From the IMG/VR virus record IMGVR_UViG_3300042445_001485: a stretch of 64,000 bases of DNA, one strand, 5' to 3'. The stretch is from a virus (lineage: Duplodnaviria > Caudoviricetes). The translations under genes were made by a program, and so were the position numbers. Below, piece after piece: positions 1-64,000 of the stretch. The notes beneath the pieces were generated by a model. It had not been told where the DNA came from. It did no database searches and worked only from the letters and a program-made list of their open reading frames with translations. How positions within the stretch are numbered: position 1 is the stretch's first letter; each line of letters opens with the position of its first letter.

Positions 1-125
1 GAAGTAATCCTGTTGAATCTAAAGCATAACTCTATAGCATGAGTGCATCCGTCTGTGACAACCACATAAGGTGCGCCGGTATATTCTGCCAACGCAGATT
101 CAAATTTAAACAGGTCGTGAAACAT
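1..125 (-). CDS. DegT/DnrJ-type PLP aminotransferase-like protein (N-terminal part, runs off the window)
   Basis: Hand translation MFHDLFKFESALAEYTGAPYVVVTDGCTHAIELCFR resembles the N-terminus of sugar aminotransferases. Overlaps the end of hldD. Confidence 0.55.
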   Translation of the reverse strand, partial: MFHDLFKFESALAEYTGAPYVVVTDGCTHAIELCFRFNRIT

Positions 126-951
126 CGGGGTTTACCTTGATCCAATCTTTGATTGACATCCAATTTTGTGGACCGATAGCCTCGTACAACTTGTTAGTGT
201 TGGCACAAGTATAGACTTGATAATTGCCTTTTAATACTTCTGGCATATCTATATATTCTATGTTGGCGTGAGTTAGTCTAACAATTTGATCAGCTACATG
301 TTTGAAACTTACAGCAGTACCAGTACCCACATTCCAGATTCCTGAATTGATTACTTGCTGTATGAATTGTATATGTGTCCAGGCAACATCTTCAACACAA
401 ACAAAATCTCGCAAATAATAATCACTATTATGAAATAGTTTTATGGTATTTGTAGCATTGGCCTGTAATCTAAATTGGGTGACAGGACTTGCTTGTGATC
501 CTTTATGTTCTTCATGATTACCATAAACATTAAAGTATCTAAATCCTTGCACAATGATTTTTCCGGTGGGATTTTGTTCTACATGTCGATCAAACAGGTA
601 CTTGCTCCAAGCATAGGGGTTGCGAGGATCGGGCGGACTATCTTCTCGAAAATCAGATACAAGTCCGTACACACTGGCACTACTGGCATACTGTAAGTTA
701 ATGCCTTCTTCACAACAGCGTTGATACAGCCAACGACTAAAGTCGTAGTTGGTACGCAGTATGCTATCAACATCACGCTCTACTGTACTTGAGTTTGCCC
801 CCAAGTGTACGATCCAATCATAATCATTGAACAACAGATCGAGTTCATCTGTACTATCCCATCCGTCAACATGCCAGTCGGTATGTTGTTTAAAATAGGC
901 AATTAGATTTCGACCAATGAACCCTTGACTGCCGGTGACCATTATTCTCAT
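106..951 (-). CDS. hldD: ADP-L-glycero-D-manno-heptose 6-epimerase
   Basis: GSQGFIG Rossmann motif, HLGANSST, YASSASVYG, YAWSK (YxxxK), RYFNVYG, RDFVCVED. Confidence 0.88.
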   Translation of the reverse strand: MRIMVTGSQGFIGRNLIAYFKQHTDWHVDGWDSTDELDLLFNDYDWIVHLGANSSTVERDVDSILRTNYDFSRWLYQRCCEEGINLQYASSASVYGLVSDFREDSPPDPRNPYAWSKYLFDRHVEQNPTGKIIVQGFRYFNVYGNHEEHKGSQASPVTQFRLQANATNTIKLFHNSDYYLRDFVCVEDVAWTHIQFIQQVINSGIWNVGTGTAVSFKHVADQIVRLTHANIEYIDMPEVLKGNYQVYTCANTNKLYEAIGPQNWMSIKDWIKVNPDVSRPV

Positions 952-1718
952 ACAACCTCATCTACACTGGGTGCATAGTTACCGATGTGTTGTACAGTGA
1001 CAGCACTGGCACGGATGGCAAAGTTTATAGCAGGAGCCATGTTATCTTCTATTAGATATTTGTATGTCAATGCCGCTAAAAATGTATCTCCGGCACCGCA
1101 CACATCGGCAACTTCCACACGCCTAGTAGTAAAATGTATGTCATTCCATACGGCACCTTTATCACCTTGTGTGACAATTAGATCTGTACACCGACTGGTG
1201 ATACGACTCAATTCAAGTTGATTAATTTTTACTATACAGCCTTCAAGTCTTGCTAGATCTGTTTTCTTTGTGTCAACAAAAATAGGTCCTGTAAATCTTT
1301 GTTGTAATTCAGCAATTAACTTGTAAGTCACAGTGCCCTTGTTATAGTCACTGATAACAATAGCATCAAATTTTTCTGGCATGGCATGTAAGAACGCCAA
1401 GTTAAATTCTGGCCAATTTTCAAGTGGTGTACACTTACTATCGCTGTCGATGCGTACAATTTGTTGTTTACTGCGACTGTCAATCAGTCTAGTTTTTGTT
1501 GATTTTTCACAATGCAAGTAAAGAACTTCGCATCCTAGCATTTGTAAGTTTTTTAATACATTACCTGCCATGCCAGGTTTGCGTTCTTCGTGTGTGCATT
1601 CAAACACCGGCACAGGAGCCTCGGGACTGATACGATCCACAGTTCCAAACTGGTAAACATCAACGCAGTCGTCGCCGATTAGTAATATCTTGAATTGTCT
1701 TGGTTGTTGAGTATTCAT
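948..1718 (-). CDS. D-glycero-D-manno-heptose-7-phosphate kinase (RfaE domain I, PfkB family)
   Basis: GTVDRISPEAPVPV, PGMAGNV, ISDYNKG, DVCGAGDTF. Confidence 0.88.
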   Translation of the reverse strand: MNTQQPRQFKILLIGDDCVDVYQFGTVDRISPEAPVPVFECTHEERKPGMAGNVLKNLQMLGCEVLYLHCEKSTKTRLIDSRSKQQIVRIDSDSKCTPLENWPEFNLAFLHAMPEKFDAIVISDYNKGTVTYKLIAELQQRFTGPIFVDTKKTDLARLEGCIVKINQLELSRITSRCTDLIVTQGDKGAVWNDIHFTTRRVEVADVCGAGDTFLAALTYKYLIEDNMAPAINFAIRASAVTVQHIGNYAPSVDEVV

Positions 1719-2070
1719 CTTTTAATTTGAAAAATTCTATTTGCTTGCAATATTCTTGTCCAATAATTGGATAGCCTTTGTAGTCACTGCCCTTGACCAT
1801 GATATCAACACCGTACTGCTTGATCGTGTCAACTAATTCTTGATCAGAATCAAAAATACAAACCTTGTCAACATATTTTAAACTCTCTAGCATAAATTGT
1901 CTATCAATTTGGTTATTGATAGGTCTAGCACTACCTTTTAGTTCTTGAACTCGTCTATCTGAGTCTATAGCAACTAATACTTCATCACCAAGACTACAAG
2001 CATATTCTAGCATTTCGAGATGACCTCGATGAACGATATCAAAGGTGCCGTTAACAAATACTCGGGTCAT
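1660..2070 (-). CDS. D-glycero-D-manno-heptose-1-phosphate adenylyltransferase (RfaE domain II)
   Basis: NGTFDIVHRGH (HxGH), DSDRRVQELKG, RPIN, VKGSDY, YSTT. Confidence 0.88.
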   Translation of the reverse strand: MTRVFVNGTFDIVHRGHLEMLEYACSLGDEVLVAIDSDRRVQELKGSARPINNQIDRQFMLESLKYVDKVCIFDSDQELVDTIKQYGVDIMVKGSDYKGYPIIGQEYCKQIEFFKLKDEYSTTKTIQDITNRRRLR

Positions 2071-2426
2071 CGTTGGCTATCACCTTTGCCCACACGATAG
2101 TTGTCTTCCACACTGTCTGGTGTACTAACTTCGATTACCGTACCAGCTTCAACGCATTCTAGTTGATGCGGCTTGCAAGGTTCATTGTGCCAGACTGCAC
2201 CGTCACGCAATTCTGTTTCGTGTTGTTCAGCGGTGGCAGTATCAATCCACCGAACAATAAATTTACCTGATTGTACATACCAAGTTTCTTCTTTGTCTCT
2301 ATGAAAGTGCATACTGAACTTGGCACCGGTGTTGAAGTTCATGAATTTGCCGCAGTATCGGTCGTTCGTGGCCCAGATAAATTCTGATCCCCAACCTTTT
2401 GGAACTAGGCCTTTTAGTTGTGTCAT
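2067..2426 (-). CDS. Cupin-fold protein (sugar-phosphate isomerase-like)
   Basis: KGWGSE, SMHFHRDKEETWYV, PHQLEC, IEVST cupin motifs. Confidence 0.7.
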   Translation of the reverse strand: MTQLKGLVPKGWGSEFIWATNDRYCGKFMNFNTGAKFSMHFHRDKEETWYVQSGKFIVRWIDTATAEQHETELRDGAVWHNEPCKPHQLECVEAGTVIEVSTPDSVEDNYRVGKGDSQR

Positions 2427-3394
2427 TTAGTGTACCATTTGTGTGCTGAGTCGATAATAGTTTCGATGTTGCTGTATTTGGGAACCCATCCTAATAGGTT
2501 CTTTGCCTGTGTGGCGTCTGCTACTAGTATATCTGGATCGCCAGGGCGTCTTGTTCCGTAATTGACAAATGGTAGTCCGTATTTGTTAAACACATAATCA
2601 ACAATTTGTTTATTACTTATACCCTCCCGAGTGCCAAGATTTAAAACATAAGCACCTGGTTGCGGATAGTCATCTAACAGGTAGTTGACACCCAATATGT
2701 GCGCTTGTGCCAAATCCCATACGTGTACATAGTCTCGAACACAAGTACCATCATCTGTGTCGTAATCGTCACCGTTGATGGTAAACGCACGATCAGCAAT
2801 GCTGGCTTCTAATGCACGAGCAACAATATGTGTAGCGCCCGGTTCTTGACCTAGATCCGAGTTAAAGGGCTCGGCACCTGCCGCATTGAAGTACCTAAAA
2901 CACATGCTATGAATATCGTATGCTCGGAAGTAATCATCCAGTATGCGTTCAGTCATGGCCTTGGTGGCACCATAGGGACTGATAGGTTGTATGTCACTGC
3001 CTTCATCGGTGGGCCAAGTGTCGGGCACACCATAAACACTGGCACTGCTACTAAACAAGATCACAGGCCGTTTGGACATGTGTCTAACAACATTCAACAA
3101 GGCAATGGTCTTAACTATGTTGTTGGTGTAGTATTCAGCGGGGTCAGTCATGCTGGGTCCAACCAAGCTGGTACCAGCACAATGCACAACAACATCAGGT
3201 TCTAAATTAACAATCAGTGACAATGCCTCGTCACTGGCAAAATCGGCAATCAGATATCCATCAATGTCTTTGAGAGTATGATCTCGTTTGATTTGATCAA
3301 TGATGTTTACAGTATCATTGTTTTGTTTAAATGCTCGCGCAACATGGCTACCTATGTAGCCACATCCACCTGTTACAACAACAGTTCTGTTCAT
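2423..3394 (-). CDS. galE: UDP-glucose 4-epimerase
   Basis: GGCGYIGSH, FSSSASVYG, PYGATK, RYFNAAGA, DGTCVRDYVHV, RRPGDP. Confidence 0.87.
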   Translation of the reverse strand: MNRTVVVTGGCGYIGSHVARAFKQNNDTVNIIDQIKRDHTLKDIDGYLIADFASDEALSLIVNLEPDVVVHCAGTSLVGPSMTDPAEYYTNNIVKTIALLNVVRHMSKRPVILFSSSASVYGVPDTWPTDEGSDIQPISPYGATKAMTERILDDYFRAYDIHSMCFRYFNAAGAEPFNSDLGQEPGATHIVARALEASIADRAFTINGDDYDTDDGTCVRDYVHVWDLAQAHILGVNYLLDDYPQPGAYVLNLGTREGISNKQIVDYVFNKYGLPFVNYGTRRPGDPDILVADATQAKNLLGWVPKYSNIETIIDSAHKWYTK

Positions 3395-3576
3395 TATTTT
3401 GCTTTGGCAGCTACTCTCGCATTTTTAGTTTCGGTAATTTCGTTACGGCGTGCCTTGACTGCTTTACCTAGTTCTACCAGGGCCTTGCGAGCACGAGTGC
3501 CTGCGGCATTGTTACCGGCTTCAAACTTTGCACTCTCTGCTAGATATGCGTCAAAATGTTCTTGTAAATTTGTCAT
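3394..3576 (-). CDS. Histone H1-like nucleoid protein (Hc1 family-like)
   Basis: KFEAGNNAAGTRARKAL resembles the Hc1 core GNKAAAQRVR. Basic 60-aa protein. Start moved to the ATG at 3576, which follows an AAGGA SD. Confidence 0.68.
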   Translation of the reverse strand: MTNLQEHFDAYLAESAKFEAGNNAAGTRARKALVELGKAVKARRNEITETKNARVAAKAK

Positions 3577-3605
3577 TTTATTTTCCTTTGTTAAATGATT
3601 ATTGA

Positions 3606-4112
3606 TCAACTATTCAATACTTTTGCCACTGAATTCATCACACTGGCAATACGGCCGATGTCACGAAGTTGTTCTACTGTGTAGCCTTCTTGCTTCAATG
3701 TTTCATAATGTGCTTTCACACAGAAGTGACACTTGCCCACAATACTTGCTGCCAAACTAAATGCTTCAAAGTTTGACTTGGTAGTTCCACCGTGGCTGGC
3801 AATGGCATTCATGCGTAACTGTGCTGGTAATCCTTTCAATGCTGGATCATCTGCCATCTCAACATAGGGATACCATACATTGTTCTGGGCCATAATACTT
3901 GCGGCGGTCATTGCTGACTCTGCGTGTACCGGAGCATCTGCTAAAATTACACTTAGTATTTTACCGTTACCAGTTGCGGCAAGTGCGGCCACGGCGCAAC
4001 CCATGGCAACATCTGCATCCAATGTGCTACGCAAAAGAACAGCATCAAGATTCAACTTGGTGTCTTTTGCGTAGTCTGGCAACGCCGATTTAACTGCATC
4101 AATGAATGCCAT
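3606..4112 (-). CDS. ahpD: Alkyl hydroperoxide reductase D
   Basis: LPDYAKD..LNL N-terminus, MAQNNVWY, GKCHFCVKAH (CxxC). Adjacent to ahpC. Confidence 0.85.
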   Translation of the reverse strand: MAFIDAVKSALPDYAKDTKLNLDAVLLRSTLDADVAMGCAVAALAATGNGKILSVILADAPVHAESAMTAASIMAQNNVWYPYVEMADDPALKGLPAQLRMNAIASHGGTTKSNFEAFSLAASIVGKCHFCVKAHYETLKQEGYTVEQLRDIGRIASVMNSVAKVLNS

Positions 4113-4669
4113 TATAAAGTCTCACCACCAACGGTGCGGTTACATGCACATAGTTCGCCAGTTTGAAGAGCATCTAAAATACGTAGAGTTTCTTCTGGAT
4201 TACGACCAACATTCAAGTTGTTAACTGTTACATGTTGAATAACATTGTCTGGGTCAACAATAAATGTTGCACGAAGTGCGGCACCTGCTGGAGTATAAAA
4301 TACACCCAACTGTTCAATCAAACTTAGATTTTCATTTGTTTCTGGGTTCCAACGCTGTGTGTCAGCAAATTGGTTGTGTGTGATTTTGATTAGATCACTG
4401 TGACTCTTTTGCCATGCCACCTTGCAGAACTCGTTGTCTGTGCTACCTGTGAGCAATACAGCGTCACGATCCGCAAAGTCACCTGTTAACTTGTCATAGG
4501 CCACAATTTCTGTGGGGCATACAAATGTAAAGTCTTTTGGATAGTAAACGATGATTTTCCACTTGCCTTCAAATGACTCATCTGTGATGTCAAAGAACGC
4601 ATCTTCTGGTTGTCCTGGCTTGACGCCCGTGACTACGAATTTTTCTAACTTATTGCCAACTGTTTTCAT
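4112..4669 (-). CDS. ahpC: 2-Cys peroxiredoxin
   Basis: YYPKDFTFVCPTE peroxidatic motif, VGRNPEETLR, resolving GELCAC. Confidence 0.92.
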   Translation of the reverse strand: MKTVGNKLEKFVVTGVKPGQPEDAFFDITDESFEGKWKIIVYYPKDFTFVCPTEIVAYDKLTGDFADRDAVLLTGSTDNEFCKVAWQKSHSDLIKITHNQFADTQRWNPETNENLSLIEQLGVFYTPAGAALRATFIVDPDNVIQHVTVNNLNVGRNPEETLRILDALQTGELCACNRTVGGETL

Positions 4670-4695
4670 TATATTTTTTCCTTTATATTAAACGA

Positions 4696-5922
4696 TTAAT
4701 TTTCTTCTAAACTTTGCTCTGTTGCAGTAGCAACGATACGCTCCAATGCCAGAGTAGGATCCCACTCTCGACAATACTTCTTGCGATTAGCACGACCCTT
4801 GGCAGAGTCTGGATCATATTCAATCCAAGTAAACTCGGTACCGTCACAGTCGGGACAATGGTCGTTATAGTCTGCATCGGTATGCCGGTCTTCCCCCATT
4901 CCTACCCAACCACATTTCTTATTATCACACGAAATATCTACAGGTTCTGGTGGTTGGTTGACCCATGAACCGGTGTCCCAGTTGTATCCTGACCAGGTAA
5001 CAATCTCTCCTGTGATAGGATTGAACTTGCCGTATTCCCATTCACCAAACTGTGTGCCATCCCAGTATGCTGTGCCATATGTTGTACCATAGTGTCGCCA
5101 TGTACAACTGTAATAGCCTGGGAGAGTGGGTTGGACTTTTGTAAATTTAAATGTCTCAGACCGTTCCCAAGTGCTGGGACTTGATCCATGTGGAGGATGT
5201 CCCCAGTTTTTTTCTTCGGGTGTATAGGTTTCCCACGAATTACTATCCTTTACAAGATACATTCCAAAGTCGCTACTCTTGCCATCTGTGCTACCACCCC
5301 AGTTATCAATGTCTTCATCGTCGTAAGTAACACCATTGACCAGTTCTTCTCCATCAATTTCATCGTAGCACAAGGTTAATTTGGTAATGTCAAACGGTTG
5401 TGTAAGTTCGATGTGGCCTTCGAAGAATGTGCCTTTTTCGTTACTGCTACCGACAAACACCACAGTACCCACAGGTTTACTACCAATCCATGCTTCGTCA
5501 CCACATGACCATTCAGGGCTGTCGTCACTGCCGCCATCGCAATCGTCTAGACTTTTCTGAAAAACGGTGTCACCTTTTTCATCTTCGATCTGTAGTGTAC
5601 CAGCATTACGGCTAACACCATTGACATGTGCCATGTCATCACATTCATACCACGAACCCGGAGGAAATGGCAGCCGGTCAACATCAAGGTTCATGTCATC
5701 TTGTACAGTTTCCTCATCGCTCCAGGCAATCTCAGACAAGTCAACTTGATGCTCCATGCAGTAGTCCCATACTGATCGGTCCACTGTGCCCATGACTTTT
5801 TCGCCACCGTAGCCCCACATGCTGACTTTGTAGGTTCTTGGTGTGAACTTGAGAGTCGCCATTAACTGCTCATACTCGGCGTTGACTGCTTCCGCTTGTT
5901 GGGTTTTATTCTTCTTTGCCAT
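4696..5922 (-). CDS. Hypothetical acidic multidomain protein with C-terminal Zn-ribbon
   Basis: 408-aa ORF with SD. CxxxxC...CPDC near the C-terminus. Confidence 0.7.
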   Translation of the reverse strand: MAKKNKTQQAEAVNAEYEQLMATLKFTPRTYKVSMWGYGGEKVMGTVDRSVWDYCMEHQVDLSEIAWSDEETVQDDMNLDVDRLPFPPGSWYECDDMAHVNGVSRNAGTLQIEDEKGDTVFQKSLDDCDGGSDDSPEWSCGDEAWIGSKPVGTVVFVGSSNEKGTFFEGHIELTQPFDITKLTLCYDEIDGEELVNGVTYDDEDIDNWGGSTDGKSSDFGMYLVKDSNSWETYTPEEKNWGHPPHGSSPSTWERSETFKFTKVQPTLPGYYSCTWRHYGTTYGTAYWDGTQFGEWEYGKFNPITGEIVTWSGYNWDTGSWVNQPPEPVDISCDNKKCGWVGMGEDRHTDADYNDHCPDCDGTEFTWIEYDPDSAKGRANRKKYCREWDPTLALERIVATATEQSLEEN

Positions 5923-5931
5923 TGTGATTCC

Positions 5932-7128
5932 TTAATACTTTGACTCATGTGTGTATCGGCGATAGTCTGTGCTCATACGCTGCCAAGACTCGCCCCGGCC
6001 TTCCATAATATCGCAGACGCGATCAATAGTGCCATCAGTCCAGTTGCTAATACTACCCATGTTGGCATGCGGCTTGACCAATAATGGCATCAACTTACGG
6101 ATGGCATCGTCTATGCTCCAAGGGACATAAAGTCGGTCAGGATCATTAGCAAAGGTTTCTGGGAAACTACGATAAGCAGGGTAAAGCACATTGCAACCCA
6201 GAGTATCAGCCTCAGATACAGTGTTTGAAACCCAATCTTGTAAAGCACAATTAAATAACACCCTAGTATCGTTAAGTAAAGCATAGTAGTCATTTTTATC
6301 CAAGTCCTCATATAGCGTCAACAGTCCGCGAGCCTGTAGATCTCTTGTACGAGCCATATAACTGTTATTGTTGCTCTTTAGTCGGGCACCCGAGAAGATA
6401 GCAAACTCCACACGATTCGTGGGATCTAGTCCCATTGCATCATGTCTACGATTCCATTCTTCAATCAAGTCCATGTAGAAGTCTGGTTGCTTTTCTTGAT
6501 CCCAGCGGGCCGCAAAGCCCACTCGCATTTTACGGTGATCAAATGATTTCAATTCGCCTGGTACTCTTGCACGGACTTCATCTTTACCGAAAGCTAGTCC
6601 GGAGATGTTGTATATAGGGGCTTCCCAGCCGGCAATTTTCATGTGCATGACCATTTCTTCATTACTGGCCAACACACCAGTTACAAAGCTATCAACCATC
6701 TTTTCATACAAGCCCATCCACTTGCCCATACCCCATACATGAACAAAATCATCAGGATCAATGCTCTGTGCAAGACAACGAACATAAATCCTAGGTCTAA
6801 GATGTTCTGGCACTTGATTAATAATGTACGGTAATGATTCAATGCCTGGCTGAAACATGTCTTCAAAGTACACAACATCTTCATTGGTGACTACCCCTTC
6901 TTTCATCCACTTGATTAGATTCATAAGTTGACTCATACCAAAGTATGTGCGTCCATGTGCGTCCAGAACTTGTCCTGTTACAATGGCTTGATCATTACTT
7001 AATGTATCACCGGGCACCAACACATAGTCGATGCCACGGCGTTCAAAGACTGCTTCATTCCAGTCTTGTAACTGTAGTGTATATCTTGCTTTGTAGGGCT
7101 CTAGGCCCATGTAGAATAACTTACGCAT
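5932..7128 (-). CDS. GT-B (GT4-like) glycosyltransferase
   Basis: FAARWDQEKQP, FNCALQDWVSNTVSEA (GT4 ExFx-LEA equivalent), LYPAYRSFPE. Start MRKLF at 7128 is coupled to the upstream stop. Confidence 0.75.
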   Translation of the reverse strand: MRKLFYMGLEPYKARYTLQLQDWNEAVFERRGIDYVLVPGDTLSNDQAIVTGQVLDAHGRTYFGMSQLMNLIKWMKEGVVTNEDVVYFEDMFQPGIESLPYIINQVPEHLRPRIYVRCLAQSIDPDDFVHVWGMGKWMGLYEKMVDSFVTGVLASNEEMVMHMKIAGWEAPIYNISGLAFGKDEVRARVPGELKSFDHRKMRVGFAARWDQEKQPDFYMDLIEEWNRRHDAMGLDPTNRVEFAIFSGARLKSNNNSYMARTRDLQARGLLTLYEDLDKNDYYALLNDTRVLFNCALQDWVSNTVSEADTLGCNVLYPAYRSFPETFANDPDRLYVPWSIDDAIRKLMPLLVKPHANMGSISNWTDGTIDRVCDIMEGRGESWQRMSTDYRRYTHESKY

Positions 7129-7394
7129 TAACGATACTTCCAATTGGTATTGGTATTGCGAGGCTTCCACTCCTTTCGTGGTTCTTTGGGATATGGACTC
7201 CAATTGTCCTTGGGAATCTTGCCTGCTTTGACTCGTTGCCATTCTCCCCATGGAGTCTTCTCGTTACCTAGATGACCTTCATCGTACACATAGCCCTGTT
7301 TCTTACAGAACTCTAAGTACTCATCGAGCTCATTGAAGAGAAAGTCAACTTCGGGTTTCATACGAAGATATTTTTTAAGCCAATCTTGTGACAT
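7128..7394 (-). CDS. Hypothetical protein
   Basis: 88-aa ORF with AAGGA SD, packed in the operon. Confidence 0.7.
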   Translation of the reverse strand: MSQDWLKKYLRMKPEVDFLFNELDEYLEFCKKQGYVYDEGHLGNEKTPWGEWQRVKAGKIPKDNWSPYPKEPRKEWKPRNTNTNWKYR

Positions 7395-7403
7395 TATATT
7401 TCC

Positions 7404-7847
7404 TTAAATTACAATTGAAAGGTTTGGACGGGTAAGGTTGTAGTGTATGACGCATCCGTTTTCACCGTCCTCGGATACTTCAATTGTGACATCACGACTG
7501 GGGTAACGCCCTGCAATTTGTATGTACAAGTCATCAGCAATCATCTCACATGACTTGTGATCTAATGCTAGTATAGCATCTTTATATAAATTTTCCAACC
7601 AGCGTTTGAATTGAATAAACTCAATATCGCGATCATTATGGAACACATCTATGCCTACTCTAAAGTGGAATATATGTCTATGTGGGTTGGCTAAAAACGA
7701 TACATCATATTCATCGCCGGTGGCCAGCATGGGATCGGTTGCGGCAGCAGGATAAAAATGAATGCCTTCCTTTTGAAATGTCACAAATATTGTGCGTTGT
7801 GCGGCCGCTTTGATTCGTTCTACAGTTTCTCTTGCTTCTTGATTCAT
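7404..7847 (-). CDS. QueD-like T-fold protein (DpdL-like)
   Basis: EGIH, LANPHRHIF (LxxxHRHxF in place of QueD CxxxHGH), SCEMIA, VSEDGENG. Confidence 0.72.
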   Translation of the reverse strand: MNQEARETVERIKAAAQRTIFVTFQKEGIHFYPAAATDPMLATGDEYDVSFLANPHRHIFHFRVGIDVFHNDRDIEFIQFKRWLENLYKDAILALDHKSCEMIADDLYIQIAGRYPSRDVTIEVSEDGENGCVIHYNLTRPNLSIVI

Positions 7848-8371
7848 AGTACTTGATCTTTGGTATATTTAGACCAATCAGTAAAAACTTTTCGATCTAA
7901 TAGGTTGTGAAGTTGGTGGCACCAAACTCCGGGGTTGGTTGATTTGAAGTCTCGATCGTCCAGCTTGATTGTAGCATTATATCCCAACTGAAATATATAG
8001 GGCAATTTGACCGAAATCATGGGAATAAAGTTATGGTATTCAACAAAACCTGCTTCAAGCAAGCCTTCCGTACAAGTGACATCAATGTCTAGTGTGCAAA
8101 GGTGTTCCTTCTCCAGGAAGTGATAAATCATCATTTCCCATTTGGCCCATTCAGCACCGTCATTGACTGCTAGGTTAGGGAAACTTTGGTTGGCACCAAA
8201 ATAGATATGTTCCACAGGTTGACTGCCTGAGTCCAGTGCTTGTGCAATATCCGCAACACTTTGTACACCAACAACAAACATTGTGTATTTGCCGTAAGCA
8301 GGTGTATGCTCTACCTCTGTGCCATAGAAAAAGTTAACACCCTTGTGTCCCTCTCTAATCATTTGATTCAT
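7844..8371 (-). CDS. Conserved-looking hypothetical protein in the modification block
   Basis: 175-aa ORF (YFGANQSF, STNPGVWCH) overlapping both neighbours. Confidence 0.7.
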   Translation of the reverse strand: MNQMIREGHKGVNFFYGTEVEHTPAYGKYTMFVVGVQSVADIAQALDSGSQPVEHIYFGANQSFPNLAVNDGAEWAKWEMMIYHFLEKEHLCTLDIDVTCTEGLLEAGFVEYHNFIPMISVKLPYIFQLGYNATIKLDDRDFKSTNPGVWCHQLHNLLDRKVFTDWSKYTKDQVL

Positions 8372-8540
8372 CCTGAAGTTGTTGCTTTAGTTTAGCAATT
8401 TCGTCTTTGAAATGCAACCTCTTTTTCTTCAATTCAGCAATCTGTTTGTCCGAAAAGTTTCCTGTGCGTTCCATTTGATCAACTTGCTTGTCCAGTGCAT
8501 GGTGCATTTCTTCTAGGTGTGCAATTCGGTTTTTAATCAT
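8355..8540 (-). CDS. YdcH/DUF465-like small coiled-coil protein
   Basis: LEEMHHALDKQV...LKKKRLHFKDEI pattern. Confidence 0.65.
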   Translation of the reverse strand: MIKNRIAHLEEMHHALDKQVDQMERTGNFSDKQIAELKKKRLHFKDEIAKLKQQLQDESND

Positions 8541-10144
8541 TGTGATCCTTCCAAGTTGTCTAGTGCTGTTGGGTCAAATTCAATTTCATCATCGTCGGCT
8601 TCTGGTTCGTCCACTGAGAATAATGAGTTAAACATGGTGTTGGAGTTTTTGGCTTTTTTGCCTTTGAATCCACGGGTACCAACAATCTCCATCCAATATG
8701 TATCATACATCTCAATGATGTCTAGAGAATCTTGACGAGTGGGAGCCGCAAAGATTGCATCCACAATGTCTTCAAATTTGGCATAGTCTCCGCCCTGGCG
8801 TTGCATCATACCGGGACGCTCGCCTGCATCAAAGCGTCGATTAGCTTCTTGTACCGCGGTAATGTGCATCCAAACATTGTGTCCCATTAGCAATGCATAC
8901 GAGAAACTATCCCACGATGTCTTGCCCCATTTGCCGTTCTTATTGACATCTGGTAGCACATCATACAGGGCTGGATCTTGGAAATTTTCTTCCGTGAGCA
9001 CAACACCTGCTTTGACCACACCTGGATTGTAGATACAGATGTCTTTCATTTTGAACATGTTGCTTAATGGACTGTCTTCCCAGCGAGGATAGATGCCATC
9101 TGCTACCACGCCGTCACTCCACTTGCGTGTGTCTACTGCATACTTCTTATCATCTGCGCTAGGAGCCATACGATAACTCCATTTGCTTTGATCTTCAAAT
9201 ACATTTTCAAAATATACCTGTCCGTTGGCTGTTGCAAGGAACGGACTGGCACAGTCGAATGAGATAGTAAATTGTGGATTAATGTACTTGCGTACTGCTC
9301 GTTGAATTACTGTGAGTAACACAGCCCACTCTAGTTTACTTGTGCCTAAGAAGTGCATCCAATCGTGTACACCTTCTTGTAATAAATTATCATACCGGAG
9401 TGCAATCAGTCGCCTGAGAATCAAATGCACATCACACATGTTCTGTCCACCCATGCCCCAACCATCAAAGTGGCGTCCTGGATACCGCACAGGATCGCAG
9501 TATTCTTTCATAAGTTCGTACCATGCATCTGCATTGGTATGATTGTCACCTTGTAGCACATTTAAAAATCGAGCACCACCTGCATCTTTACCTTTACGGT
9601 GTTTGATAAAGTATTCATTGTTGAACTTGGTGGCTTCCACGGCTTGATCCAATGTTTTAATTTGACAAGCATCACTGGCTTTTTTATCATGTATAACCCA
9701 GGTGGGAATATCTAATCCCATGCCATAGTTACTGATGCTATCCAGCCAAGTTAAAACAGCTTCCCGTTTCTTCTGTGCCTTCAAGCATCCTGAACCAGCC
9801 TTCCAGTCGCCTTCCCATAATCCTTTGGCAATCTGGAATCCACCAGAGTCACCTAGCATCAGTGTGTTGGGATCACGACCTCGAACCATGTCCTCACTAG
9901 CGTCGGGCTTTGTGAGATCTAGGTTAGCATGGCCGCCGGAGTAAAGCGACCATTTATATGGGAACAGACCCTGTTGACTATTAAGCCAATTCATCTGTTC
10001 CATATCCGTTATGCCCTGCGGAAAGCGGGCAGGGTCTACATAATCATTGTTGACTCGTTGTTTGCCTACAAATGTGGCGTAGAAGCCACTAATAGCAGGC
10101 AAGAATACAGCATAGTCTTTTTGTTTACTGGTTAAATCATCCAC
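8537..10144 (-). CDS. TGT-fold guanine transglycosylase, DpdA-like
   Basis: GDSGGFQ, GLDIP, VLQG, GWGMGG, WMHFLG, SFDCASP carry the TGT catalytic Asp, Gln and Gly positions. HxLG is the DpdA/archaeal type. No CxCxxC zinc site. Confidence 0.82.
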   Translation of the reverse strand: MDDLTSKQKDYAVFLPAISGFYATFVGKQRVNNDYVDPARFPQGITDMEQMNWLNSQQGLFPYKWSLYSGGHANLDLTKPDASEDMVRGRDPNTLMLGDSGGFQIAKGLWEGDWKAGSGCLKAQKKREAVLTWLDSISNYGMGLDIPTWVIHDKKASDACQIKTLDQAVEATKFNNEYFIKHRKGKDAGGARFLNVLQGDNHTNADAWYELMKEYCDPVRYPGRHFDGWGMGGQNMCDVHLILRRLIALRYDNLLQEGVHDWMHFLGTSKLEWAVLLTVIQRAVRKYINPQFTISFDCASPFLATANGQVYFENVFEDQSKWSYRMAPSADDKKYAVDTRKWSDGVVADGIYPRWEDSPLSNMFKMKDICIYNPGVVKAGVVLTEENFQDPALYDVLPDVNKNGKWGKTSWDSFSYALLMGHNVWMHITAVQEANRRFDAGERPGMMQRQGGDYAKFEDIVDAIFAAPTRQDSLDIIEMYDTYWMEIVGTRGFKGKKAKNSNTMFNSLFSVDEPEADDDEIEFDPTALDNLEGSQ

Positions 10145-10781
10145 GCCAAAATTTCACTTTACTTATTAATTTGTAGTCTGGAGCATAATGCTGTTTGATT
10201 TTTTCAAGATAAACAGGATTGTCTACTAGGTGTTTAAATATAGTTTTAAATATACTTCTACGAGTATCACCATCGAGACGATCTTCTGTGGTATGTTGAA
10301 AGTCATAATTTGCATATCTAGCGGCTCCGGGAATACCTTGGTTACGCAAGAACTGACTAAAGTGTAGTCGATAATCTTTATCACACCAAAAGAAAGTTGT
10401 TTTACTGGGATCTAACCCCTCAATAAAGTATACTTGTTTTTCTGTATGATCGTCAAATGTAATTTGTTCTATCAGCAGATCGTAAAATGCTTGAGTAAAC
10501 TGACTAGTATCTATGTCACGGTGATATATTGTGAAGTATTCACATATACCACTAAGCCAACGCTCCACAGGATTTCGTAACACAACCATTACATGTTTGT
10601 GATGGAACTGATCCTGGTGATAATTATAAAATTCCCAGTGTTGATCCAGTAAATTATTTTTAGTCCACGAACTGGCATTCTTAGGTATGTTAACATACAT
10701 AAGGTCGAGATTAGGCTTGCTCATGCAAGTACCGAATACATGACCTCTTGGTTCCCAGTATTGGTGGAAAGAAAATGGCAT
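10137..10781 (-). CDS. PAPS-dependent sulfotransferase (family 2-like)
   Basis: YVNIPKNASS (5'-PSB) and LRNPVERWLSG (3'-PB). ATG at 10781 forms a TAATG overlap with the clamp stop. Confidence 0.75.
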   Translation of the reverse strand: MPFSFHQYWEPRGHVFGTCMSKPNLDLMYVNIPKNASSWTKNNLLDQHWEFYNYHQDQFHHKHVMVVLRNPVERWLSGICEYFTIYHRDIDTSQFTQAFYDLLIEQITFDDHTEKQVYFIEGLDPSKTTFFWCDKDYRLHFSQFLRNQGIPGAARYANYDFQHTTEDRLDGDTRRSIFKTIFKHLVDNPVYLEKIKQHYAPDYKLISKVKFWRG

Positions 10782-11512
10782 TACTTGGTCTGTGCTGGTA
10801 ATGTATAGTTCCAAACAGCAACCCCAGAGTCCACAGTAATCTGTGCGGCACCCTCATCACTGATTCTAAATGCCTTGTCTCCGGGCAGGGCCAAGATAGC
10901 CATAACAGCCGAGACTGGCCATGACCATGCCTTGCTCAGTGTGCCTGTGACTCCGGCCTGGAACACAAAGTTACCAGCGTGACTGGCATGATCACCAAAG
11001 AAGAATTTCAAGTCGCCGTTTTCTGTTCGAGCAGTAAAAGTGGTTTCGTCACTGTTAGCACTGGCTTGAAAACGCAGGCGCTGAATGTTTTGTACAGTGG
11101 GCGCAAAGTCCACATTCCATTTAACTGGACGCATCTTTTGATTCTTTAACTTGTCGTTGATGATTTCCGCCGACATAAAACGATAATCGTTTTTAAAGTC
11201 GCCGGCTTTGTTTTCAAAGTGAATACCAACTGGAACCGACTCGCCGTTGCGATCTTGTTTGGTGATTGTGAGCTTGGCATCTTCCTTGTATTCTGGAATA
11301 CCCAATATAGTGTTCAACTTGGCCAAGTTTGGCATACCAAAAGTGCCAACAAAGTCTGGGTGTGCGCCTTTAAATACTGCGTCCACCACAACTGTTTTGT
11401 CTTCGGCCAGAGCAATAACTCGAGTTTCGGCATCTGTGCCTGTGACCTTGACCAAGTCAATAGTGCCTAGTCCGTGTGTGTGCTGTACAATGTCTTTCAA
11501 ATAGTCTTGCAT
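10781..11512 (-). CDS. Sliding clamp (gp45/PCNA-like)
   Basis: 243 aa, two-domain beta-rich pattern, located near polB. Assignment from size, context and recollection of homologues. Confidence 0.6.
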   Translation of the reverse strand: MQDYLKDIVQHTHGLGTIDLVKVTGTDAETRVIALAEDKTVVVDAVFKGAHPDFVGTFGMPNLAKLNTILGIPEYKEDAKLTITKQDRNGESVPVGIHFENKAGDFKNDYRFMSAEIINDKLKNQKMRPVKWNVDFAPTVQNIQRLRFQASANSDETTFTARTENGDLKFFFGDHASHAGNFVFQAGVTGTLSKAWSWPVSAVMAILALPGDKAFRISDEGAAQITVDSGVAVWNYTLPAQTK

Positions 11513-11534
11513 TGAGTTTCTCCTGTTAATGTGT

Positions 11535-11576
11535 ATTATAGATGATTGTATTTAGACCTGTCAACTTATTTGACAG
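11535..11576 (-). promoter_or_regulatory. Sigma70-type promoter with internal late TAAATA and an inverted repeat over the -35
   Basis: Minus strand TTGACA(11564-11559)-N18-TATAAT(11540-11535). TAAATA at 11554-11549. Inverted repeat CTGTCAA/TTGACAG at 11558-11576. Confidence 0.75.
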
Positions 11577-12498
11577 TTTTTTCTTTGATGATGCCCAGAG
11601 CCTGATGTCCTTTTACAGTAAACAATTCTCCCGGTTTCTTGAGTTCAAGCCAACTAACAGCAGGCTCATAGTCTCGGGCATAAGTTATTTCAAAGCCTAA
11701 TTGTTGACATACCGGCACCAACATACTTTTGGGAACATAACTCATAAAGTAGCTTTCAGCATAGGCCGCACCATCAGGCAAATCGCCGTTGTTGTAACTA
11801 AACATGAAAACACCACCTGGGCGCAGTAAATTGTAAACTTGTCGTAGTATTTTCTTAATTGAATCTAGACTTTTGTAATTAAAATGATTCCATGAAAACA
11901 CAAGATTAAATTGTTTTTGTGGAAGTATGCCATACTCATCATTGGTAATTACATATGGTCGCATTCGGCGTTGATACTCTGCGGCATAATTACCTATGGT
12001 TGCATCCAGGAATTCTTGATGTTCGTCTGCCAAGTATAACGGATCGCTTGCCACTAAGAAGTTAGTCCATTCTCCATCTCTGCAACCGATTTCCAGTGCT
12101 GGGTATTTCCAAGACGAGTATAACGCAATTCTGCTTTCTATCTCTTGTTGTATTTGGCCGGGAATGTACATCACACGAACTTTACGAATACTGGCAGGAC
12201 CGTCGTATTGCAGTTCTAGTTCGTAGTTGTCTAAAAAGAACAATGAGCTTTTGGCATTGATCTCTGCATTGATCTCATCAATGATTTGTTGTACACGCTC
12301 TGTGGGAGCCAATACCGCTGTGCGAATATCTCTATAGTCTTTGATCAACTCGTTGAGCATACCACTATACGTGTCAGATGCACCCTGGCTGGCCAGACCT
12401 ATGTTTAATCGCAGGTTATCAACACTGGCCAGTACAGGGTCCAGAAAGAAAGATGCTTTTAGTCTTTCTCTTAGGGAAACAAGTTCACTTAATTTCAT
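11566..12498 (-). CDS. Class I SAM-dependent methyltransferase with N-terminal helical region
   Basis: LEIGCRDG, FNLVFSWNHF, LLRPGGVFMFSY. Confidence 0.78.
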   Translation of the reverse strand: MKLSELVSLRERLKASFFLDPVLASVDNLRLNIGLASQGASDTYSGMLNELIKDYRDIRTAVLAPTERVQQIIDEINAEINAKSSLFFLDNYELELQYDGPASIRKVRVMYIPGQIQQEIESRIALYSSWKYPALEIGCRDGEWTNFLVASDPLYLADEHQEFLDATIGNYAAEYQRRMRPYVITNDEYGILPQKQFNLVFSWNHFNYKSLDSIKKILRQVYNLLRPGGVFMFSYNNGDLPDGAAYAESYFMSYVPKSMLVPVCQQLGFEITYARDYEPAVSWLELKKPGELFTVKGHQALGIIKEKTVK

Positions 12499-12505
12499 AA
12501 TTGTA

Positions 12506-15169
12506 TTACTCAAATGTAAATAGACTATCAAATGTTGATTTGGTGTCAGTGCTAGATAAAATATCCCAATCCAACACACCCAATAGGTTTTCTATCTTTT
12601 GATCTACAATACCTGTTTCCATCAAGTTCTGATCAAACGGCAAATCTTTAAACCATTGTGGTATGTGTGTTTCATCTGTGGGATAACCAACGCTGGTATA
12701 ACCTAATGGATTATCTTTTAGTTTACACACAACAGTTTTCATTCCATCGATGATTTGCAACGAATAGTTATCCCCGTGCATCCTTCTCAGGTTGTTCCAG
12801 TTCATTGCGGCTCTTACATGTCCCGGCATGTTGGCTCGACCTAATCTAGCTTCTTCTGCTGTATATTTGGTTAAATTGTTTACACGCTTGGGAGTACCCT
12901 TTTCCCAGGCTGGTCTTTCTTGGAACGCATACTTGAATTCTTTAATTTTTTCAATTACTTTTTCTCTGGCATCATCGCTGGTTAGCACATCCATGAGAAT
13001 TTCACTTAGGAACTCTTGTACAATTTTAGGAGTGTCACTGCGTTTCAAATCAAGTCCCATGGCTTTTACTTTGCCCGGTTTACCATTCACATCCAAGCGA
13101 TTGTTTTCCATATCGTAGATCAATACAGCATAACGCTTCTTCTTGATAAACAGGCCTTTGCGAGCCACAAGCTCGCGACCACCCATGATGATTGCACCCA
13201 TTTCTCGGGGGCAATGGCAGGCCCGTTCCATAAACCCCGGAAACGATTCGTTCACACCATCAGCGATGGTGTCGTACAGTTGTACAGCAATGTCTTTGTT
13301 CCATTCCATTGCACCTGCGGCTACTTCCGCTTGGACCGCTGGCCACGCTGTAAAGTATACCGAGTCTGTGTCGCCATAGATAATGCTCGAACCAACGTGG
13401 TCGTAGTTGCCTGTAATTGCTTGGTTAACTGTGGCGTCCATGTGCTTGGCAATGATCCTACCAGTAAGTGTCGTACTTTGGCCAATTCGTTGGTCAAAGA
13501 ACCTGCAATGTGGGTTGAGGATAGCCCCGTAGAGCGAATTAAGATTGATCTTTTTAACGAGTTGGCGTTTATCCCAGAATGCTTTGTCTTCAGTAGCTTC
13601 TGCGGTTTTCTTTTTTGCTTGCATTTCTTGTCTTTCTGCATACCACCTTTCTAGCAGTCCGGGAATAATACCCTTCATGTCATATCTAAATATAGTACCA
13701 TTGGCACTGAGTGTCCACGGCTGATTACCATTGAATATTAATCGCCAAACTTCAGCGGCACTATGAATTGTCTCTTCACCGCTTTCCCAATCTATGGTTA
13801 TTTCTGCGCCAAGTTCATTGGCCATCACGGATTGATATTCCAAGGTACCAAACATGTTTTCCCACGCATCAGCAAAAGATGAACCTGCTGCCATCTTTTC
13901 CTTGATGTAGTGGTCGGTCATTGTGGTCCGGAGTTGACCAACGATGGTTTCTGGGCCCATGTTAAGGGCTCTAATAGCCGAGGGGTAGAGACTGTTGATG
14001 TCGATTGCGCCAATGTATTCATGGACGCCTTTTTTGGGATAAGCAACATAGGCACCTGCGGCTTGCGTTTCTCTTGGATCATCTTTGCTCTTTCTATTAG
14101 GAACAATCATACCACGCTGGTGAGCTTCATTAATGATAGCCTGCTCTGTTACTGCAACCGCACCCATTGTGGTTGGTAACAACACCGTGTTGTCGTGAGC
14201 AAGTTCATTGGCCAAGTCCAGGAAGCGAAGCTTCTTGTCCAGTTTGGCCAATAGCATGGTATCTTGTCTGTTATAGTCAATGAACTTGGGAAAGTCCTTG
14301 TTGTACAATTGATCCAGGGTGCCTTCGTAAGCAACCTTACTACCACATTCTTCATACTCACCAATTGCGTCTAGACTATAACTGTGTCGTTCCTCGTAGG
14401 TGTACTTGCGGTACAGTTGCATATAATCCATATGCACCCGACCAGCCAAGTCAAAAGTCAAATTTTCAGCACCAAAGCGTTCAAAGGTTCTTTGCTTGGG
14501 TAATTGTCCCCATAGACAAAAGCGTCTTGTATCATCCTTGCTGAGCACACGAGTGATACGCATCACAGTATAGGGAATATCAAAACCTTCCGAGTTCCAT
14601 CCGCTAAGGATATCGGCATCTTCGATCAAGTCAAGGAATGTGTTTAACATATCCTCTTCTCTTTCAAACAAATAGCAATTGTCGTATCTGTTGCAAATCT
14701 CTTCGGCGGTTTCCCACGAATAGCTTTTTGGTGGAACTACAAGTGTTACTAACTTGTCCATCCAATCCAAGTATATAGATATTGCTGTCACAGGATTAAA
14801 TGGGTCTTCGGGCTTTGAAAAGCCACGCTGGGGATCAAAGTCTACCTCAATGTCAAAAAATGCAGTCTGTAACTTGGGACTGTTTACACCCGAGTAGTTT
14901 CCTTCAAGGCAACGAAATATGGGATTGATATCACTTTCCCACAGTCTCTTACCTGAATTAATTTTCAACTCTTTTTGGAATTCTTTGCTGTTACGACTAC
15001 TAAACCTGCTGACAGGGGTATCGTAAATTGTACGGAATTTGCCACGCGGATCATCATAGTAAAAAATATAATCAGCCGGGTACTCACGATATACTCGTTC
15101 TCCGTTGACTCGCTCAACTATGTGTATCCGATCTTTTGCTCTATCAAATAGAGCATCTACATAACTCAT
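12506..15169 (-). CDS. Family B DNA polymerase (gp43-like)
   Basis: Exonuclease motifs FFDIEVD, GWNSEGFDIPY, YNRQD. Polymerase motifs DINSLYPS, KINLNSLYG, YGDTDS, KKRY. Confidence 0.96.
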   Translation of the reverse strand: MSYVDALFDRAKDRIHIVERVNGERVYREYPADYIFYYDDPRGKFRTIYDTPVSRFSSRNSKEFQKELKINSGKRLWESDINPIFRCLEGNYSGVNSPKLQTAFFDIEVDFDPQRGFSKPEDPFNPVTAISIYLDWMDKLVTLVVPPKSYSWETAEEICNRYDNCYLFEREEDMLNTFLDLIEDADILSGWNSEGFDIPYTVMRITRVLSKDDTRRFCLWGQLPKQRTFERFGAENLTFDLAGRVHMDYMQLYRKYTYEERHSYSLDAIGEYEECGSKVAYEGTLDQLYNKDFPKFIDYNRQDTMLLAKLDKKLRFLDLANELAHDNTVLLPTTMGAVAVTEQAIINEAHQRGMIVPNRKSKDDPRETQAAGAYVAYPKKGVHEYIGAIDINSLYPSAIRALNMGPETIVGQLRTTMTDHYIKEKMAAGSSFADAWENMFGTLEYQSVMANELGAEITIDWESGEETIHSAAEVWRLIFNGNQPWTLSANGTIFRYDMKGIIPGLLERWYAERQEMQAKKKTAEATEDKAFWDKRQLVKKINLNSLYGAILNPHCRFFDQRIGQSTTLTGRIIAKHMDATVNQAITGNYDHVGSSIIYGDTDSVYFTAWPAVQAEVAAGAMEWNKDIAVQLYDTIADGVNESFPGFMERACHCPREMGAIIMGGRELVARKGLFIKKKRYAVLIYDMENNRLDVNGKPGKVKAMGLDLKRSDTPKIVQEFLSEILMDVLTSDDAREKVIEKIKEFKYAFQERPAWEKGTPKRVNNLTKYTAEEARLGRANMPGHVRAAMNWNNLRRMHGDNYSLQIIDGMKTVVCKLKDNPLGYTSVGYPTDETHIPQWFKDLPFDQNLMETGIVDQKIENLLGVLDWDILSSTDTKSTFDSLFTFE

Positions 15170-15249
15170 TCATCTGTCCTTTGTGTAACTTTGAGCTTAC
15201 ACAACTCTGCATGCCGTTTCAAGTCCGGCGAGACTAGTAACAATATTTA
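15170..15249 (-). promoter_or_regulatory. polB leader: late promoter plus two hairpins abutting the SD
   Basis: TAAATA at 15249-15244, GCCG/CGGC stem, perfect 8-bp TTGTGTAA/TTACACAA stem (15181-15204) directly before AGGA. Confidence 0.55.
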
Positions 15250-15252
15250 TCT

Positions 15253-15543
15253 TCATTGAGTGAGCATACGCACAAGTCCAACGGTGTCGATAGTGACTAG
15301 CAGGATATAATTAGCCAGCATACCAAAGGAACGACGACTATAAGCGCACCAAGCATATATAGCACAACCTGTAATCCAAATTGGGTACATGGTGAGAAGG
15401 GGAGGATTAGGCACGGTGAGTGCCATGGTGATACTACACCCAATAGATATAGCCCAAGCTAAAACCTCAAAACAAAAACGAAGTCTATCGCTTTTATAAT
15501 CTTCTCGGATCCAGTTAGCGGTTCCACTAAGGATGGCATTCAT
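15253..15543 (-). CDS. Small membrane protein (about 3 TM)
   Basis: Hydrophobic 96-aa ORF coupled to the upstream gene. Confidence 0.7.
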   Translation of the reverse strand: MNAILSGTANWIREDYKSDRLRFCFEVLAWAISIGCSITMALTVPNPPLLTMYPIWITGCAIYAWCAYSRRSFGMLANYILLVTIDTVGLVRMLTQ

Positions 15544-15809
15544 TACAGCCTTTTGCCAGCAACTTCAAGAATAGTGTTTAGTTCATCGTGATCACGATTT
15601 GTTTCGCCGAGCTTGGCCTTATGTGCAATACGGATTGCCTTCTTTAGTGTGGCCGGTTTGATTTCTAATTCTTCACCAATGGCCTTGATAGTTTCACTAA
15701 GACCAGTGTTGAGATCTTCAACTTCTTGCATGACCTGCATGCCTTCATTGATCAATTGTGTGAGTTTGATTTTGGCCTCGCCGTTGAAGCTACGATTATA
15801 GTCTGACAT
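15543..15809 (-). CDS. dsDNA-binding protein (T4 DsbA/GapR-like)
   Basis: EVEDLNTGLSETIKAIGEELEIKPATLKKAIRIAHK pattern. AGGAG SD and upstream TATAAT. Confidence 0.65.
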   Translation of the reverse strand: MSDYNRSFNGEAKIKLTQLINEGMQVMQEVEDLNTGLSETIKAIGEELEIKPATLKKAIRIAHKAKLGETNRDHDELNTILEVAGKRL

Positions 15810-15865
15810 GTTTTCTCCTGATTAAAAAGTTATTATACACTAATTGCTAACAAATGCAACAAGTG

Positions 15866-17047
15866 TTATCCCCTAAATTTTTCTAATTGTAAAATACAAG
15901 ACTCGGTTAGATCTGGATATTCGCTATGATATCCAATCCAATCTTTATCCCACAACAACGGTCTTTTAGTCGAAACATATGCGTTATCATCGTACACTGG
16001 TACACTTTCAATTTTAGTTTTATGAGTTCGGTATGTATCGTTACCATCTAGGTCGTAGATGTAATCTTTGGCCTGTTTTTTATGATTCTTCCTATCATTT
16101 CCGACATGATATGGTAAGTTACTGTAGCTCCATTGCTGAAATCGAGCTGTGTTAAAGAATGAATTTTCACAATAACTTTGTATATTTTCTCTAGTGGTTG
16201 CTGCCAATTCAGATCCATTGGTCTTTCTTCTAAAAAACGGACGCATAAGACTATATTGCCATTTAAAGTTTATGTAATGCCACCACCACCAATCGGCCAC
16301 ATTCTTAATACCGTCGGGGGCTACTTCTTCTAGATTAGCAGTAATTCTTTCCGAATACCATTTACCTATTCCGGGAACATTAAATTGAAGAACTGCTTCC
16401 TTGTTTCTTTCTTCGATTGTTTTTGCAATATAATCTAAATGATTTTTATATGATTCAAGGTGCTTACGATCATGCATTAATGATTCGTACATAGATATGC
16501 TAGGACCGAATAAACAATCTCCAGGATCTCCGTGTAGTATAATATTTTTTTCGAAAAACTCATTTGTAAAATTAACTGTTAACCAAGACACACAATTTAT
16601 TTTTTTAGAAATTTGAGTTTGGAAAAAATTATAATTTTCCATAATGCTGTTTAATGTAAGAACCACTGTGACATTTTGTAAATCAGCGGCACTAAGATTT
16701 TTAATAAACGAAGACACAACTAAGGTACTATCAATACCACCCGACCACATGATCAGTATGCGTTTGTTTTGATCTTTGGCAATTTGATTTAATTCTATTG
16801 CTCTATGATCTACAATATCACTTAGACTATCTGTGATATGAATCAATGGTGGTAATTTAAATAATGGATCAGTTGGTGTATGCCATGGTGTTTCGAATGT
16901 GCCGGACCTGGCTCGTAAATCTGACACGGCCATTACAATATATCGTTGTGCCACCCAAAATCTACCCTTTGGGTTTCTAATTTTGGTATTGGGTTTTATC
17001 ATGATACAGGAGTTATTCTTTATTAATTCAGTAACATCTACGGTCAT
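15866..17047 (-). CDS. PP-loop ATP pyrophosphatase, asparagine-synthetase C-terminal-like
   Basis: IMWSGGIDST and LHGDPGDCLFG (AsnB GEGxDExFG equivalent). No glutaminase domain. Confidence 0.7.
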   Translation of the reverse strand: MTVDVTELIKNNSCIMIKPNTKIRNPKGRFWVAQRYIVMAVSDLRARSGTFETPWHTPTDPLFKLPPLIHITDSLSDIVDHRAIELNQIAKDQNKRILIMWSGGIDSTLVVSSFIKNLSAADLQNVTVVLTLNSIMENYNFFQTQISKKINCVSWLTVNFTNEFFEKNIILHGDPGDCLFGPSISMYESLMHDRKHLESYKNHLDYIAKTIEERNKEAVLQFNVPGIGKWYSERITANLEEVAPDGIKNVADWWWWHYINFKWQYSLMRPFFRRKTNGSELAATTRENIQSYCENSFFNTARFQQWSYSNLPYHVGNDRKNHKKQAKDYIYDLDGNDTYRTHKTKIESVPVYDDNAYVSTKRPLLWDKDWIGYHSEYPDLTESCILQLEKFRG

Positions 17048-17586
17048 AATTTTTCCTTTACCAACTCAGCGGTTAGATGATATGCTGTGGTAGAATAATC
17101 AATGGGATATTGATCTAACTCGTTAAAAAACCAATCGCTTATCTCTTCTACAGATTTGGTGTAGTTTGCGCTTAGTAATTTATTGAAAACAAATGATTTG
17201 TGTGCCTGACAACTGGGTATATGGTTAGTTAAACTATCAAACTCGAGTTTATACAATTCTTCAACAATCAAATTGTTACAACCAACTGTGTCTAAGAAAT
17301 CTTTAGTGATTGTTAATAAGTCCAATTGGAAGTTTGTTAATTCTTTTTTCTCCATTAGAATTTTGATACTAAGCAATTCAGCTTCTACTATATTAAGAAT
17401 CCATTGTAGTTTTCTTTCTATATCTGTGCCCATAGGCCTATGAGTTCTATCAAGCGGACGAACTTCAAACAAAAAATACCGACTTATCAATAGTTGTGTA
17501 AACTTTAATGCTTCTAAATTGGGTGAAGCCAATAGAATTTTGTTAGAAGCCTGGGCCGATAGCCCCCATTTTCGATTATCATTCAT
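17044..17586 (-). CDS. Hypothetical helical protein
   Basis: ATG 6 nt downstream of a -10 box, ATGA-coupled to the PP-loop gene. Confidence 0.65.
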   Translation of the reverse strand: MNDNRKWGLSAQASNKILLASPNLEALKFTQLLISRYFLFEVRPLDRTHRPMGTDIERKLQWILNIVEAELLSIKILMEKKELTNFQLDLLTITKDFLDTVGCNNLIVEELYKLEFDSLTNHIPSCQAHKSFVFNKLLSANYTKSVEEISDWFFNELDQYPIDYSTTAYHLTAELVKEKL

Positions 17587-17592
17587 AGATGT

Positions 17593-17621
17593 ATTATAAC
17601 ATAGTTTAAGTTGAAAAGCAA
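17593..17621 (-). promoter_or_regulatory. Sigma70-type promoter (probably leaderless transcript)
   Basis: TTGCTT-N17-TATAAT-N6-ATG. Confidence 0.65.
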
Positions 17622-17630
17622 GATTAAAAA

Positions 17631-17717
17631 TGCTCACTTCACCAAATGCTTGATGGGGCACGACTCCCACATTTGGAACCCAGCAGCCGGGTCACCCACG
17701 CAACCTAAGTCGCGGTC
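17631..17717 (-). ncRNA. Candidate structured RNA element (three hairpins), unassigned
   Basis: Stems CGCGAC/GTTGCG, ACCCGG/CTGGGT, CCAAATG/CATTTGG in a GC-rich intergenic stretch. No known family recognised. Confidence 0.35.
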
Positions 17718-18428
17718 CTAAGGGTGTTCTTTTAACTTGACTAGGCCAAGCGATTTAAAAATATTTATATACATCCAGCCTATATCAAATTCATACCAGT
17801 TCTTAGAGAGGCGGGCACTCGCTGGGTCCAGGTGGTGGTTGTTGTGCAACTCTTCACCGCCAATAACAATACCCCAAGGCACAATATTACGACTATGATC
17901 TTTAGTTTCGCCATTTCTATATCCTATCCAATGACCCACACCGTTTATGACTCCTGCCGCCCAGAACGGAATCCATATCATTTGGATGCCCCACATCACG
18001 ATGCCCCACCCGCCAAATATCAAGGTGTTTAACACAAGGAGAGTGCCAATGCCAAGTCTAGAGTGACGAGTGTATATGTTGTGCTCCATCCAATCAGCAG
18101 GAGTACCAGCACCGTATGTATTAACCATGTCCTTATCTTTGCTTGCTTCATGATATAATACTGCTCCTTTGAAGAATACTTGTCCAATTCCGTAAACATG
18201 GGGACTATGTGGGTCACCCTCTTGCTCAGTGAATCTATGATGCTTGCGGTGTACTGCCACCCATTGTTTTGTGACCATTCCGGTTGTTAGCCAAAGCCAG
18301 GCTCGCATAAAGTGACTGAGTATGGGATGAAATATCAATCCTCGATGTGCTTGTCCACGATGTAGGAAAACTGTGACACATATGATAGTGATATGTGTCA
18401 TCACTAGAACATATATTGTTTCAATCAT
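17718..18428 (-). CDS. Membrane fatty-acid desaturase (delta-9-like)
   Basis: Three His boxes HRGQAH, HRKHH, HNNHH plus TM helices. Confidence 0.9.
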   Translation of the reverse strand: MIETIYVLVMTHITIICVTVFLHRGQAHRGLIFHPILSHFMRAWLWLTTGMVTKQWVAVHRKHHRFTEQEGDPHSPHVYGIGQVFFKGAVLYHEASKDKDMVNTYGAGTPADWMEHNIYTRHSRLGIGTLLVLNTLIFGGWGIVMWGIQMIWIPFWAAGVINGVGHWIGYRNGETKDHSRNIVPWGIVIGGEELHNNHHLDPASARLSKNWYEFDIGWMYINIFKSLGLVKLKEHP

Positions 18429-18508
18429 ACCGGACTGTATGGATTACGAAATCTATCATATCCATTGTCTTCCGGATATACTGGGTACTCGTTATTTCTT
18501 TCACTCAT
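18425..18508 (-). CDS. 27-aa small ORF MSERNNEYPVYPEDNGYDRFRNPYSPV
   Basis: Hand-translated. Its TGA overlaps the desaturase ATG (ATGA). Confidence 0.5.
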   Translation of the reverse strand: MSERNNEYPVYPEDNGYDRFRNPYSPV

Positions 18509-18544
18509 AATATGCCATGACCTATGTTGTTATGATGGATACCA

Positions 18545-18976
18545 TTATTTTAGACTTGCTCTCAACATCCAACCGTGCTTGCGGTGTGCATCCAGGCGCT
18601 CGGCCAAGAAGTTTGAAAATCCATGCTCACCGGCTTGTTCGGCTGCATCATATGCCATCTTTAGTACCAACAGCATTTTTTCATTGTCTTGCGACAATTC
18701 ATGCAACATGGCACCGGGACTGAGTATGTCGGTCTCGTCGCCGATTTGACTCAGTTGACTGAATCTGGTGTAGCTGGCTGGCACATAACTGCCAATGCCG
18801 CGAATCTTTTCCGCAAAGTCATCAATGGCACCGTATACTTCTTCGTAGATCATGCCAAACAATTGATGATGCTCTAGGAAGTCAGCACCTTCCACATTCC
18901 AGTGAAAGTTGTGCGCTTTCAAGTAGAAGGTGTATTCGCTGGCAAATGCTATTTTTGTAGTTTCTGATAGTGTCAT
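18545..18976 (-). CDS. dps: Dps/ferritin-like DNA protection protein
   Basis: KAHNFHWNVEG, HQLFGMIYEE, DDFAEKIR, HRKHGWMLRA. Confidence 0.9.
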   Translation of the reverse strand: MTLSETTKIAFASEYTFYLKAHNFHWNVEGADFLEHHQLFGMIYEEVYGAIDDFAEKIRGIGSYVPASYTRFSQLSQIGDETDILSPGAMLHELSQDNEKMLLVLKMAYDAAEQAGEHGFSNFLAERLDAHRKHGWMLRASLK

Positions 18977-21900
18977 AGATCGTATCCTGCCTTACGCATC
19001 ATATTTAAACGAGTTTCCATCACATCGTTTTCTTTTTCTGCGTGTCTGCGAGCATCATTATCACCTTGGCGAACAGTTGCTCGGTTGATTTTTTTAAAGT
19101 ATTCGTGACCTTTATCAAAGTTGCCTGCTCGATCTGCGGCACTAGCACGGATACCTAGTTCTTTTTTGTAACGACCCAACAACTCATTGCTGAGTTCGCT
19201 GAGTTCAACATCATCATGCACCACACGCATGTGATTGGGATTCTTTGGAAGATCGTTAGTTCTTACATATTTTGCAACTTTTTCATCTTCTTGTTTGCTC
19301 ATGTCTCGTATCTGACTCAATGTAAACTTGGGCTTTTTAACCGCAGGCTTGTCTGGTTCGTTTGACATAAAACCAAATACACCGGCTTCCTCTACTGATT
19401 CAGGATACCAAATGCGTCCCAGGCCAAATGCACGGTCAGCAGTCTGCTGTGCATGTCTGTTGCCTGTACGCAAATACCACTTGCCTGCACGAGTTTGTTT
19501 GAGTCCTAGTTGTTGTGCTAGTTCGGCGTCGTCAACCTTGTAGAAGATCATGCCAGTTTGTCTACGCTGGCGATCATCAAATTCAGGATTGCCTTCGTCA
19601 TCTTTTCTACGACTGCCACCTAGACTGGGTGCTGTAGGATCTGCGAAACCATGTTGGTAGCCACCCTCCGTCATGCCTTTTTTGTCTTTTTGTGCTTTTC
19701 TTTCAGCGGCTCTGCGGGCAGTTTCTTGCGGCGTCACTTTTGAACCGTCGGCGTAATACTTGGCACCGGCACCGTCTTTGGCTTTGTTGATAGCACTTTG
19801 TGCTTTTAAGCCTGCTATGGCGTTTTTGAACTGTCTGGTTGTTTCTATATCATCAGTATAGCCCTCCGCCACACCTTGCTCTTGCCAAGTGTTATTTTTG
19901 ATTCGTTGATTTTTGATTCTTTCGTAATTCATTAAAGAACCACGAATACGATGCTGGTCACCGGTATTTCCTGATAAGAGATGTTTCTTATAATAGTCAA
20001 TCTGACTTTGAACAAACTTGTTTGAGTAACTATCTTCTTCGGAGCCTTCCGCCATGCCTTGTTGCTTTTGCTGATACGCAAGTTCAGTATTGTTGGCCAT
20101 CTGTTGTTTAAAGTTGTCTACTGCACCGCCATCGCCAGAAATTGGGGCGCCTTCCGCCACACCTTGTTCTTTGGTTAAACGATTAACTGCTTTTTCAACA
20201 CCTTTGATGCGATTTTTAAATTCATGTTTCACGGATTTAACAATAGCTGGCGAATCTTTATATTTGCCCGGTCTTGCTTTTATGTCACCTAGCCCATATC
20301 CCAACGTACCAACATCTTTATTTGCTTTATTGATATATGATCCAAGAGTTTTTGGACTTAGTTCATTCAATGATCCTGGATCAAACCACTGGTGCTCACC
20401 AATGTTTACACCTTGTGAAGGATGGAACGGATCGGTGATCTGTCTTTCATCATCCTGTTTAGATTTGCTTTTTGATTTTTCTGTGTAATCGTAATCGCTT
20501 TTCATCTTATTAACCATGGCTCTCATTGGATCAGTTTTTTCCAACTCTTTCTGAGCCCGTAGTTTGTCCATATGGCGATCAAATGCTGCGGAATCAAAGT
20601 CGGAGCCTTCCTCCACACCTTGCTCTTTCTTTGCTTTTTCTATAGCGTCCCACTCGGCACCGGTCTTTTCGCCACGCTTTTTCTTTGCTGGTGGCTTTGA
20701 TGTGCGAACACCAGTGTGACTGTTTTGGTAATCACCGCTTGGTAGTTTAGTCCAGCCTTCCGCCATGCCTTGCTTATTTTCTGATGTGCTTTTAGTTTTT
20801 AACTCTTTTGTATCATGCGTTTTGGGATGATATATTTCTACTCCGATATTACCATCATGATCCTGTTTAAGACCAGCAAGTTCATATCCTGGATATTTTT
20901 TATCAACTATACCTTTAATTCTCATGTAATCACTGTCAGAAATGTCAGCAACATCGGAGTTATCGTCCTCCGCCACACCTTGTTCTTTACTATTGTCTTT
21001 GATAGTGCCACCAAATTTAGCAGCATAGTCTTTGGCCTTTGCCACTGAATCAAAACTCTTTGTCACTTTGCCGTTCTTAACAACAGAATATCTTTGACCT
21101 TCTGAGCCTTCCGCCACACCTTGCTCTTTAACTGGCTCTGCTGGCGAAGCCAGCGTCATCTTGTTCATGCCTATTCCAGACTGTCGCCATACCTTGTACA
21201 TCTTACCATCAGCACCCTTTAGCACCATAGCATTGCCGGGAATACGACTGGAATCATATTGCACAATCATAGCATTTTGTCCACCAACTTGCACATGAGG
21301 TTTTTGGCGATCATAGTGTTGAGCACCGACTGCCATAGCACCTGCTATTACCGGAACGCCAAGCAAGGTTGCAGTATCTTTCCAGCCTTCCTCCACACCT
21401 TGCTTGTTAATCAAATCAATATTACCAAACTGTCGAAGATGTTTTATCGTGTTACCGAGATGATGGTGATAATCTGGATCGTCTTTATTGACACCATTTT
21501 GTGCTAATAATTTTTCAGCATGACGATGTAGTGGCATTTCTTTCTTCAATAGTTCCGGTGCGCCTTCCGCCACACCTTGCTCGCCATGTCTAATGCTGCC
21601 ATCCTTCATCAACTTCAAGTTGAGATTGTATTGTTTATTGTCGTGATTGACTTTATTCATACGACCTTCTTTGAAGCCTTTAGCAAAGTATTGTTTATAC
21701 ATGCCACCATGCTGACTATGCCAGTGGTTAATGGTCATTGCTCGTTCTAGTGTTGCGCCATCAGCGAGGCTTACACCTTTAGTGAAACCATCTTCTTGTG
21801 CCATCTTGGCAATTTCTGGACTGAATCCTTCATCGTCATCACCACCGTTAAATCCGTCTGGTGCAAATTCGTTCAAGCCTTCCGCCACACCTTCATCTGT

Positions 21901-22710
21901 TCCTTTTCTTGAGTCTGGCATATTCATTTGACGATATTCATCAGGCCAATCAAATACAATTTCTTCGTAGCATCTAAAAACCTTCATTAGTTCTGCTGCC
22001 TTGGGATCGTGCTTGGCTGCATCTTCTAGTTCTTCTGCCGCTGGTCTTCCAAAAGGATCTACAAAGTCTTTTGGTCCCCATGGATTGGAGGGATCGACAT
22101 TGTCGCCAAACCATACCAAGGCATCATTTACATTTGTAAATTTATTTCTTCTAGCCCATTGAGCAAAATACTCATGGTAGGGTTTGTTGTTTCTACCTGC
22201 CCACTGTATCAATTCAGAGACGCTTGTGGGCGGCATATCCTGATCAGGATACTTTGGTTCAGCAGTCATTTGGCTCATCATTGAGTCAAACTTTTGATCG
22301 CCTGTGGCTTCATCCAGTTGATCATCTGAGAACTCCATATGGTCATATGGCCCCCATTTTTGTCCTGTGCGACTGTCTATGGTGTCATCGTGATCACCAT
22401 GTTCATAGTAGTCATCACTAAAGATTTCCACACCGTTAAAGTCACTATTGTAATCAATATGCAGTTTACGGGTAACACCATCAGGACAAACAATACCACG
22501 ATTCAACAAGCGTTCTACATCTTGTTGGCTTTTAATGCCTTTTTCGAGACTGCCAGTGTCAAAGGTGCCATTGTACCAGGCACTGGCCAAGGCTTGGAAA
22601 TAATTACCTGAGTCACCACCGCCGTCAGCGGCAAATTCAGCCAGGCGGCTTTCCATGGCTAGTTGTTGTTTTTTCTTTTTGCTAGGTTGAGATAGGTCGT
22701 ATAAGTTCAT
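18973..22710 (-). CDS. Modular polyprotein-like, probably capsid-internal protein (1245 aa)
   Basis: 11 G[VM][AET]E[GD] linkers plus LAE/LDE/LNE/VEE/LSE motifs between unrelated short modules. Start MNLYDL at 22710 follows the upstream stop. Confidence 0.75.
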   Translation of the reverse strand: MNLYDLSQPSKKKKQQLAMESRLAEFAADGGGDSGNYFQALASAWYNGTFDTGSLEKGIKSQQDVERLLNRGIVCPDGVTRKLHIDYNSDFNGVEIFSDDYYEHGDHDDTIDSRTGQKWGPYDHMEFSDDQLDEATGDQKFDSMMSQMTAEPKYPDQDMPPTSVSELIQWAGRNNKPYHEYFAQWARRNKFTNVNDALVWFGDNVDPSNPWGPKDFVDPFGRPAAEELEDAAKHDPKAAELMKVFRCYEEIVFDWPDEYRQMNMPDSRKGTDEGVAEGLNEFAPDGFNGGDDDEGFSPEIAKMAQEDGFTKGVSLADGATLERAMTINHWHSQHGGMYKQYFAKGFKEGRMNKVNHDNKQYNLNLKLMKDGSIRHGEQGVAEGAPELLKKEMPLHRHAEKLLAQNGVNKDDPDYHHHLGNTIKHLRQFGNIDLINKQGVEEGWKDTATLLGVPVIAGAMAVGAQHYDRQKPHVQVGGQNAMIVQYDSSRIPGNAMVLKGADGKMYKVWRQSGIGMNKMTLASPAEPVKEQGVAEGSEGQRYSVVKNGKVTKSFDSVAKAKDYAAKFGGTIKDNSKEQGVAEDDNSDVADISDSDYMRIKGIVDKKYPGYELAGLKQDHDGNIGVEIYHPKTHDTKELKTKSTSENKQGMAEGWTKLPSGDYQNSHTGVRTSKPPAKKKRGEKTGAEWDAIEKAKKEQGVEEGSDFDSAAFDRHMDKLRAQKELEKTDPMRAMVNKMKSDYDYTEKSKSKSKQDDERQITDPFHPSQGVNIGEHQWFDPGSLNELSPKTLGSYINKANKDVGTLGYGLGDIKARPGKYKDSPAIVKSVKHEFKNRIKGVEKAVNRLTKEQGVAEGAPISGDGGAVDNFKQQMANNTELAYQQKQQGMAEGSEEDSYSNKFVQSQIDYYKKHLLSGNTGDQHRIRGSLMNYERIKNQRIKNNTWQEQGVAEGYTDDIETTRQFKNAIAGLKAQSAINKAKDGAGAKYYADGSKVTPQETARRAAERKAQKDKKGMTEGGYQHGFADPTAPSLGGSRRKDDEGNPEFDDRQRRQTGMIFYKVDDAELAQQLGLKQTRAGKWYLRTGNRHAQQTADRAFGLGRIWYPESVEEAGVFGFMSNEPDKPAVKKPKFTLSQIRDMSKQEDEKVAKYVRTNDLPKNPNHMRVVHDDVELSELSNELLGRYKKELGIRASAADRAGNFDKGHEYFKKINRATVRQGDNDARRHAEKENDVMETRLNMMRKAGYDL
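19664..21893 (-). repeat. 11 dispersed in-frame 17-bp direct repeats, consensus CAAGGTGTGGCGGAAGG
   Basis: Plus-strand starts at 19664, 19862, 20045, 20150, 20606, 20756, 20966, 21107, 21386, 21563, 21878. All spacings are multiples of 3. Confidence 0.92.
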
Positions 22711-22711
22711 A

Positions 22712-23338
22712 TTATTTCTGTCCTGGAACTGGTGCGCCAACAGCACCTGCGGGCACGGCAGTCTGTTGTGCTTGTTGTTGTTTCTTTTGCTCGGCATTGG
22801 CCTGTTTGATTAATTCTTGGAATTTGCCTTGTAGCTGTGGGTTGCTCATGATGGGTGCTAATACCGGCGCTAGATCATTGTTTTTGTCATTCATGGTCTG
22901 CATGTCAACATCAGCACCAGCTGATTTTAATTTAGAGATACCTTGTTGCAATGCGGCATCTTGTTTTGTTTTTTGTTGTTGTGCAAGTTTGGCCTGTGCG
23001 GCTAAAATTGCTGGATCTTGATTTGGTTGATTGAGATTGGGATTTTGCTGTTGACCTGCTGGCGCGGGCATCGGAGGAACAGGAGCCTCGTTAACAAAAT
23101 CTCTATACTCACGCATCAAGTCTCTGGCGGGTGTTTCGTGTAGTGCGGCTTCTAAATCACGCAGAATGCTTTCACCACCAACCAGGCGGTTTTGAAATGG
23201 ATGTTGACCTTTTTTACCCACAGCCCGATCTGTACCACGAACTTGATCACCGGGCCGTTGTTTGGGCTCGCCAGCAAACTTGACCTTGGAACCTTCTTCC
23301 AGTGCCGACAGCTGTCTTAGTAGGTCACGCATACTCAT
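22712..23338 (-). CDS. Probable capsid-internal protein, Gln/Pro-rich
   Basis: MRDLLRQLSALEEG and DFVNEA candidate protease sites. Late operon. Confidence 0.6.
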   Translation of the reverse strand: MSMRDLLRQLSALEEGSKVKFAGEPKQRPGDQVRGTDRAVGKKGQHPFQNRLVGGESILRDLEAALHETPARDLMREYRDFVNEAPVPPMPAPAGQQQNPNLNQPNQDPAILAAQAKLAQQQKTKQDAALQQGISKLKSAGADVDMQTMNDKNNDLAPVLAPIMSNPQLQGKFQELIKQANAEQKKQQQAQQTAVPAGAVGAPVPGQK

Positions 23339-23826
23339 TAATAAACGCCTTTACCAATCTTTGGCTGTTTTGTTTTCATTGCATTACCATATTTTTTAAC
23401 AGCGGCTGATTCTTGTTTGATACGGCGTTGCACAGGAGTTGTGGATCCTATTGCACCGATGGCCATACCACCTGCGGTACTGGCACCAACACTGGCAGAC
23501 TCTGCTACAACTTCTTCGAATCGACGATCAGCAGATTCATAAGCAAACGCAGGCATTGCGCCCGATTCTTGTTCTTTATGCTCGTAACTCAAATACTCAT
23601 AAACAGTACGCAAGTAATCATTGGCCAGGGTGATCTTTTCACTAACCCATCCTTCCAGTTGTCCTGTCTCTTTTATACCTTGCAAAATTTTGTGCAGTTT
23701 GATGGCATAGTCTGCGGCATTGTAGCAGTCAGCACGGGCCATTTGTACTTCATGGTCGCCATGCATTTCATTGGCATCTTGTGCTATAAATGGGTTGTGT
23801 TCTACAATAAAATCTGTTGGTTTCAT
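23338..23826 (-). CDS. Probable capsid-internal protein
   Basis: N-terminal MKPTDFIVE resembles the T4 capsid-targeting sequence. TAAATA at 23853-23848. Confidence 0.6.
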   Translation of the reverse strand: MKPTDFIVEHNPFIAQDANEMHGDHEVQMARADCYNAADYAIKLHKILQGIKETGQLEGWVSEKITLANDYLRTVYEYLSYEHKEQESGAMPAFAYESADRRFEEVVAESASVGASTAGGMAIGAIGSTTPVQRRIKQESAAVKKYGNAMKTKQPKIGKGVY

Positions 23827-23855
23827 ATCCTGATCCTGGTTATGCTATATTTATG

Positions 23856-24137
23856 TTATACTATTTCGAATACTGTATTCCCAGCAGGGGTAACCCCGTC
23901 TACCATTATACGATCCACAGTAAATGTACCTAAATGCGGATCTATATTTTCTATCCGTAATTTATGAGTTCCAACCGGTGCTTCTATTATAACTGTTTCT
24001 TCAATGTATTGATCTTCTCGCCAAACAAATGTTCGCTCTGTCATTAAATCATCATCAACATATACTCTATATCTAGGACTTTGATTATCGTAATAGCAAT
24101 GAACATCAAATTTTAATTCGGCATAGCGTAATAACAT
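23856..24137 (-). CDS. Hypothetical beta-rich protein
   Basis: 93-aa ORF tightly packed between neighbours. Confidence 0.65.
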   Translation of the reverse strand: MLLRYAELKFDVHCYYDNQSPRYRVYVDDDLMTERTFVWREDQYIEETVIIEAPVGTHKLRIENIDPHLGTFTVDRIMVDGVTPAGNTVFEIV

Positions 24138-24140
24138 ATA

Positions 24141-24746
24141 TTATCCTAGGTATTTGTCTAGTATTTGATGTGCGGCCCGGGGATTCTTTGGATATAGATC
24201 GTTGACAATTTGAGATTTTTGTTCCGGACTTGCTTTGGGCCACATTGTACGAATTTGCGTAGCACTAGTAACGCCACTGGGACCTGCAGGGAATTCCACT
24301 GTGGGCAAGTAGGCCATATAACCATGCTGACTCATTGGAGCAGGTGTTTTGCTGTAAGGTTGGAGGTATGCTGGATTACCATCCTTCTTAACACCACCGG
24401 CGTATGGTGGTTCATCCTGGTCTTTAACACTACGGGCAAATACTAATACAGTTGTAGCCGGATCGTAATTGGCGGTAATTTCTTTGGCCTGGAATGGACT
24501 TTTAACTTGTACAAATCGTCCTGCAGGAACACCGGCAATTTGTGCTAGCCGTGCCTTATCTGCAATATCAAATGGTCTGTTGGCTTTGTCATTGGTGGCC
24601 GCATAGTAAATATCAGCACCAGGGAACATCTTCTGTGCAGAAGTGTACAGGCTTAGATGCCCGGGATGAAAGGGATGGAACCCACCGGGTAATATAACCA
24701 CAGTCTTTTCGGCTGGTTTTGCTTCAAACAGTTCAAAAATTAACAT
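24141..24746 (-). CDS. HxGH nucleotidyltransferase (cytidyltransferase/NMNAT-like)
   Basis: PGGFHPFHPGH and SATQIR. Start MLIFELFE lies 7 nt after TAAATA. Confidence 0.78.
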   Translation of the reverse strand: MLIFELFEAKPAEKTVVILPGGFHPFHPGHLSLYTSAQKMFPGADIYYAATNDKANRPFDIADKARLAQIAGVPAGRFVQVKSPFQAKEITANYDPATTVLVFARSVKDQDEPPYAGGVKKDGNPAYLQPYSKTPAPMSQHGYMAYLPTVEFPAGPSGVTSATQIRTMWPKASPEQKSQIVNDLYPKNPRAAHQILDKYLG

Positions 24747-24768
24747 AGTATTATATTTAGCAGGAAAC

Positions 24769-24788
24769 AAAAAAGGCCCTTGCGGGCC
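24769..24788 (-). terminator. Rho-independent terminator
   Basis: Minus strand GGCCC-GCAA-GGGCC-TTTTTT. Confidence 0.85.
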
Positions 24789-24791
24789 AAT

Positions 24792-25265
24792 TTAAATGTT
24801 TTCCAATAGCCAAATGTAAAATGGACTACTAAAAGGCAGTTCGTAAGTACCGTTAAAACCAAGATTTATACAGTTGGCCCATTCTGTGCTATTGGGCTCA
24901 GGCCAATCATGCGGAGTATCGTACTTGAAGGTGCTTTTCATTTGCACCAAGGTGCCCAGTTCAATGTCATCTACTTCAATTTCCTCAATGTTTAACAACA
25001 TGTCCTTGACAATCACATGATTATCGGGATCTGATATATCTGTGACAGTATCGGTTACTTGTTTGTTATCAAGTCTGATACGCAATACATGGGCGGCGTC
25101 TTCGTTGATTTCGCAATCAAATTCTACATACTCCGATTTTCCACTGTCCTTGGAAATTTCAGCATTGATATACTCCGTATCATCAATGCTGATAGTGTAG
25201 TGGGGTCGCTTGTCCCAATAAGTACCGCTTAATTTGATTTTAAAGTGTATTTTTTCTGTAGACAT
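24792..25265 (-). CDS. Hypothetical beta-sandwich-like protein
   Basis: 157-aa ORF downstream of the glycosyltransferase-like gene. Confidence 0.68.
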   Translation of the reverse strand: MSTEKIHFKIKLSGTYWDKRPHYTISIDDTEYINAEISKDSGKSEYVEFDCEINEDAAHVLRIRLDNKQVTDTVTDISDPDNHVIVKDMLLNIEEIEVDDIELGTLVQMKSTFKYDTPHDWPEPNSTEWANCINLGFNGTYELPFSSPFYIWLLENI

Positions 25266-25274
25266 TTGATCACC

Positions 25275-26180
25275 TTATGTTGCAGTTGCAGTTTCAACTT
25301 TTTGGTTGCCTTTGGCAGCCATGTCAATGGCGTCTCGTAGTGCGGCAGGTGCTCCACCTGGCAATGCGCTACTGGCTTCATTGCCAAATTTTGGCATCTT
25401 GCTCAAGTCTCCGGCAAACTCGTAGTGTCCGATGTGGTTCAACAACACTTTACCGTGTGCCCAAATCTCGCCACCAATGGCAGCCCAGCGTCTGCAGAAC
25501 AACCAATCTTCACTTAGATAGTGTCCGCGAGCATCAATATTACAATCAAAGATACTATACATCATTGGCTCGTATTGTTTGCCCAAGCCAACATCATCTA
25601 CATACTTGCACTCTGGGTGAGCCTCAATTAGTTTCTCGTATACATGACGCTTGAACAACAAGAAGCCTGTACCCATTGTATCAACTGTAAAGATGTCACC
25701 TTGAATCTTAGTTTCTGGACGCAAGTTAATCACATAGTTAACTGGCAGGGCCTTCTTAGGATACAGGCCACCAATGACATCCTTGTCACAGGCAATCATT
25801 TTAAGAATAGCATCTGGTTCAAAGCGAATGTCTGCGTCAATAAACAAGAAATGTGTGGCTTCTTTGTTGGTCATCATCTTGGCCATCAGGTTGTTACGAG
25901 CGCGAGTAACCAAGCTCTCATTAACCATAGTGTCTAAGCTCCAATTTAAGCCTGCCTGTTGTGCCAACAAGATAAAACGCAAAAAGCTGGTCATGGTAGG
26001 TTCACTGACCATACCGCCGTAGCAGGGAATGCCAATGTGCAAATGTGTTTTACTAAAATCAAACGGTGCACCCGGACCTTGTTGTACAGGTGCTTGTGTT
26101 TGTTGCTGTGCCCTAGCGGCCGCGGCTTTTTTGATCAACTCTACAGCGGCAGATTGATTAATCTTTTTTTCTTTACTCAT
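25275..26180 (-). CDS. GT-A (GT2-like) glycosyltransferase-like protein
   Basis: IGIPCYGG, NESLVTRARN, FLFIDADI (DxD), GTGFLL, LSEDWLFC. Confidence 0.72.
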   Translation of the reverse strand: MSKEKKINQSAAVELIKKAAAARAQQQTQAPVQQGPGAPFDFSKTHLHIGIPCYGGMVSEPTMTSFLRFILLAQQAGLNWSLDTMVNESLVTRARNNLMAKMMTNKEATHFLFIDADIRFEPDAILKMIACDKDVIGGLYPKKALPVNYVINLRPETKIQGDIFTVDTMGTGFLLFKRHVYEKLIEAHPECKYVDDVGLGKQYEPMMYSIFDCNIDARGHYLSEDWLFCRRWAAIGGEIWAHGKVLLNHIGHYEFAGDLSKMPKFGNEASSALPGGAPAALRDAIDMAAKGNQKVETATAT

Positions 26181-26201
26181 TGATTACTTTCTTAGGTTTG
26201 T

Positions 26202-26366
26202 TTATGCTTTGCTAACTTCAACTACCACGCCCGTGCCCAACAGCTCTTCGGCTACTGATGCTAGTGCTACAAGTGTATCTGTATCTACAATATCTTGTGT
26301 TTGTTCATCGTTTTTTACTAATCGACTAACTGTAATGACGATTGCTTCTTCTTGAATTTTAGCCAT
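26202..26366 (-). CDS. Small hypothetical protein (54 aa)
   Basis: Hand-translated MAKIQEEAIVITVSRLVK... with AAGGAG SD and upstream TAAATA. Missing from the ORF track. Confidence 0.7.
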   Translation of the reverse strand: MAKIQEEAIVITVSRLVKNDEQTQDIVDTDTLVALASVAEELLGTGVVVEVSKA

Positions 26367-26396
26367 TGGGCTTCTCCTTGATATGCAAGTATTTAT

Positions 26397-27107
26397 TTAG
26401 GCAATGACCACTGGATGAATATTTAATACGCAACCCGGATGTATCAGTTCCAAAAAGGTAGTTATCCGCGTATCGTTGGCATAAAACCAAATACTCCAAA
26501 AACCATTATATTTTGAATCTAACATTCGTTTAACACCCGGAGAAACTTTAACTTCGTCTGTGCCCATACTCTCTAAATAGTTAAGAATTTGTTGTTTAGT
26601 AGCAACATCACAGCGACCGTCGCGCAGTACAACTTTATATTGATACCCAAATTCTTTCTTGCGTATAATTACACCGTTTTTAAGCAATTCTTGTGTGGCA
26701 TCATCAGCAGGACCCGACACAGATAATAATATAGTTGAGTACTTTGTTTCAATTTGGTCAACCATGTCTTTTAACTCGGTTTCAGTTTCTGTATAAAACT
26801 GTACTTCGGGTTCTTCAATACGCATCTTAATGTGCGGATTGGCATCTTTTAATTCACGAATAATGTGTAGTAATTCTACATCTATAATATCGTTTAAAGA
26901 AGCACCCTTGCCCCAATAACCTCCGGGATTGAATTGCCGGAAATGCCGTCTTGATTCAACAGCTTCAGCATAGTCTCTGTTTTCGTATATAATACGCCCG
27001 CCAGGCACAGACAATTTTATTCGATATAGATATTTTCCAAAAAACTGTTTGGTAGTTTCTTCGAATTGAATCGAATAGTTTTTATTTTTCCAGTACAATA
27101 TATCCAT
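26397..27107 (-). CDS. Hypothetical protein
   Basis: About 236-aa ORF overlapping the end of clpA. Confidence 0.65.
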   Translation of the reverse strand: MDILYWKNKNYSIQFEETTKQFFGKYLYRIKLSVPGGRIIYENRDYAEAVESRRHFRQFNPGGYWGKGASLNDIIDVELLHIIRELKDANPHIKMRIEEPEVQFYTETETELKDMVDQIETKYSTILLSVSGPADDATQELLKNGVIIRKKEFGYQYKVVLRDGRCDVATKQQILNYLESMGTDEVKVSPGVKRMLDSKYNGFWSIWFYANDTRITTFLELIHPGCVLNIHPVVIA

Positions 27108-29376
27108 GCTCATCCACAATAGGGGGTGCTTCGATTACCAGTCTGCTGTCAAAGGTAAATTCTGTTTTGTTCCAGTCTACTGTAATGCTACTGTTGGCAG
27201 GCACACGCTCAAACAAGATCTTTTTACTCAGTGGCACTTTGATCAAATCGTTGATTTTCCTTGCAATAGGTCTAGCACCCATTTTATCATCATATCCAAT
27301 TTCACTCAGATAGTTGATTGCATTTTCTGTAAGTCGTATACGGATATGTTTGTCTTCAAGTAGTTCATTGACTTCGTTAATAAACTTTGCCACCACTTTC
27401 TTAATGCTTAACTTATCTAGTTTATTAAATTTACAGATAGCATCTAGACGATTGCGGAACTCAGGTTTGAAGAAATCTTTAACAGCCTTGTCGTCTTCGT
27501 CTGTTTTATCAACACTACCAAAACCAATTGATTTGCGTTCGTTGTCAGCGGCACCCAAATTACTAGTCAGTATAACAATGCTGTTACGGGCGTCTGCTTT
27601 TTTACCGTTACTACTGGTTACATTACCCTCGTCCATTAATTGTAATAATATATTACTGACATCTGGGTGTGCTTTTTCAATTTCGTCAAACAAAATAACA
27701 GCATTGGGACTCTTTTCTAAATCACTAATTAGCAGTCCGCCACCCAAGTTACTGTCCTCGTAGCCTACATACCCCGGGGGTGCACCGATCAGTTTACTGG
27801 CCGAATGCCGTTCTTGGTACTCACTCATGTCGTATCTTAATAGTTTCATCCCAAGGTTCTCAGCTAACAGTTTAGCAAATTCAGTTTTACCTGTGCCTGT
27901 TGGTCCCAGAAATAAGAAGCTACCAATTGGTTTATTAATGGCTTTTAATCCTGCACGACTGACATAGATTCTTTCTAACACAGAATCTACTACATTATCT
28001 TGTCCGTATAGTTTGGTTTTTACATTGCCTTCTAAGTTATCTAGACTCTTAACTGTCTCTGCACCAATTTGATCTGCTGGTATTTTTGTAAACTTACTAA
28101 TGGTGTTAATAATATCAGCTCTAGTAATAGTCCAATCGTTTTTAATTAATTTAATAGATGCACAGGCAGTATCTATTAAGTCGATTGCTTTATCAGGCAG
28201 TTTTTTATCTGTTTGATATCTAACACTTAGATCAACAGCACTATCTATTGCAGAAGCGTCAATGGTACCACCATGAAACTCTTCAAAGTATTCTTTTAGT
28301 CCACGCAAAATATCTTTGGCAACCGCAGGGGTCGGTTCTTCAACTGTTAATCGATAGAAACGACGCATCAATGCACGATCCTTTTCAAAGCTCTGTGTAT
28401 ATTCAGCCCAAGTTGTGCTGGCAATAACTTTTAATTGTCCTTTGCCCAATGCAGGTTTGATCATGTTGCTAAAATCTACTGAACTTTGTGATCCAGATCC
28501 TGCGCCTTGCATTTGATGAGCTTCGTCAATGAACAAAATACATCGACCTTCTTCAATTAAGGCATCAATGACTTCTCGTACTTTTTCTTCAAACTCGCCG
28601 CGGTACTTACTACCCGCTAGAATAGTTCCTATATCTAGATTATATACTGAATAGTCTTTGAGATAGTTGGGCACTTCACCGTTAACAATGTTTCTTGCCA
28701 GTCCCTCGGCTATTGCAGTTTTACCAACACCAGCATCACCCACCAATAATACATTGCTTTTATTTCGTTTGGCCAATACTTGAGCTATTTCATCTAATTC
28801 AAATTCACGGCCAATGACAGGATCAATTTTGCCCAACTTTGCCAACTCAGTTAAGTTTGTACAATACTCGGCTAATACTCCATTTGATTTAATTTTCCTA
28901 GCCGCTTTCTTCCCATGTGTTTCTTTATAATTTTCGTTATAGAACTCTACTAATGCGTTTCGATCTAAGCCATACTTGATCATAAAATATGCGGCATGGC
29001 TATTTGTTTCAGTGGTCATACTTAAAAATATGTCTACTACTTGTATATGTGTACGACCGCTAAACAATACTTGAGTGAGTGCATGATTAAACATACGCTC
29101 TAGAGCATGTGTTTTTTTAGGCTCACATCCATGTTCTCTACTTATTAGATATTTTTGTGTTTCTAGATAGTTGCCAATATCATCCAGCATTGCATCTATA
29201 TCACAGCCAAATGCCACTAGTAAATCATAAAATGGTTTAAAAGATACCATGCCTTTGAGCAGGTGTTCTAAAGTGACATACTCGTGATTATGTTCTTTGG
29301 CAGAACTAATTGCAGAATTAACAATTACTTCAATTTCGGGATTGGGTTGTATGGTCATCTTGTCGTTGTGAATCAT
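27082..29376 (-). CDS. clpA: ATP-dependent Clp protease ATPase subunit
   Basis: N-domain HEYVTLEHLL, GDAGVGKT/IDEAH, GPTGTGKT/FDEIEK, IGF loop, no ClpB middle domain. Confidence 0.9.
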   Translation of the reverse strand: MIHNDKMTIQPNPEIEVIVNSAISSAKEHNHEYVTLEHLLKGMVSFKPFYDLLVAFGCDIDAMLDDIGNYLETQKYLISREHGCEPKKTHALERMFNHALTQVLFSGRTHIQVVDIFLSMTTETNSHAAYFMIKYGLDRNALVEFYNENYKETHGKKAARKIKSNGVLAEYCTNLTELAKLGKIDPVIGREFELDEIAQVLAKRNKSNVLLVGDAGVGKTAIAEGLARNIVNGEVPNYLKDYSVYNLDIGTILAGSKYRGEFEEKVREVIDALIEEGRCILFIDEAHQMQGAGSGSQSSVDFSNMIKPALGKGQLKVIASTTWAEYTQSFEKDRALMRRFYRLTVEEPTPAVAKDILRGLKEYFEEFHGGTIDASAIDSAVDLSVRYQTDKKLPDKAIDLIDTACASIKLIKNDWTITRADIINTISKFTKIPADQIGAETVKSLDNLEGNVKTKLYGQDNVVDSVLERIYVSRAGLKAINKPIGSFLFLGPTGTGKTEFAKLLAENLGMKLLRYDMSEYQERHSASKLIGAPPGYVGYEDSNLGGGLLISDLEKSPNAVILFDEIEKAHPDVSNILLQLMDEGNVTSSNGKKADARNSIVILTSNLGAADNERKSIGFGSVDKTDEDDKAVKDFFKPEFRNRLDAICKFNKLDKLSIKKVVAKFINEVNELLEDKHIRIRLTENAINYLSEIGYDDKMGARPIARKINDLIKVPLSKKILFERVPANSSITVDWNKTEFTFDSRLVIEAPPIVDEHGYIVLEK

Positions 29377-29385
29377 TGTAACGCA

Positions 29386-29430
29386 ATTATATAGTGTAAC
29401 CTACATAATTGCAACCTTTAAAATATTTAT
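29386..29430 (-). promoter_or_regulatory. Tandem late and sigma70-type promoters for clpA
   Basis: TAAATA at 29430-29425. TTGCAA-N17-TATAAT at 29414-29386. Confidence 0.6.
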
Positions 29431-30281
29431 TGGTTAAGTTGAATTTGTCGGATTAAATCCAACTGCTGATTTGTTAGAGTCTGTGGTATACTAACCGTAA
29501 TTTCTACAAGTAAGTTGCCCCGTATCGTTTGTCCAAGATGATATAGCCCTTGGTCACGCACACGCATCATAGTACCAGGTTGTGTTCCGGCTGGTATTTG
29601 TAGTTCAAACACACGACCATCTAATCCAGTGATTTCAGTAACTCCACCTGTTATGGCATCTAGGCAGTTAATACTAACCTTTGAAATTAAATCAATACCG
29701 TCAATTCTGAATCTAGGATCAGGTGTTACATTAAACACAACATAAAGGTCTCCGCGTTGTAATGTATTAAACATGTTATCGCCAAGTCCTGCATATTTTA
29801 TTTGTGCTCCGTGGTGTATGCCACGCGGCACTGTTACCTCTACTGTTTCTCTATGCCCTGTTGTTGTTTGTACACTGAGTGTTTTCTTTTGCTCTTGCAA
29901 TGCCTCTATCAACGGTATATGCAACTCAACTCTTAGATCTTTGTTCTTTCTAGGATGCCGTTGCCCAAACGGACTACCCTGCCCAAATGCTCCACCAGGA
30001 AAACCAAAGTTTTTTAGTATGTCTTCCATGCCGGGTGGCATACCATTGAAGTCTTGACCGTTAACAGTAAACCTCATGCCTCCAGGATTACGACGCTCTT
30101 GATCATACTGTGCCCGCCGGTTGGGATCTTCCAGCACAGCGTATGCGGCCTGTATTTCTTGGAACCGTTGTGTATCGCCACCTTTGTCTGGGTGATGCTT
30201 GCTCGCGAGACCGCGATATGCTCGTTTGATTTCGTCAGCGGTTGCTGTTTCGGCAACACCTAATGTGGCATAATGAGTCAT
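29427..30281 (-). CDS. Class B J-domain co-chaperone (DnaJ/CbpA-like)
   Basis: J domain with HPD, G/F-rich linker, C-terminal GDLY and PAGTQPG, no Zn finger. Confidence 0.9.
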   Translation of the reverse strand: MTHYATLGVAETATADEIKRAYRGLASKHHPDKGGDTQRFQEIQAAYAVLEDPNRRAQYDQERRNPGGMRFTVNGQDFNGMPPGMEDILKNFGFPGGAFGQGSPFGQRHPRKNKDLRVELHIPLIEALQEQKKTLSVQTTTGHRETVEVTVPRGIHHGAQIKYAGLGDNMFNTLQRGDLYVVFNVTPDPRFRIDGIDLISKVSINCLDAITGGVTEITGLDGRVFELQIPAGTQPGTMMRVRDQGLYHLGQTIRGNLLVEITVSIPQTLTNQQLDLIRQIQLNQ

Positions 30282-30287
30282 TGATAT

Positions 30288-30327
30288 ATTATAAACGAGA
30301 AACCGGACGGAGTCAACCGGTCCGGTT
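30288..30327 (-). promoter_or_regulatory. Sigma70-type promoter whose -35 lies in a hairpin loop (possible terminator overlap)
   Basis: TTGACT-N17-TATAAT-N6-ATG. AACCGGAC/GTCCGGTT stem at 30301-30327. Confidence 0.72.
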
Positions 30328-30343
30328 CGGGCATAGTTCCAAT

Positions 30344-30547
30344 TTACTTGGCAGGAACTTTTTCGCCTTCAACCTTTTTGTGCACCTTGATGGTTTTACA
30401 GGTCTGTTGTGGCTTGCCGTCTTTGCCTGTTATGACTTTACCGGCTTTGTCTTTTTTGTCTTCACATACTTTTTTTTCTTCTCCGCCAGCATATGCAGTT
30501 GATGCCACCGCTAAACATAATCCTGCTACAAATATATAATTTTTCAT
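30344..30547 (-). CDS. Small exported Lys-rich protein
   Basis: Signal peptide ending AYA, two Cys, AAGGA SD. Confidence 0.65.
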   Translation of the reverse strand: MKNYIFVAGLCLAVASTAYAGGEEKKVCEDKKDKAGKVITGKDGKPQQTCKTIKVHKKVEGEKVPAK

Positions 30548-30557
30548 ATCAATTTCC

Positions 30558-30770
30558 TTATTTGGCCGCAAACCGTTCGCTGGCTGTGAATCCTAGGCCA
30601 CCAATGACCATGTACATAAGACTGTTGAACAATCCTGCGTCTATCTTTGTGTCAAACCATGAGTTGCTGATAAACCCAGCCGCGCACAATAAAAATGACA
30701 AGAATGTAATTGTGCGTTTACTACTAATTGCACCAGTTTCGTCGCCTAACATACTCTTTAATGCATTCAT
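30558..30770 (-). CDS. Small 2-TM membrane protein (holin-like)
   Basis: ISSKR followed by two hydrophobic helices. GGAG SD. Confidence 0.55.
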   Translation of the reverse strand: MNALKSMLGDETGAISSKRTITFLSFLLCAAGFISNSWFDTKIDAGLFNSLMYMVIGGLGFTASERFAAK

Positions 30771-30772
30771 AA

Positions 30773-30916
30773 TTATCTCCAAAAGAACAATATTGTTTTT
30801 AACTTGTCGATGTACTTTTGCAAGTACCGGGTTTGTATGCTTTTTGCAAACTCAGGTTGTGGGAAATTCCATCCTACAAATGCTCCTACTGCTATCCAAA
30901 ATAATGTTTCTAACAT
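30773..30916 (-). CDS. Small membrane protein (47 aa)
   Basis: Hand-translated MLETLFWIAVGAFVGWNFPQP... with AAGGA SD. Confidence 0.6.
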   Translation of the reverse strand: MLETLFWIAVGAFVGWNFPQPEFAKSIQTRYLQKYIDKLKTILFFWR

Positions 30917-30925
30917 TGTGTTTCC

Positions 30926-31489
30926 TTAAATTAATGGTTGATCAAATCCAGGAACTATTTTTTTTCCCGAAGCTGTTGTTGCAGGTGCGCTTCCAAAGCT
31001 GCCTGAGTCAAAGCCGCCTGGTGCGGATCCAAACGATGCCGCTCCAGTGCTTGGACTGCTGTTAAAGCCTCCTGTTGCAGGTGCGCTAGGCGCTGTAAAT
31101 CCGCTGGGTGTGTTGGTTGTTGCATTTGTTGTTCCTCCAAATCCTGAACCAGCAACAGGTGCTGGTGGTGTATAACTTGTGCCTGCTCCTAGGTTAATGC
31201 CACCGTTGTTGGCACCGCCTAGTTTTTCTTGTGTACGACCGTATGCCGCTAGTCCCAGTACTGCACCCATTGCTATGTGAAATAATCCTGCACCTTGTAG
31301 AGTTAAGGGTTGCCACTGTACATTTACAGCACCCTTGCTCATGGCCTGTAGCAGACTCCATAGCACAGGAAAGCCAACAAAGTCCATGGTACACACCAGC
31401 ATGTACATCCAACCCATCATGGGACGCCACTTGCTGTTCATCCAATCTTCTTTTTTCTGTTCGCTTGCGCTTTTTACTTCTTCACTCAT
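30926..31489 (-). CDS. Holin-like membrane protein with Gly/Ser/Pro-rich tail
   Basis: KWRPMMGWMY followed by TM segments. TAAATA upstream. Confidence 0.6.
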   Translation of the reverse strand: MSEEVKSASEQKKEDWMNSKWRPMMGWMYMLVCTMDFVGFPVLWSLLQAMSKGAVNVQWQPLTLQGAGLFHIAMGAVLGLAAYGRTQEKLGGANNGGINLGAGTSYTPPAPVAGSGFGGTTNATTNTPSGFTAPSAPATGGFNSSPSTGAASFGSAPGGFDSGSFGSAPATTASGKKIVPGFDQPLI

Positions 31490-31521
31490 GTCTGGCTCCT
31501 AAATGATATTGATATTTACCT

Positions 31522-32085
31522 TTAAAACCACAAATATAACCCATTGGCTGACAATAGAATTCCTATGGCCGCTACTGCAAAACTGCCCCAAAACATTGGC
31601 ATACTAACTGCAAGAATACTTGCAGATAACACAACAATGGCTAATTGGTATGCAGTATTGGCATAAGCAATCCATGGTGATCCTTTTTTGGCTTCTTCAC
31701 GGACAGCTTCCATGGCTTTTGCTTTAGTAGCAAGTTCTTTCTTGTCATAGTCCATGCGTTCTTTCTCTGCTATGAACTCTGCTTTAATTTTTGGATCACT
31801 TGCTGTCTTAGCGGCAATCTCATAGCTAACACCACGACCTGCTTTGGCTTGATACTGTGCCCATGTGTTATTAGCACCTAGTGTATTGTTTAATACTGTG
31901 CTGGATAGTTTGCCACCATACCAAGAATTTACTGCCAATAACAGTGCAAACACAGAAATAACCATACCTGCTCGGTCTTTGATCCGTGCTTCACGCTCGG
32001 ATCTAGATCCCATTACAGGCTTGGGTGCGTCTGGGTCTTTGGGTGTTTTGTTTACTAAATTTAATACTGAATCGATTAATGCCAT
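31522..32085 (-). CDS. Membrane protein (TM, coiled coil, 2 TM)
   Basis: Hydropathy pattern. Lies in the lysis region. Confidence 0.6.
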   Translation of the reverse strand: MALIDSVLNLVNKTPKDPDAPKPVMGSRSEREARIKDRAGMVISVFALLLAVNSWYGGKLSSTVLNNTLGANNTWAQYQAKAGRGVSYEIAAKTASDPKIKAEFIAEKERMDYDKKELATKAKAMEAVREEAKKGSPWIAYANTAYQLAIVVLSASILAVSMPMFWGSFAVAAIGILLSANGLYLWF

Positions 32086-32273
32086 TATATTACTCCTATT
32101 GCTACATTACAGGCCTGTACTATATATCTAAATAGTTGTTCATTTTCAGCACAACTTATGCCGGCCTTGACATCTTTAATTTCGGTTAATAAGTAATCGC
32201 GCTCTTCTGTGCTGATATTGCCTAGTTGACATTGTTCTACGATTGCTTGTATTTCTTGTTCTAGTGGATGCAT
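32085..32273 (-). CDS. Hypothetical protein
   Basis: 62-aa ORF coupled to neighbours. Confidence 0.6.
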   Translation of the reverse strand: MHPLEQEIQAIVEQCQLGNISTEERDYLLTEIKDVKAGISCAENEQLFRYIVQACNVAIGVI

Positions 32274-32274
32274 A

Positions 32275-32634
32275 TTATCTTCCTTGCCATGCGGTCCGTG
32301 CCGCTTCTATTCTCTGTGTGGCAGTTTTCTTGCCTAACTCACAAAATGTTTTACTGCCACCCTGTGCCATACGCTTGGTATGTGCCGCAAGGCCCTTCAT
32401 GTTTTCGGTTTGTGGATCTCGACGCCATTCCGCATACTGTGCCAGTACTTCTGCATTACGATGTGCTGAGGTCCAGTCTGGCCGTTCACAGTCTATGTGC
32501 TTGACGGCTATGTCGGTGGTCACAAGATGATTGAACATGACAGGATCGTGGTCTCTAGGCCAATATGTTGACAGGTCTTTTATAGTTGAACAACCTGTTA
32601 ATAATACAACTGCAATTAGAGTGAACTTTTTCAT
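32275..32634 (-). CDS. Lipoprotein
   Basis: Lipobox LLTG-C. Confidence 0.7.
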   Translation of the reverse strand: MKKFTLIAVVLLTGCSTIKDLSTYWPRDHDPVMFNHLVTTDIAVKHIDCERPDWTSAHRNAEVLAQYAEWRRDPQTENMKGLAAHTKRMAQGGSKTFCELGKKTATQRIEAARTAWQGR

Positions 32635-32900
32635 TTCCCAATATCCTCATGTATCTTCTTTTGTATTTGATACCATTCCTGCCATGCATCAACCTTGACA
32701 GCACATTCGTAATATGTATTATAGTTCATGGTAACTGTCCGAGTTAGTTCACTGAGTTTTACCCCGTTCTCTACTAGAGTCAGCTGTGGACATTTAACCA
32801 TAGCGGCTTTGCCCGGTTCGTCGGGGAATTTCGCAACAACTGGTACAGTAGTGCCACATGCCGATAATACTAGTACCATTGCAATTGATAGATATTTCAT
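32631..32900 (-). CDS. Outer-membrane spanin (Rz1-like lipoprotein)
   Basis: Lipobox LSA-C, Pro-rich, directly follows the i-spanin. Confidence 0.7.
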   Translation of the reverse strand: MKYLSIAMVLVLSACGTTVPVVAKFPDEPGKAAMVKCPQLTLVENGVKLSELTRTVTMNYNTYYECAVKVDAWQEWYQIQKKIHEDIGK

Positions 32901-33343
32901 TTGATAGCCTCGTTCCGAGCCGCGGCATTGTGTGCGTTAACTACCGCGTCGGGGATTTTACAAGTTTCGTCATATTTGACCACTTCACGGTCAATGTACT
33001 GTCGTACAATGGTGGCATTTTTGTATATCACACGCACACGCTCTTGTGACTGAGTTTCTATTTTATCATTGGCTGTCTTGCTGGCCGTTTCGATTCGAGC
33101 AACTCTTGCTTCCGCTTCAGCAACACGACTGCGCCAGGCCGCTTCGGTGTCGTAACTGCCATAAAAGTATACACCGGCAACAGCAAGTATGGTGCCCAAG
33201 ACTCTAATAGGTTCTTTAAACGGGATTAGTGGGGGTACAAAAGCAGTAAAGTAACTGAATATGTACAGCGCCGCACCCGAAGCCAGTACACCATATACTG
33301 TTAAAATTAACAACGAGTCAGGAACAAAACTCAACATCCACAT
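32897..33343 (-). CDS. Inner-membrane spanin (Rz-like)
   Basis: N-terminal TM segments, coiled coil, C-terminal Cys. Confidence 0.65.
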   Translation of the reverse strand: MWMLSFVPDSLLILTVYGVLASGAALYIFSYFTAFVPPLIPFKEPIRVLGTILAVAGVYFYGSYDTEAAWRSRVAEAEARVARIETASKTANDKIETQSQERVRVIYKNATIVRQYIDREVVKYDETCKIPDAVVNAHNAAARNEAIK

Positions 33344-33345
33344 GA

Positions 33346-33723
33346 TTACTTCTTCCCACCATTGTATAATTGTCTGTCTTTGAATTTTTCTAACTCTGTA
33401 ACACGAAACTGCAAGGTGTCAATGATGGCACGGTTTGCGGCTGCACGGGTCACTGCTTCTGTGTTGGCCTGCATCAAGTCTTGGCGCAGTTTTTCACGGG
33501 CCAGTTCAGCACCCATGTTTGGTGCTTGTTTGTTATCCGATGTTACAACCAACTGCATTTTACTTTCGAGAATGGTGAGTTGATGATTGGCATTACTCAG
33601 CGCATTCATCAAGTATACCACACAGGCAAACATGATGGGTAGCACAGCAAATGTCACCTTTTCGATCAGTGCGCCCTTGGCTTCGCCAGCACTCATCTTT
33701 TCTTTGATTTGTTCCAATTCCAT
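33346..33723 (-). CDS. Membrane-anchored coiled-coil protein
   Basis: Single TM followed by coiled coil, next to the endolysin. Confidence 0.6.
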   Translation of the reverse strand: MELEQIKEKMSAGEAKGALIEKVTFAVLPIMFACVVYLMNALSNANHQLTILESKMQLVVTSDNKQAPNMGAELAREKLRQDLMQANTEAVTRAAANRAIIDTLQFRVTELEKFKDRQLYNGGKK

Positions 33724-33724
33724 G

Positions 33725-34351
33725 TTATGCTCCTAACACATGTAAGGCATGTGCATAATGTTTTTTACGATCTTCTAAGCCAATTGTGCCACCGTTGATG
33801 CGTTTGGTCATGGTTAAGATGTCACCTGAGTCTGCGTACTGATTCAAGTTGTTGGCTTCCCAGAACCAGGCCGCACTTTGTACACAACCTTCAAATGTGG
33901 TCAAATGTTCGCTGGCTTCTTCCACAGTTTGCTCTGTGCTTTGAGCATAACGAGTGTAGTTGTCTTTACCGGTTAGCTGAATTAATCCGCGTCCGCAGTA
34001 ACGATATCCGTCGCCGCTGGACTCAGGACCGTTGCCCATTCTGTTAGCATATATCTTGTTGGCAATTGCCGCCTGCTTGTCAGACATGGCGCAGTAACGC
34101 TCTGCTGTGGGCAGGTCAAAGTATTTTTTAAACAAGGTAACCAGGGTTGCTGGTTTGTAGTTTAAGTTTTCTTTAATTGCTCGAAACCCACCCGACTCAT
34201 GAGCACATTGTGCTAGGAACGCAGCCACACGCTCAGGGGTGTCAATGTCATAATCGGGCAATATTTCACACAAGGCTTCGTGCCAGTGTTCGATGTGCGG
34301 ATTACCGGGAACAATTTGTCGTAATTGGTCTAAGGTGAGAGTGAACGCCAT
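33725..34351 (-). CDS. GH19 endolysin
   Basis: FLAQCAHESGGF, YRYCGRGLIQLTGKDNY, SAAWFW, TKRINGG. Confidence 0.92.
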   Translation of the reverse strand: MAFTLTLDQLRQIVPGNPHIEHWHEALCEILPDYDIDTPERVAAFLAQCAHESGGFRAIKENLNYKPATLVTLFKKYFDLPTAERYCAMSDKQAAIANKIYANRMGNGPESSGDGYRYCGRGLIQLTGKDNYTRYAQSTEQTVEEASEHLTTFEGCVQSAAWFWEANNLNQYADSGDILTMTKRINGGTIGLEDRKKHYAHALHVLGA

Positions 34352-34410
34352 TGAAAATCTCCTATGCTAGAGTATTTAGCAGAATAGCAGATTCAATGTA
34401 TTACAACTTT

Positions 34411-34989
34411 TTAACGAATTCCGGCGGCTATTCGCAGACTTTCGGTATATTCGTTCTTGGGTGCCTTGGTTTTAACTTTGATCCCAGCCGCAGTACGCAT
34501 ATCATCTAGGTCTCGATCGTCACCTTTTTCTTCAGACTTTTTATCTTTGTGACCAAATTTGCGTTGATATTCTTCTGCGGTACCGGGAATCAACTTACGC
34601 AAACTATCTACATCTAAGTTATGATCTTCTTGCCCGGTATAATAACGAACTCGCCATTCTTCAGCTGTTTGTTCAGTGATGTTCATGATATCCTCCATCA
34701 TTTCAACCAGCTCTTGTGCCAACCTGGGAGTACGATCACATTCAATGAACACAATGAAATCGCCGTCATCCATCTCACCCGAACTAACATCGGCATCGAT
34801 TACCCACTCGTAACCTTTTTCAATGAAGTTGACCAGGTCTTGTGCAGGTTCTTTGCCTCGAACTTTGAAACTGATGACCACAGTATCTTCATCTGCACCC
34901 AGCTTGCTTTTGAACTCGTCAATGTGCAGTTCTGTGTGTATTAGTCTCTTTAAGTCGCCGTGTTCCAGGCCTTCGAATAATTGTTTCAT
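34411..34989 (-). CDS. Hypothetical late protein
   Basis: 192 aa, N-terminal MKQLFE. Confidence 0.7.
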   Translation of the reverse strand: MKQLFEGLEHGDLKRLIHTELHIDEFKSKLGADEDTVVISFKVRGKEPAQDLVNFIEKGYEWVIDADVSSGEMDDGDFIVFIECDRTPRLAQELVEMMEDIMNITEQTAEEWRVRYYTGQEDHNLDVDSLRKLIPGTAEEYQRKFGHKDKKSEEKGDDRDLDDMRTAAGIKVKTKAPKNEYTESLRIAAGIR

Positions 34990-34990
34990 A

Positions 34991-35560
34991 TCATGCTACC
35001 GGTGCTGGTGCAGGAATTCCTGCGGATGCTGGTACAGCTGGAGCCGCTGCCATTGTGTCTTGACCTTGCGCTTCCAAGTTATCTGCACCTGTTTCGTATG
35101 CCGATTCAATATCTTCGGCGTCAATGCTTTCGTTTTCTAATTCCAAGCTGCCTCGTTCAATTTCAAACATTAGTTTCTTAGGCATAGTAATTTCTACCAG
35201 CCATACAGGTAGTTTACCTAATTTTGGTACTCGTGTGCCGGGTCTATAGTCATTGGGATTTTTGACTTTAATGGGGTATTCAAGAATATCTTTGCGCCAT
35301 TTAATTTCGCAGTCATATTCCATCAAACGATCTGCTCCGCGTGGATCAGGCATCAGCTGATGGGGCCACATGAATGTACAGGTTACAAAGTATTTTTCGT
35401 ACACTGGACCAACTACTAGTTCACCTGCTTTCCAGTTCTTAAACACATACATGTCAAGCTCGTCAAGTACTCGCTCAAAATCCATGAGTATACTCAAAGC
35501 ACTATTACTCAGGTAGATTTCTTTGGTATTTTCAATTACATCTTTAATATGGTTGGCCAT
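34991..35560 (-). CDS. Hypothetical late protein
   Basis: 189 aa. TAAATA at 35587-35582. Confidence 0.7.
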   Translation of the reverse strand: MANHIKDVIENTKEIYLSNSALSILMDFERVLDELDMYVFKNWKAGELVVGPVYEKYFVTCTFMWPHQLMPDPRGADRLMEYDCEIKWRKDILEYPIKVKNPNDYRPGTRVPKLGKLPVWLVEITMPKKLMFEIERGSLELENESIDAEDIESAYETGADNLEAQGQDTMAAAPAVPASAGIPAPAPVA

Positions 35561-35595
35561 TGTGATAAATCCGGTATAGTGTATTTATACTTGGA

Positions 35596-36564
35596 TTATT
35601 GTTCTGGTGGAAGAGACTTTATCACAGGTATCCACTGTTTTCTTAACTGTTCCATGCTATTCTTAAATCCTATTGGAGTTAGTTCGGCGTCTACAGAAAA
35701 CATTAGATTATTTGCAAAGAATTGCTGTGCTTCTGCACTTTTGATGATGCCAGCAAAGTTTTTAACATACCAGTTTATGATGTCGCTGGGTGTGTTCTTG
35801 GGCAATATAATGCCCCATGCCGCATACACACTGGCTCCGGGTATGTATTGTTGCATGAGTGGAATACTGGGAATTTGTGAAAGTCTTTGTTCGCTAAACA
35901 AGCCCAGTATTCTGACACGCCCGCTTTGGGCCAGGGTGTGTGCAATAGCAACAGGAACAATACCAAACTCAACTTCATGCGCTGCCACTGCTGTAACTGC
36001 TTGTGCTGGACCTTTGTAACTGATTAACTTGATCAAGTTGTTGTCTAGTTTTAGTTCTTTTGCTATGTAATTATAGGCCAGCTTATGTGCTCCTGATCCT
36101 GCCGCTATGTTAACAGGTTGAGTGGTATGTCGCAATTGATTGATAAATGCGGGTATAGTGGTGATAGAACTATTGCCGGACACTACCAATGCCAGTGGAC
36201 TTTTTGCAATAGTGACCACATATTCAAAATCGTTGAGGGTATATCGCACAGCACTTTGATTAAAGTATTCAGCAGTTACCCAGATGCCTTGATGACTTGG
36301 TATATACACATGATAGCCATCGGCAGGCCTATTAATAAACTCGTTCATGGCCACCACTCCATCGGCCCCTGGGCGATTGGTAATTACAAAATTGATATTT
36401 TTATTTTGTTTTTCAAGCAATGATGACACACCTCTGAAACTGACTTCGTTGCCCGAGCCCGGTGCAAAGCCAATATAAACATTGACAGGTCGTGTGGGTT
36501 CCCATGCCAGTGCCGCCAAGGGCAATAGCATCAACGCAATAAAGTTACTAATATATCTGACCAT
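35596..36564 (-). CDS. Bug/TctC-family periplasmic substrate-binding protein
   Basis: Signal peptide, FAPGSG, NRPGADG, PADGY, YKGPAQA, WGIILPKNTP. Confidence 0.85.
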   Translation of the reverse strand: MVRYISNFIALMLLPLAALAWEPTRPVNVYIGFAPGSGNEVSFRGVSSLLEKQNKNINFVITNRPGADGVVAMNEFINRPADGYHVYIPSHQGIWVTAEYFNQSAVRYTLNDFEYVVTIAKSPLALVVSGNSSITTIPAFINQLRHTTQPVNIAAGSGAHKLAYNYIAKELKLDNNLIKLISYKGPAQAVTAVAAHEVEFGIVPVAIAHTLAQSGRVRILGLFSEQRLSQIPSIPLMQQYIPGASVYAAWGIILPKNTPSDIINWYVKNFAGIIKSAEAQQFFANNLMFSVDAELTPIGFKNSMEQLRKQWIPVIKSLPPEQ

Positions 36565-37109
36565 GATTTCTTAATCTCCATTGTATAATTGAAATTTTCT
36601 GCAATCCATTCACTGGTAAAATAATTCCAGGTGACATTGTGACTGTGTGCATACTCTAGTATGAGTTTATTTTGTTCTGCAATTTTATCCAACATAACTG
36701 AGCTGTTTTGATACCAATCGTAACAGGGATATTTTATATCAAAACCACCTGCTTCGTGCCACCAAGCAAAACTGGGCATGTCGGGACGATACACCAACAT
36801 GATCCAGTCGTTGGGAAATTGTTGTTTAATATCTGCTAATTGGTACGCCCATTCATGACTTTTAACTATTCGTGTACCAGTGTTTTCAGTCCAGGCTTGA
36901 TCGATGTGTACAGAATTTAAAATTGGAGCTAGTTCCATACCGGTGCCAAAGTATGCACCTGTATGTCCGGCAAATTGATTGTGTGTGTATTCTCTTACGG
37001 CAGTGCGATCACTGATGTTAAATCCCGGCATGGATTCTAGTATTTGTGCAATACCACTCCAACGGCTACCAGGAACTCCGGTTAAGAATATTCGATTGGG
37101 CAAGGTCAT
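36531..37109 (-). CDS. P-loop/sulfotransferase-fold-like protein
   Basis: LTGVPGSRWS, IVKSH and LVYRPD resemble sulfotransferase elements. Confidence 0.5.
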   Translation of the reverse strand: MTLPNRIFLTGVPGSRWSGIAQILESMPGFNISDRTAVREYTHNQFAGHTGAYFGTGMELAPILNSVHIDQAWTENTGTRIVKSHEWAYQLADIKQQFPNDWIMLVYRPDMPSFAWWHEAGGFDIKYPCYDWYQNSSVMLDKIAEQNKLILEYAHSHNVTWNYFTSEWIAENFNYTMEIKKSWSDILVTLLR

Positions 37110-37113
37110 TGAG

Positions 37114-37136
37114 TAAATATCTTAAACTACTATTTA
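37114..37136. promoter_or_regulatory. Overlapping divergent late promoters
   Basis: TAAATA on plus at 37114-37119 and on minus at 37136-37131, between divergent genes. Confidence 0.62.
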
Positions 37137-37144
37137 AGGAAAAC

Positions 37145-37681
37145 ATGTCTGTTGATCAAAATTATCTAAATCACTACTTCGGTAACATATGGCATACCAA
37201 TAGTAATCCTGTAACCAAGTTTGAAAAGTCCGGGTTAGCATTGGTTGACAAAATTGCACCCAATGAAACGGTATTAGATGTTGGATGTGGTACAAATCCA
37301 TTTAAAAAATTAATACCTAACCTGGTGGGAATAGATCCTGCATTTGAACAAGCCGATCATCAATGCACCATAGAAGACTTTGAAACTGATCAACGGTTTG
37401 ATGTTGCATTTTGTTTGGGCAGTATTAACTTTGGAACTCGAGAAGATGTACTGCCACAGATTGCCAAAGTCGTATCGTTATTAAAACCCGGAGGTAGAAT
37501 CTATTGGAGATGCAATCCTGGAGAACAAGACCACCCCGATGATGCTTGTAAAAAAATTACATTCTATCCCTGGAGTATTGTTGAGCATGTTAAACTATCA
37601 AATCTTTTTAATGCCAAGTTAATTGAATGTGCTTGGGAACCCACTGGTAATAGGTTATACGCTGAGTGGGGGTTAGCCTAA
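37145..37681 (+). CDS. Class I SAM-dependent methyltransferase
   Basis: VLDVGCG, FDVAFCLGS, LKPGGRIY. AAGGA SD before the ATG at 37145. Confidence 0.82.
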   Translation: MSVDQNYLNHYFGNIWHTNSNPVTKFEKSGLALVDKIAPNETVLDVGCGTNPFKKLIPNLVGIDPAFEQADHQCTIEDFETDQRFDVAFCLGSINFGTREDVLPQIAKVVSLLKPGGRIYWRCNPGEQDHPDDACKKITFYPWSIVEHVKLSNLFNAKLIECAWEPTGNRLYAEWGLA

Positions 37682-37826
37682 TACTTATGCCAGTTTAGTA
37701 GATTTAAACATGCCGTTAATTGGCGTTGCCGCCACTCCTTAAATATCTTTGTAGCCAGTATCAACTGCTGGTTGCACAAAGATGCAAAGTTCAAACATTT
37801 TCAGCGTTAATCACAAGGAGAAACAT

Positions 37827-38579
37827 TTGTCTAAACGGCGTAATAACCGAGCTCTGGCTCAGCAATTCCAAGATCCCCTGCCAACTGTAGTAAACAAACC
37901 ACTTCAACTAGATAATTACAGAAAGCAACCGCGTAAAGTTCATTTAATACCTAGAACTCGTACACAAGAAGATTACATAGAGTTACTTGACAACCCCGAT
38001 AAATTAATAGTATTTGCTACTGGCCCTGCTGGTACTGGCAAAACAATGATGGCTGTATTGGCCGCGTTGAAAGCCTACCAAACAGGCGAGTGTACAAAGA
38101 TCGTTGTTACCCGTCCGGCTGTGGGCGTGGATGACGAAGAGCATGGATTCCTTCCGGGGGATCTTAATGCCAAAATGGCACCATGGACTAGACCCATAAT
38201 GGACTACATTGCAGAATATTATAGGCCTCAGGACATCAATGCTATGCTAGAAGACCAGTTGATTGAGATTTCTCCCCTAGCATACATGCGTGGACGGACA
38301 TTTAAAAATGCGTGGATCATAGCTGACGAAATGCAGAATGCTACGCCAAACCAAATGAAAATGCTGTTGACACGACTTGGTGAAGGAAGCAAGCTGATAG
38401 TAACAGGAGATACTCAACAAACCGACCGCCGCGAGAGCGAAAACGGATTACTAGATTTTAAGAGGCTAGTAAAAGAGTATGAGTCCTGTCATTATGTTGC
38501 AGGTATAGAGTTTGCAGGTCGCGATATTCAGCGCCACCCTGCTGTATTAGAAATTTTAAAGATTTACAAGGAGATCTAG
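37827..38579 (+). CDS. phoH: PhoH-family ATPase
   Basis: GPAGTGKT, TRPAV, GFLPGDL, YMRGRTF, DEMQN, TGDTQQ. TTG start after AAGGAG. Confidence 0.92.
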   Translation: MSKRRNNRALAQQFQDPLPTVVNKPLQLDNYRKQPRKVHLIPRTRTQEDYIELLDNPDKLIVFATGPAGTGKTMMAVLAALKAYQTGECTKIVVTRPAVGVDDEEHGFLPGDLNAKMAPWTRPIMDYIAEYYRPQDINAMLEDQLIEISPLAYMRGRTFKNAWIIADEMQNATPNQMKMLLTRLGEGSKLIVTGDTQQTDRRESENGLLDFKRLVKEYESCHYVAGIEFAGRDIQRHPAVLEILKIYKEI

Positions 38580-39163
38580 TTACTAGTAATAAGTTCAAAC
38601 ACTTGTTTCCAATTTTTTGTCATGGGAATATCGGCGTGATAAAAATGCATATTGTGTCCGTGCTCGATTAGTATACTACGCAAGCCCAAGTTATGGCCAA
38701 CCATGGCATTTTCGGGCTTGTCCTCTACCCACCAGCATCCTGTATCTCTGTATGGCTCAAGTGCAGAGTCTTTGTCGGCTCCGGTGTCCAGGCACACAAC
38801 CTTTTCAAATGCAGTTTTGCCAAACAGTTTAGCAAGATTCATTTCACGCAGTTTGCCTGCGGCAGGATCTAGACTCAAACTAGTGATGCAGTGAAACACA
38901 TAGCCGTGTTCTTCGTGCAGGCGTTTAACATAGTACATGGCATCGCGCAAGGGCGGCAAGAAACCAATTGCGGCACTTTCATTGAAGATCTTGATCAGTT
39001 TACGACCCTGCTCGTGTCCTATGCTGTAGCGTTCTCCGATGTTGTAATTGAAATCACTGCCGGGTACCTTGGCAAATCCATGTGTGTCCATCCACACAGC
39101 AAATGCATACTCCCAATTGAGTATAACTCCGTCACAATCAACTAATATAACTCGATCTTTCAT
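38576..39163 (-). CDS. HAD-family 5'-nucleotidase-like protein
   Basis: VDCDGV (DxD), ITS, WVEDKPEN. Confidence 0.75.
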   Translation of the reverse strand: MKDRVILVDCDGVILNWEYAFAVWMDTHGFAKVPGSDFNYNIGERYSIGHEQGRKLIKIFNESAAIGFLPPLRDAMYYVKRLHEEHGYVFHCITSLSLDPAAGKLREMNLAKLFGKTAFEKVVCLDTGADKDSALEPYRDTGCWWVEDKPENAMVGHNLGLRSILIEHGHNMHFYHADIPMTKNWKQVFELITSN

Positions 39164-39369
39164 TTTAGCATGTCCTTAAACATTGTTCGTCGACCTGATT
39201 CTCCAATGTGGAGATCAAATAGGTCCTTGGCCGCTATCAACATGGCACTGGCCATCATCAATTGATCTTTACGATCATCGCACATCAAGATCTGTTGGTG
39301 TATGGGTTGCATGAGTTCAGCCATGCGTTGCCGAACACGATCATTTTCTTCCATATCGGGCCTTTTCAA
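39160..39369 (-). CDS. Hypothetical protein
   Basis: 69-aa ORF in a run of coupled small genes. Confidence 0.6.
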   Translation of the reverse strand: MKRPDMEENDRVRQRMAELMQPIHQQILMCDDRKDQLMMASAMLIAAKDLFDLHIGESGRRTMFKDMLK

Positions 39370-39377
39370 CTTGATCT

Positions 39378-39626
39378 TCAGTCACCCATGACCACCAATC
39401 GTTTGATATCTCGAAGTCGGGGAGAGATGATATTGTGTACGGTACCTTCGTGCTTGATGGGTAAGTCAACTTGTACCATAACCAAGGGTGCTATCTCACG
39501 CACCACACTTCCAACAAAAGGAATCCGATTCCAATGTCCAAACACTCTGTCTCCGGAGTTGTATTTAGGGTTAGGTAAATCTGCATCTCTGCGTTCAAAG
39601 TATCGCGTCAGACTACTCATCTGCAT
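39378..39626 (-). CDS. Hypothetical SH3-like protein
   Basis: PKYNSGDRV...PFVGSV pattern. Confidence 0.55.
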   Translation of the reverse strand: MQMSSLTRYFERRDADLPNPKYNSGDRVFGHWNRIPFVGSVVREIAPLVMVQVDLPIKHEGTVHNIISPRLRDIKRLVVMGD

Positions 39627-39840
39627 CTACTCCGCCTGCAAAGTATGCTAGAGCCAAATCACGGGCTTGTTCCACACTTGACGCAGGTACAGTGACCAAT
39701 GCAACTCGATCAATGATGTGCATGTAGTAGGGTACAGTTCCATAAAAGGCAAAATTTTCGGGTACGGTAACTTGTACTTCAAATTCTGTCAAACCCTTCA
39801 TGCCAATTTCAATATCGTTGATAAAATCTCGTGCATCCAT
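39613..39840 (-). CDS. Hypothetical protein
   Basis: 75-aa ORF with AAGGA SD. Confidence 0.6.
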   Translation of the reverse strand: MDARDFINDIEIGMKGLTEFEVQVTVPENFAFYGTVPYYMHIIDRVALVTVPASSVEQARDLALAYFAGGVDADE

Positions 39841-39841
39841 A

Positions 39842-40102
39842 TTAAATCCTTTTTAAATAAACAAAGAAGTTGCTTTTGCTACGGGGTTGCCAAGACTTGG
39901 CAGACTTGCCACATACTTCTTCTCGCACACGGGCAACATTGCAACTTTCATAACGACCTTTGCTGGTTGTTCCATTAACTGGGTTGTACTCGGGTTCTCT
40001 CCAAGTCAACTTACAGTTCCAGAAATAATAATTGGTATTAAGCCATCGATCCAACCATGTGGCTGTGTTATTGACACAATCTCTACAAGTCACTTCACTC
40101 AT
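39842..40102 (-). CDS. Hypothetical Cys-containing protein
   Basis: CRDC...C...C...C. Start after AAGGAG. Confidence 0.6.
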   Translation of the reverse strand: MSEVTCRDCVNNTATWLDRWLNTNYYFWNCKLTWREPEYNPVNGTTSKGRYESCNVARVREEVCGKSAKSWQPRSKSNFFVYLKRI

Positions 40103-40556
40103 TTTTTTGCTCCTTTGTAAGCATACACACCAACTGAAAATGATCAAATGCCTGACGAACACTTTCGTGTGTCATCAATTGATCTGCTTCTGTTTGCAAG
40201 GCACGGATGCCTGCTTCAGCAATGTCACGACTACTTGCCCAGCTTAAACATCTGGCATCTTCACCAAATACCCGGATCAGTCGATTCCAGGCGTTGCGTT
40301 GTTCCGGCGTAAGAGCTCTAGTTGTTGGTCGAATTTCACTGGCATCGTGCAGAGCCCGGCACATGGCATCTTCGGCCACACGGCCGGCCGCAATCAAGGC
40401 CGCATGGTTGGGATCAACATTGTAACGGGTTGATTTACCACCAGGATAGACATCAACAAGATGTGTGCCTTTGGGCAACCCATCTACTAGATTGCTGTCA
40501 TACTCAGATACAGGATAATATCTGCGCCCCCGTTTTTCGTAAAAGATTTTTTTCAT
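40095..40556 (-). CDS. Hypothetical early protein
   Basis: About 153 aa with an upstream TATAAT. Confidence 0.65.
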   Translation of the reverse strand: MKKIFYEKRGRRYYPVSEYDSNLVDGLPKGTHLVDVYPGGKSTRYNVDPNHAALIAAGRVAEDAMCRALHDASEIRPTTRALTPEQRNAWNRLIRVFGEDARCLSWASSRDIAEAGIRALQTEADQLMTHESVRQAFDHFQLVCMLTKEQKNE

Positions 40557-40930
40557 TACCAACTACTATTATAAAACACTTTCAGCCCCAAGAACAACTC
40601 TGCTCGGGCCCTTTTAACGAATGCAAGATCCGTTTCTTTATAATGCTCGTCTGCATCATTGCCAAAAAAGATTCCTGAGGTTTCGGGCAACTTGACTTCA
40701 TTGATATCCCGTTCCAGTTCGTCTATGTCCTGCCAATCCAGTTCTAGCTCAATACCGTTAAAGGTGTGCTGATCCGGATCACGATTTTCTGCTTGCATTT
40801 TGTATCGCCACAACTGTTCCATCCAACCATGCAGGTTAGGATGCTTGCGCCAGTAGGCAATTTCCCGCTGTTCTGTTTTGTAGTCTGCCTCTGGCTTGGT
40901 GGCAGTGTATGCGTACATGTCTAGTCCCAT
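40556..40930 (-). CDS. Phage hypothetical protein (MGLD...YWRKH type)
   Basis: MGLDMY, EIAYWRKHPNLHGWM, FFG, YNSSW. GGAG SD. Confidence 0.7.
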   Translation of the reverse strand: MGLDMYAYTATKPEADYKTEQREIAYWRKHPNLHGWMEQLWRYKMQAENRDPDQHTFNGIELELDWQDIDELERDINEVKLPETSGIFFGNDADEHYKETDLAFVKRARAELFLGLKVFYNSSW

Positions 40931-40933
40931 GTG

Positions 40934-41602
40934 TTACTCCAATTCCTTAACATAATTGAGATAAGTTACCCGGCCATTGTTGTTGTACTTACTGATGCTC
41001 TGCGACTTGACACGGCCCTGTATGCGTCCATTACTGATTGATTTTTTATTTAAAAAGCCAATCAAGTTTCCTGCACCATCGTGTCCCAGGTGCCTGAAGC
41101 ATTCGTATTCGCGATTGTACTTGGCGCTGATCACAGTAAAATCTAATTCAATCTTTTCTTTGACCCGACCCACATACCCACTGGAGATGGCATACTGAGC
41201 AATGTCTTCTTGGTTCGTGCTTTGTTGCACCATGTCGGCATACAACTTGGGTGCCCAAACCACACGGCCCAGGTCAAATTGGTGAACATGTTCTCTACCA
41301 ACAATGGCATTGATATCGGCGATAAAATCACCGATTTCTTTTTGCATCAAGGTGTCCATGATCACTCGTTGCTGTATATAACCAGCAATGGCACTGGCTG
41401 TCTCACGATCGGCATCAGTCACGGTAATGACTGTGGTATTGTCGAAATGTGCAACAATGCGTTGTTTGCTAGACACTTGTTGTGTCTTGGTCACAAAGTC
41501 AAAGTCTCCGCGATTGATTCGATTGCCCTCAAGTCTGAAGATGGCCTGTGCTACACTCAGCACTTCGAGAGTTTCAAATTTTGGGAAATCTCGCTTGGCC
41601 AT
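40934..41602 (-). CDS. Hypothetical protein with C-terminal OB-like region
   Basis: 222-aa ORF with GAGG SD. Confidence 0.65.
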   Translation of the reverse strand: MAKRDFPKFETLEVLSVAQAIFRLEGNRINRGDFDFVTKTQQVSSKQRIVAHFDNTTVITVTDADRETASAIAGYIQQRVIMDTLMQKEIGDFIADINAIVGREHVHQFDLGRVVWAPKLYADMVQQSTNQEDIAQYAISSGYVGRVKEKIELDFTVISAKYNREYECFRHLGHDGAGNLIGFLNKKSISNGRIQGRVKSQSISKYNNNGRVTYLNYVKELE

Positions 41603-41604
41603 GA

Positions 41605-41820
41605 TTATACCTCTACTGTTATTTCATTCATAAAGATCTGATTGTGGCCCGCAATGGCCTCTGCTTCTGTGGCATAGCGAGCCACAACATCTGAGTTGCC
41701 GCTATCTTCAAAAATACAAGTTTCCCATATCTTGGGTTCGTTGTCAAATCTGTACAACAACACAGTAGAGATTTCTTTGTTACCTATACGATTTAATGAA
41801 ATTTGTACTGACGGATTCAT
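41605..41820 (-). CDS. Hypothetical protein
   Basis: MNPSVQIS... start after GGAG. Confidence 0.55.
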   Translation of the reverse strand: MNPSVQISLNRIGNKEISTVLLYRFDNEPKIWETCIFEDSGNSDVVARYATEAEAIAGHNQIFMNEITVEV

Positions 41821-41821
41821 T

Positions 41822-41965
41822 TTAGACTCCAGTATGTAAAGGGTTGCGTCTACGCAGGTGTGCCAGTGCCAATTCTCGAGTATCAAAGCGACCTGAGATT
41901 GGGGTTTGGTGTGCGCCACGCACAATGAACCAACCTGACAATATGCTATTATAGATCACTTTCAT
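41822..41965 (-). CDS. Hypothetical protein (47 aa)
   Basis: MKVIYNS... start after GGAG. Confidence 0.55.
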   Translation of the reverse strand: MKVIYNSILSGWFIVRGAHQTPISGRFDTRELALAHLRRRNPLHTGV

Positions 41966-41966
41966 T

Positions 41967-42224
41967 TTAGTACTCCAAAACCAAGTTAGCATCAATGTTG
42001 AGCAACTCTTCAGCGGCACGGCGCAAGAAGCGAGACTTTTGTATCACGGCCTGACCACGGATCTCGCCGTCGCAAGTCAAGTTCTCAGGACTGAGGTCTG
42101 ACTCCAACATGTCGGCAATGCGCTGACGATCGCTGGTGGTATTCAATGTCAACACTCGGTTTCCAAAGATTGCATTCCACTCGTTTTTCTGTTTAACATA
42201 CTGTTCGATTGTGCTGGTCTTCAT
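41967..42224 (-). CDS. Hypothetical early protein
   Basis: MKTSTIEQ after AAGGAG. DLSPENLTCDGE motif. Confidence 0.7.
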   Translation of the reverse strand: MKTSTIEQYVKQKNEWNAIFGNRVLTLNTTSDRQRIADMLESDLSPENLTCDGEIRGQAVIQKSRFLRRAAEELLNIDANLVLEY

Positions 42225-42254
42225 TTCGGGCTCCTTTTTACTTACTATGCCACT

Positions 42255-42283
42255 ATTATACAAAAGATTCCATTTGGTGTCAA
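42255..42283 (-). promoter_or_regulatory. Consensus sigma70 early promoter
   Basis: TTGACA-N17-TATAAT. Confidence 0.85.
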
Positions 42284-42292
42284 CTGGAAGAA

Positions 42293-42313
42293 GTAGTACT
42301 TTTGTAGTACTAC
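42293..42313 (-). terminator. Probable terminator hairpin
   Basis: GTAGTACT/AGTACTAC 8-bp stem followed by TTCTT on the minus strand. Confidence 0.5.
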
Positions 42314-42320
42314 TATAGTG

Positions 42321-42599
42321 TTACTCTCGCAGGGCGAGTTTGTTGTACACGGCATTGGGCATAGACACTTTGACATTGAGGGCATTAGCACGAACACGCA
42401 GAGTTTCTACGACTGTATCGACTTGGGCTAAAGTGGCTTCTTCGGGGTTTAAATCTACTAAAAACAGGGCTTTGTTGGCAGTAAATTCTGCGAATGTGTG
42501 TGCTACAATACGAAGGGTGTTTATGTCGTTTGAGTACGGTTTACGCTTGAAGTTTACTTTTAAGTACAAAGTACTACTTGGGACTGCATTGAATAACAT
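42321..42599 (-). CDS. Hypothetical early protein
   Basis: MLFNAVP after AAGGAG. Confidence 0.68.
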   Translation of the reverse strand: MLFNAVPSSTLYLKVNFKRKPYSNDINTLRIVAHTFAEFTANKALFLVDLNPEEATLAQVDTVVETLRVRANALNVKVSMPNAVYNKLALRE

Positions 42600-42626
42600 A
42601 TGGCTCCTTTTTGTTATTAAGCCACT

Positions 42627-42655
42627 ATTATACAAAAGATGCCTTTTCGGGTCAA
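42627..42655 (-). promoter_or_regulatory. Sigma70 early promoter (paralogue of 42255-42283)
   Basis: TTGACC-N17-TATAAT, sharing ATCTTTTGTATAATAGTGGC. Confidence 0.82.
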
Positions 42656-42659
42656 CCGG

Positions 42660-42896
42660 TTATTTGTTGCGACTGACTGAGTCGTGCAGGGCCTGCAGGT
42701 ATTGTGTTTGACTGCGGGCTTTAGATTCAAGCGATTCGACTCTGGCTGCCATGATTCGTACTTGATTTTCCAATGCTTCAATGGTTTGTTGTGCTGTACG
42801 AAGTTTAACTTCGTGTGTCATCAAGTTTGGACGAGGTGGAGCATTGGGGTCTACTGCCCGCTTCTTCTTGACCTTGTACATGTCTTGTATACTCAT
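42660..42896 (-). CDS. Coiled-coil hypothetical protein
   Basis: ATG 6 nt after TAAATA. Confidence 0.65.
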   Translation of the reverse strand: MSIQDMYKVKKKRAVDPNAPPRPNLMTHEVKLRTAQQTIEALENQVRIMAARVESLESKARSQTQYLQALHDSVSRNK

Positions 42897-43219
42897 AGCA
42901 TATATTTATCGTCAAGTGCTCCGGGTACTTTTACTACAAAAGTATCAGTATCTTCCAGATACTCACATTCGGCAACATCACCGGGATAAAAAACTATACC
43001 TTGACCTGCGGTGTAGCTCTCGCCGTTGATTCGAACCAGGCCTCTAGTAATTAGATTGATTTCTGTGGCAACTTTATGATAGTGTGGTTCACTGACCTCA
43101 CCCTTGTAGTTGGTTTGAAAAGCCGCCTCGCAGGCGTCTGTTTTGTACACGGCCTTGTCAAAGGCTCCCACAAACCAACCACGGTCTCCTGCTTCACGCA
43201 GATGGAATTTCTTGGGCAT
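42893..43219 (-). CDS. Cupin-fold protein
   Basis: GWFVG, HYHKVATE, VVKVP. Confidence 0.65.
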   Translation of the reverse strand: MPKKFHLREAGDRGWFVGAFDKAVYKTDACEAAFQTNYKGEVSEPHYHKVATEINLITRGLVRINGESYTAGQGIVFYPGDVAECEYLEDTDTFVVKVPGALDDKYML

Positions 43220-43583
43220 GTTTATCAGCCTCCGCTTGTTGCATTTCAGCTTCTAGCTCATCTAGTATGCTGGTTAAGTATTCAGGATCTAACTGCTTCA
43301 TTACTGCGGTGATGTATTGGTCGTACCCACCAAAGTAATACTTGAAGAAACTTCGAAAATCTCTGTCGTCATTGAATGTGTTGCGTTCCACAGTCTTTTG
43401 ACTCAGGTTTAAAATCACATTGGCAAGGGCACTGCTTTTTTTATGTCCTCGGGTAATTTCTACTTTTTCATCGTACTGAAGGTTATCTTTATTGTCCATC
43501 CAACCTTTCTTAGATGTGTTGACACCCTTACGGGGTTTCATGCCGTAAAAGGCCACTAGATAAATGTTGTTTTTATTAAACAT
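43194..43583 (-). CDS. Hypothetical protein
   Basis: 129-aa ORF downstream of the clamp loader. Confidence 0.65.
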   Translation of the reverse strand: MFNKNNIYLVAFYGMKPRKGVNTSKKGWMDNKDNLQYDEKVEITRGHKKSSALANVILNLSQKTVERNTFNDDRDFRSFFKYYFGGYDQYITAVMKQLDPEYLTSILDELEAEMQQAEADKHAQEIPSA

Positions 43584-43608
43584 TGATTTTGTTTTCTTTC
43601 AAGTACAG

Positions 43609-44532
43609 TTATTTGCTAATTTGGCATAATTCGACTAAACAAGCCGAAAGATTGATCTCCGGATCAGCAACCATTGAATGGTTGACCATTCCTTTGCGTA
43701 TTGCTAAAATTGCTTCGTCTTGTCCTTCGGGAGTCTTGCTCCACATCTCAAGGTTGTCGTACATCCAACGGAACATTTCGTTGATGTCTTCCACTGCGGC
43801 CTGTGTGCAAATCACACTACGAGCCTGTCGGATAGCACCCATCTTCATAAAGTTGACTGCTTCCAATTTCCAGTCTTTGACACCACGATCATTTTCACTG
43901 GGTCGGTTCAATGCACCGGTTGTTGTGTTGCTCTGTAATAGATTTAAACATTTACGCAAGTCTGGGTAAGTTGCCTTGACATAGCTATCCAAGGTATCTA
44001 GATCAAATTCCTTGCCTTCTGTGACCAACACAGTTGCGGCTCTGGCAGTAAACTCAGTTACATCGCTTTTGTCAATGTGGAAACTTTGGCAACGACTGTG
44101 TAGAGCATCCATGATTTTGTGTGGCATGTTACAAGTAAAGATAAAGCGAGCTTGACTTGCGTATGTTTCAAGTAATCCACGCATGATGCCTTGTGCCGGC
44201 GGACTCAAATAGTCGGCCTCATCCATTAGCACAACCTTGAATCGACCAAACGGCATGGTCTGCACAAAGCCTTCAACTGACTTCTTGATAAAGTCTACAC
44301 CATTGTCACGACTGGCGTTGATCTGTAGCACATCAAACTCATCAATGCCCAATTCGTTAATCAACACCTTGGCCAGTGTGGTTTTACCTGTGCCTGGGCT
44401 ACCACTTAACAGTATGTGCGGTATAGTACCTTCTTGAACCCACGACTCAACAATTTGTCTTTGATTGGCGTCAGTGAATACATAATCACTGACTGTTTTG
44501 GGTCTGTATTTTTCTGTCCAAAGTTCTTGCAT
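43609..44532 (-). CDS. Clamp-loader AAA+ subunit (gp44/RFC-like)
   Basis: WTEKYRP, GSPGTGKT, INAS, DEAD, SRC. Confidence 0.92.
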   Translation of the reverse strand: MQELWTEKYRPKTVSDYVFTDANQRQIVESWVQEGTIPHILLSGSPGTGKTTLAKVLINELGIDEFDVLQINASRDNGVDFIKKSVEGFVQTMPFGRFKVVLMDEADYLSPPAQGIMRGLLETYASQARFIFTCNMPHKIMDALHSRCQSFHIDKSDVTEFTARAATVLVTEGKEFDLDTLDSYVKATYPDLRKCLNLLQSNTTTGALNRPSENDRGVKDWKLEAVNFMKMGAIRQARSVICTQAAVEDINEMFRWMYDNLEMWSKTPEGQDEAILAIRKGMVNHSMVADPEINLSACLVELCQISK

Positions 44533-44683
44533 CTGTTTCTTCCACTGTTGAATTGCTATTATACACGCTCTGCGCGGTATCGTCAATGTCTTTGGCTTTA
44601 TTCTTAGCAAATATACGATCAAAATTGTTGCCAAATTCTGTTTGACTTACACTAAATGGCCTTGGGTTAGATCCTTTACTCAT
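44486..44683 (-). CDS. Small hypothetical protein
   Basis: MSKGSNPRPFSV...FDRIF. Overlaps the clamp-loader promoter. Confidence 0.5.
   Translation of the reverse strand: MSKGSNPRPFSVSQTEFGNNFDRIFAKNKAKDIDDTAQSVYNSNSTVEETDARTLDRKIQTQNSQ
44558..44586 (-). promoter_or_regulatory. Sigma70-type promoter for the clamp loader
   Basis: TTGACG-N17-TATAAT. Confidence 0.75.
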
Positions 44684-44909
44684 CTTTTAATATCCTTACT
44701 ACTTTTTCTTTTTCTAGTTCTTCTAGCCATTCCTCTTCACCTGAGAAGGTTGAGGTTTTTGCCAGCATTGCATCTACTGCAAATTTTACACGATATAGGT
44801 CTTGTTTACAAGGCCAATTGACATAACCTGTTACATAGGGATCCGTGGCACCGCGATACATCTTTTGGCATTCGCCGATGACTTGGTTGACATTCCAGTT
44901 GATGATCAT
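44676..44909 (-). CDS. Hypothetical protein
   Basis: 77-aa ORF, ATGA-coupled. Confidence 0.6.
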   Translation of the reverse strand: MIINWNVNQVIGECQKMYRGATDPYVTGYVNWPCKQDLYRVKFAVDAMLAKTSTFSGEEEWLEELEKEKVVRILKDE

Positions 44910-46258
44910 AATAGTTTTACGCCTGTAATTATTTCTAGTTCATCGTGCGACATTCCGTTATGAATGTCAATGATTTTTAATCCATTTGGTGTAACTTCTA
45001 GTGTGGCTAGATCGGTATATATACGCTTTACTACACCTCGTGCGGTTACAGGATATGTGCAAGTATCCATTATTTTACTTTGACCATTTTTATCTAAATG
45101 AGTCATTAGAATATAGACATTTTTAGCATAGCGAGCCAATTCCATACTAGCGCCAGGCGCAGGCAATCGATCTGGGTCATCAGTAGCCCATCCTGCAAAA
45201 TCACCATGTGTATCAACCTGGAACGCACCTAGTAGCACATAGTCAATGCGTCCACTGGTAATCATATTAAAACTGTCTACAAAGTCAAATGCAGAAGCAC
45301 CACTGTCCATGGCCAACATAGTGCCATTGGCACCACGCCAGTGTGCGTCCGGTTCTGAGTTATCAAGTAATCTAGCTCTACCCAACATGCCTTCGCTATG
45401 TACAAGTATTTCTTTATCTTGTTGTAGATACCTTACTGCATGCCAGGGCATACCGTAACCTAAATCAACCACACTATTGTCTGGTATATCTCGGGCCACA
45501 CGCTCTGCAATGGCAGAACTTACTTCATCGTGTTCCTGTGCTTTAAGACGAACAACAACAGGTTTTTTTGATTGAACTACACTATCAACAAATATGCCGG
45601 AAGTATGTATGCTGGCAGTATCCATGGCGTCAACTATACGATCTGCTTGAACAACTGTGTGACGGGCGGCACAGGCCATATAATGACTGGGACCACGACA
45701 GGATATTTTATAACCGCAGTTACCAAATCGATCAGCAACATCAGCTGAGATAATTGCTACATCTACATGAATAGCTTCTTCGTAGATATATTTAATTCCA
45801 TTGATAATTTTAAATTCTTTTCCTATTGCATAATCAGTATCTGCACCAACGGCTGTGTAAAATCCAGCTATCCCAGCACTGGATGATCGAACTCGTTCAA
45901 TCATATTTGCTTGCGGCACAACTTCAATTTCCATTTTGCCGGCAGTATATAGATTTTTTGCTATATTAGTTACCTGAGATGCCTGAGTTGCTGTATCAGT
46001 CCCGCGCAGAATTTTTGAATCGAGTTTTATTTTAGGCAAGGCACAGATAAACTTTTTAACACAGCCATTGGGTACCAGCGCCCCACCGAGTATAATAGTG
46101 TTGGCCACTACTGTTAAATTTTTAACACCTTTGCGAACTATTTCGTTGATTAATTCGTTGGGGTGTCCTATGCCCTGAAACCCCGCAACTAAAATAGTGT
46201 CACCATCTTTGATGTGCTTGAGTGCTTCTCTTGCAGATCTAAAAACCTTGTTTATCAT
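44906..46258 (-). CDS. Fused alpha/beta 3-oxoacid CoA-transferase (ScoAB/PcaIJ-like)
   Basis: DGDTILVAGF, GIAGFYTAVG, ADRFGN, DLGYGMP, HSEG (catalytic Glu), LGAFQVD, GASMEL. Confidence 0.87.
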   Translation of the reverse strand: MINKVFRSAREALKHIKDGDTILVAGFQGIGHPNELINEIVRKGVKNLTVVANTIILGGALVPNGCVKKFICALPKIKLDSKILRGTDTATQASQVTNIAKNLYTAGKMEIEVVPQANMIERVRSSSAGIAGFYTAVGADTDYAIGKEFKIINGIKYIYEEAIHVDVAIISADVADRFGNCGYKISCRGPSHYMACAARHTVVQADRIVDAMDTASIHTSGIFVDSVVQSKKPVVVRLKAQEHDEVSSAIAERVARDIPDNSVVDLGYGMPWHAVRYLQQDKEILVHSEGMLGRARLLDNSEPDAHWRGANGTMLAMDSGASAFDFVDSFNMITSGRIDYVLLGAFQVDTHGDFAGWATDDPDRLPAPGASMELARYAKNVYILMTHLDKNGQSKIMDTCTYPVTARGVVKRIYTDLATLEVTPNGLKIIDIHNGMSHDELEIITGVKLL

Positions 46259-46276
46259 TGTGCTTGATAATTTATG

Positions 46277-46699
46277 TTACTCAAACTGAGTTCTCGATTT
46301 GCGTTCTGCCATTACTGCGGTGCTGACAGTATCGTCGATATCAGGCTCGTCGTCGCTGACAAAAATAATACACTTAGGATCTGCTTTACGCAGGGTAAAT
46401 TCTTCACCATCGATTTCGACTTCCATGCCGCGGCTCCATCGACCGTGTTCGATAAACACCCATTGATCAACTCGAATATCAGTTTGATCTGGACCAACTG
46501 CATAAACTCGAGCCCATCGTGGACGAATACCTTCTGTTTTACCATCGTCATTTAATAGGTAAATTCCACTACTAAGTTGGCGACCACCGAAGTTCATGTC
46601 GCGTACAATCACATGATCATGCAGGGCTCGAATACCAGCAACTTGATTGGTTTGTTTGAATTTATTACTTGCTTGAAATAACGGTTCTTCTATTGGCAT
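46277..46699 (-). CDS. GroES-like co-chaperonin (gp31-like)
   Basis: IRALHDHVIV, SGIYL, ARVYAVGP, EHGRW. Confidence 0.75.
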   Translation of the reverse strand: MPIEEPLFQASNKFKQTNQVAGIRALHDHVIVRDMNFGGRQLSSGIYLLNDDGKTEGIRPRWARVYAVGPDQTDIRVDQWVFIEHGRWSRGMEVEIDGEEFTLRKADPKCIIFVSDDEPDIDDTVSTAVMAERKSRTQFE

Positions 46700-46700
46700 A

Positions 46701-47156
46701 TTAGATTCTCGCTGGTCCAACGGGTTTTCGTGGATCCTTAATTAGTTCTTGTTTGTGTACAGTGGCTGAGGCAATTGATGCGGCCAAACTACCCCGCATT
46801 TGTGGAACAGGATCGGCTGGGTTTACTACAGTTTCAATTACCTGATCGTTGTTTTCTTCGGATTGTGGCTCGGGTTGTGGCTCGGGCATAGGTGCTCCCT
46901 GTGACATTCTTGCTCCAGATTTAATTTGTTGTTGCATAATTTCGGCGGTGTTTATTTCAATTGGCACAGGAGTACTTAATTTATTATATGAATCCTGTGT
47001 TTGATTTCTTGTTTCTTTGATTCGCCCGCCGGCGCCAAGTTTATCTCCGCGGGCATTAACCTTCATATTGCCCACAGCAATAGTTTCTTCGTTGGCCACC
47101 CGTAAACTTTCAATATCAATTTGTTTGCCTTGTGCCGTTGTGTAAACTCTACTCAT
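46701..47156 (-). CDS. Hypothetical protein
   Basis: 151 aa with AVGNMKVNARGD. AGGAG SD. Confidence 0.7.
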   Translation of the reverse strand: MSRVYTTAQGKQIDIESLRVANEETIAVGNMKVNARGDKLGAGGRIKETRNQTQDSYNKLSTPVPIEINTAEIMQQQIKSGARMSQGAPMPEPQPEPQSEENNDQVIETVVNPADPVPQMRGSLAASIASATVHKQELIKDPRKPVGPARI

Positions 47157-47177
47157 ACATTGTTCTCCTGTGTATAC

Positions 47178-47702
47178 TTATCTTAAAAATTCCTCGATGT
47201 CTAAATCATAATACATGCTGTCTATTTTGTGTACACCAATCAAGTATAACACATAACTGGACACACTACTACCTCTTCCTAGACCCCATACCACAGTATT
47301 TTTTCTCATGGTATCTACAAAATATTTTAAGTATCTTAATAAATTAAATAAATCACGCTCTTGATATAGCATCAACTCTTTGCCAACTCGTTGTAATTTT
47401 GGATCATTATCACATTGGTCCAGTACCCATTGTGCAATATCCAGTTGTTTATATTCTTCGGGCATGTACCAATTTTGTTGTTGCACATGGTCAAACAACT
47501 CCAAAGGCACTTGTTCTTTGTAATCCATGGGAAGGTATCGTTGTACTATGGGAAAGTCACTGTAAGTGACTTCTCTTGCTTGATTATACTGCCCTGGATC
47601 CTCAACTTGAAATCTACTGATGTCCAAGTTGGGATTTTCGTACAGCAACTCAAATAATTCCTCAGTATCTGTATAGGCCTGACCAAATTGATTGTACTTC
47701 AT
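47178..47702 (-). CDS. Stand-alone fragment of DNA polymerase III alpha (DnaE-like)
   Basis: RVGKEL, WGLGRGSSVSSYVLYLIGVHKID, YDLDIEEFLR then stop. Confidence 0.8.
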   Translation of the reverse strand: MKYNQFGQAYTDTEELFELLYENPNLDISRFQVEDPGQYNQAREVTYSDFPIVQRYLPMDYKEQVPLELFDHVQQQNWYMPEEYKQLDIAQWVLDQCDNDPKLQRVGKELMLYQERDLFNLLRYLKYFVDTMRKNTVVWGLGRGSSVSSYVLYLIGVHKIDSMYYDLDIEEFLR

Positions 47703-47947
47703 GAGATATCAATGATGCCTTTGAATCCTTTGCCGTTCTTGTCTGCCCGTGCTTCCATTTCTTTCATCAACTTGTCCTGTCTACGACCAAGTTCATTTTG
47801 ATAGTCTTGCATGAGCATTTGGATCTGCGGAATTATTTGGCTTGGTCCAGATCGATAGGCTTGCCCCAATCGTCTGTTGAGATCATTGAATTTTTTTGCA
47901 AGCTCATCGTCGGATACTGTTGATAAATCTGGGGCAAGTGGGTGCAT
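47699..47947 (-). CDS. Hypothetical helical protein
   Basis: MHPLAPDL after AGGAG, with an early promoter upstream. Confidence 0.68.
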   Translation of the reverse strand: MHPLAPDLSTVSDDELAKKFNDLNRRLGQAYRSGPSQIIPQIQMLMQDYQNELGRRQDKLMKEMEARADKNGKGFKGIIDIS

Positions 47948-47968
47948 AGAAAAACTCCTGGTAACATT

Positions 47969-47997
47969 ATTATATAGCAATGTTGGCCAGGAGTCAA
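47969..47997 (-). promoter_or_regulatory. Sigma70-type promoter
   Basis: TTGACT-N17-TATAAT. Confidence 0.78.
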
Positions 47998-48019
47998 ATG
48001 GTTTATACCAATTTGGCCG

Positions 48020-49126
48020 TTAACTTAGAGTGATGTTTGCCCATTTGGTGCCGTTATACACCTGTACATTACCTGTGGTATAATTGTACACCGTCATACC
48101 GCTATTGGTTGGAGCGATGGCATCGATTTGTGTTGTGGTCAAATTGGCAAACTGTATTGCACTGCTTACTGTTAAAAATCCCGTGATGTTGGTATTACCA
48201 CTGGCATTGCCTACGTTGATAGTAGTGGCAGCACCAAATGCATTGACTGTGGTAGCAGTGGCATTGAACAATAATACATTAGAGGATGTAGTAACAATGT
48301 TGCCACCATTGGCATTAACATTACCAGTGACTGTAATGCCGGTTGCGGCAAGCACAGTAGTGGTAATTAATCCACCAGCAGGAGTGCTGATGTTGCCTGC
48401 GGTAATATTTCCGGTGACATTCAAATTCTGTGATACTGTGCTATTGTTGCTAACTAGTAAATTACCTAATGTCACATTACCAATGGTTACTGTAGTAAAT
48501 GCACCTGTTCCCGGTGTAACATTACCAATTGCTGTTGCTTGTAGGCCACCTGTGGTGGCTGTTGTGAATACTGCTGTGCCAGGTGTAACATTACCAATTG
48601 CAACTACTTGTAACCCTGCAACATTAGAAATATTACCACTGACACGGATATTACCATTGGCTGTGATCCAACCGCTACCGTCTGGGTCTAGGCTCAGATT
48701 GCCATTGGTCCCTGCCAGGGTAGTTATGTTGTTTGCCACAATATTACCACTGGTTGTGATATTACCAGCAACAATTTCTTGTTGATTTATAGTTATTGTG
48801 CCTGTCTCGTATATGTTACCAGTGACAATCAAGTTACCTGCAATGGTTACATTGGCTGATGCAGTTACATCTCCCAGTAAACTAGAAGTTTGATTTACAG
48901 TAAGATTTCGATCAACATTGGCATAGAATGGGGATACATTGCCACTGGTTGAAATAACAAGTCTAATATTGTTTACTGAGTTTTGTACATCAGTTATTTC
49001 GCTTGACGCAAAACTGAAGTTGTTTAAAATATTGGTAAAATTATCTCGAAAGCCTTGACTGTCGTTGTCTTGGCCAGCAACTGGAAAGTTACCATTAATA
49101 TTATTTGGGTTTATGTTTGATGACAT
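48020..49126 (-). CDS. Virion fibre/baseplate-associated protein
   Basis: Repeated GNIT/GNV beta-helix-like units. C-terminal YNYTTGNVQVYNGTKW. Confidence 0.75.
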   Translation of the reverse strand: MSSNINPNNINGNFPVAGQDNDSQGFRDNFTNILNNFSFASSEITDVQNSVNNIRLVISTSGNVSPFYANVDRNLTVNQTSSLLGDVTASANVTIAGNLIVTGNIYETGTITINQQEIVAGNITTSGNIVANNITTLAGTNGNLSLDPDGSGWITANGNIRVSGNISNVAGLQVVAIGNVTPGTAVFTTATTGGLQATAIGNVTPGTGAFTTVTIGNVTLGNLLVSNNSTVSQNLNVTGNITAGNISTPAGGLITTTVLAATGITVTGNVNANGGNIVTTSSNVLLFNATATTVNAFGAATTINVGNASGNTNITGFLTVSSAIQFANLTTTQIDAIAPTNSGMTVYNYTTGNVQVYNGTKWANITLS

Positions 49127-52100
49127 TAGTTAAATACTCCGATCTTGGGGAACTTAATATATTTATCTCCGGAAACGGGTAACACTTCATACTTTTCCCA
49201 GTATCCAGTCTGGAATGTCCTAGAGGGTAATACAGGTGTAATTGCTTTGTAGTAATTCCCTTGATACAGTACTTTACTATTAATATCGTATGCTACAGCC
49301 TCTACCCATGCAGTTGGTGCAGATATAATAGTTTCAGCAGGACTGTCCCGTAGATCAAAGAACTTAGTTCCATCGCCGTCAAATCTGGTTCTATTCCCAC
49401 TATTCCCATTAAAGGTGATAGTACTAGGAATTCTTCTATACATAGGCACTGTAGCGTCTATGTTGGTAAACGGAATAGTTGGATCATAGGTGTATGAATC
49501 ATAATCTGGGTCTGTTGTGTCTCCCCAGTCTTTGTAAAGCAAGAAACTTTGTCCATAGCTTCTACCGTCTAATACTTTGACCCGTGATCGCAATGGCACA
49601 GATTGTACAAATCCCAATCTAACATTTTCTGTGTCCGGATCTATTTGTATTTCCCATATTCCTGCTCTTTGATTTTGCACATAGTAACCTAAATAATCCC
49701 CAACTCTGATACTGACAGTGAATGAGGAATGACTTTCTAATGTGATGACATTGTTTACTATTCTTGCAATTCTAACCCCGTTGGGTATGCCATATCCAGC
49801 AACAACATTTTCAATTAGTTTTAATCTATCAGCAATAACTACAGGTAAAGTGTCTGCATCAACAGTGATGGTGTTGTTGGTATAATCAACTGCGGTCACA
49901 GTCAGATATGAAGTCAACTTGACAATATTATTAATTGATCCTGTACCTATTGTGGGTTTGCTAAGTGTCAACTGCAACGATAACCCAGAACCAACACCAC
50001 TGGCCACAGACTGACCTACCACTGTGGTATTATAGTCAATAAAACTATTAGGAACTATGGTTTTACCAATGTAATTGACTGCGGAGTACAGAATATAAAT
50101 GTTGGTTGTACCCACAGAAACAGGTGCCAACAATGTGGGTTCTTTGGCATCAATTAGGTATTCAGAGTACCCCGATACTACATACGAACTGTCATATCCG
50201 GTACTGTCGTAATAAGAAATATCAACAGTATCATTGATGTCTGAATAGTTACCAAGATACAAGTCAGTGTAGTATATCCAGCCATCGTCGGGATAACTTG
50301 TATTAAATCCTTCTTGTTGAGCAAAAATCAATCTATCGCCAGTTTTAAATCCGTTCACATTATCTATGCCGCCGTTGTCAAGTATGTGCTGTACTGATTT
50401 ATTATTAATGCTGGCAAATGGCTGTGTGACAGCATAGTTAACTGTGTATACTGGTTTACTAAATTTTATAGCGCCAGCTGGAGTTTGTCCCCAGGCCAGG
50501 CTTGATATAGTGATGGTTGTGTCACTGTCAACAGACACAATGGTTTGTCCGTCGGTAAATCCATTGCCTGTTATTACCATGCCTGTTGATAACCCAACCG
50601 TACTGGTTAAAGTTAAACTGTAGCCGGTTACTCCGCCTGATACATAACTGTAGTAGTAAACATCATTCTGTGATAGGTAATCAAATGTTGTTTCTCTGCT
50701 GGGCAAAAATGCCTGATTAGTAATGTCGTAATAATTGGATAATGTATTGTCTACTAGGTAACGATCAACAGTGTAGTTGATACCTGCCAATTCAATACCT
50801 CGGTCCTGCATACGATATGCAATTTTTTTACTCTCCCCGGATTTGGTGTATGCCAGCACCAAAGCTCTTTTAAACCCTAACACACTTTTATCTTCTTGTA
50901 CACTGGTCATCCAGTCTGGGATAACACCCTGTGCGCTATAACCTAAATTTTGACTGATTCGAGTTTCCATGTTGTCAAATGTGTTTGGGTTGATAATATA
51001 GTGACCCGTTCCCTGTGGATCATAATATGGATTTGCAACATGATTGATGCCACCTGACAGATTAGTTTCTAGTGTGACATCTAAATTTTCTGGATTAAAC
51101 GGATCAACCACTTCGACATAAACCACTTCATACTTGACTGCATAGTCATTGTCTGGGTCTGTGGCAATGGCCGTCTTAACTGGACCGAAGTTAATAACTT
51201 TATTGTAATGATTTTTTTGTATTGCTGAAATGTATGAACTTAAGGTACTAGGATCAACACCGGGCAATTCTAAGAAACGATATGATGATGCTTTGCCAAA
51301 ATTTGGATCATCGTGGCGGTATATAGAATCAATTGGGAATAAACTAGGATCAGCCAATATACTTGTCAACAATCGTCTTTGTTCAATTGGCGGCAGAGCC
51401 TGCATGTAAAGATTTTCATATGGTTTAGCATAAAGATTGTTGATTCTTAATTTGAATGTTTTTGTATCTGCTACAGAATTATCCACCGCAGTGGCTTTGA
51501 CTGTAAATGTGTATATGTTATCAAACTTTGTTTTGTTACCGTCGATTGTGGTTGCATCTGCATCAAGTTGAAAATGTCTAAATGTTGTACGACCTGTAAT
51601 TCTTCCACTTGATAATAACTGTAAACCTTGGGGCAGACTGACTGTGGTAGCAGTCAAGTATTCTGATCCTGTGGCAGCTGATCCATCGTTGAGCGTACCA
51701 TGCACAAGTTGATAAGTTACTTCTTTGCCCAGTGAGTTATATGCAACTATGCTCAACTCGCTGACACCACCATTGATGATATTTCCTGCTACAGTAGGAG
51801 TGTCCCATACAATCTGATTGTTGACATCACCCAGTACAGTCAATGAATAGACCATTGGTTCACTGACTAGATTACCACTGAAAGTTAAATTACCAGCTGG
51901 TGTACTGTTAGCACTTGATGTAATAGATACTGTGTTATTTTCTGTGTATACCCTATACACCTGTTGCCCAGTACCAAATCCATTGCCACTTATTTCCATA
52001 CCAGGGCGAATACCAGCAGTATTGCTCACAATGACATTGGTATTGGGAGATACACCTCCGGCTACATAATTGGCAGTAATTAAATTAAATTGTGGTACTG

Positions 52101-53205
52101 TATTGGCAGCTGTCACATAGAATGTGTAGACTTTCCTGTAATCTATTTGTGTGTCTATATGTCCAGACAACCAGCCAGTGGAGGTGTTGATTGATAAATT
52201 TGGTAACAAACTGGTTATATTACTAGCCCAAGTCAATGATGTTCCGTAAAAATCAACAGCTGAAAACCTAAAACTAAAATTGCTATTTTGTCTTACCACA
52301 GGCAATGAACTAACAGTTGTGGTTACTATGGGTGAATACACCTGATCTGCATCAACAGTGATAAAATTATCGTCAACTGTGTTTATATCATTGTCAGTGG
52401 ACCACGATCCTTTGGCAATAACTTTAATTGTATAAGTTTGCGTATCGTAATTGGCGCCATCAAATACTTGAACGGTAAATGTATAATTTTTATTTAAACT
52501 AGTAGCAGTGGTAAAGTCATAGGGGAATTCTTCGTACTGCTGTGTATAACCAAATGGTTCTGTTGTTACCAAGGAATATGGATTACCATTGCCGGCAAAT
52601 GTCTGACTGCTCGGTACACTGGTATTGGCAGTGGGAGTAAATGCAGTTTGAACCTGTGTTGGTTGTGCATTATAACCTAGTCTACCACTGGTATCTTCAT
52701 CTAGTACTCTTCCAATAAATCCTCTTAGATAACCATCTTCAGTCAATGTCAGGCCTGGTGGTAACGATTCTGCGTCTGACTTGAGACTCCATACCAAATT
52801 GCCTTCACGATTAGTTTCTAGTGCTTGAAATTTATGTTCGATGGGAGTACCATCAAAGTATTCGCCAATTAGCATTGTTTCGGGAGTGATCTGCGGTGGT
52901 ACAATGTTACTGACAGTAAAATTAAATGTACGGTCAACTACCACAACCGGGGTTTGACAACTGGCACGAATTGTAAATTTGTAAGTTCTAGTTTCGTCCT
53001 TGGGCCCAGGATCTGTTACAACCGGTACACCTTGTAGCAGACCAGATCTAACAACTTGTAAACCAGGTGGTAATGTGCCACTTAAAAAAATAAATGTCAC
53101 AGGCGATCCGGTAGGATTGTTGACCTCAAGCGGCAGGCTGTAGAATTCAGCCTCGGGAAACGTTCCTAAGTTGCCTCCGGGAGTAATCCATACCGGTCTT
53201 GACAT
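49126..53205 (-). CDS. Large baseplate-wedge-like protein with Ig-like repeats
   Basis: Repeated LPPGL..TG.L.G Ig-like (He_PIG-type) units. CBM5/12-like WxxxxxY..LYQGNYY near the C-terminus. Confidence 0.72.
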   Translation of the reverse strand: MSRPVWITPGGNLGTFPEAEFYSLPLEVNNPTGSPVTFIFLSGTLPPGLQVVRSGLLQGVPVVTDPGPKDETRTYKFTIRASCQTPVVVVDRTFNFTVSNIVPPQITPETMLIGEYFDGTPIEHKFQALETNREGNLVWSLKSDAESLPPGLTLTEDGYLRGFIGRVLDEDTSGRLGYNAQPTQVQTAFTPTANTSVPSSQTFAGNGNPYSLVTTEPFGYTQQYEEFPYDFTTATSLNKNYTFTVQVFDGANYDTQTYTIKVIAKGSWSTDNDINTVDDNFITVDADQVYSPIVTTTVSSLPVVRQNSNFSFRFSAVDFYGTSLTWASNITSLLPNLSINTSTGWLSGHIDTQIDYRKVYTFYVTAANTVPQFNLITANYVAGGVSPNTNVIVSNTAGIRPGMEISGNGFGTGQQVYRVYTENNTVSITSSANSTPAGNLTFSGNLVSEPMVYSLTVLGDVNNQIVWDTPTVAGNIINGGVSELSIVAYNSLGKEVTYQLVHGTLNDGSAATGSEYLTATTVSLPQGLQLLSSGRITGRTTFRHFQLDADATTIDGNKTKFDNIYTFTVKATAVDNSVADTKTFKLRINNLYAKPYENLYMQALPPIEQRRLLTSILADPSLFPIDSIYRHDDPNFGKASSYRFLELPGVDPSTLSSYISAIQKNHYNKVINFGPVKTAIATDPDNDYAVKYEVVYVEVVDPFNPENLDVTLETNLSGGINHVANPYYDPQGTGHYIINPNTFDNMETRISQNLGYSAQGVIPDWMTSVQEDKSVLGFKRALVLAYTKSGESKKIAYRMQDRGIELAGINYTVDRYLVDNTLSNYYDITNQAFLPSRETTFDYLSQNDVYYYSYVSGGVTGYSLTLTSTVGLSTGMVITGNGFTDGQTIVSVDSDTTITISSLAWGQTPAGAIKFSKPVYTVNYAVTQPFASINNKSVQHILDNGGIDNVNGFKTGDRLIFAQQEGFNTSYPDDGWIYYTDLYLGNYSDINDTVDISYYDSTGYDSSYVVSGYSEYLIDAKEPTLLAPVSVGTTNIYILYSAVNYIGKTIVPNSFIDYNTTVVGQSVASGVGSGLSLQLTLSKPTIGTGSINNIVKLTSYLTVTAVDYTNNTITVDADTLPVVIADRLKLIENVVAGYGIPNGVRIARIVNNVITLESHSSFTVSIRVGDYLGYYVQNQRAGIWEIQIDPDTENVRLGFVQSVPLRSRVKVLDGRSYGQSFLLYKDWGDTTDPDYDSYTYDPTIPFTNIDATVPMYRRIPSTITFNGNSGNRTRFDGDGTKFFDLRDSPAETIISAPTAWVEAVAYDINSKVLYQGNYYKAITPVLPSRTFQTGYWEKYEVLPVSGDKYIKFPKIGVFN

Positions 53206-53208
53206 AAT

Positions 53209-54777
53209 TTATACTCTACCTACAACAATTTCTATGATACCAACTTCGTCACTATCATAGTTCTGTAGTGCTTTACCTATCACTGTTCCTATGTGTGGAC
53301 CAACTGGTGGCATACATGCAGTTGCCACTCCTGGTACATTGCTAGTGACCATCATGTCACCGCGACAAATAGTGCCAACAACACGACAAGGCACACGCCC
53401 TTGGAGTGCTACAGCAACACCGTCAGCCGCACTGTTCATTAGGTAAGCAGGATTGGTAGTAACTATGCCAGCAACACGATTATCCTCATAAACAGTACTG
53501 ATAGTGACTTCGGTGTCTGTGCCAAATATCAATACAGTACCAGGTTCGTAGTCCAAGTCGGACTGATATTTCTCTGCCAAGTCAGCATATTGTGCTGTGG
53601 TGGCCTTGGCAAAGATGGTATTAAATGTATTTGTTGAACTACCAATGTTGCCTGTGCCGGTAGTTCCGTTTTTAGTGATGCTTGGTAAGGTAATGCCAGC
53701 AAAAGTGGGGGTAGCCGCAGTTTGTAAATCTTGTGCAGTATTGATTGTGGCTGTGGAACTACTGATTGTGATGCCTATACCATTACCACTGGCAAATGTC
53801 AATGTGCCACCACCTGCAACAGATCCCGATCCACCGGTTCCTGCCAGGGTAATTGTGGTTGTTGTTGCGGCAATGTTGCCAGTACCGATTGAAATTATAC
53901 GACCGTATGCATCTGTCGTTATAACTGGAACCACTGTTGCGCTACCGTAAGTTCCTGCACCTGGTCCTGTTGATGGCAAACTGATTGCATTGCCGCTGAT
54001 GGTTAAATTACCTGCACCCGAACTAGTACTTACCGCACGAATTCCGTTGTCATACAAACCTTGTCCGTATACAGTACTGTTTACAATAGTATTTCCGCTG
54101 ACTGCTAGTGCAGTTAATGTTCCGACCGATGTAATCGCAGTTTGTGTGCTGGTAAGAACACTTCCGTACAGATTACTAGATATATTACCAGCGGTTAAGT
54201 TTCCAGTAATACTGGCATTGCCAGTTGTTTGTAATGTTCCCGAGGCTGTCAAGTTGCCCGCTGTTATATTACCAACAAATTGCGCTGTTGTGGCAACAGT
54301 TAAACTGGCCACAGTCAAGCCACTGGAAATATTAAGATTACCTGCTGTTAAGTTGCCGGCAATGCTGACCAGACCGCCTACAAACAAATTACCACCTATA
54401 CCGGCACCACCTACAGCTTGCAATGCGCCAGTGGTTGTACTAGTGCTGGGTGTTGTGTTAGAAAAGATTCCAAGGTCGCTAACAGTACCGCCTTGCCAAT
54501 CACCCGAGAGAGCTGTTAAAACTTGAGAACCACCGGAATAAACAATATCGCCTCTAATAGCCTGACCATATACTGTACCCGAGTTTGCACTAATGTCGTT
54601 GTTTGCTGTGATATAAGTCACAGGATACGTTGCACTTTGAGTTCGTGTGCCGTTGAGTTGATTGTTTAGTTTGTCTGTGTTTTCGTTGATGATCGTAAAT
54701 GCGGCTCTGATAGTTGATCCATCACCTGCATTTGCATCTGATCCAGTGTTAACACTGGTAAATTGGGTAGTTGGCAT
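53209..54777 (-). CDS. Tail fibre protein
   Basis: N-terminal GSDANAGDGSTIRAAF anchor, G/T/N-rich stalk, C-terminal ADLAEKY...VALQGRVP domain. Confidence 0.75.
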   Translation of the reverse strand: MPTTQFTSVNTGSDANAGDGSTIRAAFTIINENTDKLNNQLNGTRTQSATYPVTYITANNDISANSGTVYGQAIRGDIVYSGGSQVLTALSGDWQGGTVSDLGIFSNTTPSTSTTTGALQAVGGAGIGGNLFVGGLVSIAGNLTAGNLNISSGLTVASLTVATTAQFVGNITAGNLTASGTLQTTGNASITGNLTAGNISSNLYGSVLTSTQTAITSVGTLTALAVSGNTIVNSTVYGQGLYDNGIRAVSTSSGAGNLTISGNAISLPSTGPGAGTYGSATVVPVITTDAYGRIISIGTGNIAATTTTITLAGTGGSGSVAGGGTLTFASGNGIGITISSSTATINTAQDLQTAATPTFAGITLPSITKNGTTGTGNIGSSTNTFNTIFAKATTAQYADLAEKYQSDLDYEPGTVLIFGTDTEVTISTVYEDNRVAGIVTTNPAYLMNSAADGVAVALQGRVPCRVVGTICRGDMMVTSNVPGVATACMPPVGPHIGTVIGKALQNYDSDEVGIIEIVVGRV

Positions 54778-54877
54778 ATAGCGAAAATTCCATTATTATA
54801 AGTTATTTATCGCTATACCAATCTAGACCAAAATTGGATAATGTGCGTAGATTATACTATCGCAGAATTTTCATTTT

Positions 54878-56794
54878 TTAGTTTTCTAATTTCAACATAG
54901 TTACAGTAATAGTAACATTGGCTGTATCAGCACTGGTTACAGTTGCTTTCAGTGGTATATTGGTATTGGCCGTGTTCTCGTTGTTAAATCCGTATACCGC
55001 CGGAGTAAAAAATTGTGTAATATTTCCCACATTAATAGTTTGGGCAATGATGCCTGTTCCTGTTGGTGGCGTTTCTCCAACCAGTCTGGAATAGTCTGTT
55101 ACTCGTGCCGCAAGATTGGAATATATTGTTACCCAAACATTGGCCGTTGTATTGGCTGAAGTTCCTATGCTGTATAATGCATAACCTTTAAAACCAGTTA
55201 TGTTGATGTTGCCACCCACATTAGATGTTAACACAGTTGGTGTAGCAATCACGGCTGTTCGGGAAACAGTCAACGCAGTAATAGCATCTGCTTGAACACC
55301 TGCATTACTAGTCCATGCAGTTGTGACGGTGCTGTTTTGTGCATCAACATATGACTTCATTGAGGTGTTTGCTGTGACAATAGCGGCATTGGCACCAATT
55401 ATAGAATTGTGTTGCGCTAATGCATTACCAGTCAATGCAGTAATGGCATCTGCTTGTACACCGGCATTGCTGGTCAATGCAACTATAGAATTGTGTTGCG
55501 TGGCCGCATTGGCCGCAACGTTTGCAATAAGAACATGTGTAATTGCAACAATGTTGCCTTGTAGTATGCTAATGGCATCTGATTGTACACCGGCATTGCT
55601 TTGTAGACTAGAAATGGCATCTGCCTGCACCCCGGCATTGCTGGCCAATGCAGTAATCAATCCCGCTTGACTTGCGGCATTGCTTTGTAGACTAGAAATG
55701 GCATCTGCCTGCACCCCGGCATTGCTGGCCAATGCAGTAATCAATCCCGCCTGACTTGCGGCGTTGGCAGTCCAGGCAGTGGTAACGGCTGAATCCTGTG
55801 CATCCACATAACTTTTCATTGCTGTATTGGCTAACACAATTGCGGCGTTGGCACCTGTGACCCAACTTTGTGTGGTTGATATTTGTTCGTCAGCATATGA
55901 CTTTAGAGCAGTATTGGCTGTGACAATGGCCGAATTACTGCCAGTAATCTTACTTTCTAAATTGCCCAACCAGGTTACCATTACACCACCAAAACTAGCA
56001 TTGTTGCTCAATGCTGTGCCAATTTCAAGCAGGGTGTCTAGTGCAGTAGAAGCACCACCGGTTAGTGTGGTAAACCGTGTGTCCACATAACTGGTCAATG
56101 TTGTACTGGCCGTGGTTATTTGGTAGTCGGTGTAGGCTTTTAATGCTGTGTTGCCTGCTTCCCACCCATAGGTTCCTGCATCAACATAATTCTTCATTGC
56201 TGTGTTGGCAGTAATAATTGCCGCATTGGCCCCTGCTATCTGATTTGCTTGAGCACCTGCGTTTGCAGTCCATGCTGTGGAAATTGCAGAAGTTTGTGCA
56301 TCAACATAGCTCTTCATTGCTGTGTTGGCTGACACAACAACAGCGTTACCAGCACTGACTCTGCTGGTTAATAATATGTTGCCCAGTTGCAAGTTGTCTA
56401 CATCTACATCTCTACTGTATTGACTAGATTGTAGTGAGCTAATTTGTCCACGAATGGAAGCGAGATCTTCGGCAGCAATGGCAGTTGAAATTTGTGTACC
56501 AATTGCAGTAACATTAGGCAATAAACTGTTGACATAAGTTAAATTGGCATAATTAGTCAAGTTGTTTTGTACAATGGTGCTGACATTGCCAATGCTGACA
56601 GCGCCGGGTATATCATTGATGGTCAAAGTGACATTGCCTGACCGAGCATTTATGCTGTATACTCCAGCAGTCAAGTTGCCGCCGACCAGTGAAACTTGGT
56701 AGAAGTTTCGATTTACCTTATCAAATGCAACACGCAATGAATCACCAGAGTGATCTCCTGCGGTTACACCTAAATTAATGTTAGCAAAGCTCAT
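54878..56794 (-). CDS. Coiled-coil fibre protein
   Basis: N-terminal GDHSGDSLRVAF anchor, ANTAMKSYVDAQ and SNAGVQADAI repeats. Confidence 0.75.
   Translation of the reverse strand: MSFANINLGVTAGDHSGDSLRVAFDKVNRNFYQVSLVGGNLTAGVYSINARSGNVTLTINDIPGAVSIGNVSTIVQNNLTNYANLTYVNSLLPNVTAIGTQISTAIAAEDLASIRGQISSLQSSQYSRDVDVDNLQLGNILLTSRVSAGNAVVVSANTAMKSYVDAQTSAISTAWTANAGAQANQIAGANAAIITANTAMKNYVDAGTYGWEAGNTALKAYTDYQITTASTTLTSYVDTRFTTLTGGASTALDTLLEIGTALSNNASFGGVMVTWLGNLESKITGSNSAIVTANTALKSYADEQISTTQSWVTGANAAIVLANTAMKSYVDAQDSAVTTAWTANAASQAGLITALASNAGVQADAISSLQSNAASQAGLITALASNAGVQADAISSLQSNAGVQSDAISILQGNIVAITHVLIANVAANAATQHNSIVALTSNAGVQADAITALTGNALAQHNSIIGANAAIVTANTSMKSYVDAQNSTVTTAWTSNAGVQADAITALTVSRTAVIATPTVLTSNVGGNINITGFKGYALYSIGTSANTTANVWVTIYSNLAARVTDYSRLVGETPPTGTGIIAQTINVGNITQFFTPAVYGFNNENTANTNIPLKATVTSADTANVTITVTMLKLEN
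55592..55759. repeat. 84-bp near-perfect tandem duplication within the fibre gene
   Basis: GGCATTGCTTTGTAGACTAG...GACTTGC at 55592 and 55676, one mismatch seen. Confidence 0.88.
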
Positions 56795-56856
56795 GTGAGA
56801 AACCTATCGTTTATGCAGTATTTAGCAAAACGAGCAGGTTACTCTACCGGGTGTGT

Positions 56857-57183
56857 TTAGGCTGGACTAAAACTGCTTCCGCAACCGCAGGTTGTTTGTG
56901 CGTTAGGATTTTCGATGGCAAATTGACTGCCCATCAGGTCTTCTTTGTAGTTGATTTTGGCTCCCTGCAGGTATTGACTGCTCATCGAGTCCACCAGCAA
57001 GTGTACACCATTGATATCCAAATCAAAGTCATCTTCGTTGGCTATTTCGTCAAAGGTAAAGCCATAGCTCATGCCCGAACATCCGCCACCCTGCACAAAT
57101 ATGCGTAGTTTAAGATCCGGGTTGTTTTCTTCTGCGATCAAATCGCGTATTTTGTCTGTTGCTGAGTCTGTTAGTGTAATCAT
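56857..57183 (-). CDS. erpA: A-type Fe-S carrier (ErpA/IscA)
   Basis: [36 protein letters not shown]. Confidence 0.88.
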
Positions 57184-57731
57184 TGGGTTCCTGATAGTCT
57201 GTGGTTTATGATGTTCCAATCAATGATGCGCCACAGCCCATCAATGTATTTGCCTTTGTTTGAGCCATAGTCATTGACCCAGGCATGTTCCCACCAATCA
57301 ATCAACAGAGCAATGTCTGTGCGTTTGGCGTGATTGCTGATGGTTTTGATAGTACCGGCTCGGCTCAGGTAAATCCAATTGCTACCCTGTAATTTCATTG
57401 CTTGGTCTTTGAGCTCTCGTTTAAAGTCATCAAACGAACCAAACTTTCTTGTAATTAGTGCATCAATGGTGCCAGTGGGTCGATTGCCTGTGCGTGGACT
57501 GCGGAATTGTGTGAACCAGATGTTGTGCAAAAACGCACCTGCTTCGTTGAAATTGCGATCACCTTCTCGATTGTTGTAACGGTCAACATAACCTCGGTAT
57601 AATTTTCCATAATGTAGATCTATGGTGGTCTTGCTCATCACCGGACTCAATGCACCGGTACCGTAGGGCAGTTTGACCTGTGCCAAGTCCTGTCCGCTTT
57701 TGTCTTCAATCAAGTCAATAATTTCACGCAT
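57180..57731 (-). CDS. Fe/Mn superoxide dismutase with N-terminal extension
   Basis: [27 protein letters not shown] (all four metal ligands). TAAATA at 57741-57736. Confidence 0.87.
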
Positions 57732-57738
57732 CTAGTAT

Positions 57739-58404
57739 TTATGGTTGCAATTGCCATAAATCATCGGCTACTTTTTTCCAAGATAATGCATCGTTAACAT
57801 AATCATCATCTGTGCAAACTCTGAGTATTTGTTTTCTACCTGAAAACATGCTGTCGATTGGATCAATGATATCGGTGTTCTGATGCCAGGCGGCAGTACA
57901 GCTGGGAATAGAATACACTTGCAACCATGGTTGATTTTCTCTAATCATTTCTAGTAGATAGTTGAATCCTAGATTCTTGGTATGTGTACACAACGGCCAT
58001 GTGCTGCCAACTATAACTAATTTATGTAATCCTGTTTGTCTCATGTATTCTTCAAGTCCGCGAATTGTTGGAATAAAAATAGAGTTACTGCCATTGGCCA
58101 ATTCATGCAACTGAATACATAATGTTTCAGTGCCTAGCATGGAGACATAATCTTGTACGCTTTGTTGTTGTTCTGCCAATGTAGTTGCTTGTGCCACCTG
58201 GGACTTGAAATAATGCACAACATCTTGTGTTATGATATCCAAACTTAAAAATGTTGTGTGGAATATAAATTGATCAAAGTCAAATTTGGCCAGGGTTTTG
58301 ATCATGTTGTCATAAAAATTAACACCAGGCTCTAGTCCGACCCAGTTTATATGATTGAACTGGTCCCAACAATCAATAAAAACCACATAAGTTTTTTCGT
58401 TCAT
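57739..58404 (-). CDS. Cysteine-hydrolase/isochorismatase-like protein
   Basis: VVFIDCW and LVIVG...LC pattern, weak. Confidence 0.4.
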
Positions 58405-58619
58405 TTGTTTCGATACACTACTCGTCCTCGAGTTAGATCGTAAGGACTCATTTCTACTTCAACACTGTCGCCTAGTAGTATGCGTATGTTATTTTGTCGC
58501 AGTCTACCGCTGATGGTGGCAGTGATGCTGTGACTTTCGTTGATTCTGATCCTGAACATGGCATTGGGCAACACATCCTCTACTTTGCCCTCTAACCTAA
58601 TTAGATCCTCTTTACTCAT
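58401..58619 (-). CDS. infA: Translation initiation factor IF-1
   Basis: [38 protein letters not shown]. Confidence 0.92.
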
Positions 58620-59247
58620 GATAACTTAACATGATTCCATGCCTTTCTTTCAATTTTAAAAACTCCTCTGCTGAAAAACTAATACTCAATTGCATCCTGG
58701 GACTGGTTAGACCCACCACACCATGTATAACTTTGCCAAAAAGCATGGTCCAAGATTTAACAGGAAAAATCTCTGTATGAACAACATTCAAATTACTGTT
58801 GTCTGGCCATTGCATTGCATCACCTTCTCTGTAAAGGTTGTATCCGGGTTGTTGATACCAACGTGTTTCAACTTGTTCGCCACCGGTGTCTATGAGATAA
58901 TTTAATATATAACGCCTAGGACCACCATCTGTGTGCGGGAAAAATGCATCTCCGTTACGCATGACTTGACTGCCCATTTGTGAATACTCAGATGCAATAT
59001 TATCACGAATCCATTCGTCTGTTAATTTTCCTAGATTATATCGTCGATACATTGCACGGCTATATTTTTCTTTGCCAACAAAGAAATGACTAGAGTTGTG
59101 TATGACTTTTAGTTGTCGATCTGTAATAGTTTTTCTAATGGTAAATTGTGGATCGTTGTCGTTTTTTATAGATGCCACAATCTCTGCCACTACACCAGCT
59201 GGTGGCAACGGCATATCACAAATACAAAAGAAATCGTTGGCGATCAT
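58612..59247 (-). CDS. 2OG-Fe(II) oxygenase-like protein
   Basis: PHTDG...IHGV...R (HxD..H..R). Confidence 0.6.
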
Positions 59248-59774
59248 TGATTTCTATATGCCAATAGGTAATCACGCACTTGTTGATAAGTGGCATCTGC
59301 AATAGGAACTCGTAATAAGTATCTTGGTTCTCGACTTAGATTAATAACACAATGTTCAACTGTGCTATCAAATACTGTGGGTCTGAACTGTTCATAGTCG
59401 CATTGATATATGTTGTATTGTAAAGGAATATTTGTTTTAGTTCTAAAAAGCGTTATGCATTTGTCAGGGCTAGACAGTAAAATGTTTATGCCAGTTGTTA
59501 CTCCACCTTTATCTGTATGCCAATCATATAACCCTTCTGGATCAGTCTTGGCATATACTGCGCCCAATACTCCGGGAAATGTTTTTTTTAGCATGATATA
59601 AAATGGATGCAACATAAAATGCATCTTAAAGTCTTTGCCAGTCTTACTATTCAAATTGAGTTTTGTAAATGAACCATGCTCAATGGGGGTTTCGTAATTG
59701 AGTTGTTCTGCATGTTCTAAAAACTTGGCGGGTATCAATGGAAGGTGTGTTAAATGACAGAAAAAGTCGTTCAT
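59244..59774 (-). CDS. 2OG-Fe(II) oxygenase-like protein
   Basis: WHTDK...EHCV...R. Confidence 0.6.
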   Translation of the reverse strand: MNDFFCHLTHLPLIPAKFLEHAEQLNYETPIEHGSFTKLNLNSKTGKDFKMHFMLHPFYIMLKKTFPGVLGAVYAKTDPEGLYDWHTDKGGVTTGINILLSSPDKCITLFRTKTNIPLQYNIYQCDYEQFRPTVFDSTVEHCVINLSREPRYLLRVPIADATYQQVRDYLLAYRNQ

Positions 59775-59777
59775 AAA

Positions 59778-60170
59778 TTATCTACGCATATTACTTATAG
59801 CCACAGCTTCATCATCACTAAAAATAGGAACAGCATTTGATTTGTGCATGGTACCAATGCCTAGCATTTTGGTACCTGTGTATTGTGGGATTTTTTTACT
59901 GCTGATAGGTCCTGCGTGTCCTGTATCCCTACTAGGGATATGTGCAGTACTACGGTCTGTTGGAGTATTTAGTCGATATACCAAAGGTTCGGCCTTCATT
60001 GCTCGCTTGCGACGCTTTTCGTCAGCATCAATTTCCCACTTCTTTTGCAGTTGTTTCCACAATTCATCTAGTTCGCGGGCCTTGCGAGCTTCTTCGGCAT
60101 TGCGAAATTTTACTCGGCCTTTTTTCTTGCCGTTGAGACTAAGGCTGGGGTGATGTAGGTGCATGGTCAT
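59778..60170 (-). CDS. Basic phage hypothetical protein
   Basis: MHL..., YTGTKMLGIGTMHKSNAVPIF. Confidence 0.68.
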   Translation of the reverse strand: MTMHLHHPSLSLNGKKKGRVKFRNAEEARKARELDELWKQLQKKWEIDADEKRRKRAMKAEPLVYRLNTPTDRSTAHIPSRDTGHAGPISSKKIPQYTGTKMLGIGTMHKSNAVPIFSDDEAVAISNMRR

Positions 60171-60499
60171 ATTGTTTGCTTCTGTTTGAAAGGAAAGGAA
60201 TGCTGTGTGTTTTCGGGCTGTTTGCAAATGCCACTTCGATCTGGCAACATTGATCTATCGGTGCAGATACCTTTTGCAGTACACATCAAATCGTCTGTGA
60301 CACTGGGTTTCTCTAGTCTTGACTGCGGCGGGCATTGTTTGTTCTTTTCTTTGGGATCAAAGAACTTTACGCAATAACCTCTGTTGCTCCAGTGTAGCCC
60401 CATGGGGCATGCCACTCGTTCTGCACTGATTGGGATCATGTCGTTGGCTGTCACTGCCGATGAGCACAGTAACAATCCAACAAGAAGATCCTTAATCAT
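60167..60499 (-). CDS. Exported Cys-rich protein
   Basis: Signal peptide and 6 Cys in the mature part. ATG 6 nt after a -10 box. Confidence 0.6.
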   Translation of the reverse strand: MIKDLLVGLLLCSSAVTANDMIPISAERVACPMGLHWSNRGYCVKFFDPKEKNKQCPPQSRLEKPSVTDDLMCTAKGICTDRSMLPDRSGICKQPENTQHSFPFKQKQTI

Positions 60500-60505
60500 G
60501 CCATT

Positions 60506-60534
60506 ATTGTAACAAATTATTCTTTATTTGTCAA
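60506..60534 (-). promoter_or_regulatory. Sigma70-type promoter (probably leaderless transcript)
   Basis: TTGACA-N17-TACAAT-N6-ATG. Confidence 0.75.
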
Positions 60535-60840
60535 ATCCAAAACGGCTGTCTTCAGCGTTTCTGCGTAATTGAGTGCTTGTTGTTGGGTCATAATAATACT
60601 GGCCTCGTATTCCACATAACCTCGTGTCAACAAGTGCCATGCGGTGATCCAACGGTTCTGTTCCCAAAATTTGGATTTTTGTTTGGTATATGTGGTCACT
60701 GTGATTGAATTGCTGTCAGTTTCAACCCATACCGTGTGGGTATGATCATCGGCGCCACACTCACACACAACTTGGTATGTTTTTGCATCTTCAAATTCTT
60801 TTAGTTTTAGGATGCCTTCTGCTGGTGTTTCGGGTGTCAT
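60517..60840 (-). CDS. Hypothetical protein
   Basis: 107 aa with CECG...H motif. Confidence 0.65.
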   Translation of the reverse strand: MTPETPAEGILKLKEFEDAKTYQVVCECGADDHTHTVWVETDSNSITVTTYTKQKSKFWEQNRWITAWHLLTRGYVEYEASIIMTQQQALNYAETLKTAVLDLTNKE

Positions 60841-61214
60841 GGTATTTCTTTGATGGTATATTTAACTTCGTGAACCCCATCGTATTTGACCAATTTCCAA
60901 TCGGTATTGGCTGTTACAACTTCTTCGGTGGGCAACAAGAATATATGTTCGGGGAATCGATATTTTAGAACTTCTATTATATCTTCTACAGTTTGACCTT
61001 GTCCCAAAAATGCATGATCATCTTCGTCAAACCAGTAAGTAACTCCGTTGACATCTTCTATTTTAACTCGATGTATAACACTATCCAAGTATTGTTTCAT
61101 AGCCGTATATCGCTGTTCTTTGTTTTCAGCCACAGATTGTGCCACAGATTGTGCCACTCTAAAAATAAAATAGTAAAATACTGTCCATCCCAAAAATTCT
61201 ATAATACCGTCCAT
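60837..61214 (-). CDS. Membrane-anchored hypothetical protein
   Basis: N-terminal TM, FLGQG. TAAATA upstream at 61236-61231. Confidence 0.65.
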   Translation of the reverse strand: MDGIIEFLGWTVFYYFIFRVAQSVAQSVAENKEQRYTAMKQYLDSVIHRVKIEDVNGVTYWFDEDDHAFLGQGQTVEDIIEVLKYRFPEHIFLLPTEEVVTANTDWKLVKYDGVHEVKYTIKEIP

Positions 61215-61240
61215 TTTGATCTCCCTTTACTATTTACACA

Positions 61241-62068
61241 TTAAGTCCAAAGACCACGCCGGATCTTAACCAACCGAATCATCATTGCCTCATCTTCCTG
61301 ATGTCTTGCTTCTTCGATTTCATGCACACGACCATATATGGCTCTTTTTTCTTTGCGCTCCTGTGCAGTCAGATGTTTCTCGTCGGGATCAAAATCCATT
61401 TTGCCATACTTGGCTGCCATGCGATCATGGAATTCCTTAAACCCTGATTCTTCGTATTCGTCTCTGCGGGTTGCTCTAATATCTTTCCACCAGGTGTACA
61501 AGGTCAGCACCTCGCGGGCATGTTCTGCTTGACTGAGATTACGGTCCTGCACTGGCAAGGCTGGATCATCTAGGGTCATGCACCATTTCAAATAGTCAAT
61601 GCCGGCCGCGGGACAACGCCACTCGCGCCAGTAAACCAACCAATTGTCTCTCCACCAGGGCATGTTGTGTTTTTTGCGGGCTTTTTCGTCCCATACACAA
61701 GTATGCCAGGCCTGTTCCACTTCAACAAAATCTACTAATTCTGTAAACATGCCGTGCAAGATGCGAGTTTCGTATTCGTGCCAAACACCGTGTTCCAGAT
61801 CTGTGCGAACCATGTGTGTTTGTCTGACAAATCGATTACGCAAGTAATAAGACACATTGTAAATTGGATCAACAATCCACTGTGCAGGTTTTTCCAACCA
61901 GTCGGGTAGTATTTCTGTCACGAAGTATGCAACAGGGCGCGAAGCCTTTAGTTCGTCTTCCCATTTGGCCCATCCGCCCCAGGCTAGGGCACGAGGCTTT
62001 TCAATTCGGAAAACAGATCGTCTCAGCCAAATAAATAGCCAACTGTCTTGATAGTTTCTTGATTGCAT
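61241..62068 (-). CDS. Trp-rich phage hypothetical protein
   Basis: 275 aa ending MMIRLVKIRRGLWT. Confidence 0.7.
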   Translation of the reverse strand: MQSRNYQDSWLFIWLRRSVFRIEKPRALAWGGWAKWEDELKASRPVAYFVTEILPDWLEKPAQWIVDPIYNVSYYLRNRFVRQTHMVRTDLEHGVWHEYETRILHGMFTELVDFVEVEQAWHTCVWDEKARKKHNMPWWRDNWLVYWREWRCPAAGIDYLKWCMTLDDPALPVQDRNLSQAEHAREVLTLYTWWKDIRATRRDEYEESGFKEFHDRMAAKYGKMDFDPDEKHLTAQERKEKRAIYGRVHEIEEARHQEDEAMMIRLVKIRRGLWT

Positions 62069-62346
62069 TAGGTGTTCTTTAGTATATCCATTACACTACC
62101 AATTTTAAACTCAACGCGAGTTGTTGTCAACTGTTTTGGTTTATAATGCACATGGTCACGCAGATGGAATGTGGCAAAAACCTCAAATCCTCCCCACATG
62201 CTGTTCCATTTTTCGGGATTGCCAGGATAGGTTTCGGTACCATCTATGATTAGGTAGTACTTGTCCTTCCGTAATTCGACTGTGAGTTTTACCCGCATAG
62301 GTTTTACTCGTTCTTGAACTATATCAACAAATGGTATTTCAATCAT
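62068..62346 (-). CDS. Hypothetical protein
   Basis: 92-aa coupled ORF. Confidence 0.55.
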   Translation of the reverse strand: MIEIPFVDIVQERVKPMRVKLTVELRKDKYYLIIDGTETYPGNPEKWNSMWGGFEVFATFHLRDHVHYKPKQLTTTRVEFKIGSVMDILKNT

Positions 62347-63332
62347 TTTAATTCTGGGTTTATATCAATCATAACTTTACCTGTAGATTTCCTACTGGAA
62401 GCAAACTGTAGTGCATCGGTCGCTTGATCTAAAGGATATCGAGCAGTAATCTTCGGTAACAGTTTACCTTGTGCCAACCAATTTAATAGTATACCATAGT
62501 TAACATGTATTTCTTGTAGCCCGGCTTTGATAGAAGCTATGTTGTATACTCCAATTATGCTTCGTTCTTTCAATAACGCCAAGTTCAATGGGATCCTGGG
62601 AATTTCACCGGCGGCAAATCCAACACTCAGATATTTGCCTCTAAAAGCCAAACTACGGAAAGCAGGTTCTGCATATCGATCGCCCACTGTGTCAAATACA
62701 AAATTAACTCCGGCACCTCCGGTGAACTCCTCAACTTGTTCTTGCAAGTTTTCTGTGTTGTAGTTGATACACCAATCGGCTCCTATATCGCGACAGTATT
62801 GTAATTTTTCCTCTGACCCAGCGGCGGCAATAACTCGTGCGCCCATGACTTTGGCTATTTCAACAGCGGCACTACCAGTACCACCACTGGCTCCCAACAC
62901 CAATACTGTATTGCCTTCTTGTAATTGTCCTAAGTCCTTTAAACCGTGTAGTGCTGTAGAGTATGTGACACTTAGACAGGCCGCATGATCTAGTCTAGTA
63001 TTAGGTGACAATTTTTTAATTGCTTTTTCGTGTACCATTGCCTGTTGAACTATTGCACCTGTACCACATCCAACAAATACTCGATCACCCACCTTGCACG
63101 ATTTGACAGCGACTCCAACCTTGGATACTATTCCGGAAAATTCATGCCCGGGTACAAACGGTAGCGGTGGCCGGACTTGATATAGTCCTTGCACAATCAA
63201 CACATCGGGCCACGACACCGGTGCATAGGCAACATCAACTACTACTTCGGTAGGACCTGGTTTTGGTTCTGGTATGGAACGGACACGCATGGTGTCGATG
63301 GGTCCGTATTTGTGGCAAATTAATGCTTTCAT
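62343..63332 (-). CDS. NADPH:quinone oxidoreductase (zeta-crystallin/MDR family)
   Basis: PFVPGHEFSG, GDRV, GASGGTG, VFDTVG, GFAAG, TGKV. No Zn ligands. Confidence 0.9.
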   Translation of the reverse strand: MKALICHKYGPIDTMRVRSIPEPKPGPTEVVVDVAYAPVSWPDVLIVQGLYQVRPPLPFVPGHEFSGIVSKVGVAVKSCKVGDRVFVGCGTGAIVQQAMVHEKAIKKLSPNTRLDHAACLSVTYSTALHGLKDLGQLQEGNTVLVLGASGGTGSAAVEIAKVMGARVIAAAGSEEKLQYCRDIGADWCINYNTENLQEQVEEFTGGAGVNFVFDTVGDRYAEPAFRSLAFRGKYLSVGFAAGEIPRIPLNLALLKERSIIGVYNIASIKAGLQEIHVNYGILLNWLAQGKLLPKITARYPLDQATDALQFASSRKSTGKVMIDINPELK

Positions 63333-63568
63333 AAGTATTTCATCCTAAAAAATGTTTCTGCGGCATCATCATAAAAGTCCAAGTACATGGTTATCCTGTA
63401 TCCTGATCCCAGGTCACCATCGTTGACCCAGTGTTGGTGCAATCGCGTAGTAAATCCCAGTTCACGCCGCATGGTTTCTCTAATCAACAACACACTGGGT
63501 TTCCAACCGTATTCTGTTTTGAGCTGTTTACGGATTCGGGTCCATTGGTCTTCAGTCAGTGTGATCAT
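63329..63568 (-). CDS. Hypothetical protein
   Basis: RRELGFTTRLH...LDFYD. ATGA-coupled. Confidence 0.62.
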   Translation of the reverse strand: MITLTEDQWTRIRKQLKTEYGWKPSVLLIRETMRRELGFTTRLHQHWVNDGDLGSGYRITMYLDFYDDAAETFFRMKYL

Positions 63569-63813
63569 TTGCTGTACTTCAATTTCCAAAAGGTATAATC
63601 TTTTTCTTCAAGTTCGCCAACCACAGTAATACGGTATCCCCAGTTATCATTGTCTGCGTTGACATAAAAAGTCGGAGATTCTACACAATGCGCCATACAG
63701 TATTGTCCTGCTTCGGTTTGTTGCCATTCCCACAAAGGTTGTGACGCATACAGTTCTGGATCCTCTACATCACCCATGCGAAATTCATGCAGTAATGTTT
63801 TAACTACAGCCAT
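63565..63813 (-). CDS. Hypothetical protein
   Basis: HEFRMGDVEDPELYA...W. Confidence 0.65.
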   Translation of the reverse strand: MAVVKTLLHEFRMGDVEDPELYASQPLWEWQQTEAGQYCMAHCVESPTFYVNADNDNWGYRITVVGELEEKDYTFWKLKYSK

Positions 63814-64000
63814 TGGGCAACATGTTCTACTGTGGTTTCTTCCATGGTGCGTCTATGTCCGGCTGACTTTAATTGAAACATAAGTGCATCATGTTCGTCG
63901 TCAAATGTAAAGTCCATGAATTCTGCTGTGGGGTGAAACTGCATACGTTCGCCGGGTAGGCCAAATGTTTCTACACACCAGGCCAACAGCTCATTCCATG
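63804..64000 (-). CDS. Hypothetical protein (partial, start outside the window)
   Basis: Frame stays open to the window edge (WNELLAWCVETFG...). Confidence 0.6.
   Translation of the reverse strand, partial: WNELLAWCVETFGLPGERMQFHPTAEFMDFTFDDEHDALMFQLKSAGHRRTMEETTVEHVAQWL

Follow-up and report, generated by a model that had tools for sequence, protein, structure and literature searches.

The 64,000-nucleotide stretch analysed here (hereafter the window) is best explained as part of the genome of a freshwater (lake-water) jumbo phage of about 320-350 kb that carries the core of a DpdA3/DpdL-type island together with a dedicated GT4 glycosyltransferase (GT). The locus is very probably a deazaguanine DNA-modification island; that the GT places its sugar on the 7-deazaguanine base is, judged from gene linkage, about an even call. 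At least ten further lineages of phage likewise have the GT built into their deazaguanine gene set. Since a real GT appears to belong to the set both here and in those lineages, the phage DNA may carry a sugar-bearing purine; no description of a sugar-bearing 7-deazaguanine in DNA was found in the literature.

An ORF check of the window placed the genes from 5932 to 10144 in a single tightly coupled run on the minus strand. Between the transglycosylase and the GT all junctions either overlap by 1-17 nt or leave gaps of at most 9 nt, hence the term "one coupled operon", used in an earlier sequence-only reading of this DNA, is fair. The run comprises a DpdA3-like DNA transglycosylase, remotely of the TGT superfamily (8537-10144, 535 aa, GTG start), a conserved 61-aa ORF without assigned function (8355-8540, overlapping its neighbours by 4 and 17 nt), a 175-aa alpha/beta protein without assigned function (7844-8371), the QueD-like T-fold paralogue DpdL, a proposed CDG decarboxylase (7404-7847, 147 aa), an 88-aa protein without assigned function (7128-7394) and a GT4-family GT-B glycosyltransferase (5932-7128, 398 aa). 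All genes listed by the sequence-only reading are real and, the GT start aside, lie on the minus strand where it had put them; it overlooked the 61-aa ORF, which is called at the equivalent place in relatives L196 and L197. It had also begun the GT at 7251, giving 439 aa. Homologues begin at the ATG at 7128, which is most likely the true start and shares 1 nt with the stop codon of the preceding 88-aa gene.

The transglycosylase motifs, described in that reading as intact, were located in the 535-aa protein as DSGGFQ (residues 99-104), LDIP (144-147), LQG (197-199), MGG (231-233), HFLG (264-267) and SFDC (295-298). Homologues of just 33-35% identity show no variation at the D, S, G, G, F, Q, D, H, L, G and D positions. 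HMMER searches against Pfam, NCBIfam and PDB gave no direct match; alignment to a DpdA3 set that includes the prototype phiST CGPG_00065 (hhalign 93.6%, E 2e-7) identifies the protein as a remote DpdA3 relative, and PF01702 and PF23859 occur in its Atlas neighbour clusters. In Vibrio phage 2.275.O the homologue adjoins QueF, a YhhQ-like transporter, a queuosine-biosynthesis gene and FolE. The 147-aa protein contains LANPHRHIF, which matches the published DpdL signature LxxxHRHxF (PMC10516641). Its homology to DpdL of ACP17 (57% identity, E 6e-40) and phiST (34%, E 1e-8), a phrog_17812 match at 7.5e-37, retention of the motif in all 14 DpdL homologues and remote similarity to phage QueD (hhalign 80%, E 1.4e-5) assign it as a DpdL homologue, as the sequence-only reading had suggested on the strength of the motif.

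No folE, queD or queE homologue was detected by tblastn in the 64,000 nt, in line with the sequence-only reading, and the search that it suggested beyond the window located them in relatives. In the closest relative, which is collinear with the window, FolE, QueD (PTPS) and QueE stand 6.4-9 kb beyond the GT, past the window's first base. Each of five near-complete jumbo relatives (92-100% complete) likewise has FolE, QueD and a QueE-like gene, and in these five no QueC scored above the cut-off. The presence of FolE, QueD and QueE combined with the absence of QueC is the published DpdL/dDG pattern. The known system is that of Cellulophaga phage phiST (FolE, QueD, QueE, DpdL, DpdA3; PMC10516641), which shares the LxxxHRHxF DpdL, a remote TGT-like transglycosylase, siting beside the DNA polymerase and, compared with the window's relatives, the same precursor genes without QueC. 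The two differ in that phiST DpdA3 has 259 aa against 535 aa here, the pair being only remotely alignable, and in that phiST lacks the GT4, the 175-aa protein and both small ORFs. The phiST base is established as dDG, whereas the present locus is known from its genes alone.

The GT-B assignment made from the letters has been borne out structurally. The AF2 model of the GT (pLDDT 95.2) matched BshA, MshA and PimA by Foldseek at about 1e-11, and structural comparison (VIA) gave Z up to 26.7. Among 57 family members, down to 27% identity, 36 match PF00534, and R208, K213 and D298-x7-E306 vary little or not at all; conservation of the N-terminal acceptor domain is unusually high. Judged from the model, the protein is a true GT4 GT-B enzyme, and it retains its donor-binding and catalytic residues. 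The fold is uninformative on the acceptor, since the closest structures belong to ordinary GT4 enzymes that act on small molecules or glycans and not to DNA glucosyltransferases.

The sequence-only reading had named co-occurrence of the GT with dpdA in relatives as one test of its idea, and the outcome favours it: the GT, a single-copy family of 770 clusters at 50% identity, adjoins DpdL, at less than 3 kb, in 12 of the 13 contexts examined. The distance to DpdL is 0-2.7 kb in the window, BUCT-ZZ01, ACP17, Xanthomonas X1, BCSR5, Phosso and PA5oct. Four of five distant metagenomic representatives (31-33% identical) stand beside DpdL, PTPS, FolE or radical-SAM genes, the fifth being on a 5.5-kb contig whose length does not allow a judgement, and all 41 close relatives with enough flank retain the transglycosylase, the 175-aa gene, DpdL and the GT. 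Conversely, eight whole genomes that encode DpdL or this type of transglycosylase and lack the GT-containing cluster were searched, and the GT is absent from all of them; one is phiST, with plain dDG in its DNA. This linkage and the eight GT-less genomes together mean that, the 5.5-kb contig aside, the GT was never away from deazaguanine genes in the sample. On the DpdL tree its presence is scattered, at least three changes being needed, and PA5oct, which has it, and Ahp1, which does not, are for example sisters (support 98/96). From this scatter the GT looks like an optional tailoring step that would act after DpdL. A close parallel is Pseudomonas jumbo phage PA5oct (Wroclawvirus), where gp168, a transglycosylase of the long subtype seen here (36% identity), the GT gp167 and DpdL gp166 are consecutive and followed by QueE, all three being annotated as hypothetical. 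PA5oct differs in having its 175-aa homologue about 27 kb away and no sugar-nucleotide gene run. PA5oct DNA withstands restriction enzymes with G in their sites (PMC12191111), which we take as an experimental hint towards the path proposed below, as we do the lack of dDG when ACP17 DpdA3 and DpdL were expressed in E. coli without the GT (PMC10516641).

We propose that FolE, QueD and QueE, probably encoded just beyond the window's first base, would make 7-carboxy-7-deazaguanine from GTP. DpdL would then turn this into the phage's base, for which the published, still putative, activity is decarboxylation to 7-deazaguanine (PMC10516641). The DpdA3-like transglycosylase, with the aspartates of DSGGFQ and SFDC as predicted catalytic residues, would swap guanine in phage DNA for this base. 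Finally, the GT4 may move a sugar from a nucleotide-sugar to the deazaguanine, either as free base before insertion or in DNA afterwards. These first three steps are supported by homology and the published phiST chemistry, and the fourth we infer from gene linkage alone. The identities of transglycosylase, DpdL and GT in the sequence-only reading hold, and the sugar on the base stays at the level of inference. As 7-deazaguanine carries no hydroxyl for glycosylation, the acceptor atom is speculative; candidates are the electron-rich C7 and the exocyclic N2, which is the site used in huimycin and the dapiramicins. The GT is dispensable for the core pathway, because phiST makes dDG without it.

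That same fact, full dDG replacement in phiST, favours an alternative in which the DNA holds plain dDG or another known unglycosylated derivative and the GT acts on a phage protein, a host envelope glycan or another DNA base, sitting in the cluster merely as an early/middle gene near the replication module. The generic GT4 fold agrees with this, and the ADP-heptose-like gene run that follows the GT here could serve envelope or virion glycosylation. We nevertheless consider it fairly unlikely, given that six cultured lineages of 156-469 kb with different backbones each have a single-copy GT no more than 2.7 kb from DpdL (by our own arithmetic a chance of at most 0.04 per lineage, jointly below 1e-8), and given the four distant metagenomic neighbourhoods and the eight genomes from which the GT is missing. 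Improbable, taken jointly, are two versions in which the substrate of the GT is not DNA but a soluble small molecule from the same branch of metabolism: a pterin, in the manner of the cyanobacterial UDP-glucose:tetrahydrobiopterin glucosyltransferase and in company with FolE and the PTPS-like DpdL, or free 7-deazaguanine, giving a huimycin-like glycoside never put into DNA. Tetrahydrobiopterin glucosyltransferases (9v0l, Z 24.2; 5zes, Z 23.6) do occur among the GT4 structural matches, but tied with dozens of other GT4 enzymes, and the GT family profile has no sequence match to pterin GTs. DpdL is a PTPS/QueD paralogue of putative activity, yet it lacks the PTPS/QueD catalytic cysteine. Short-chain dehydrogenase-like genes follow the GT here, with a weaker one in PA5oct, and HuiG acts on a free deazapurine; against this, the GT is always accompanied by a DpdA-type transglycosylase and QueE, unneeded for pterins, and such a product has no evident benefit to the phage.

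The GT-like protein could, lastly, be a non-glycosylating accessory (a scaffold or base carrier), the "other unknown enzyme" required alongside DpdA3 and DpdL in these lineages to yield ordinary dDG. ACP17 DpdA3 and DpdL expressed without the GT produced no dDG in E. coli (PMC10516641), and the unusual conservation of the acceptor domain would suit such a role. However, DpdA3 and DpdL of phiST, a phage that lacks the GT, likewise yielded no dDG in E. coli (PMC10516641), and sister phages without the GT retain closely related DpdLs. The near-invariant donor-binding and catalytic residues further argue for retained transferase chemistry, and we regard the accessory role as very improbable.

Glycosylation of the deazaguanine has a functional precedent. 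HuiG of the huimycin cluster (Kutzneria albida), whose gene adjoins FolE, QueD and QueE homologues, is a glycosyltransferase that adds GlcNAc to a 7-deazaguanine-derived base at its 2-amino group (PMC7439116). Dapiramicins likewise bear a sugar at this position of a 7-deazaguanine-type base. The likeness is one of function, and HuiG differs in belonging to secondary metabolism, with a free base, the QueC/preQ0 route and no DpdA. T4 alpha- and beta-glucosyltransferases are also GT-B enzymes of a phage and, as a counter-defence, act after replication on a DNA base that has been modified before; their acceptor, however, is a hydroxymethyl on a pyrimidine (glucosyl-hydroxymethylcytosine), and they are not in the top 50 structural matches of the GT, all of which are GT4-type. 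The eukaryotic queuosine mannosyltransferase family is a GT-B family that glycosylates a 7-deazaguanine derivative within tRNA. Its clusters (PF12038 QTMAN_N plus a GT1 domain) are among the language-model neighbours of the phage GT, but the phage family gave no PF12038 match in any member, and the queuosine enzyme's acceptor, a cyclopentenediol hydroxyl, is beyond the phage pathway's capacity.

The 175-aa protein, suggested earlier as a pathway enzyme, is linked less tightly to the cluster than DpdL and the GT. It has 5157 homologues. ACP17 gp122, adjacent to DpdA3, and the distant PA5oct gp121 are homologous to it, whereas the clusters of X1, BCSR5, BUCT and Phosso yielded no counterpart. 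Its AF2 model (pLDDT 77) gave no convincing fold match in structural searches, the best hits being a weak resemblance to the QueE partial barrel (Z 6.0 across 131 residues) and Atlas TM 0.52-0.57, and hhalign against QueE was null. The 88-aa protein is conserved in relatives (76% in L081; 33-37% in L009, L015 and L033) and was not found in other phage lineages.

In this lineage the sugar donor might be made by neighbouring genes. On the minus strand, in the same co-directional array as the deazaguanine genes, a nucleotide-sugar run recognised by Pfam and PHROG matches (106-3394) comprises a dehydratase/epimerase (2423-3394), a cupin (2067-2426), an HldE-like nucleotidyltransferase (1660-2070), a PfkB kinase (948-1718) and an epimerase (106-951). 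It is collinear in L196, followed there by FolE and PTPS; in the other lineages compared these genes are not conserved alongside the GT. Upstream of the transglycosylase, also on the minus strand, lies a sulfotransferase-like gene (10137-10814; PF03567, E 2e-4, 22.0 bits, exactly the curated cut-off), which varies among relatives, with a homologue in L070 and L081 only. The clamp and polB that had been read upstream fared differently: polB is a family B DNA polymerase (12506-15169, minus strand; phrog_262, 8.2e-190), and the 243-aa "clamp" matches only a function-unknown PHROG. Between these two, a class I SAM methyltransferase-like gene (11566-12579, minus strand; PF08242, PF13649, PF13489), whose true start is probably internal, is kept in all relatives.

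The window encodes a probable deazaguanine DNA-modification island, which departs from the known DpdA3/DpdL system in having a GT4-type glycosyltransferase (hereafter GT, 398 aa) embedded in it. The window itself is a single long minus-strand gene array of about 42% G+C. A family B DNA polymerase (12506-15169), which had been recognised without database searches and matches phrog_262 at 8e-190, is followed on the same strand by a class I SAM methyltransferase-like protein with Pfam matches (11566-12579), a 243-aa protein in the sliding-clamp position whose sole match is a function-less PHROG (10781-11512), and a weakly sulfotransferase-like protein that hits PF03567 exactly at the cut-off (10137-10814). 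Then come a TGT-like protein of 535 aa (8537-10144), a 61-aa ORF (8355-8540), a 175-aa protein (7844-8371), the QueD-like T-fold protein DpdL (147 aa; 7404-7847), an 88-aa protein (7128-7394) and GT (5932-7128), all on the minus strand. From the sulfotransferase-like gene through GT the junctions are either overlaps of 1-17 nt or a gap of 9 nt. The start of GT, earlier placed at 7251, would fall inside the 88-aa gene and is corrected to the ATG at 7128, where the homologues begin. Beyond GT the minus strand encodes a 408-aa protein with a Cys-rich C-terminal end together with an AhpC peroxiredoxin and CMD (AhpD-like) pair (3606-5922), and an ADP-heptose-like nucleotide-sugar run (106-3394). 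The latter consists, in order, of a GDP-mannose-dehydratase-like epimerase, a cupin, a split HldE-like pair of nucleotidyltransferase and PfkB kinase, and a second NAD epimerase/dehydratase.

The 535-aa protein contains the motifs D99-S-G-G-F-Q104 and S295-F-D297-C, the aspartates of which we take to be the catalytic ones of TGT, by mapping on the Z. mobilis enzyme. DSGGFQ, LDIP, QG, HxLG and SxD are invariant among homologues that are 33-35% identical. HMMER yielded no match for the protein in Pfam (E <= 10; including PF01702 and PF23859), NCBIfam, PHROGs or PDB, nor did a six-sequence transglycosylase profile match anything in the PDB. Homologues of 28-36% identity were identified by tblastn in PA5oct-like Pseudomonas jumbo phages, Sinorhizobium phage Phosso and Vibrio phage 2.275.O, and clusters among its language-model neighbours bear PF01702 or PF23859. 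Profile-profile comparison with a set of DpdA3 transglycosylases (ACP17 gp123, X1, BCSR5, BUCT-ZZ01 and the phiST prototype CGPG_00065) gave 93.6% probability and an E-value of 2e-7 over 194 columns that cover all motifs. It is by this comparison and by the motifs that the protein is linked to DpdA3 as a putative relative. DNA of PA5oct is resistant to restriction at G-containing sites (PMC12191111), which lends indirect support to guanine exchange on DNA by the putative transglycosylase. In Vibrio phage 2.275.O (L109 7905-14931) the long transglycosylase subtype lies beside QueF, a YhhQ-like precursor transporter, a queuosine-biosynthesis gene, an amidohydrolase and FolE, and this phage has neither a GT-family member nor a DpdL match, so the long subtype is not bound to a single deazaguanine derivative.

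DpdL was identified by its signature. LxxxHRHxF, which replaces the CxxxHGH of QueD, defines this family (PMC10516641), as the sequence-only reading had correctly stated, and the window protein has LANPHRHIF. The signature persists in each of 14 homologues, PA5oct and Ahp1 having HFH. Identity amounts to 57% with DpdL of ACP17 (6e-40) and 34% with that of phiST (1e-8); hhalign against phage QueD gave 80% (E 1.4e-5), and PDB 2dj6 was matched over the full length but weakly (E 0.36). DpdL has been proposed as the 7-carboxy-7-deazaguanine (CDG) decarboxylase behind dDG, the base present in phiST DNA; CDG decarboxylation is a proposal from the literature for which heterologous tests failed (PMC10516641). 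In two GT-free phages DpdL forms the C-terminal domain of a longer protein, namely Vibrio phage Bakedbeans gp176 (L107 8215-9366) and Chryseobacterium phage MA9V-3 (L113 8494-9375), preceded by N-terminal extensions of about 260 and 185 residues respectively.

GT is part of a very large family, which accounts for 7984 of the 8000 candidates scored in a word-indexed search and falls into 770 clusters at 50% identity. The AlphaFold model of the window GT, made from the family alignment, is a two-Rossmann-domain GT-B fold (pLDDT 95.2, pTM 0.93). Its structural neighbours are retaining GT-B enzymes of the GT4 type: BshA, MshA, PimA, sucrose-phosphate synthase and glycogen synthase. Foldseek E-values for these are about 1e-11 (4e-11 for BshA), and the best VIA-align match was 6kih (Z 26.7, 344 aligned residues, rmsd 3.7), followed by MshA with Z 26.5. 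The sole Pfam match of the window GT is PF13524 at E 0.16; among 57 diverse family members, PF00534 (Glycos_transf_1) was matched by 36, with a best E-value of 4.5e-10, and PF13692 by 26. R208 and K213 are invariant, and D298-x7-E306, which aligns to the stretch of the GT4 E-x7-E motif with Asp rather than Glu as its first acid, is invariant or nearly so. These kept residues lead us to expect an active transferase.

From the modelled fold the acceptor cannot be read. Tetrahydrobiopterin glucosyltransferases are among the tied structural matches (Z 22.5-24.2), and a specific relationship to them finds no sequence support. T4 DNA glucosyltransferases are not among the best 50 structural matches. 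Kinship to the queuosine mannosyltransferase (QTMAN) was rejected, PF12038 (QTMAN_N) being found in 0 of 57 family members at E <= 0.01; the likeness to queuosine mannosyltransferase clusters reflects generic GT1-domain features.

In the cultured phages BUCT-ZZ01, ACP17, Phosso, PA5oct, X1 and BCSR5, a profile of the family detects GT as a single copy, in every case inside the deazaguanine cluster. It adjoins DpdL in the first four, as in ACP17, where GT gp124 is flanked by DpdA3 gp123 and DpdL gp125, and in PA5oct, where gp167 lies between gp168 and gp166; the distance to DpdL is 1.4 kb in Xanthomonas X1 and 2.7 kb in BCSR5. Of five distant representatives (31-33% identical), four likewise have PTPS, radical-SAM, FolE or DpdL genes as neighbours, and the contig of the fifth, 5.5 kb long, carries no recognisable neighbour. 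Closer to the window, transglycosylase, 175-aa gene, DpdL and GT are all kept in 41 of 41 relative loci with enough flank. Searches of whole genomes, run with a working positive control, found no family member in phiST, MA9V-3, Roos, Bakedbeans, Ahp1, D479, RHph_I1_18 or Vibrio 2.275.O, so that the window island differs from the phiST prototype in possessing one. Sugar-nucleotide genes were considered as a further conserved part of the module and rejected, since they are missing from the clusters of other lineages. On two distant GT-bearing contigs, a UDG-domain protein of about 410 aa is encoded near the deazaguanine cluster (L198 9381-10607, L200 8344-9576), beside, or fused with, exonuclease parts of a family A polymerase.

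Presence of GT is scattered over the phylogeny of DpdL. On a maximum likelihood tree of 19 rows, with several long branches, it requires six changes, at least three of which are forced by well-supported branches, and GT-bearing phages cluster no more than with shuffled labels; PA5oct, for instance, is sister to the GT-free Ahp1 with 98/96 support. We read this as DpdL doing the same job with or without GT, and GT as a modular add-on that was repeatedly gained and lost, which is how a tailoring enzyme behaves.

The remaining pathway genes had been reported as absent from the window, and indeed no FolE, QueD or QueE homologue was found within its 64 kb. Transglycosylase relatives of 70-87% identity are plentiful in IMG/VR, on contigs of up to 354 kb, and five of five relatives on contigs that are 92-100% complete have FolE, a canonical PTPS/QueD and a QueE-like gene, with no QueC above the cut-off. 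Gene order in these five is polB, methyltransferase, 243-aa gene, transglycosylase, 175-aa gene, DpdL, 88-aa gene, GT, epimerase, FolE, QueD and QueE. The closest relative (87% identical, on a contig of 112 kb) keeps the gene order of the window across AhpC/CMD and the sugar genes and has FolE and PTPS 6.4-9 kb beyond GT, which would correspond to a site just past coordinate 1 of the window. FolE, QueD and QueE with a DpdA and without QueC is the gene set expected of a genome with DpdL, and it is the pattern of the five relatives and of this collinear one. At the FolE/QueD loci of six relatives Rfam detected no riboswitch at E <= 1. In the cluster of Synechococcus phage BUCT-ZZ01 (L002 3094-7597), QueE/QueD/FolE are separated from the DpdA3-like gene by genes for another GT4-like protein (447 aa, PF13692 at 3e-5) and for a protein annotated as xanthine-guanine phosphoribosyltransferase, the latter a hint that the base is handled at the nucleotide level.

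Of what the sequence-only reading proposed, the genes and motifs stand and the interpretation has partial support. Gene identities with their conserved catalytic residues, and the linkage of GT to the probable deazaguanine island, are shown; the glycosylated base is a well-motivated and directly testable prediction, not yet a finding. Taken as a whole, the reading is that GT-bearing phages (the freshwater jumbo group, PA5oct, ACP17, BUCT-ZZ01, X1, BCSR5 and Phosso) replace guanine by a glycosylated 7-deazaguanine, and we hold it tentatively, at slightly less than an even chance. We infer that the acceptor of GT is the deazaguanine. Closely related DpdLs are found both in GT-bearing and in GT-free phages, which would put the sugar on 7-deazaguanine itself; if DpdL makes 7-deazaguanine in every one of these phages, one of the atoms of this base must accept the sugar. 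There is precedent in natural products, as a glycosyltransferase acts on the 2-amino group of a 7-deazaguanine-type base in huimycin (PMC7439116) and the dapiramicins are likewise glycosylated at this position (bioRxiv 2026.04.15.718813). The linkage could be a huimycin-like N2-glycoside or, more speculatively, a C-glycoside at C7, the electron-rich pyrrole carbon. In the lineage of the window the phage might make an unusual sugar of its own, of a heptose-like or deoxy-amino kind, which the neighbouring transferases might go on to sulfate or methylate. The sugar might be added either before or after insertion of the base into DNA.

Among open-access papers and preprints we found none that describes a glycosylated 7-deazaguanine in DNA or mentions this GT in dpd clusters. 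To our knowledge, the glycosylated bases of phage DNA are all pyrimidines. If the prediction is right, no DNA has so far been known to contain a purine with an attached sugar, and 7-deazapurines of this kind would add a new chemical class to the DNA modifications. They would bear on evasion of restriction and CRISPR, on the modification-dependent nucleases and glycosylases now emerging against deazaguanine phages, and on nanopore basecalling of abundant freshwater phages. GT may also account for the failure to reconstitute dDG with DpdA3 and DpdL of ACP17 alone. A direct test of the hypothesis is possible, since six cultured phages have the module and close GT-free relatives provide natural controls.

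The 175-aa protein is of the alpha/beta type and enzyme-like; many of its polar residues are invariant, and its homologues are abundant. Its homologue adjoins DpdA3 in ACP17 and is far from the cluster in PA5oct, and HMM searches found none in the clusters of other lineages; a 177-aa 'glycosylase' at the equivalent position in Phosso is not a homologue by HMM. The protein has no Pfam, PHROG or NCBIfam match and no Atlas feature match. Its model (pLDDT 77) reached a best Foldseek E-value of 0.13 against the PDB and a best Z of 6.3 in the VIA-wide search, within the stated noise. A likeness to a partial QueE barrel recurred (Z 5.2-6.0, Atlas TM 0.52-0.57), also within the stated noise of the tools, and it finds no support in the sequence: the radical-SAM cysteine motif is lacking and hhalign to QueE was null (0.1%).

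Gene content around the island varies among relatives. The sulfotransferase-like gene between the 243-aa gene and the transglycosylase is shared by two relatives (L070 and L081), others having different small genes there. The block of 408-aa protein, AhpC and CMD between GT and epimerase occurs in the closest relative, L196, and is missing from more distant jumbo relatives; the nucleotide-sugar run of L196 continues into a short DegT-like gene and then FolE. An extra gene of 187 aa, which the window lacks, lies between the 175-aa gene and DpdL in the two closest relatives, L196 (8717-9280) and L197 (8699-9262).

Follow-up and report, generated by a model that had tools for sequence, protein, structure and literature searches.

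Organisation of the gene and its modules

The analysed window, a 64,000-nucleotide stretch of viral DNA, contains a 1245-aa open reading frame (ORF) at 18973..22710. The previously described ORF is real; it lies on the minus strand. A longer reading, to 22797, would add 29 residues (the resulting 1274-aa numbering is used below), and a start at M30, equivalent to position 22710, was found in homologues and in a database copy of the same protein. The whole polyprotein did not match any family in Pfam or PHROG. The gene cluster consisted of the following elements (↓ marks junctions behind Glu):

23848..23854, minus strand: ATAAATA, late-promoter-like motif, 21 nt before operon gene 1
23338..23826, minus strand: operon gene 1, 162 aa, with leader MKPTDFIVE↓H, which resembles the T4 capsid-targeting sequence (CTS) MKTYQEFIAE
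22712..23338, minus strand: operon gene 2, 208 aa, N-terminal part MSMRDLL ...
18973..22710, minus strand: cassette polyprotein gene, 1245 aa, overlapping at its start with the stop of the upstream gene and at its stop with the beginning of a ferritin-like gene
22633..22710, minus strand: N-terminal leader MNLYDL ... RLAE↓FAADGGG, also present at the N-termini of several homologues
22303..22638, minus strand: module A (aa 54-165), the most widespread cassette, always after [LIV]-x-E-F-A-P and a Gly run
21565..21879, minus strand: module B (aa 307-411), between linkers 1 and 2
18976..19206, minus strand: C-terminal module (aa 1198-1274), C-terminal in many homologues, beginning L-S-E↓L-S

The minus strand carried 10 copies of ATAAATA and the plus strand one; the motif also preceded tail-fibre-like genes, at similar distances, and its position before the cluster was kept in L002, L007 and G001. 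Operon gene 1 was also first in the cluster among relatives, while in other phages the N-terminal part of operon gene 2 was joined to module A via F-N-E↓F-A-P. The neighbours of the polyprotein gene are replication and metabolic genes, not head genes. As part of the reading that we consider the best overall explanation of the locus, albeit with even odds for the whole, the polyprotein gene would stand third in a late operon of a T4-related giant phage, uncultured and from lake water.

At least 12 segments of the polyprotein had separate sets of homologues, and two of these were folded alone in structure predictions. Proteins of 155-1648 aa from 167 representative clusters contained module A, with no fixed position. 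Its predicted fold (AF2 pLDDT 84.7, with a disordered N-terminus) had no match in the PDB. Module B (pLDDT 83.7, ends disordered; no clear match in a fold search) also occurred as free-standing genes of 100-184 aa, 60-96% identical, in which a T4-CTS-like leader, QGVAEG and the module followed each other; some of these genes stopped exactly at the would-be start of the next linker. The C-terminal module showed a weak match to phrog_26930, which has no assigned function, and apart from this the searched modules matched no known family or fold; a role as host-takeover or anti-defence effectors, as suggested earlier, is thus hypothetical. The enzyme domains identified among 52 homologues were one HD_4, three CTP_transf_like, and one each of Polbeta NTase, NT5C and Amidoligase_2.

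The proposal, made in a preliminary description of the sequence, that the polyprotein is a string of mini-modules was borne out by modules whose place in the chain varied freely among more than 200 metagenomic homologues, by free-standing genes, and by the predicted folding of modules A and B alone. Segments also differed in charge, as proposed (pI 4.5 to 9.6), and segment 471-563 opened with a hydrophobic helix. Both of the ELSxxxLxxY starts described as related were present but were only weakly alike (E 0.012); the ELSxxxLxxY module of the 152-aa segment follows the leader MKPSDFLTE↓ in another contig. The same best explanation, again about evenly balanced, includes a precursor made of about 15 small, independently folding cassettes.

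Conservation of the linker as DNA and its role as a recombination breakpoint

Two kinds of junction are present in the polyprotein, namely Q-G-[V/M]-A-E↓G and [L/I/V]-x-E↓[F/L]-A-P or ↓L-S. Each kind combines P1 Glu with a hydrophobic P3 and lies within disordered stretches.

21877..21894, minus strand: linker 1, E-G-V-A-E-G, with L-N-E↓F-A-P in tandem after it; end point of the in-frame 771-nt joint
21562..21579, minus strand: linker 2, exact 18-mer; contig loose ends at 21561-21563 and 21580-21581
21385..21402, minus strand: linker 3, QGVEEG variant; end point of the clean in-frame 780-nt joint
21106..21123, minus strand: linker 4, exact 18-mer; loose ends at 21104-21109; 771-nt joint
20965..20982, minus strand: linker 5, QGVAED; loose ends at 20967
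20755..20772, minus strand: linker 6, QGMAEG; loose end at 20774
20605..20622, minus strand: linker 7, QGVEEG variant; 780-nt joint; loose end at 20603
20353..20373, minus strand: second-type junction S-L-N-E↓L-S-P, inside the 152-aa segment; opens the ELSxxxLxxY module
20149..20166, minus strand: linker 8, exact 18-mer; loose ends at 20149, 20166 and 20168
20044..20061, minus strand: linker 9, QGMAEG; loose end at 20045
19861..19878, minus strand: linker 10, QGVAEG
19663..19680, minus strand: linker 11, KGMTEG, the most diverged copy

The linker G[VM]xE[GD] occurred 11 times, with its P1 Glu at residues 306, 411, 470, 563, 610, 680, 730, 882, 917, 978 and 1044, as compared with a mean of 0.12 and a maximum of 2 copies in shuffles of the polyprotein. 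All 11 previously reported linkers were thus present, but the strict seven-residue pattern given for them fitted only 10, since the first copy reads D-E-G-V-A-E-G. The reported segment lengths (105, 59, 93, 47, 70, 50, 152, 35, 61 and 66) corresponded to linker-to-linker spacings with one linker included, and the additional LAE, LDE, LNE, VEE and LSE sites were found, most of them at the ends of homology blocks. Among 118 homologues GVAEG was the most frequent 5-mer, and 23-33% of homology-block ends fell at most 8 residues from a linker, versus 7% at random.

The first junction type corresponds to an 18-bp DNA element, CAAGGTGTGGCGGAAGGC. With up to 3 mismatches it occurred 10 times in the window, always within the polyprotein ORF, versus 0.04 occurrences expected. 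At least 120 viral contigs contained the exact 18-mer; of its 154 copies, 153 were in frame with unrelated flanks. Its Ala codon was GCG in 8/8 copies here and in 26/29 in relatives (background 4-9%), and its Val codon was GTG in 8/8 and 20/26, respectively (background 22-24%). Of 24 contig loose ends in lake metagenomes, 19 fell on linkers, which make up 4.9% of the compared stretch, and two clean in-frame linker-to-linker joints, representing deletions of 780 and 771 nt, were observed. Beyond what the preliminary description noted, the linker is thus conserved as DNA and is a recombination breakpoint in natural populations. Since the 18-mer supplies in-frame homology for recombination, cassettes are swapped, lost and fused between phages.

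This DNA-level role alone could explain part of the linker conservation. The polyprotein might then be an uncleaved multi-domain protein of the cytoplasm or the virion, with modules like beads on a string and a flexible spacer that is constant because its 18 bp mediate in-frame recombination. The conserved rare codons, the spread of the exact 18-mer over viral contigs, the breakpoints and deletions at linkers, and the enzyme modules of homologues, which need no release, all agree with such a protein, which we nevertheless regard as rather doubtful in view of the junction data described below.

The codons could also point to a role of the linker in RNA or translation: the codons at its variable residue, GTG for every V and ATG for M, can both serve as starts, and GCG is a rare codon here, so that an internal start or a GTG-GCG pause might yield nested products or aid domain folding. 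However, in about 150 loci no ORF started at a linker, no consistent Shine-Dalgarno sequence preceded it, and the free-standing genes all had their own upstream Met leader. Moreover, the change from GTG to M is the expected one-transition change, and L and I variants also occur. A function in translation thus appears very improbable.

Junctions as candidate prohead-protease sites

In phage T4, gp21 cleaves after L/I-x-E (PMC9026906). A hydrophobic P3, any P2 and Glu at P1 were found in all 11 linkers and in the second-type junctions. Among 267 variant linkers, P1 Glu was kept in 263 and a hydrophobic P3 in 265, while P5 and P1' were free to vary. Mismatches at the three positions of each codon numbered 105, 17 and 18 (CAA), 10, 29 and 28 (GGT), 41, 4 and 39 (GTG), 18, 23 and 46 (GCG), 3, 1 and 25 (GAA), and 12, 102 and 115 (GGC). 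At the level of sequence, these variants demonstrated selection on P3 and P1 of the linker and agreed with the earlier suggestion that junctions follow the T4 prohead-protease rule. The phiKZ rule, which had also been invoked, requires S/A/G at P3 and did not fit, with V, M, L or I at this position in 265/267 linkers. V or M at P3 falls outside the strict T4 L/I rule.

These data bear on the uncleaved spacer, for which a pure DNA constraint predicts even loss across codon positions. Instead, third positions varied, whereas positions 1-2 of the Glu codon and position 2 of the Val codon (4/267 each) were protected. A DNA constraint could on its own fix the peptide, yet it would leave varying third positions next to a kept Glu and P3 class unexplained. 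In addition, second-type junctions (LNEFAP-type) kept [LIV]-x-E without conservation as DNA, and a spacer role does not explain why free-standing genes keep leader and linker before a single module. On the other side, [LIVM]-x-E sites inside modules showed no clear depletion, in agreement with an uncleaved chain. Other head proteins of the complete relative G001 did not use the linker.

Leaders resembling the T4 CTS were found in operon gene 1 and in many homologues (MRINDILVE, MKPSDFLTE, MRINEILVE), and fitting leaders (MRATEFVTE, MRARDFLNE) were encoded by neighbour genes in G001. The polyprotein's own start (MNLYDL ... RLAE↓F) bears only a loose resemblance to the T4 CTS, and its N-terminal leader, ending in L-A-E, is a possible capsid-targeting part. 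Relatives whose PolB was 76-84% identical encoded an S77 protease, a T4 portal and a gp23-type capsid protein with a propeptide ending in L-[AK]-E. S77 and the gp23-type capsid protein were found in G001 (PolB 84% identical), G006, G008 and G010, and of these G001 and G008 had a confirmed T4-type portal. The whole head module was absent from two further contigs.

Cutting might instead take place in the cytoplasm, by another phage or host protease, with the products remaining unpackaged. Release of polyvalent proteins is thought to be due to embedded peptidases (PMC5512222), and a zincin-like HExxH module was found in a few family members and as a neighbour gene in G001. However, this module was limited to 4 of about 300 family proteins and was absent from the window, and the protected linker positions coincide with the gp21 rule. 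Together with the CTS-like leaders and the late-type promoter before the operon, this makes cytoplasmic cutting unlikely.

We consider packaging of the polyprotein, cutting in the prohead and ejection to have a probability of about 0.5. An N-terminal leader of the T4 capsid-targeting type would direct the chain to the prohead and into its scaffolding core, where a gp21-type (S77) prohead protease would cleave behind every junction Glu. The released pieces of 4-17 kDa would remain with the DNA and reach the host at infection, as do T4 internal proteins. T4 packages IPIII fusions up to the size of beta-galactosidase (PMC9026906).

Cleavage at second-type junctions ([LIV]-x-E↓F/L, with a disordered tail rich in Gly behind it) would yield products that start with Phe or Leu. 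In bacteria, N-terminal Phe and Leu are N-degron residues that are read by ClpS. The phage lineage encodes its own ClpS, ClpP and ClpA-like ATPase, so ejected cassettes could have a programmed lifetime. In the most far-reaching version, the cargo would be self-diversifying: one 18-bp coding junction would act both as homology for in-frame exchange of effector cassettes between co-infecting giant phages and as prohead-protease site, with second-type Phe/Leu N-termini as N-degrons. We regard this combination as decidedly unlikely.

Relation to known systems and implications

No published description of the cassette polyprotein family and no cultured relative were found; its nearest known counterparts are T4 internal proteins and polyvalent proteins. 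As in T4 IPI, IPII and IPIII (and Alt; MKTYQEFIAE), short leaders ending in hydrophobic-x-Glu are present in operon gene 1 and in homologues (MKPTDFIVE, MRINDILVE). Shared features also include small predicted pieces, a repertoire that is highly variable among related phages, an S77 protease in relatives of the lineage and a location of the genes, T4 ip and cassette genes alike, away from head genes. In contrast to the T4 proteins, many cassettes here follow one another in a single ORF that repeats the cleavage motif internally, one type of junction is held constant as DNA, and packaging is a proposal. No homology to IPI, IPII or IPIII was detected in Pfam, in PHROG or by tblastn over 50,697 phage records.

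Polyvalent proteins likewise combine many unrelated domains in one polypeptide, and known ones are believed to enter along with the DNA and then to be separated into functional units (Iyer et al., 2017; PMC5512222). Homologues of the cassette polyprotein similarly carry NTase, HD (RelA/SpoT-type), NT5C and amidoligase modules, while the polyprotein itself contained none of the hallmark enzyme domains (such as RelA/SpoT, MuF, ART and methylases). Unlike polyvalent proteins, it and most of its family lack an embedded peptidase, its modules are far smaller, and its junction motif is uniform, fits a prohead protease and is conserved as DNA. Inner-body and ejection proteins of phiKZ, 201phi2-1 and SPN3US (gp175-type proteases) are head cargo that is cleaved behind Glu at several positions and whose propeptides contain redundant sites; the candidate sites found here likewise lie behind Glu. 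However, their motif is S/A/G-x-E whereas P3 is V/M/L/I here, the capsid lineage differs and there is no homology.

As in the glycine-rich motifs of the gp38 adhesin (PMC3157838) and in PeSL cassettes (PMC2839356, PMC4122927), where variable segments are bracketed by short conserved motifs at which exchange takes place, the linker 18-mer is a short, conserved stretch of DNA bordering the segments that are exchanged. However, the gp38 motifs make up the core of a single domain, and PeSLs lie between genes as promoter-terminator units, whereas the linker is a coding, disordered connection between autonomous domains that also resembles a protease site.

If the proposed packaging, cleavage and ejection steps are true, they would represent a general route by which giant phages use a single gene to fill the capsid with many small proteins in equal amounts, and plain homologous recombination at the fixed junction could reshuffle the cargo set. 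Hundreds of uncharacterised small domains would then become candidate early-infection or counter-defence proteins, and the natural arrangement of leader, cassette and linker could be copied to package foreign proteins. The 18-bp in-frame junction, even if it is not cleaved, stands out as an unusually clear coding recombination element: it is conserved in at least 120 viral contigs and was observed to recombine in lake populations.

A polyprotein gene divided by one repeated linker

The minus-strand open reading frame at 18973..22710 encodes a polyprotein of 1245 aa, a version recorded identically on eight contigs. A longer reading from 22797, of 1274 aa, supplies the residue numbers used here; homologues start at its M30. 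The linker G[VM]xE[GD] occurs 11 times in the polyprotein, compared with a mean of 0.12 and a maximum of 2 in shuffled sequences. These results confirmed the frame and the 11 linker copies of the preliminary description, whose segment lengths equalled the measured linker spacings. At the DNA level, the linker reads CAA GGT GTG GCG GAA GGC. With up to three mismatches allowed, this 18-mer had ten matches in the 64-kb window (expected 0.04), all within the polyprotein frame.

Searches of Pfam and PHROGs with the whole polyprotein and with ten segments yielded no family, except that the C-terminal module weakly matched a PHROG of unknown function. Megablast and tblastn searches against 50,697 phage records gave no match to the polyprotein among cultured phages, and full-text literature searches for the linker and junction motifs returned nothing relevant.

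Autonomous cassettes and exchange at the linker

Each of 227 homologues had one to three segments in common with the polyprotein, at 60-95% identity and at differing positions. GVAEG was the commonest 5-mer of the family, and homology blocks ended at linkers at three to four times the random rate. Module A (aa 54-165) was found in 167 representative clusters, at any position of the containing proteins (155-1648 aa). Module B (aa 307-411) also occurred as stand-alone genes of 100-184 aa, composed of a leader (MNKNIRDYINLIE..), QGVAEG, (S)LNEFAP and the module, some of which end at the precise point expected for the onset of a following linker. Structure prediction for single modules, envisaged in the preliminary description, was run for A and B; each folded alone (pLDDT 84.7 and 83.7, respectively), with disordered junction residues. 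Neither module showed a known fold or family in Pfam, PHROGs, Foldseek or VIA-align, the latter two giving nothing above noise, and the only hits in the ESM Atlas were viral clusters without names. A winged-helix-like reading of module B, based on weak, non-significant rows, was rejected. In 52 homologues, a few enzyme cassettes were recognized (CTP_transf_like, HD_4, Polbeta NTase, NT5C, GATase and Amidoligase_2), while several further cassettes corresponded to DUFs.

The cassette at aa 471-563 (21109-21387, minus strand) opens with a hydrophobic helix (GWKDTATLLGVPVIAGAMAVGA) and may be membrane-directed; the start QGVAEG WKDVVAG, after linkers, was also seen in several unrelated contigs. 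One stand-alone module B gene, located among small genes behind an ATAAATA motif, directly adjoins a GIY-YIG homing-endonuclease-like gene (contig L173, 8458-9144, minus strand), and HNH-like genes adjoin the capsid gene in two relatives (L182 and L183). Endonuclease-driven repair could aid cassette exchange. Several small genes on L173 (7682-7963, 10150-10368 and 10899-11138) share MNERI[RT]EL starts and HFGVE ends around unrelated middles, in the manner of a hypervariable mini-gene array.

In the linker, Ala was encoded by GCG in 8 of 8 cases in the polyprotein and in 26 of 29 in relatives chosen by protein similarity (background 4-9%), and Val by GTG in 8 of 8 and 20 of 26 cases, respectively (background 22-24%). 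Since orthologous codons were identical in 66% of cases in linkers versus 65% in modules, the DNA constraint lies in the choice of GTG and GCG and not in all six codons. The exact 18-mer was present in at least 120 IMG/VR contigs and, among the matches listed, 153 of 154 copies encoded QGVAEG in frame; their flanks were unrelated. In G001, a complete 374-kb relative, the linker was confined to the polyprotein gene.

The polyprotein stretch was found in at least 18 lake-water metagenomes, and contigs from four runs were aligned to it, which provided evidence at contig level only. Linkers make up 4.9% of the stretch and held 19 of the 24 listed contig loose ends. Two linker-to-linker joints were in frame with perfect flanks: 20603>21384 (780 nt, shorter side 251 nt), with loss of four cassettes, and 21104>21876 (771 nt, shorter side 92 nt), with loss of three. 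Logan assemblies use 31-mers; because the sequence shared at the joints (18-21 nt) is shorter than this, both should rest on real reads. Short joints with sides of 20-24 nt were self-matches of the repeated linker and were not counted. Taken by itself, the organization into cassettes that recombine at linkers is well supported and very probable.

Junctions as candidate protease sites

T4 gp21 cleaves after L/I-x-E, and T4 internal proteins are steered to the core by a 10-residue leader (PMC9026906). A collection of 267 variant linkers with one to four mismatches, compared with 8 for a reversed-pattern control, was analyzed by codon position.

Mismatches at codon positions 1, 2 and 3 in 267 variant linkers
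CAA: 105, 17, 18
GGT: 10, 29, 28
GTG: 41, 4, 39
GCG: 18, 23, 46
GAA: 3, 1, 25
GGC: 12, 102, 115

Glu was retained in 263 of the 267 variants and P3 was V, M, L or I in 265, with P5 and P1' free to vary. Judged from sequence, this pattern corresponds to the gp21 rule and reflects a constraint at the protein level. A rival reading, in which the protein stays uncleaved as beads on a string and preserves its linker solely as DNA, would agree with the selective use of GTG and GCG; next to the retention of P3 and Glu, it is rather unlikely.

Modules A and B and the ELS modules are preceded, whatever the upstream sequence, by a second junction type, in which F-A-P (or L-S) follows [LIV]-x-E. It has the same P3 and P1 as the linker and no synonymous conservation. 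N-terminal versions were MRINDILVE/FAP, MRLRE/FAP, MKPSDFLTE/LS and MRINEILVE+QGVAEG (slash, after Glu), so that the internal junctions resemble duplicated leader ends. In T4, the leaders are MKTYQEFIAE and MKTFKEFTS. Selection on P3 and P1, the second junction type and the leader-like N-termini give sequence-level support to the candidate prohead-protease linkers of the preliminary description, with cleavage as a putative step. Within modules, [LIVM]-x-E was not clearly avoided: it occurred 6 times in P0001 versus 10.4 expected, and the family ratio was 1.05 versus 1.2-1.3 for control motifs. An approximately twofold enrichment of [LIVM]-x-E in scaffold proteins of relatives was dropped as support because coiled coils show the same pattern.

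Cleavage in the cytoplasm by another protease is improbable: an HExxH module does lie inside four family polyproteins, but this embedded zincin peptidase, as a candidate processing enzyme, is too rare in the family and is absent from the window. Action of the linker at the RNA or translation level, for instance by internal starts at its GTG or ATG, is highly improbable, as no ORF begins there.

Genome context and a possible route into the prohead

The window derives from an uncultured T4-kind phage of lake water, in which the following genes were considered.

12506-15169, gp43-type PolB
22712-23338, gene 2 of the polyprotein operon, starting MSMRDLL
23338-23826, gene 1 of the polyprotein operon, starting MKPTDFIVE
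27082-29376, minus strand, ClpA-like ATPase (two-ring AAA+, Clp_N domain)
43609-44634, clamp loader
53209-56794, tail-fibre-like genes

Genes 1 and 2 precede the polyprotein gene in a unit of three, in which stop and start codons overlap. The late-promoter-like motif ATAAATA, which occurs ten times on the minus strand of the window and once on the plus strand, lies 21 nt ahead of gene 1, with its TAAATA at 23848-23853, and at similar distances ahead of the tail-fibre-like genes, and is kept ahead of the same gene cluster in relatives. G001, whose PolB is 84% identical, keeps the three genes in this order, and its head genes encode a prohead protease of the Peptidase_S77 family together with a T4 portal, a gp23-type capsid protein and a scaffold protein. 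The capsid propeptides of four relatives finish in L-[A/K]-E, ahead of a conserved mature N-terminus. Two relatives lacking S77 (G007 and G009; PolB 72-75% identical) were rejected as counter-examples: portal and capsid genes are missing too, so these contigs miss the head module.

In the polyprotein gene and gene 2, 18814-19613 and 22032-22914 were matched at 90-99% identity by contigs from run X19, a metatranscriptome of lake water, with DNA carry-over possible. As proof of polyprotein transcription these matches were rejected, and the gaps in their cover are uninformative.

Downstream of the polyprotein and in the same direction lie ferritin/Dps-like and fatty-acid-desaturase-like genes (17718-18976, minus strand), unusual auxiliary genes in a phage; the start of the former overlaps the polyprotein stop. 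A distant 75-aa ORF (39613-39840, minus strand) begins with MDARDFINDIE, similar to the T4 capsid-targeting sequence. Directly after the G001 polyprotein (103509-104824, minus strand; 5768-7083 on contig L011) are two genes with such leaders, encoding a zincin-like HExxH protein (MRARDFLNE...) and a lysozyme/chitinase-like protein (MRATEFVTE...) that carries a twin-arginine-like signal.

Each of the five long relatives (G001 and G006-G009) encodes ClpS, together with ClpP in one or two copies. ClpS reads Phe and Leu N-termini, and cutting of the second junction type, in which F/L and a disordered Gly-rich tail follow Glu, would expose such termini. A link between these termini and the ClpS/ClpP/ClpA-like set is speculation.

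Among known systems, the cleavage motif of phiKZ does not fit the junctions. The fixed coding junction of the polyprotein is reminiscent of two features of T4-type phages, the glycine-rich motifs of gp38 and the PeSL cassettes. Polyvalent proteins work in a similar way to the polyprotein, but carry an embedded peptidase that it lacks. The evenly balanced packaging and cleavage reading would make the polyprotein a functional counterpart of T4 internal proteins, although without homology to them. According to this most likely reading, with a probability of about 0.5, a leader would bring the late-made precursor into the prohead, where the S77 protease would cut after every junction Glu; the pieces would travel together with the phage DNA, and the linker would double as an in-frame exchange point.

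Follow-up and report, generated by a model that had tools for sequence, protein, structure and literature searches.

In the gp38 adhesins of T2/T6-type phages, short conserved motifs (GRMs) within one CDS separate hypervariable segments, and crossovers in the motifs give rise to chimeric genes (Tetart 1998, as cited in PMC3157838). PeSLs are repeated short DNA elements, and recombination between their copies inserts, deletes or replaces orphan genes in T4-type phages (PMC2839356, PMC4122927). The internal proteins of T4 are diverse and have only a capsid-targeting sequence (CTS) in common (PMC3012670), and the cut made by T4-type prohead proteases falls on the C-terminal side of Glu (PMC5694885). 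In polyvalent proteins, peptidase domains embedded in the protein typically carry out the processing, and a nucleotide-conserved repeated linker is not described for them (PMC5512222).

We analyzed a 64-kb stretch of phage DNA (hereafter, the window), in which one gene carries a repeated linker. As in gp38, a short nucleotide-conserved motif flanks variable segments, and crossovers map inside the motif in natural variants and relatives. However, GRMs form the structural core of one folded domain in fixed order, whereas the linker joins unrelated, independently exchangeable modules of variable number and order, is probably a protease site, and has no sequence relationship to GRMs. Repeat-mediated cassette turnover is shared with PeSLs, which also lie in hyperplastic regions between core genes. 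In contrast to PeSLs, which are intergenic and regulatory and carry a promoter and terminator, the repeat described here is coding, lies in frame within a CDS, and joins modules into one protein; it has no stops around it, no stem-loop, and no sigma70-like promoter with terminator of the kind that defines a PeSL. Likeness to the gp21-processed internal proteins of T4 (IPI-III, Alt) lies in diverse, fast-evolving cargo and in what may be a short N-terminal targeting/cleavage peptide ending in hydrophobic-x-Glu (PMC3012670, PMC5694885), and by this analogy the modules may be cargo as well. T4 internal proteins are, however, separate genes with one site each, whereas here one ORF contains up to 11 or more sites that join many modules, and conservation of the site extends to its DNA. 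Further, the protein can be compared with polyvalent proteins, which are likewise large, multidomain and variable in architecture, include GNAT, nucleotidyltransferase and HD types, and are thought to be delivered with DNA (Iyer et al. 2017, PMC5512222). Unlike in these proteins, we expect the protease here to act in trans, and the modules are mainly orphans.

The original prediction also likened the repeat to an integron or a CRISPR-type array. Integrons combine the IntI tyrosine recombinase with attC sites that contain imperfect inverted repeats, and CRISPR arrays consist of non-coding direct repeats of 24-48 nt, spacers of similar length, and cas genes. Variable units that are gained and lost between repeats are indeed present at our locus, but the analogy is a loose one, since the repeats are coding, have no inverted repeat, and are accompanied by no recombinase in the 10 neighboring genes. 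Unlike an integron, the locus has no attC-like inverted repeat, no integrase among these 10 genes and no promoter-capture logic; unlike CRISPR repeats, those found here are 17-21 nt long, translated in frame and 105-456 nt apart. The system is motif-mediated modular shuffling as in T4-type phages (gp38 GRMs, PeSLs), in a new form. We consider it probable that the source is a T4-related jumbo phage from lake water, that the gene codes for a polyprotein built of small cargo modules, most of them orphans, and that the linker is both a gp21-type protease site and a DNA recombination joint.

The gene and its linkers

The CDS contains approximately 12 or more unrelated modules with linkers between them, including 11 copies of a (K/E)QG(V/M)(A/E/T)E-G linker. 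Its start is most likely the ATG at position 22710, directly after the stop of the upstream gene, which corrects the ORF call (P0001). The features are as follows (arrows mark putative cleavage positions).

18973-22710, minus strand: polyprotein CDS, 1245 aa, equal to P0001 residues 30-1274 (ORF list and translation)
22636-22710, minus strand: N-terminal leader MNLYDLSQ...SRLAE↓F, identical in the L210 and L211 orthologues, with homology ending at GCTGAATTTGC; possibly a capsid-targeting propeptide ending in an L-A-E site
22306-22317, minus strand: non-canonical junction QLDE↓A, where L210 homology ends; it also bounds, on the C-terminal side, a module of ~115 aa that is widely shared
21878-21894, minus strand: linker 1, DEGVAE↓G, GAAGGTGTGGCGGAAGG; 5' edge of the module-2 cassette common with L211
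21580-21877, minus strand: module 2 cassette (GLNEFAPDGF...), in another position and order in L211 and further contigs
21563-21579, minus strand: linker 2, EQGVAE↓G, exact 17-mer; 3' edge of the module-2 cassette common with L211
21386-21402, minus strand: linker 3, KQGVEE↓G, GAG variant; one partner of the 780-bp deletion joint
21107-21123, minus strand: linker 4, EQGVAE↓G, exact 17-mer; contigs from three runs diverge at 21104-21109
20966-20982, minus strand: linker 5, EQGVAE↓D (17-mer scan and codon read-out)
20756-20772, minus strand: linker 6, KQGMAE↓G, GGC-ATG haplotype, which recurs in other contigs
20606-20622, minus strand: linker 7, EQGVEE↓G, GAG variant; second partner of the 780-bp deletion joint
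20604-21383, minus strand: 780-bp segment, modules 4-7, present in the window and missing from a population variant
20150-20166, minus strand: linker 8, EQGVAE↓G, exact 17-mer; one contig diverges at 20150
20045-20061, minus strand: linker 9, QQGMAE↓G, GGC-ATG haplotype; L210 and L211 homology ends exactly here
19862-19878, minus strand: linker 10, EQGVAE↓G; one contig diverges at 19880
19663-19680, minus strand: linker 11, degenerate, KKGMTE↓G (AAA GGC ATG ACG GAG GGT); C-terminal-module homology with L210 and L211 begins here
18973-19662, minus strand: C-terminal module 12, conserved in the L210 and L211 orthologues

P0001 had no Pfam or PHROG match, and 201 database proteins matched it as a mosaic, each covering 5-22% of its length. 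P0002 (984 aa, 100% identical) was considered as a deletion variant and rejected, because it is a shorter call of P0001 that aligns to residues 291-1274. Comparison of the CDS with INPHARED phages using megablast gave no match, and the only tblastn match covered 69 aa of the C-terminus, in Synechococcus phage BUCT-ZZ01. With the CDS as the query, no isolated phage with the linker system was found. A literature search for QGVAEG matched solely an unrelated fungal proteomics paper. The GC content was 36-45%. The T4 late promoter TATAAATA occurred twice in the window compared with 3.5 expected copies, and because the motif was not enriched, it did not support late expression.

Conservation of the linker as DNA

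The 17-mer CAAGGTGTGGCGGAAGG was detected, with up to three mismatches, in 10 copies in the 64-kb window, compared with 0.11 expected by chance. All 10 copies were on the minus strand within the single ORF, and the 11th copy was degenerate. Linkers were spaced 105-456 nt apart, and the repeat of 17-21 nt was in frame and translated. No inverted repeat or stem-loop was seen when the 17-mer was read directly.

The original prediction stated that Val in the repeat is always encoded by GTG (8 of 8) and Ala by GCG (8 of 8), and our recount gave the same numbers. As it had also described, the variable codon (GCG, GAG or ACG) ended in G in all 11 copies, GGC encoded the final Gly in 9 of 10 copies (one copy has Asp, GAC, instead), and two haplotypes, GGT-GTG (eight copies) and GGC-ATG (three copies), were interleaved. 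Codon preference, which would have accounted for this pattern, did not do so: in the 34 ORFs of the window, GTG made up 22% of Val, GCG 7.2% of Ala, ACG 3.4% of Thr and GGC 27% of Gly codons, and with such low shares these are not the preferred codons.

The same nucleotides recurred in other phages. Scans of IMG/VR revealed the 17-mer in frame in at least ~180 environmental phage contigs, and the GGC-ATG haplotype was also present in other contigs. The first locus set was collected by the exact 17-mer and was therefore biased. When the scan was defined by amino acids only, GGT GTG GCG was found in 47 of ~66 low-GC linker matches of new loci, among the matches listed. In the remaining linker copies of the same ORFs, GTG encoded 48 of 65 Val and GCG 47 of 53 Ala residues, with backgrounds of 21% and 8%, respectively. 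A control peptide of the same proteins, LNEFAP, had 10 nucleotide versions in 10 copies, indicating that synonymous sites there are free. Further, the DNA polymerases of five related large contigs were only 72-77% identical to that of the window, and synonymous sites are therefore saturated across the clade. In homologous cassette pairs, synonymous differences amounted to 13% in linkers and 23% in modules, an approximately two-fold reduction in a test that is partly biased by locus ascertainment. The linker is conserved at the nucleotide level, and this conservation is specific to the linker. We infer that recombination accounts for this conservation.

Three other explanations bear on these counts. 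First, the uniformity might reflect mere recent common descent of the linkers, or chimeric metagenome assembly across the repeat, and have no functional meaning. All comparisons were based on metagenome assemblies, the relatives all being assembled contigs, and the bias of the first locus set also speaks for this reading. However, the amino-acid-defined scan yielded the same codons, and at 72-77% polymerase identity neutral synonymous sites should be randomized, as they are in LNEFAP of the same ORFs. Further, the assembly k-mer (31 in Logan) is longer than the repeat (17-21 nt), and therefore real reads must span each junction. We thus regard descent or chimeric assembly as very improbable.

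Second, GTG and ATG of the linker might be internal start codons from which the modules are translated separately. The hydrophobic position is GTG or ATG, both start codons, in 11 of 11 copies, and the preceding codons are often the purine-rich AAG or GAG. However, no stop codon precedes any linker, and the products would therefore be nested rather than separate. In relatives, GTA, ATA or GTC occupies this position in approximately one-quarter of the variant copies, and only 1 nt separates AAGG from GTG, too little for a Shine-Dalgarno site. There is hardly any chance, in our estimate, that the linkers serve as starts.

Third, the nucleotides might be kept for a direct function of the RNA or DNA at module boundaries, as a two-tetrad G-quadruplex, a rare-codon ribosome pause for folding, or a protein-binding site; the coincidence of breakpoints with boundaries would then result from selection for whole modules with intact cleavage sites. 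The sequence GG-TGT-GG-C-GG-AA-GG holds four GG tracts, and GGC ATG GCG and GGT GTG GAG retain them, which would account for G as the third base in the codons for Val and Ala/Glu/Thr. All 12 matches to GG(N1-4)x3GG in the CDS sit on linkers, and GCG is a rare codon. However, the predicted G-quadruplex is marginal (-1.4 kcal/mol), and approximately one-quarter of the variant linkers of relatives (GTA, ATA, GCA) drop a GG tract. A direct function also leaves unexplained the conserved CAA, the final G of the preceding codon and the linkage of GGT with GTG and of GGC with ATG.

Breakpoints and a natural deletion at the linker

Exchange at the linker, the explanation that we prefer, was examined in the ends of DNA homology. 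Among 165 internal ends, 97 (59%) fell in the linker compared with 11 (7%) for random positions. Homology starts were concentrated at the CAA codon and homology ends at GG(C), and printed alignments showed that homology switched on and off at the 17-mer. The other 41% of ends lay outside canonical linkers; LDE↓ and AE↓FA were other junctions, and one edge fell within a module. At linker 1, contigs from two runs continued into unrelated sequence, and record 14 of run X14 was 89% identical to module 2 with unrelated flanks. Module clusters, built with a reciprocal 75% coverage criterion, had differing neighbors and tandem duplications, and a 99.4%-identical cassette was present in two ORFs of a single contig.

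Collinear modules in relatives would have spoken against shuffling, and the modules were not collinear. In L210 and L211, which are close and syntenic, cassettes differed and were reordered between the same leader and C-terminal module; at the position of linker 11 they carry CAAGGTGTGGCGGAAGGC and CTAGGTGTGGCGGAAGGT, respectively. Four of the five large contigs (L205-L208), which are more distant, possess positional orthologues upstream of the DNA polymerase. The modules of these polyproteins were wholly different, with no BLAST match to the polyprotein of the window, and the linker motif was the same.

A deletion joined at the repeat was found in a lake metagenome (run X17). In a contig of this run, positions 20603 and 21384 are connected through 21 letters common to both sides, resulting in an in-frame 780-bp deletion, and the joint corresponds to two identical 21-nt linkers (linkers 3 and 7). 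Record 19 of this run contained 203-205 nt without mismatches on either side of the joint, and the read depth was 0.4-1.0 over most of the skipped segment (bins 20716-21103) compared with ~4-6 in the flanks. At least 18 runs, and 19 studies, contained the stretch. The joint was observed in one run; most joints had sides of only 20-24 nt, and these were taken as linkers of other phages and left uncounted. The deletion junction (39-mer) was not found in IMG/VR or JGI metagenome contigs, and the junction of the window itself was not found in IMG/VR; these contig collections appear not to contain this phage.

Breakpoints thus lie at the linker, and one natural deletion variant is among them. The proposal that the repeat acts as a crossover site is supported by the position of the breakpoints, the deletion joint and the reordered relatives, although some breakpoints lie at other Glu-ending junctions. 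The precision of breakpoints to within a few nucleotides and the deletion joint within 21 identical nucleotides are left unexplained by a direct function of RNA or DNA, which we consider unlikely.

Alternatively, exchange might be active rather than based on passive short homology, with the 17-mer as the recognition site of a dedicated enzyme encoded elsewhere, such as a homing-type endonuclease or a recombinase. At least 18-20 nt are conserved across phages whose polymerases are 72-77% identical, T4-type phages are rich in homing endonucleases (an HNH-like ORF adjoins the MCP gene in L199), and some ORFs stop two to three codons past a linker, as if it served for docking. However, the 10 genes that surround the polyprotein gave no match to a nuclease or recombinase family, and the syntenic loci showed no companion gene conserved among them. 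An inverted repeat is absent from the linker, and other short junctions also serve as breakpoints. A dedicated enzyme therefore seems quite improbable to us.

Proposed processing, exchange and cargo

Passive exchange at a processed linker remains our preferred reading, and by analogy the linker is probably also a protease cutting site of the T4 gp21 type (V-x-E↓G). Homologues of gp21 (Peptidase_S77) and gp23 were found in three of the five related large contigs, and genes for a gp21-type protease or a gp23-type capsid protein were absent from the 64-kb window. Modules in relatives included GNAT, HD_4, Polbeta NTase, NT5C and CTP_transf_like, and neither P0001 nor any of the 18 scanned relatives showed a peptidase domain. 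In the relatives, the MCP N-terminus contains ALLE↓G twice and the scaffold contains ~13 hydrophobic-x-E sites; the linkers (V/M-x-E↓G) match the hydrophobic-x-Glu form of these capsid and scaffold sites. The CTS of T4 is MKTYQEFIAE. The relatives possess CTS-like leaders (MRAQEFITE↓G, MRATEFIIEGVAE↓G and MKTLREYINLIE...QGVAE↓G), among which MRAQEFITE↓G, for example, resembles the T4 sequence, and the leader of the window, MNLYDLSQ...RLAE↓F, has only a loose likeness to a CTS. In addition, seven internal twin-arginine signal matches were detected, all of them just downstream of hydrophobic-x-Glu and four of the seven no more than 10 residues from a canonical linker. From these data we infer cleavage, packaging into the capsid and a recombination pathway, the first two by analogy with T4.

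In the mechanism that we propose, a gp21-type prohead protease would cut after Glu at the hydrophobic-x-E of (K/E)QG(V/M)AE↓G, and the modules would therefore be released. As DNA, G CAA GGT GTG GCG GAA GGC would provide a block of 17-21 nt of identity in all cassettes of the clade, at which in-frame homologous or microhomology recombination could occur within a genome and between co-infecting phages. Owing to this shared block, whole modules could be deleted, duplicated, inserted or reordered with the frame and the cleavage site intact. A cassette would need canonical ends to go on being exchanged, and junctions would be re-made from canonical sequence, which would keep the synonymous positions uniform; molecular drive or lineage selection could bring this about, perhaps with a contribution from gene conversion. 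Points against the mechanism are that a block of 17-21 nt is short for homologous recombination to work efficiently and that selection for exchangeability is a second-order force. Further, no nuclease or recombinase family was found among the 10 genes neighboring the polyprotein.

If the mechanism is correct, the linker is a clear natural case of one short sequence constrained both as a peptide, for processing, and as DNA, as a joint, and one gene becomes an array of exchangeable protein modules. This would give jumbo phages a concrete route to diversify orphan cargo, which probably comprises host-takeover or anti-defense factors. Synonymous recoding of the linker should then stop cassette exchange and leave processing unaffected. 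Further, the 17-mer is a simple handle with which to mine hundreds of arrays and thousands of naturally delimited modules from metagenomes. The twin-arginine (Tat) signals inside the polyproteins point to a possible routing of modules, once released, to the periplasm of the host.

A more far-reaching interpretation, which we put forward tentatively and hold to be doubtful, is that freshwater jumbo phages possess an "in-frame cassette array" system that had gone unrecognized, with the linker as its evolved dual-code element. One word would serve as protease site and joint, maybe with dedicated machinery or recombinogenic G-tracts, and a common pool of injected effector modules, including enzymes and proteins re-exported by the host Tat system, would be reassorted continuously between phages.

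Linker codons in the window and across the clade

The linkers lie in a single polyprotein gene, the product of which matched no Pfam or PHROG family.

18973-22797, minus strand: polyprotein ORF (from the ORF list)
19663-19680, minus strand: degenerate eleventh linker copy (from codon-level reading)

Translation likely begins at the ATG at 22710, right behind the stop of the upstream gene, giving a CDS of 18973-22710 (1245 aa). The 17-mer CAAGGTGTGGCGGAAGG occurred ten times with three or fewer mismatches in the 64-kb window (0.11 copies expected by chance), and all ten copies were on the coding strand within this ORF. Read in frame, the linker copies encode (K/E)QG(V/M)(A/E/T)E(G/D). The codon counts of the original prediction were all reproduced: GTG for 8/8 Val, GCG for 8/8 Ala and GGC for 9/10 of the final Gly, with the haplotypes GGT-GTG (n = 8) and GGC-ATG (n = 3) interleaved. 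Because the variable codon was GAG, GAG or ACG in the three non-Ala copies, its third base was G in 11/11. Across 34 window ORFs, GTG accounted for only 22% of Val, GCG for 7.2% of Ala, ACG for 3.4% of Thr and GGC for 27% of Gly. Since GTG, GCG and ACG are scarce, the uniformity is not due to codon preference, and GTG and GCG were excluded as the normal preferred codons.

The window is DNA of a jumbo phage related to T4, with genes for a DNA polymerase of family B, a clamp loader and a ClpB/Lon-like ATPase. This DNA is present in at least 18 lake-water metagenome runs. Among named phages, the closest polymerases are those of Sinorhizobium phage Phosso, Agrobacterium phage Atu_ph07 and GAP32-type jumbo phages (41-52% identity); five IMG/VR contigs of 199-343 kb carry polymerases 72-77% identical to that of the window, and three of them have genes for both a T4 gp23-type capsid protein and a gp21-type prohead protease, neither of which was found in the 64-kb window. 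The relatives in all comparisons are metagenome assemblies. In a related contig of about 300 kb (L199), an HNH-type homing-endonuclease-like ORF (2633-3379, plus strand) lies directly behind the major capsid gene.

The exact 17-mer was found in at least 120 IMG/VR contigs, nearly always in frame as QGVAEG inside a long ORF and often in multiple copies per ORF. This first locus set was ascertained by the 17-mer itself, and the copies selected by the search were removed before codons were counted. The remaining linkers of the same ORFs used GTG for 48/65 Val and GCG for 47/53 Ala (backgrounds 21% and 8%), and the codon before the linker mostly ended in G. A second scan specified only the amino acids E-Q-G-V-A-E-G and left third bases free; among the matches listed, GGT GTG GCG was used in 47 of about 66 low-GC linker matches at new loci. 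Isolated matches in high-GC contigs looked like chance. The control peptide LNEFAP of the same proteins, a probable Glu-ending junction too, had 10 nucleotide versions in 10 copies, with codon usage at background. Thus, peptide constraint alone is insufficient to fix the synonymous positions, as originally proposed.

Further, with polymerases 23-28% divergent, neutral synonymous sites must be saturated. Recent ancestry or an assembly artefact as the cause of linker uniformity is highly improbable, and we give even less credence to the GTG/ATG codons being internal starts; both are opposed by the codons recovered in the amino-acid scan, the 72-77% polymerase identity, the random codons of LNEFAP and the existence of variant linkers. 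When homologous cassettes were paired, codons differed synonymously about half as often in linkers (28/209) as in modules (497/2177; p = 0.001), in a test partly biased by the way the loci were found. This shows that nucleotide constraint on the linker is moderate on short time scales.

The linker nucleotides might instead serve a direct RNA- or DNA-level function, which is unlikely but deserves some weight. The linker reads GG-TGT-GG-C-GG-AA-GG, a sequence that could form a two-tetrad G-quadruplex on the coding strand, and all 12 GG(N1-4)x3GG motifs of the CDS fall on linkers (19663-21894, minus strand). However, the predicted quadruplex is marginal (-1.4 kcal/mol), and a GG tract is broken in about one quarter of variant linkers.

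Module exchange at the linker

Two contigs of close relatives, L210 and L211, are fully syntenic with the window, and their flanking genes share 77-93% DNA identity with it. Their orthologous polyproteins are 889 aa and 844 aa long, respectively, versus 1245 aa for that of the window. The leader and the C-terminal module are common to all three, the interior cassettes differ, and window module 2 is placed behind a module-9-like cassette in L211, in reversed order. Homology edges fell at the linkers 21878-21894, 21563-21579, 20045-20061 and 19663-19680, two more at other Glu-ending junctions, CTGGATGAA (L-D-E) and GCTGAATTTGC (A-E↓F-A; arrows mark the proposed cut), and one within a module. The window's arrangement, with a linker-bearing polyprotein upstream of the DNA polymerase, recurs in four of the five large contigs (L205-L208); these four polyproteins have the same linker motif, and none of them matched the window polyprotein by BLAST at E < 1e-5. 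Collinear identical modules were thus not found in these relatives.

Directly downstream of the polyprotein are two genes that are kept in L210 and L211; as auxiliary genes they are unusual in a phage. A third gene is also conserved in both.

18545-18976, minus strand: ferritin/Dps-like gene (Pfam Ferritin, 8.5e-18)
17718-18428, minus strand: fatty-acid desaturase-like gene
27082-29376, minus strand: double AAA+ ATPase, ClpB/Lon-like (764 aa, phrog_4871)

In one lake metagenome run, X17, a contig joined 20603 straight to 21384, matching without a mismatch over 203-205 letters per side. The two GVEEG linkers have 21 letters in common, and the joint falls inside these; because this repeat is shorter than the 31-mers of the assembler, the joint must be spanned by real reads. 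The skipped 780 bp had a depth of 0.4-1.0 over most of their length (bins 20716-21103), versus about 4-6 in the flanks. Several runs contained contigs that match one module and are then unrelated, stopping at the linkers 19880, 20063, 20150, 20603, 21104-21109 and 21894. The predicted loss and reordering of in-frame modules at the linker is supported by L210, L211 and the X17 joint.

We cut 125 linker-bearing ORFs into modules at each linker and grouped the modules into clusters at 75% reciprocal coverage. Modules of one cluster had differing neighbours (L004 [.. 13 14] and L009 [.. 17 13 15 14]; L105 [47 0 10 48] and L106 [.. 1 10 20.]), and tandem duplications occurred, for example in L101. 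Homologous DNA stretches between contigs (85-99% identity) run from the CAA codon of a linker to the GG(C) of the following one, and identity gives way to unrelated sequence at the 17-mer. Internal homology ends lay inside the linker window in 97/165 cases, versus 11/165 for random positions, so breakpoints are not unrelated to the repeat. In variant linkers the mismatches are on the outer side, which places the crossover inside the linker. Two linker-bearing ORFs of one contig (L061, 2192-4078 and 4421-5389) have in common a linker-bounded 167-bp cassette (99.4% identity), which points to recent intragenomic copying. That a dedicated sequence-specific enzyme acts at the linker is quite unlikely; the 10 genes neighbouring the polyprotein matched no nuclease or recombinase family.

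Putative processing and module content

The T4 gp21 site is L/I-x-E. The linker fits a T4-type prohead protease site, such proteases cleaving C-terminal to Glu (PMC5694885). The capsid protein of the relatives has ALLE↓G twice at its start, and their scaffold protein has about 13 hydrophobic-x-E sites. T4 capsid-targeting-like leaders are present on polyproteins and neighbours in relatives (MRAQEFITE↓G, MRATEFIIEGVAE↓G, MKTLREYINLIE..QGVAE↓G) and on two neighbouring genes of the window, identified by N-terminal sequence.

23338-23826, minus strand: gene with leader MKPTDFIVE↓
24141-24746, minus strand: gene with leader MLIFELFE↓, weakly cytidylyltransferase-like

A cytidylyltransferase-like domain is the first polyprotein module in two relatives (P0047, P0073). 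By analogy, we infer that the polyprotein may be cleaved and packaged.

Each of the seven internal twin-arginine matches found follows a hydrophobic-x-Glu site closely, as in QGVAE↓DLSRRGFLKGAG; four of them were within 10 residues of a canonical linker, and the rest followed sites such as GLTE↓ or SLEE↓. Pfam confirmed two internal Tat signals, in the proteins P0031 and P0085. Loci with such signals are L208 (5928-7586, minus strand), L098, L127 and L189. To our knowledge, a Tat signal is functional only at a free N-terminus, and the signals behind hydrophobic-x-Glu sites are the strongest indirect support for cleavage. They also suggest that released modules may be exported via the host Tat pathway. 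Five polyprotein ORFs end 2-3 codons past a linker (L055, L103, L119, L035 and L073; tails GKK, GLK, GC, DN and ST), and such a terminal linker suits a docking or remnant site more than a processing need, because almost nothing is left to release.

Modules of the relatives include GNAT, HD_4, cytidylyltransferase-like, Pol-beta nucleotidyltransferase and NT5C domains, several DUFs and many orphans, a repertoire resembling that of polyvalent proteins (PMC5512222) as well as the T4 internal proteins, which are likewise diverse (PMC3012670). One piece, found by BLAST, is the most widely shared, at variable positions.

22306-22647, minus strand (residues 55-164 of the window polyprotein, P0001): module of about 115 aa, FAxxGGG...MEF..LDE, flanked by LNE↓F and LDE↓ sites

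A core-binding or targeting role is conceivable for it. Among the BLAST alignments with the 120 best homologues, 101 were hits to window module 1.

A probable dual-use linker and known systems

We favour, as the probable explanation, a linker with two uses: a protease site as peptide and a homology joint of 17-21 nt as DNA. With such a joint, cassettes could be deleted, duplicated, inserted or reordered in frame, and uniformity would be maintained because only canonical-ended cassettes keep circulating.

The array is neither an integron nor a CRISPR array, to which it had been likened, and we found no description of such a system in the literature. T4-type phages have the closest known mechanisms, which work alike: crossovers within the short conserved glycine-rich motifs of gp38, an adhesin (Tetart 1998, as cited in PMC3157838), modular shuffling mediated by PeSL regulatory cassettes in hyperplastic regions (PMC2839356), and the diverse internal-protein genes, whose only common part is the capsid-targeting sequence (PMC3012670). 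In contrast to these, the repeat described here is a translated inter-module linker, probably a cleavage site, with up to 11 copies per ORF; it is common as DNA to many phages, and the number and order of modules vary.

Follow-up and report, generated by a model that had tools for sequence, protein, structure and literature searches.

The closest described counterpart of the gene studied here is the "minimal split Pol III alpha" of group 2.2 jumbo phages, a computational prediction by Iyer, Anantharaman, Krishnan, Burroughs and Aravind (2021, Viruses 13:63, PMC7824862), which includes an N-terminal NTP-binding unit, the same as the one found here. In the paper on phage CBB this unit appeared as a 'truncated' 172-aa DnaE (PMC5259590), and in the paper on Atu_ph07 it was listed as Pol III alpha. 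In the literature searched, we found no study that tests either half by biochemical or genetic means. A C-family polymerase is likewise produced from two distant genes in the case of the cyanobacterial intein-split DnaE-n/DnaE-c. There, the protein is split much later in its sequence, and the split-intein pieces ligate the two halves.

We analysed a window of 64,000 nucleotides (IMG/VR virus record IMGVR_UViG_3300042445_001485) that comes from an uncultured phage. At 47178..47702, on the minus strand, both the ORF listing and the raw sequence contain an intact, stand-alone ORF of 174 aa, which starts with ATG and whose product ends with ...YYDLDIEEFLR; the TAA stop (47178..47180, minus strand) follows EFLR directly, a position kept across the family. 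This gene is the N-terminal unit of the group 2.2 split minimal Pol III alpha, already known as a prediction, and is called the N-unit below; in a split minimal Pol III alpha-like enzyme, its product would be the half that binds the nucleotide. It matched phrog_11127 (171 positions) from end to end (E 2.4e-41), the family of Atu_ph07 gp316, GAP32_323, MIJ3_00130 and CBB_328. As in the group 2.2 N-units (about 170-177 aa), we found a stand-alone homologue, about 170 aa long, of the GS-motif-containing start of the palm, with the GRGS motif and a conserved EFL[KR] end located before the Mg-binding DxD strand, in a jumbo phage of the T4-like group 2.2 that encodes an RFC-type clamp loader as well as a family B polymerase. 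These phages and the window also have in common the order of the genes (N-unit, phrog_14844, GroES-like gene, gp44), and nothing essential differs between their N-units and the window copy.

The relationship of the N-unit to DnaE was evident at the level of profiles and single sequences. Pfam PF07733 (DNA_pol3_alpha) matched it with an E value of 7.6e-9 and 36 bits, against a curated cut-off of 23.9, with residues 101-173 covering positions 22-94 of the 260 positions of the profile, which is the start of the model only. In a phmmer search of the PDB, residues 108-173 were aligned with residues 327-392 of E. coli Pol III alpha, and residues 101-173 with residues 382-454 of the Taq enzyme, while the full-length DnaE family phrog_405 was matched at 366-429 (E 2.7e-7). 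The ORF, the PF07733 match and the PDB alignments confirm what the first-pass annotation had reported, namely a 174-aa DnaE fragment that carries the GRGS motif and ends with YDLDIEEFLR. It had also placed the stop just before the catalytic motif, and the E. coli dnaE gene sequence, in which FERFL392 is followed by NPERVSMP-D401-F-D403-V-D405-F, agrees with that: the last residue of the N-unit is equivalent to N393, eight residues short of the first catalytic Asp. In contrast to canonical DnaE, in which the Asp triad (E. coli D401, D403 and D555) is present on one polypeptide, the N-unit does not contain this triad, and its residues 1-63 are not the N-terminal PHP domain.

AlphaFold2, run on a 44-sequence alignment of the N-unit, gave a model with a mean pLDDT of 90.1, and the first ten matches of this model in Foldseek were all C-family polymerases. 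Residues 64-174 (47181..47513, minus strand) were superimposed by VIA-align on C-family polymerases only, with Z scores of 9.4-11.9 and an rmsd of 1.9-3.3 Å over 97-107 residues. The superimposed parts were residues 270/271-393 of E. coli alpha (Z 9.4-10.7, rmsd 2.6-3.3 Å, about 100 residues), residues 303-413 of M. tuberculosis DnaE1 (Z 11.9, rmsd 1.9 Å, 97 residues) and residues 287-455 of Taq. In terms of the model, residues 64-174 are the start of the DnaE palm, from E. coli residue 271 to the loop before strand P-beta2. The conservation of the N-unit was concentrated in this DnaE-like part. Residues 1-63 (47514..47702, minus strand) form a variable N-terminal extension, which folded confidently in the model (pLDDT 87-92), but is poorly conserved in sequence and stayed outside every structural match; no counterpart of it was found in DnaE, and an Atlas feature search with residues 1-66 gave nothing informative. 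The P-beta1 segment (approximately residues 135-144) was not a strand in the model of the stand-alone N-unit, as would be expected if the sheet of a partner were needed.

In ternary complexes of E. coli Pol III, residues R362, G363 and S364 on P-beta1 lie less than 4 Å from dGTP, the R362A substitution abolishes the activity, and metal B is held by D401 and D403 on P-beta2 (bioRxiv 10.64898/2026.06.29.735100). Residues G140, G142, R143, G144, S145 and S146 of the N-unit, which are invariant in its 44 homologues, are aligned with this region, with E. coli G359, G361, R362, G363, S364 and G365, respectively. The GS motif R143-G144-S145, which corresponds to E. coli R362-G363-S364 and is invariant in 44/44 homologues, is encoded by AGA GGT AGT at 47268..47276 (minus strand). 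Judging from its sequence, the N-unit keeps the triphosphate- and sugar-binding loop, without a metal ligand. One contact is different. E. coli R390 also lies within 4 Å of the dNTP, and the R390A enzyme is 27-fold less efficient (bioRxiv 10.64898/2026.06.29.735100), whereas the position of R390 is occupied by a nearly invariant Glu (E171) in the N-unit, with the terminal K/R174 as the only basic residue nearby. This replacement counts against a polymerase function.

The N-unit was found by tblastn in 105 of the 50,697 phage records searched. Among them, Rak2/121Q/GAP32/CBB-, PA5oct/MIJ3-, Atu_ph07- and SCTP-2-type jumbo phages carry it as a short stand-alone gene, and a few further records, e.g., those of Clostridium phages, matched it too. 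In Atu_ph07, MIJ3 and GAP32 the annotation contains it as a gene of 169-177 aa. IMG/VR contained at least 106 N-unit loci; the identity to the window N-unit ranged from 87% (the nearest relative) down to 45% in the 80 loci examined, and was 36-54% in cultured phages. EFL[KR] followed by a stop formed the end of the ORF in nearly all of about 80 IMG/VR loci and in the three cultured phages, and the same end was seen in relatives down to 35% identity. When the N-unit profile, built from 44 homologues, was run against 1.84 billion cluster representatives (50% identity), the number of clusters matched was 371 at E<=1e-30, rising to 939 at E<=1e-10. Among the 371, the best 150 were all 95-222 aa long, and in each the match extended to the last part of the profile, close to or at the C-terminus of the protein.

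The comparison of the window N-unit with its nearest relative (locus L004) gave a dN/dS of 0.07 (dN 0.078, dS 1.11), and the values in four other unsaturated pairs were 0.06-0.125. Clearly, the N-unit gene is a strongly conserved, real gene and not a truncation. The fixed length and stop across relatives, together with the low dN/dS, exclude decay, recent truncation, frameshift and read-through. This bears out the first-pass annotation, which had seen neither decay nor an intein nor a frameshift into the next gene: dN/dS across homologues (about 0.06-0.13) indicates purifying selection, not neutral decay, and the end is shared by more than 80 relatives; no full-length dnaE was found at this locus in relatives; and the next gene (46701..47156, minus strand) is unrelated, is preceded by its own AGGAG-ATG and does not encode DxD.

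The same annotation had proposed a naturally split family-C nucleotidyltransferase, of which this gene would encode one piece, the partner being encoded elsewhere in the genome. In the 64-kb window such a partner, here called the C-unit, was not found by regex, tblastn or HMM. We rely on complete relatives for it, in which an ORF opening with a DxDxD DnaE palm was sought and a gene of 190-196 aa was found. In a relative with a 356,865-bp record (G001, 100% complete), the scan of ORFs for the DnaE motif order gave one ORF, located at L102:8088-8675 (minus strand) and encoding MKFKSDIDIDF...HNTGV...KLDFL...RPAK...YAFKKSHSCAY. In the complete relatives the C-unit has the start M(KFKS)DIDIDF, followed by KLD, RPA/G and FKKSH. 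Residues D6, D8, D10, H37, G40, K69, D71, R140, P141, H173 and Y177 are invariant in its 38 homologues, and correspond, in the same order of motifs, to E. coli D401/D403/D405, H511..G514 (HAGGV), K553/D555, R639/P640 and Y754-x-F756..H760; these equivalents were read from the sequence, and the roles of the residues were taken from the ternary complex study (bioRxiv 10.64898/2026.06.29.735100). As with the N-unit, the dN/dS of the C-unit was low (median 0.055 in 18 pairs).

The C-unit is phrog_11778, and also matched the full-length DnaE family phrog_405 at 772-809 (E 1.1e-5). As the N-unit matched phrog_405 at 366-429, the two are colinear. Sequence and profile searches of Pfam and the PDB with the C-unit gave no match, and its homology to DnaE follows from the phrog_405 match, the order of motifs and the fold. 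Its AlphaFold2 model had a pLDDT of 87, and the top of the list of structural matches contained C-family polymerases only: Taq 458-837, PolC 968-1295, M. tuberculosis 416-807 and E. coli 561-780, with Z scores of 6.4-7.5, as compared to 3.3 for the best unrelated chain. The C-unit does not contain a thumb, and the distance from D6 to H37 is 31 residues versus 110 in E. coli. Its fingers have roughly half the length, and the basic residues of the index finger, R709/K714/K715, do not have a clear counterpart. At the C-unit locus of Atu_ph07 (NC_042013.1 58304-58879), the RefSeq CDS, gp074, starts 81 nt downstream of the start of the tblastn match; its start was probably mis-called, and the annotated protein apparently lacks the DIDIDF strand.

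When the structural models of the two units were placed on Taq, the N-unit covered residues 287-455 and the C-unit residues 458-837, leaving a gap of two residues. By sequence, the counterpart of K/R174 in the N-unit is N393 and that of M1 in the C-unit is R396, which leaves just P394-E395 missing. Of the viral records with an N-unit, six are rated by CheckV as 90% complete or more (G001, G002 and G004-G007), and all six contained the C-unit, as did Atu_ph07, MIJ3 and GAP32; it was missing only from some fragments (39-80% complete). Among the phage records searched by tblastn, it occurred in 96, compared with 105 for the N-unit, in near-identical sets of genera and with equal tallies for both units in Escherichia (34/34), Pseudomonas (11/11), Erwinia (8/8) and Salmonella (8/8). 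Its presence in complete relatives and the tiling of the models support the proposed split of a family-C nucleotidyltransferase. The two genes were never adjacent in relatives, being 33-227 kb apart, and the neighbours of the C-unit gene were those for a DnaQ-like exonuclease, UvsW, primase and gp41-helicase. In GAP32 (NC_019401.1), the gene for the DnaQ/Pol III epsilon-like exonuclease (208050-208895; locus L200) is located about 5 kb from the C-unit gene; the phages with this exonuclease have no PHP domain to which epsilon could bind, and it may act for the family B enzyme or for the mini Pol III.

In contrast to intein-split DnaE, the phage ORF is flush with the end of the DnaE-homologous part, and its partner starts five residues before DIDID, with M(KFKS)DIDIDF and no split-intein halves at the junction. 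The first-pass claim that no intein is involved thus stands: nothing extends beyond the DnaE-homologous part, which excludes an intein, and the phage halves must stay separate. A fused form of the two units was not found in relatives, nor among the best 150 of the 371 clusters, all of which are of at most 222 aa. The only longer N-unit relative found, P0001 (a JGI metagenome protein of 360 aa), was rejected as an N+C fusion: its N-terminal 195 residues or so are unrelated and it ends with EFFKT; it represents either a merge of gene calls or a real N-terminal fusion. Searches of five relative genomes for other parts of Pol III alpha gave the N-unit only in the case of PF07733, and only sub-threshold matches, two of them inside the C-unit, in the case of PF17657. 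A 13-bit PF07733 match in GAP32 (56579-56737) was discarded as noise, as it spans two unrelated genes with stops. PF02811 (PHP) was absent from the five genomes, with 14/14 controls positive, and no further palm or complete finger domain was found in them.

Taken together, these results make it likely that the N-unit and the C-unit form a non-covalent, two-subunit minimal Pol III alpha-like polymerase (family C, Pol-beta-fold). What supports this directly is homology, exact tiling, the conservation of contact residues, purifying selection and co-occurrence, from which we infer the physical association of the units, DNA polymerase activity and an accessory role beside the family B polymerase. 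[quoted passage not shown] The C-unit (about 195 aa), encoded in the distant cluster of replication genes, would pick up the DnaE sequence two residues later and provide two metal-binding Asp residues (DIDID) and the HxGV strand, the third Asp and a K553-like Lys for the primer phosphate (K-x-D), a contact to the templating base (RPA/G) and the helix-loop-helix of the fingers (Y-x-F-K-K-S-H). The edge strand of the N-unit is predicted to join the beta-sheet of the C-unit, which would rebuild one active site. The pair would function without a PHP domain, a thumb, and a clamp-binding or OB part, and the candidate roles for it are repair, gap filling or the synthesis of one strand beside the family B enzyme. 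With no thumb, fingers of about half the length and no clear equivalent of R709/K714/K715, processive templated synthesis is not assured.

With DnaE (E. coli, Taq and M. tuberculosis DnaE1) and PolC, N-unit residues 64-174 share the fold of palm residues 271-393 and its motifs, including R362-G363-S364. In contrast to these polymerases, the phage enzyme is devoid of the PHP domain, thumb, beta-binding region, OB domain and tau-binding region, its catalytic Asp residues are on the other polypeptide, R390 is a Glu, and there is an extra N-terminal extension of 63 residues. No version of the bacterial replicase core is known that is smaller than this family C polymerase of about 370 residues, which is spread over two genes far from each other, and this split mini Pol III coexists with a family B replisome of the archaeo-eukaryotic type. 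If it is active, the enzyme would set the minimal catalytic unit of Pol III and would be relevant to the origin of the family, and it could serve as a compact scaffold for enzymology. To the existing prediction, our analysis contributes the tiling of the two structural models, with a gap of two residues between them, a break point that is fixed across the best 150 clusters, and the one-to-one mapping of dNTP-contact residues on the 2026 ternary complex with the R390 to Glu change, as well as the N-terminal extension and the conserved phrog_14844 neighbour.

The lack of a thumb, the halved fingers, the missing clamp-binding motif and the replacement of R390 by Glu would also fit a composite Pol-beta-fold nucleotidyltransferase that is not a templated DNA polymerase, but makes primers or untemplated tails, or acts on nucleotides for the modification of DNA or for signalling. 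A complete proofreading family B polymerase is encoded in the window, and relatives carry a primase, which is in line with such a function. However, the contacts to the templating base (RPG) and to the nascent base pair (Y-x-F-x-x-x-H) are kept, and the C-unit gene lies among the genes for primase, helicase and a DnaQ-like exonuclease. We consider this explanation quite improbable.

It seems very unlikely to us that the N-unit alone is a non-catalytic module, a decoy or regulator that binds components of the host or phage replisome or nucleotides, even though its gene is far from that of the C-unit, in another operon and beside a GroES-like gene, and even though the protein has its own folded extension of 63 residues. 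The invariance of the N-unit is centred on the GS motif of the catalytic site, it is strictly paired with a C-unit that retains all metal ligands, and its P-beta1 segment is not a strand in the model of the N-unit alone, as in a piece that needs the sheet of a partner. A decoy of the host replisome, put forward in the first-pass annotation as an alternative, is thus unnecessary and agrees poorly with the invariant GRGS and the strict pairing. Finally, the label 'truncated' in older phage papers (CBB, PMC5259590) would suit a dnaE remnant or a piece joined to another by frameshift, read-through or intein trans-splicing, but this has practically no chance of being right and is refuted by the same length and stop down to 35% identity and in the best 150 of the 371 clusters, by the low dN/dS (about 0.1), by an unrelated downstream gene with its own Shine-Dalgarno sequence, and by the EFLR end and a partner start five residues before DIDID, which leave no room for intein halves.

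The two-subunit polymerase would obtain its N-unit from an operon of its own. Upstream of the N-unit gene there is an 82-aa gene (phrog_15348; 47699..47947, minus strand), whose stop overlaps the N-unit start (ATGA), and the two are probably co-translated. In the ORF listing the phrog_15348 gene starts with TTG at 47980 (47699-47980), with a promoter-like site inside that ORF. The ATG at 47947 is the likelier start, as the promoter-like site is followed downstream by AGGAG-N7-ATG, and it is probably the real one. The site itself (TTGACT-17-TATAAT; 47969..47997, minus strand) is of the sigma-70 type and agrees with the consensus at 11/12 positions, a consensus match only, upstream of AGGAG and ATG 47947. 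It is likely the promoter of the N-unit operon, which suggests that the operon is driven by the host RNA polymerase. A T4-type late promoter, TATAAATA, was not found near the N-unit gene.

The mini Pol III could be a specialised enzyme rather than a redundant replicase, with its activity set by the assembly of separately expressed units, although we regard this reading as rather doubtful. The N-unit, expressed from its own sigma-70-type operon, would then be supplied to the C-unit made together with the replication genes. The extension of 63 residues, the Glu in place of R390 and the loss of the thumb would fit an unusual job, such as the filling of short gaps, the hand-off in primer extension or synthesis on modified DNA.

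On the other side of the N-unit gene, the gene of 151 aa (phrog_14844; 46701..47156, minus strand) has its own AGGAG and starts 21 nt past the N-unit; the absence of DxD from its product was mentioned above. The first 50 or so residues are conserved (E about 1e-12) in Atu_ph07 gp315 and GAP32_324, each of which is encoded directly after the N-unit. This neighbour has been retained throughout the clade, and it could have a functional link to the N-unit. The order of the N-unit, a small hypothetical gene, a GroES/gp31-like gene and the gp44 clamp-loader gene is common to Atu_ph07, MIJ3 and GAP32. In the window, the latter two encode a GroES/gp31-like co-chaperonin (46277..46720, minus strand; PF00166, E 2.5e-5; phrog_931) and a gp44/RFC-type clamp-loader ATPase (43609..44634, minus strand), which is the context of a T4-type replisome. 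The family B DNA polymerase (12506..15169, minus strand; PF00136, E 4e-38), with a 3'-5' exonuclease domain (PF03104, E 1.5e-18), is the main polymerase of the phage; the first-pass annotation was right in stating that the phage already has PolB.

In contrast to the group 2.2 gene order, a gene for a 450-aa CoA-transferase (44906..46258, minus strand; PF01144, E 3.7e-58, in two stretches; no PHROG match) is inserted in the window between the GroES-like gene and gp44, where no such gene is present in Atu_ph07, MIJ3 and GAP32. Its product looks like fused A and B halves, and it may be an auxiliary metabolic gene. The window also encodes a ClpB/ClpA-type double AAA+ chaperone of 764 aa (27082..29376, minus strand; PF07724, E 7e-54, with Clp_N and ClpB_D2-small). 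A 368-aa protein with GN(I/V)T-type repeats (48020..49126, minus strand), which gave a weak bactofilin-like beta-helix match, is encoded downstream of a 1359-aa ORF (49126-53205) without a family, and is probably a fibre or another virion protein.
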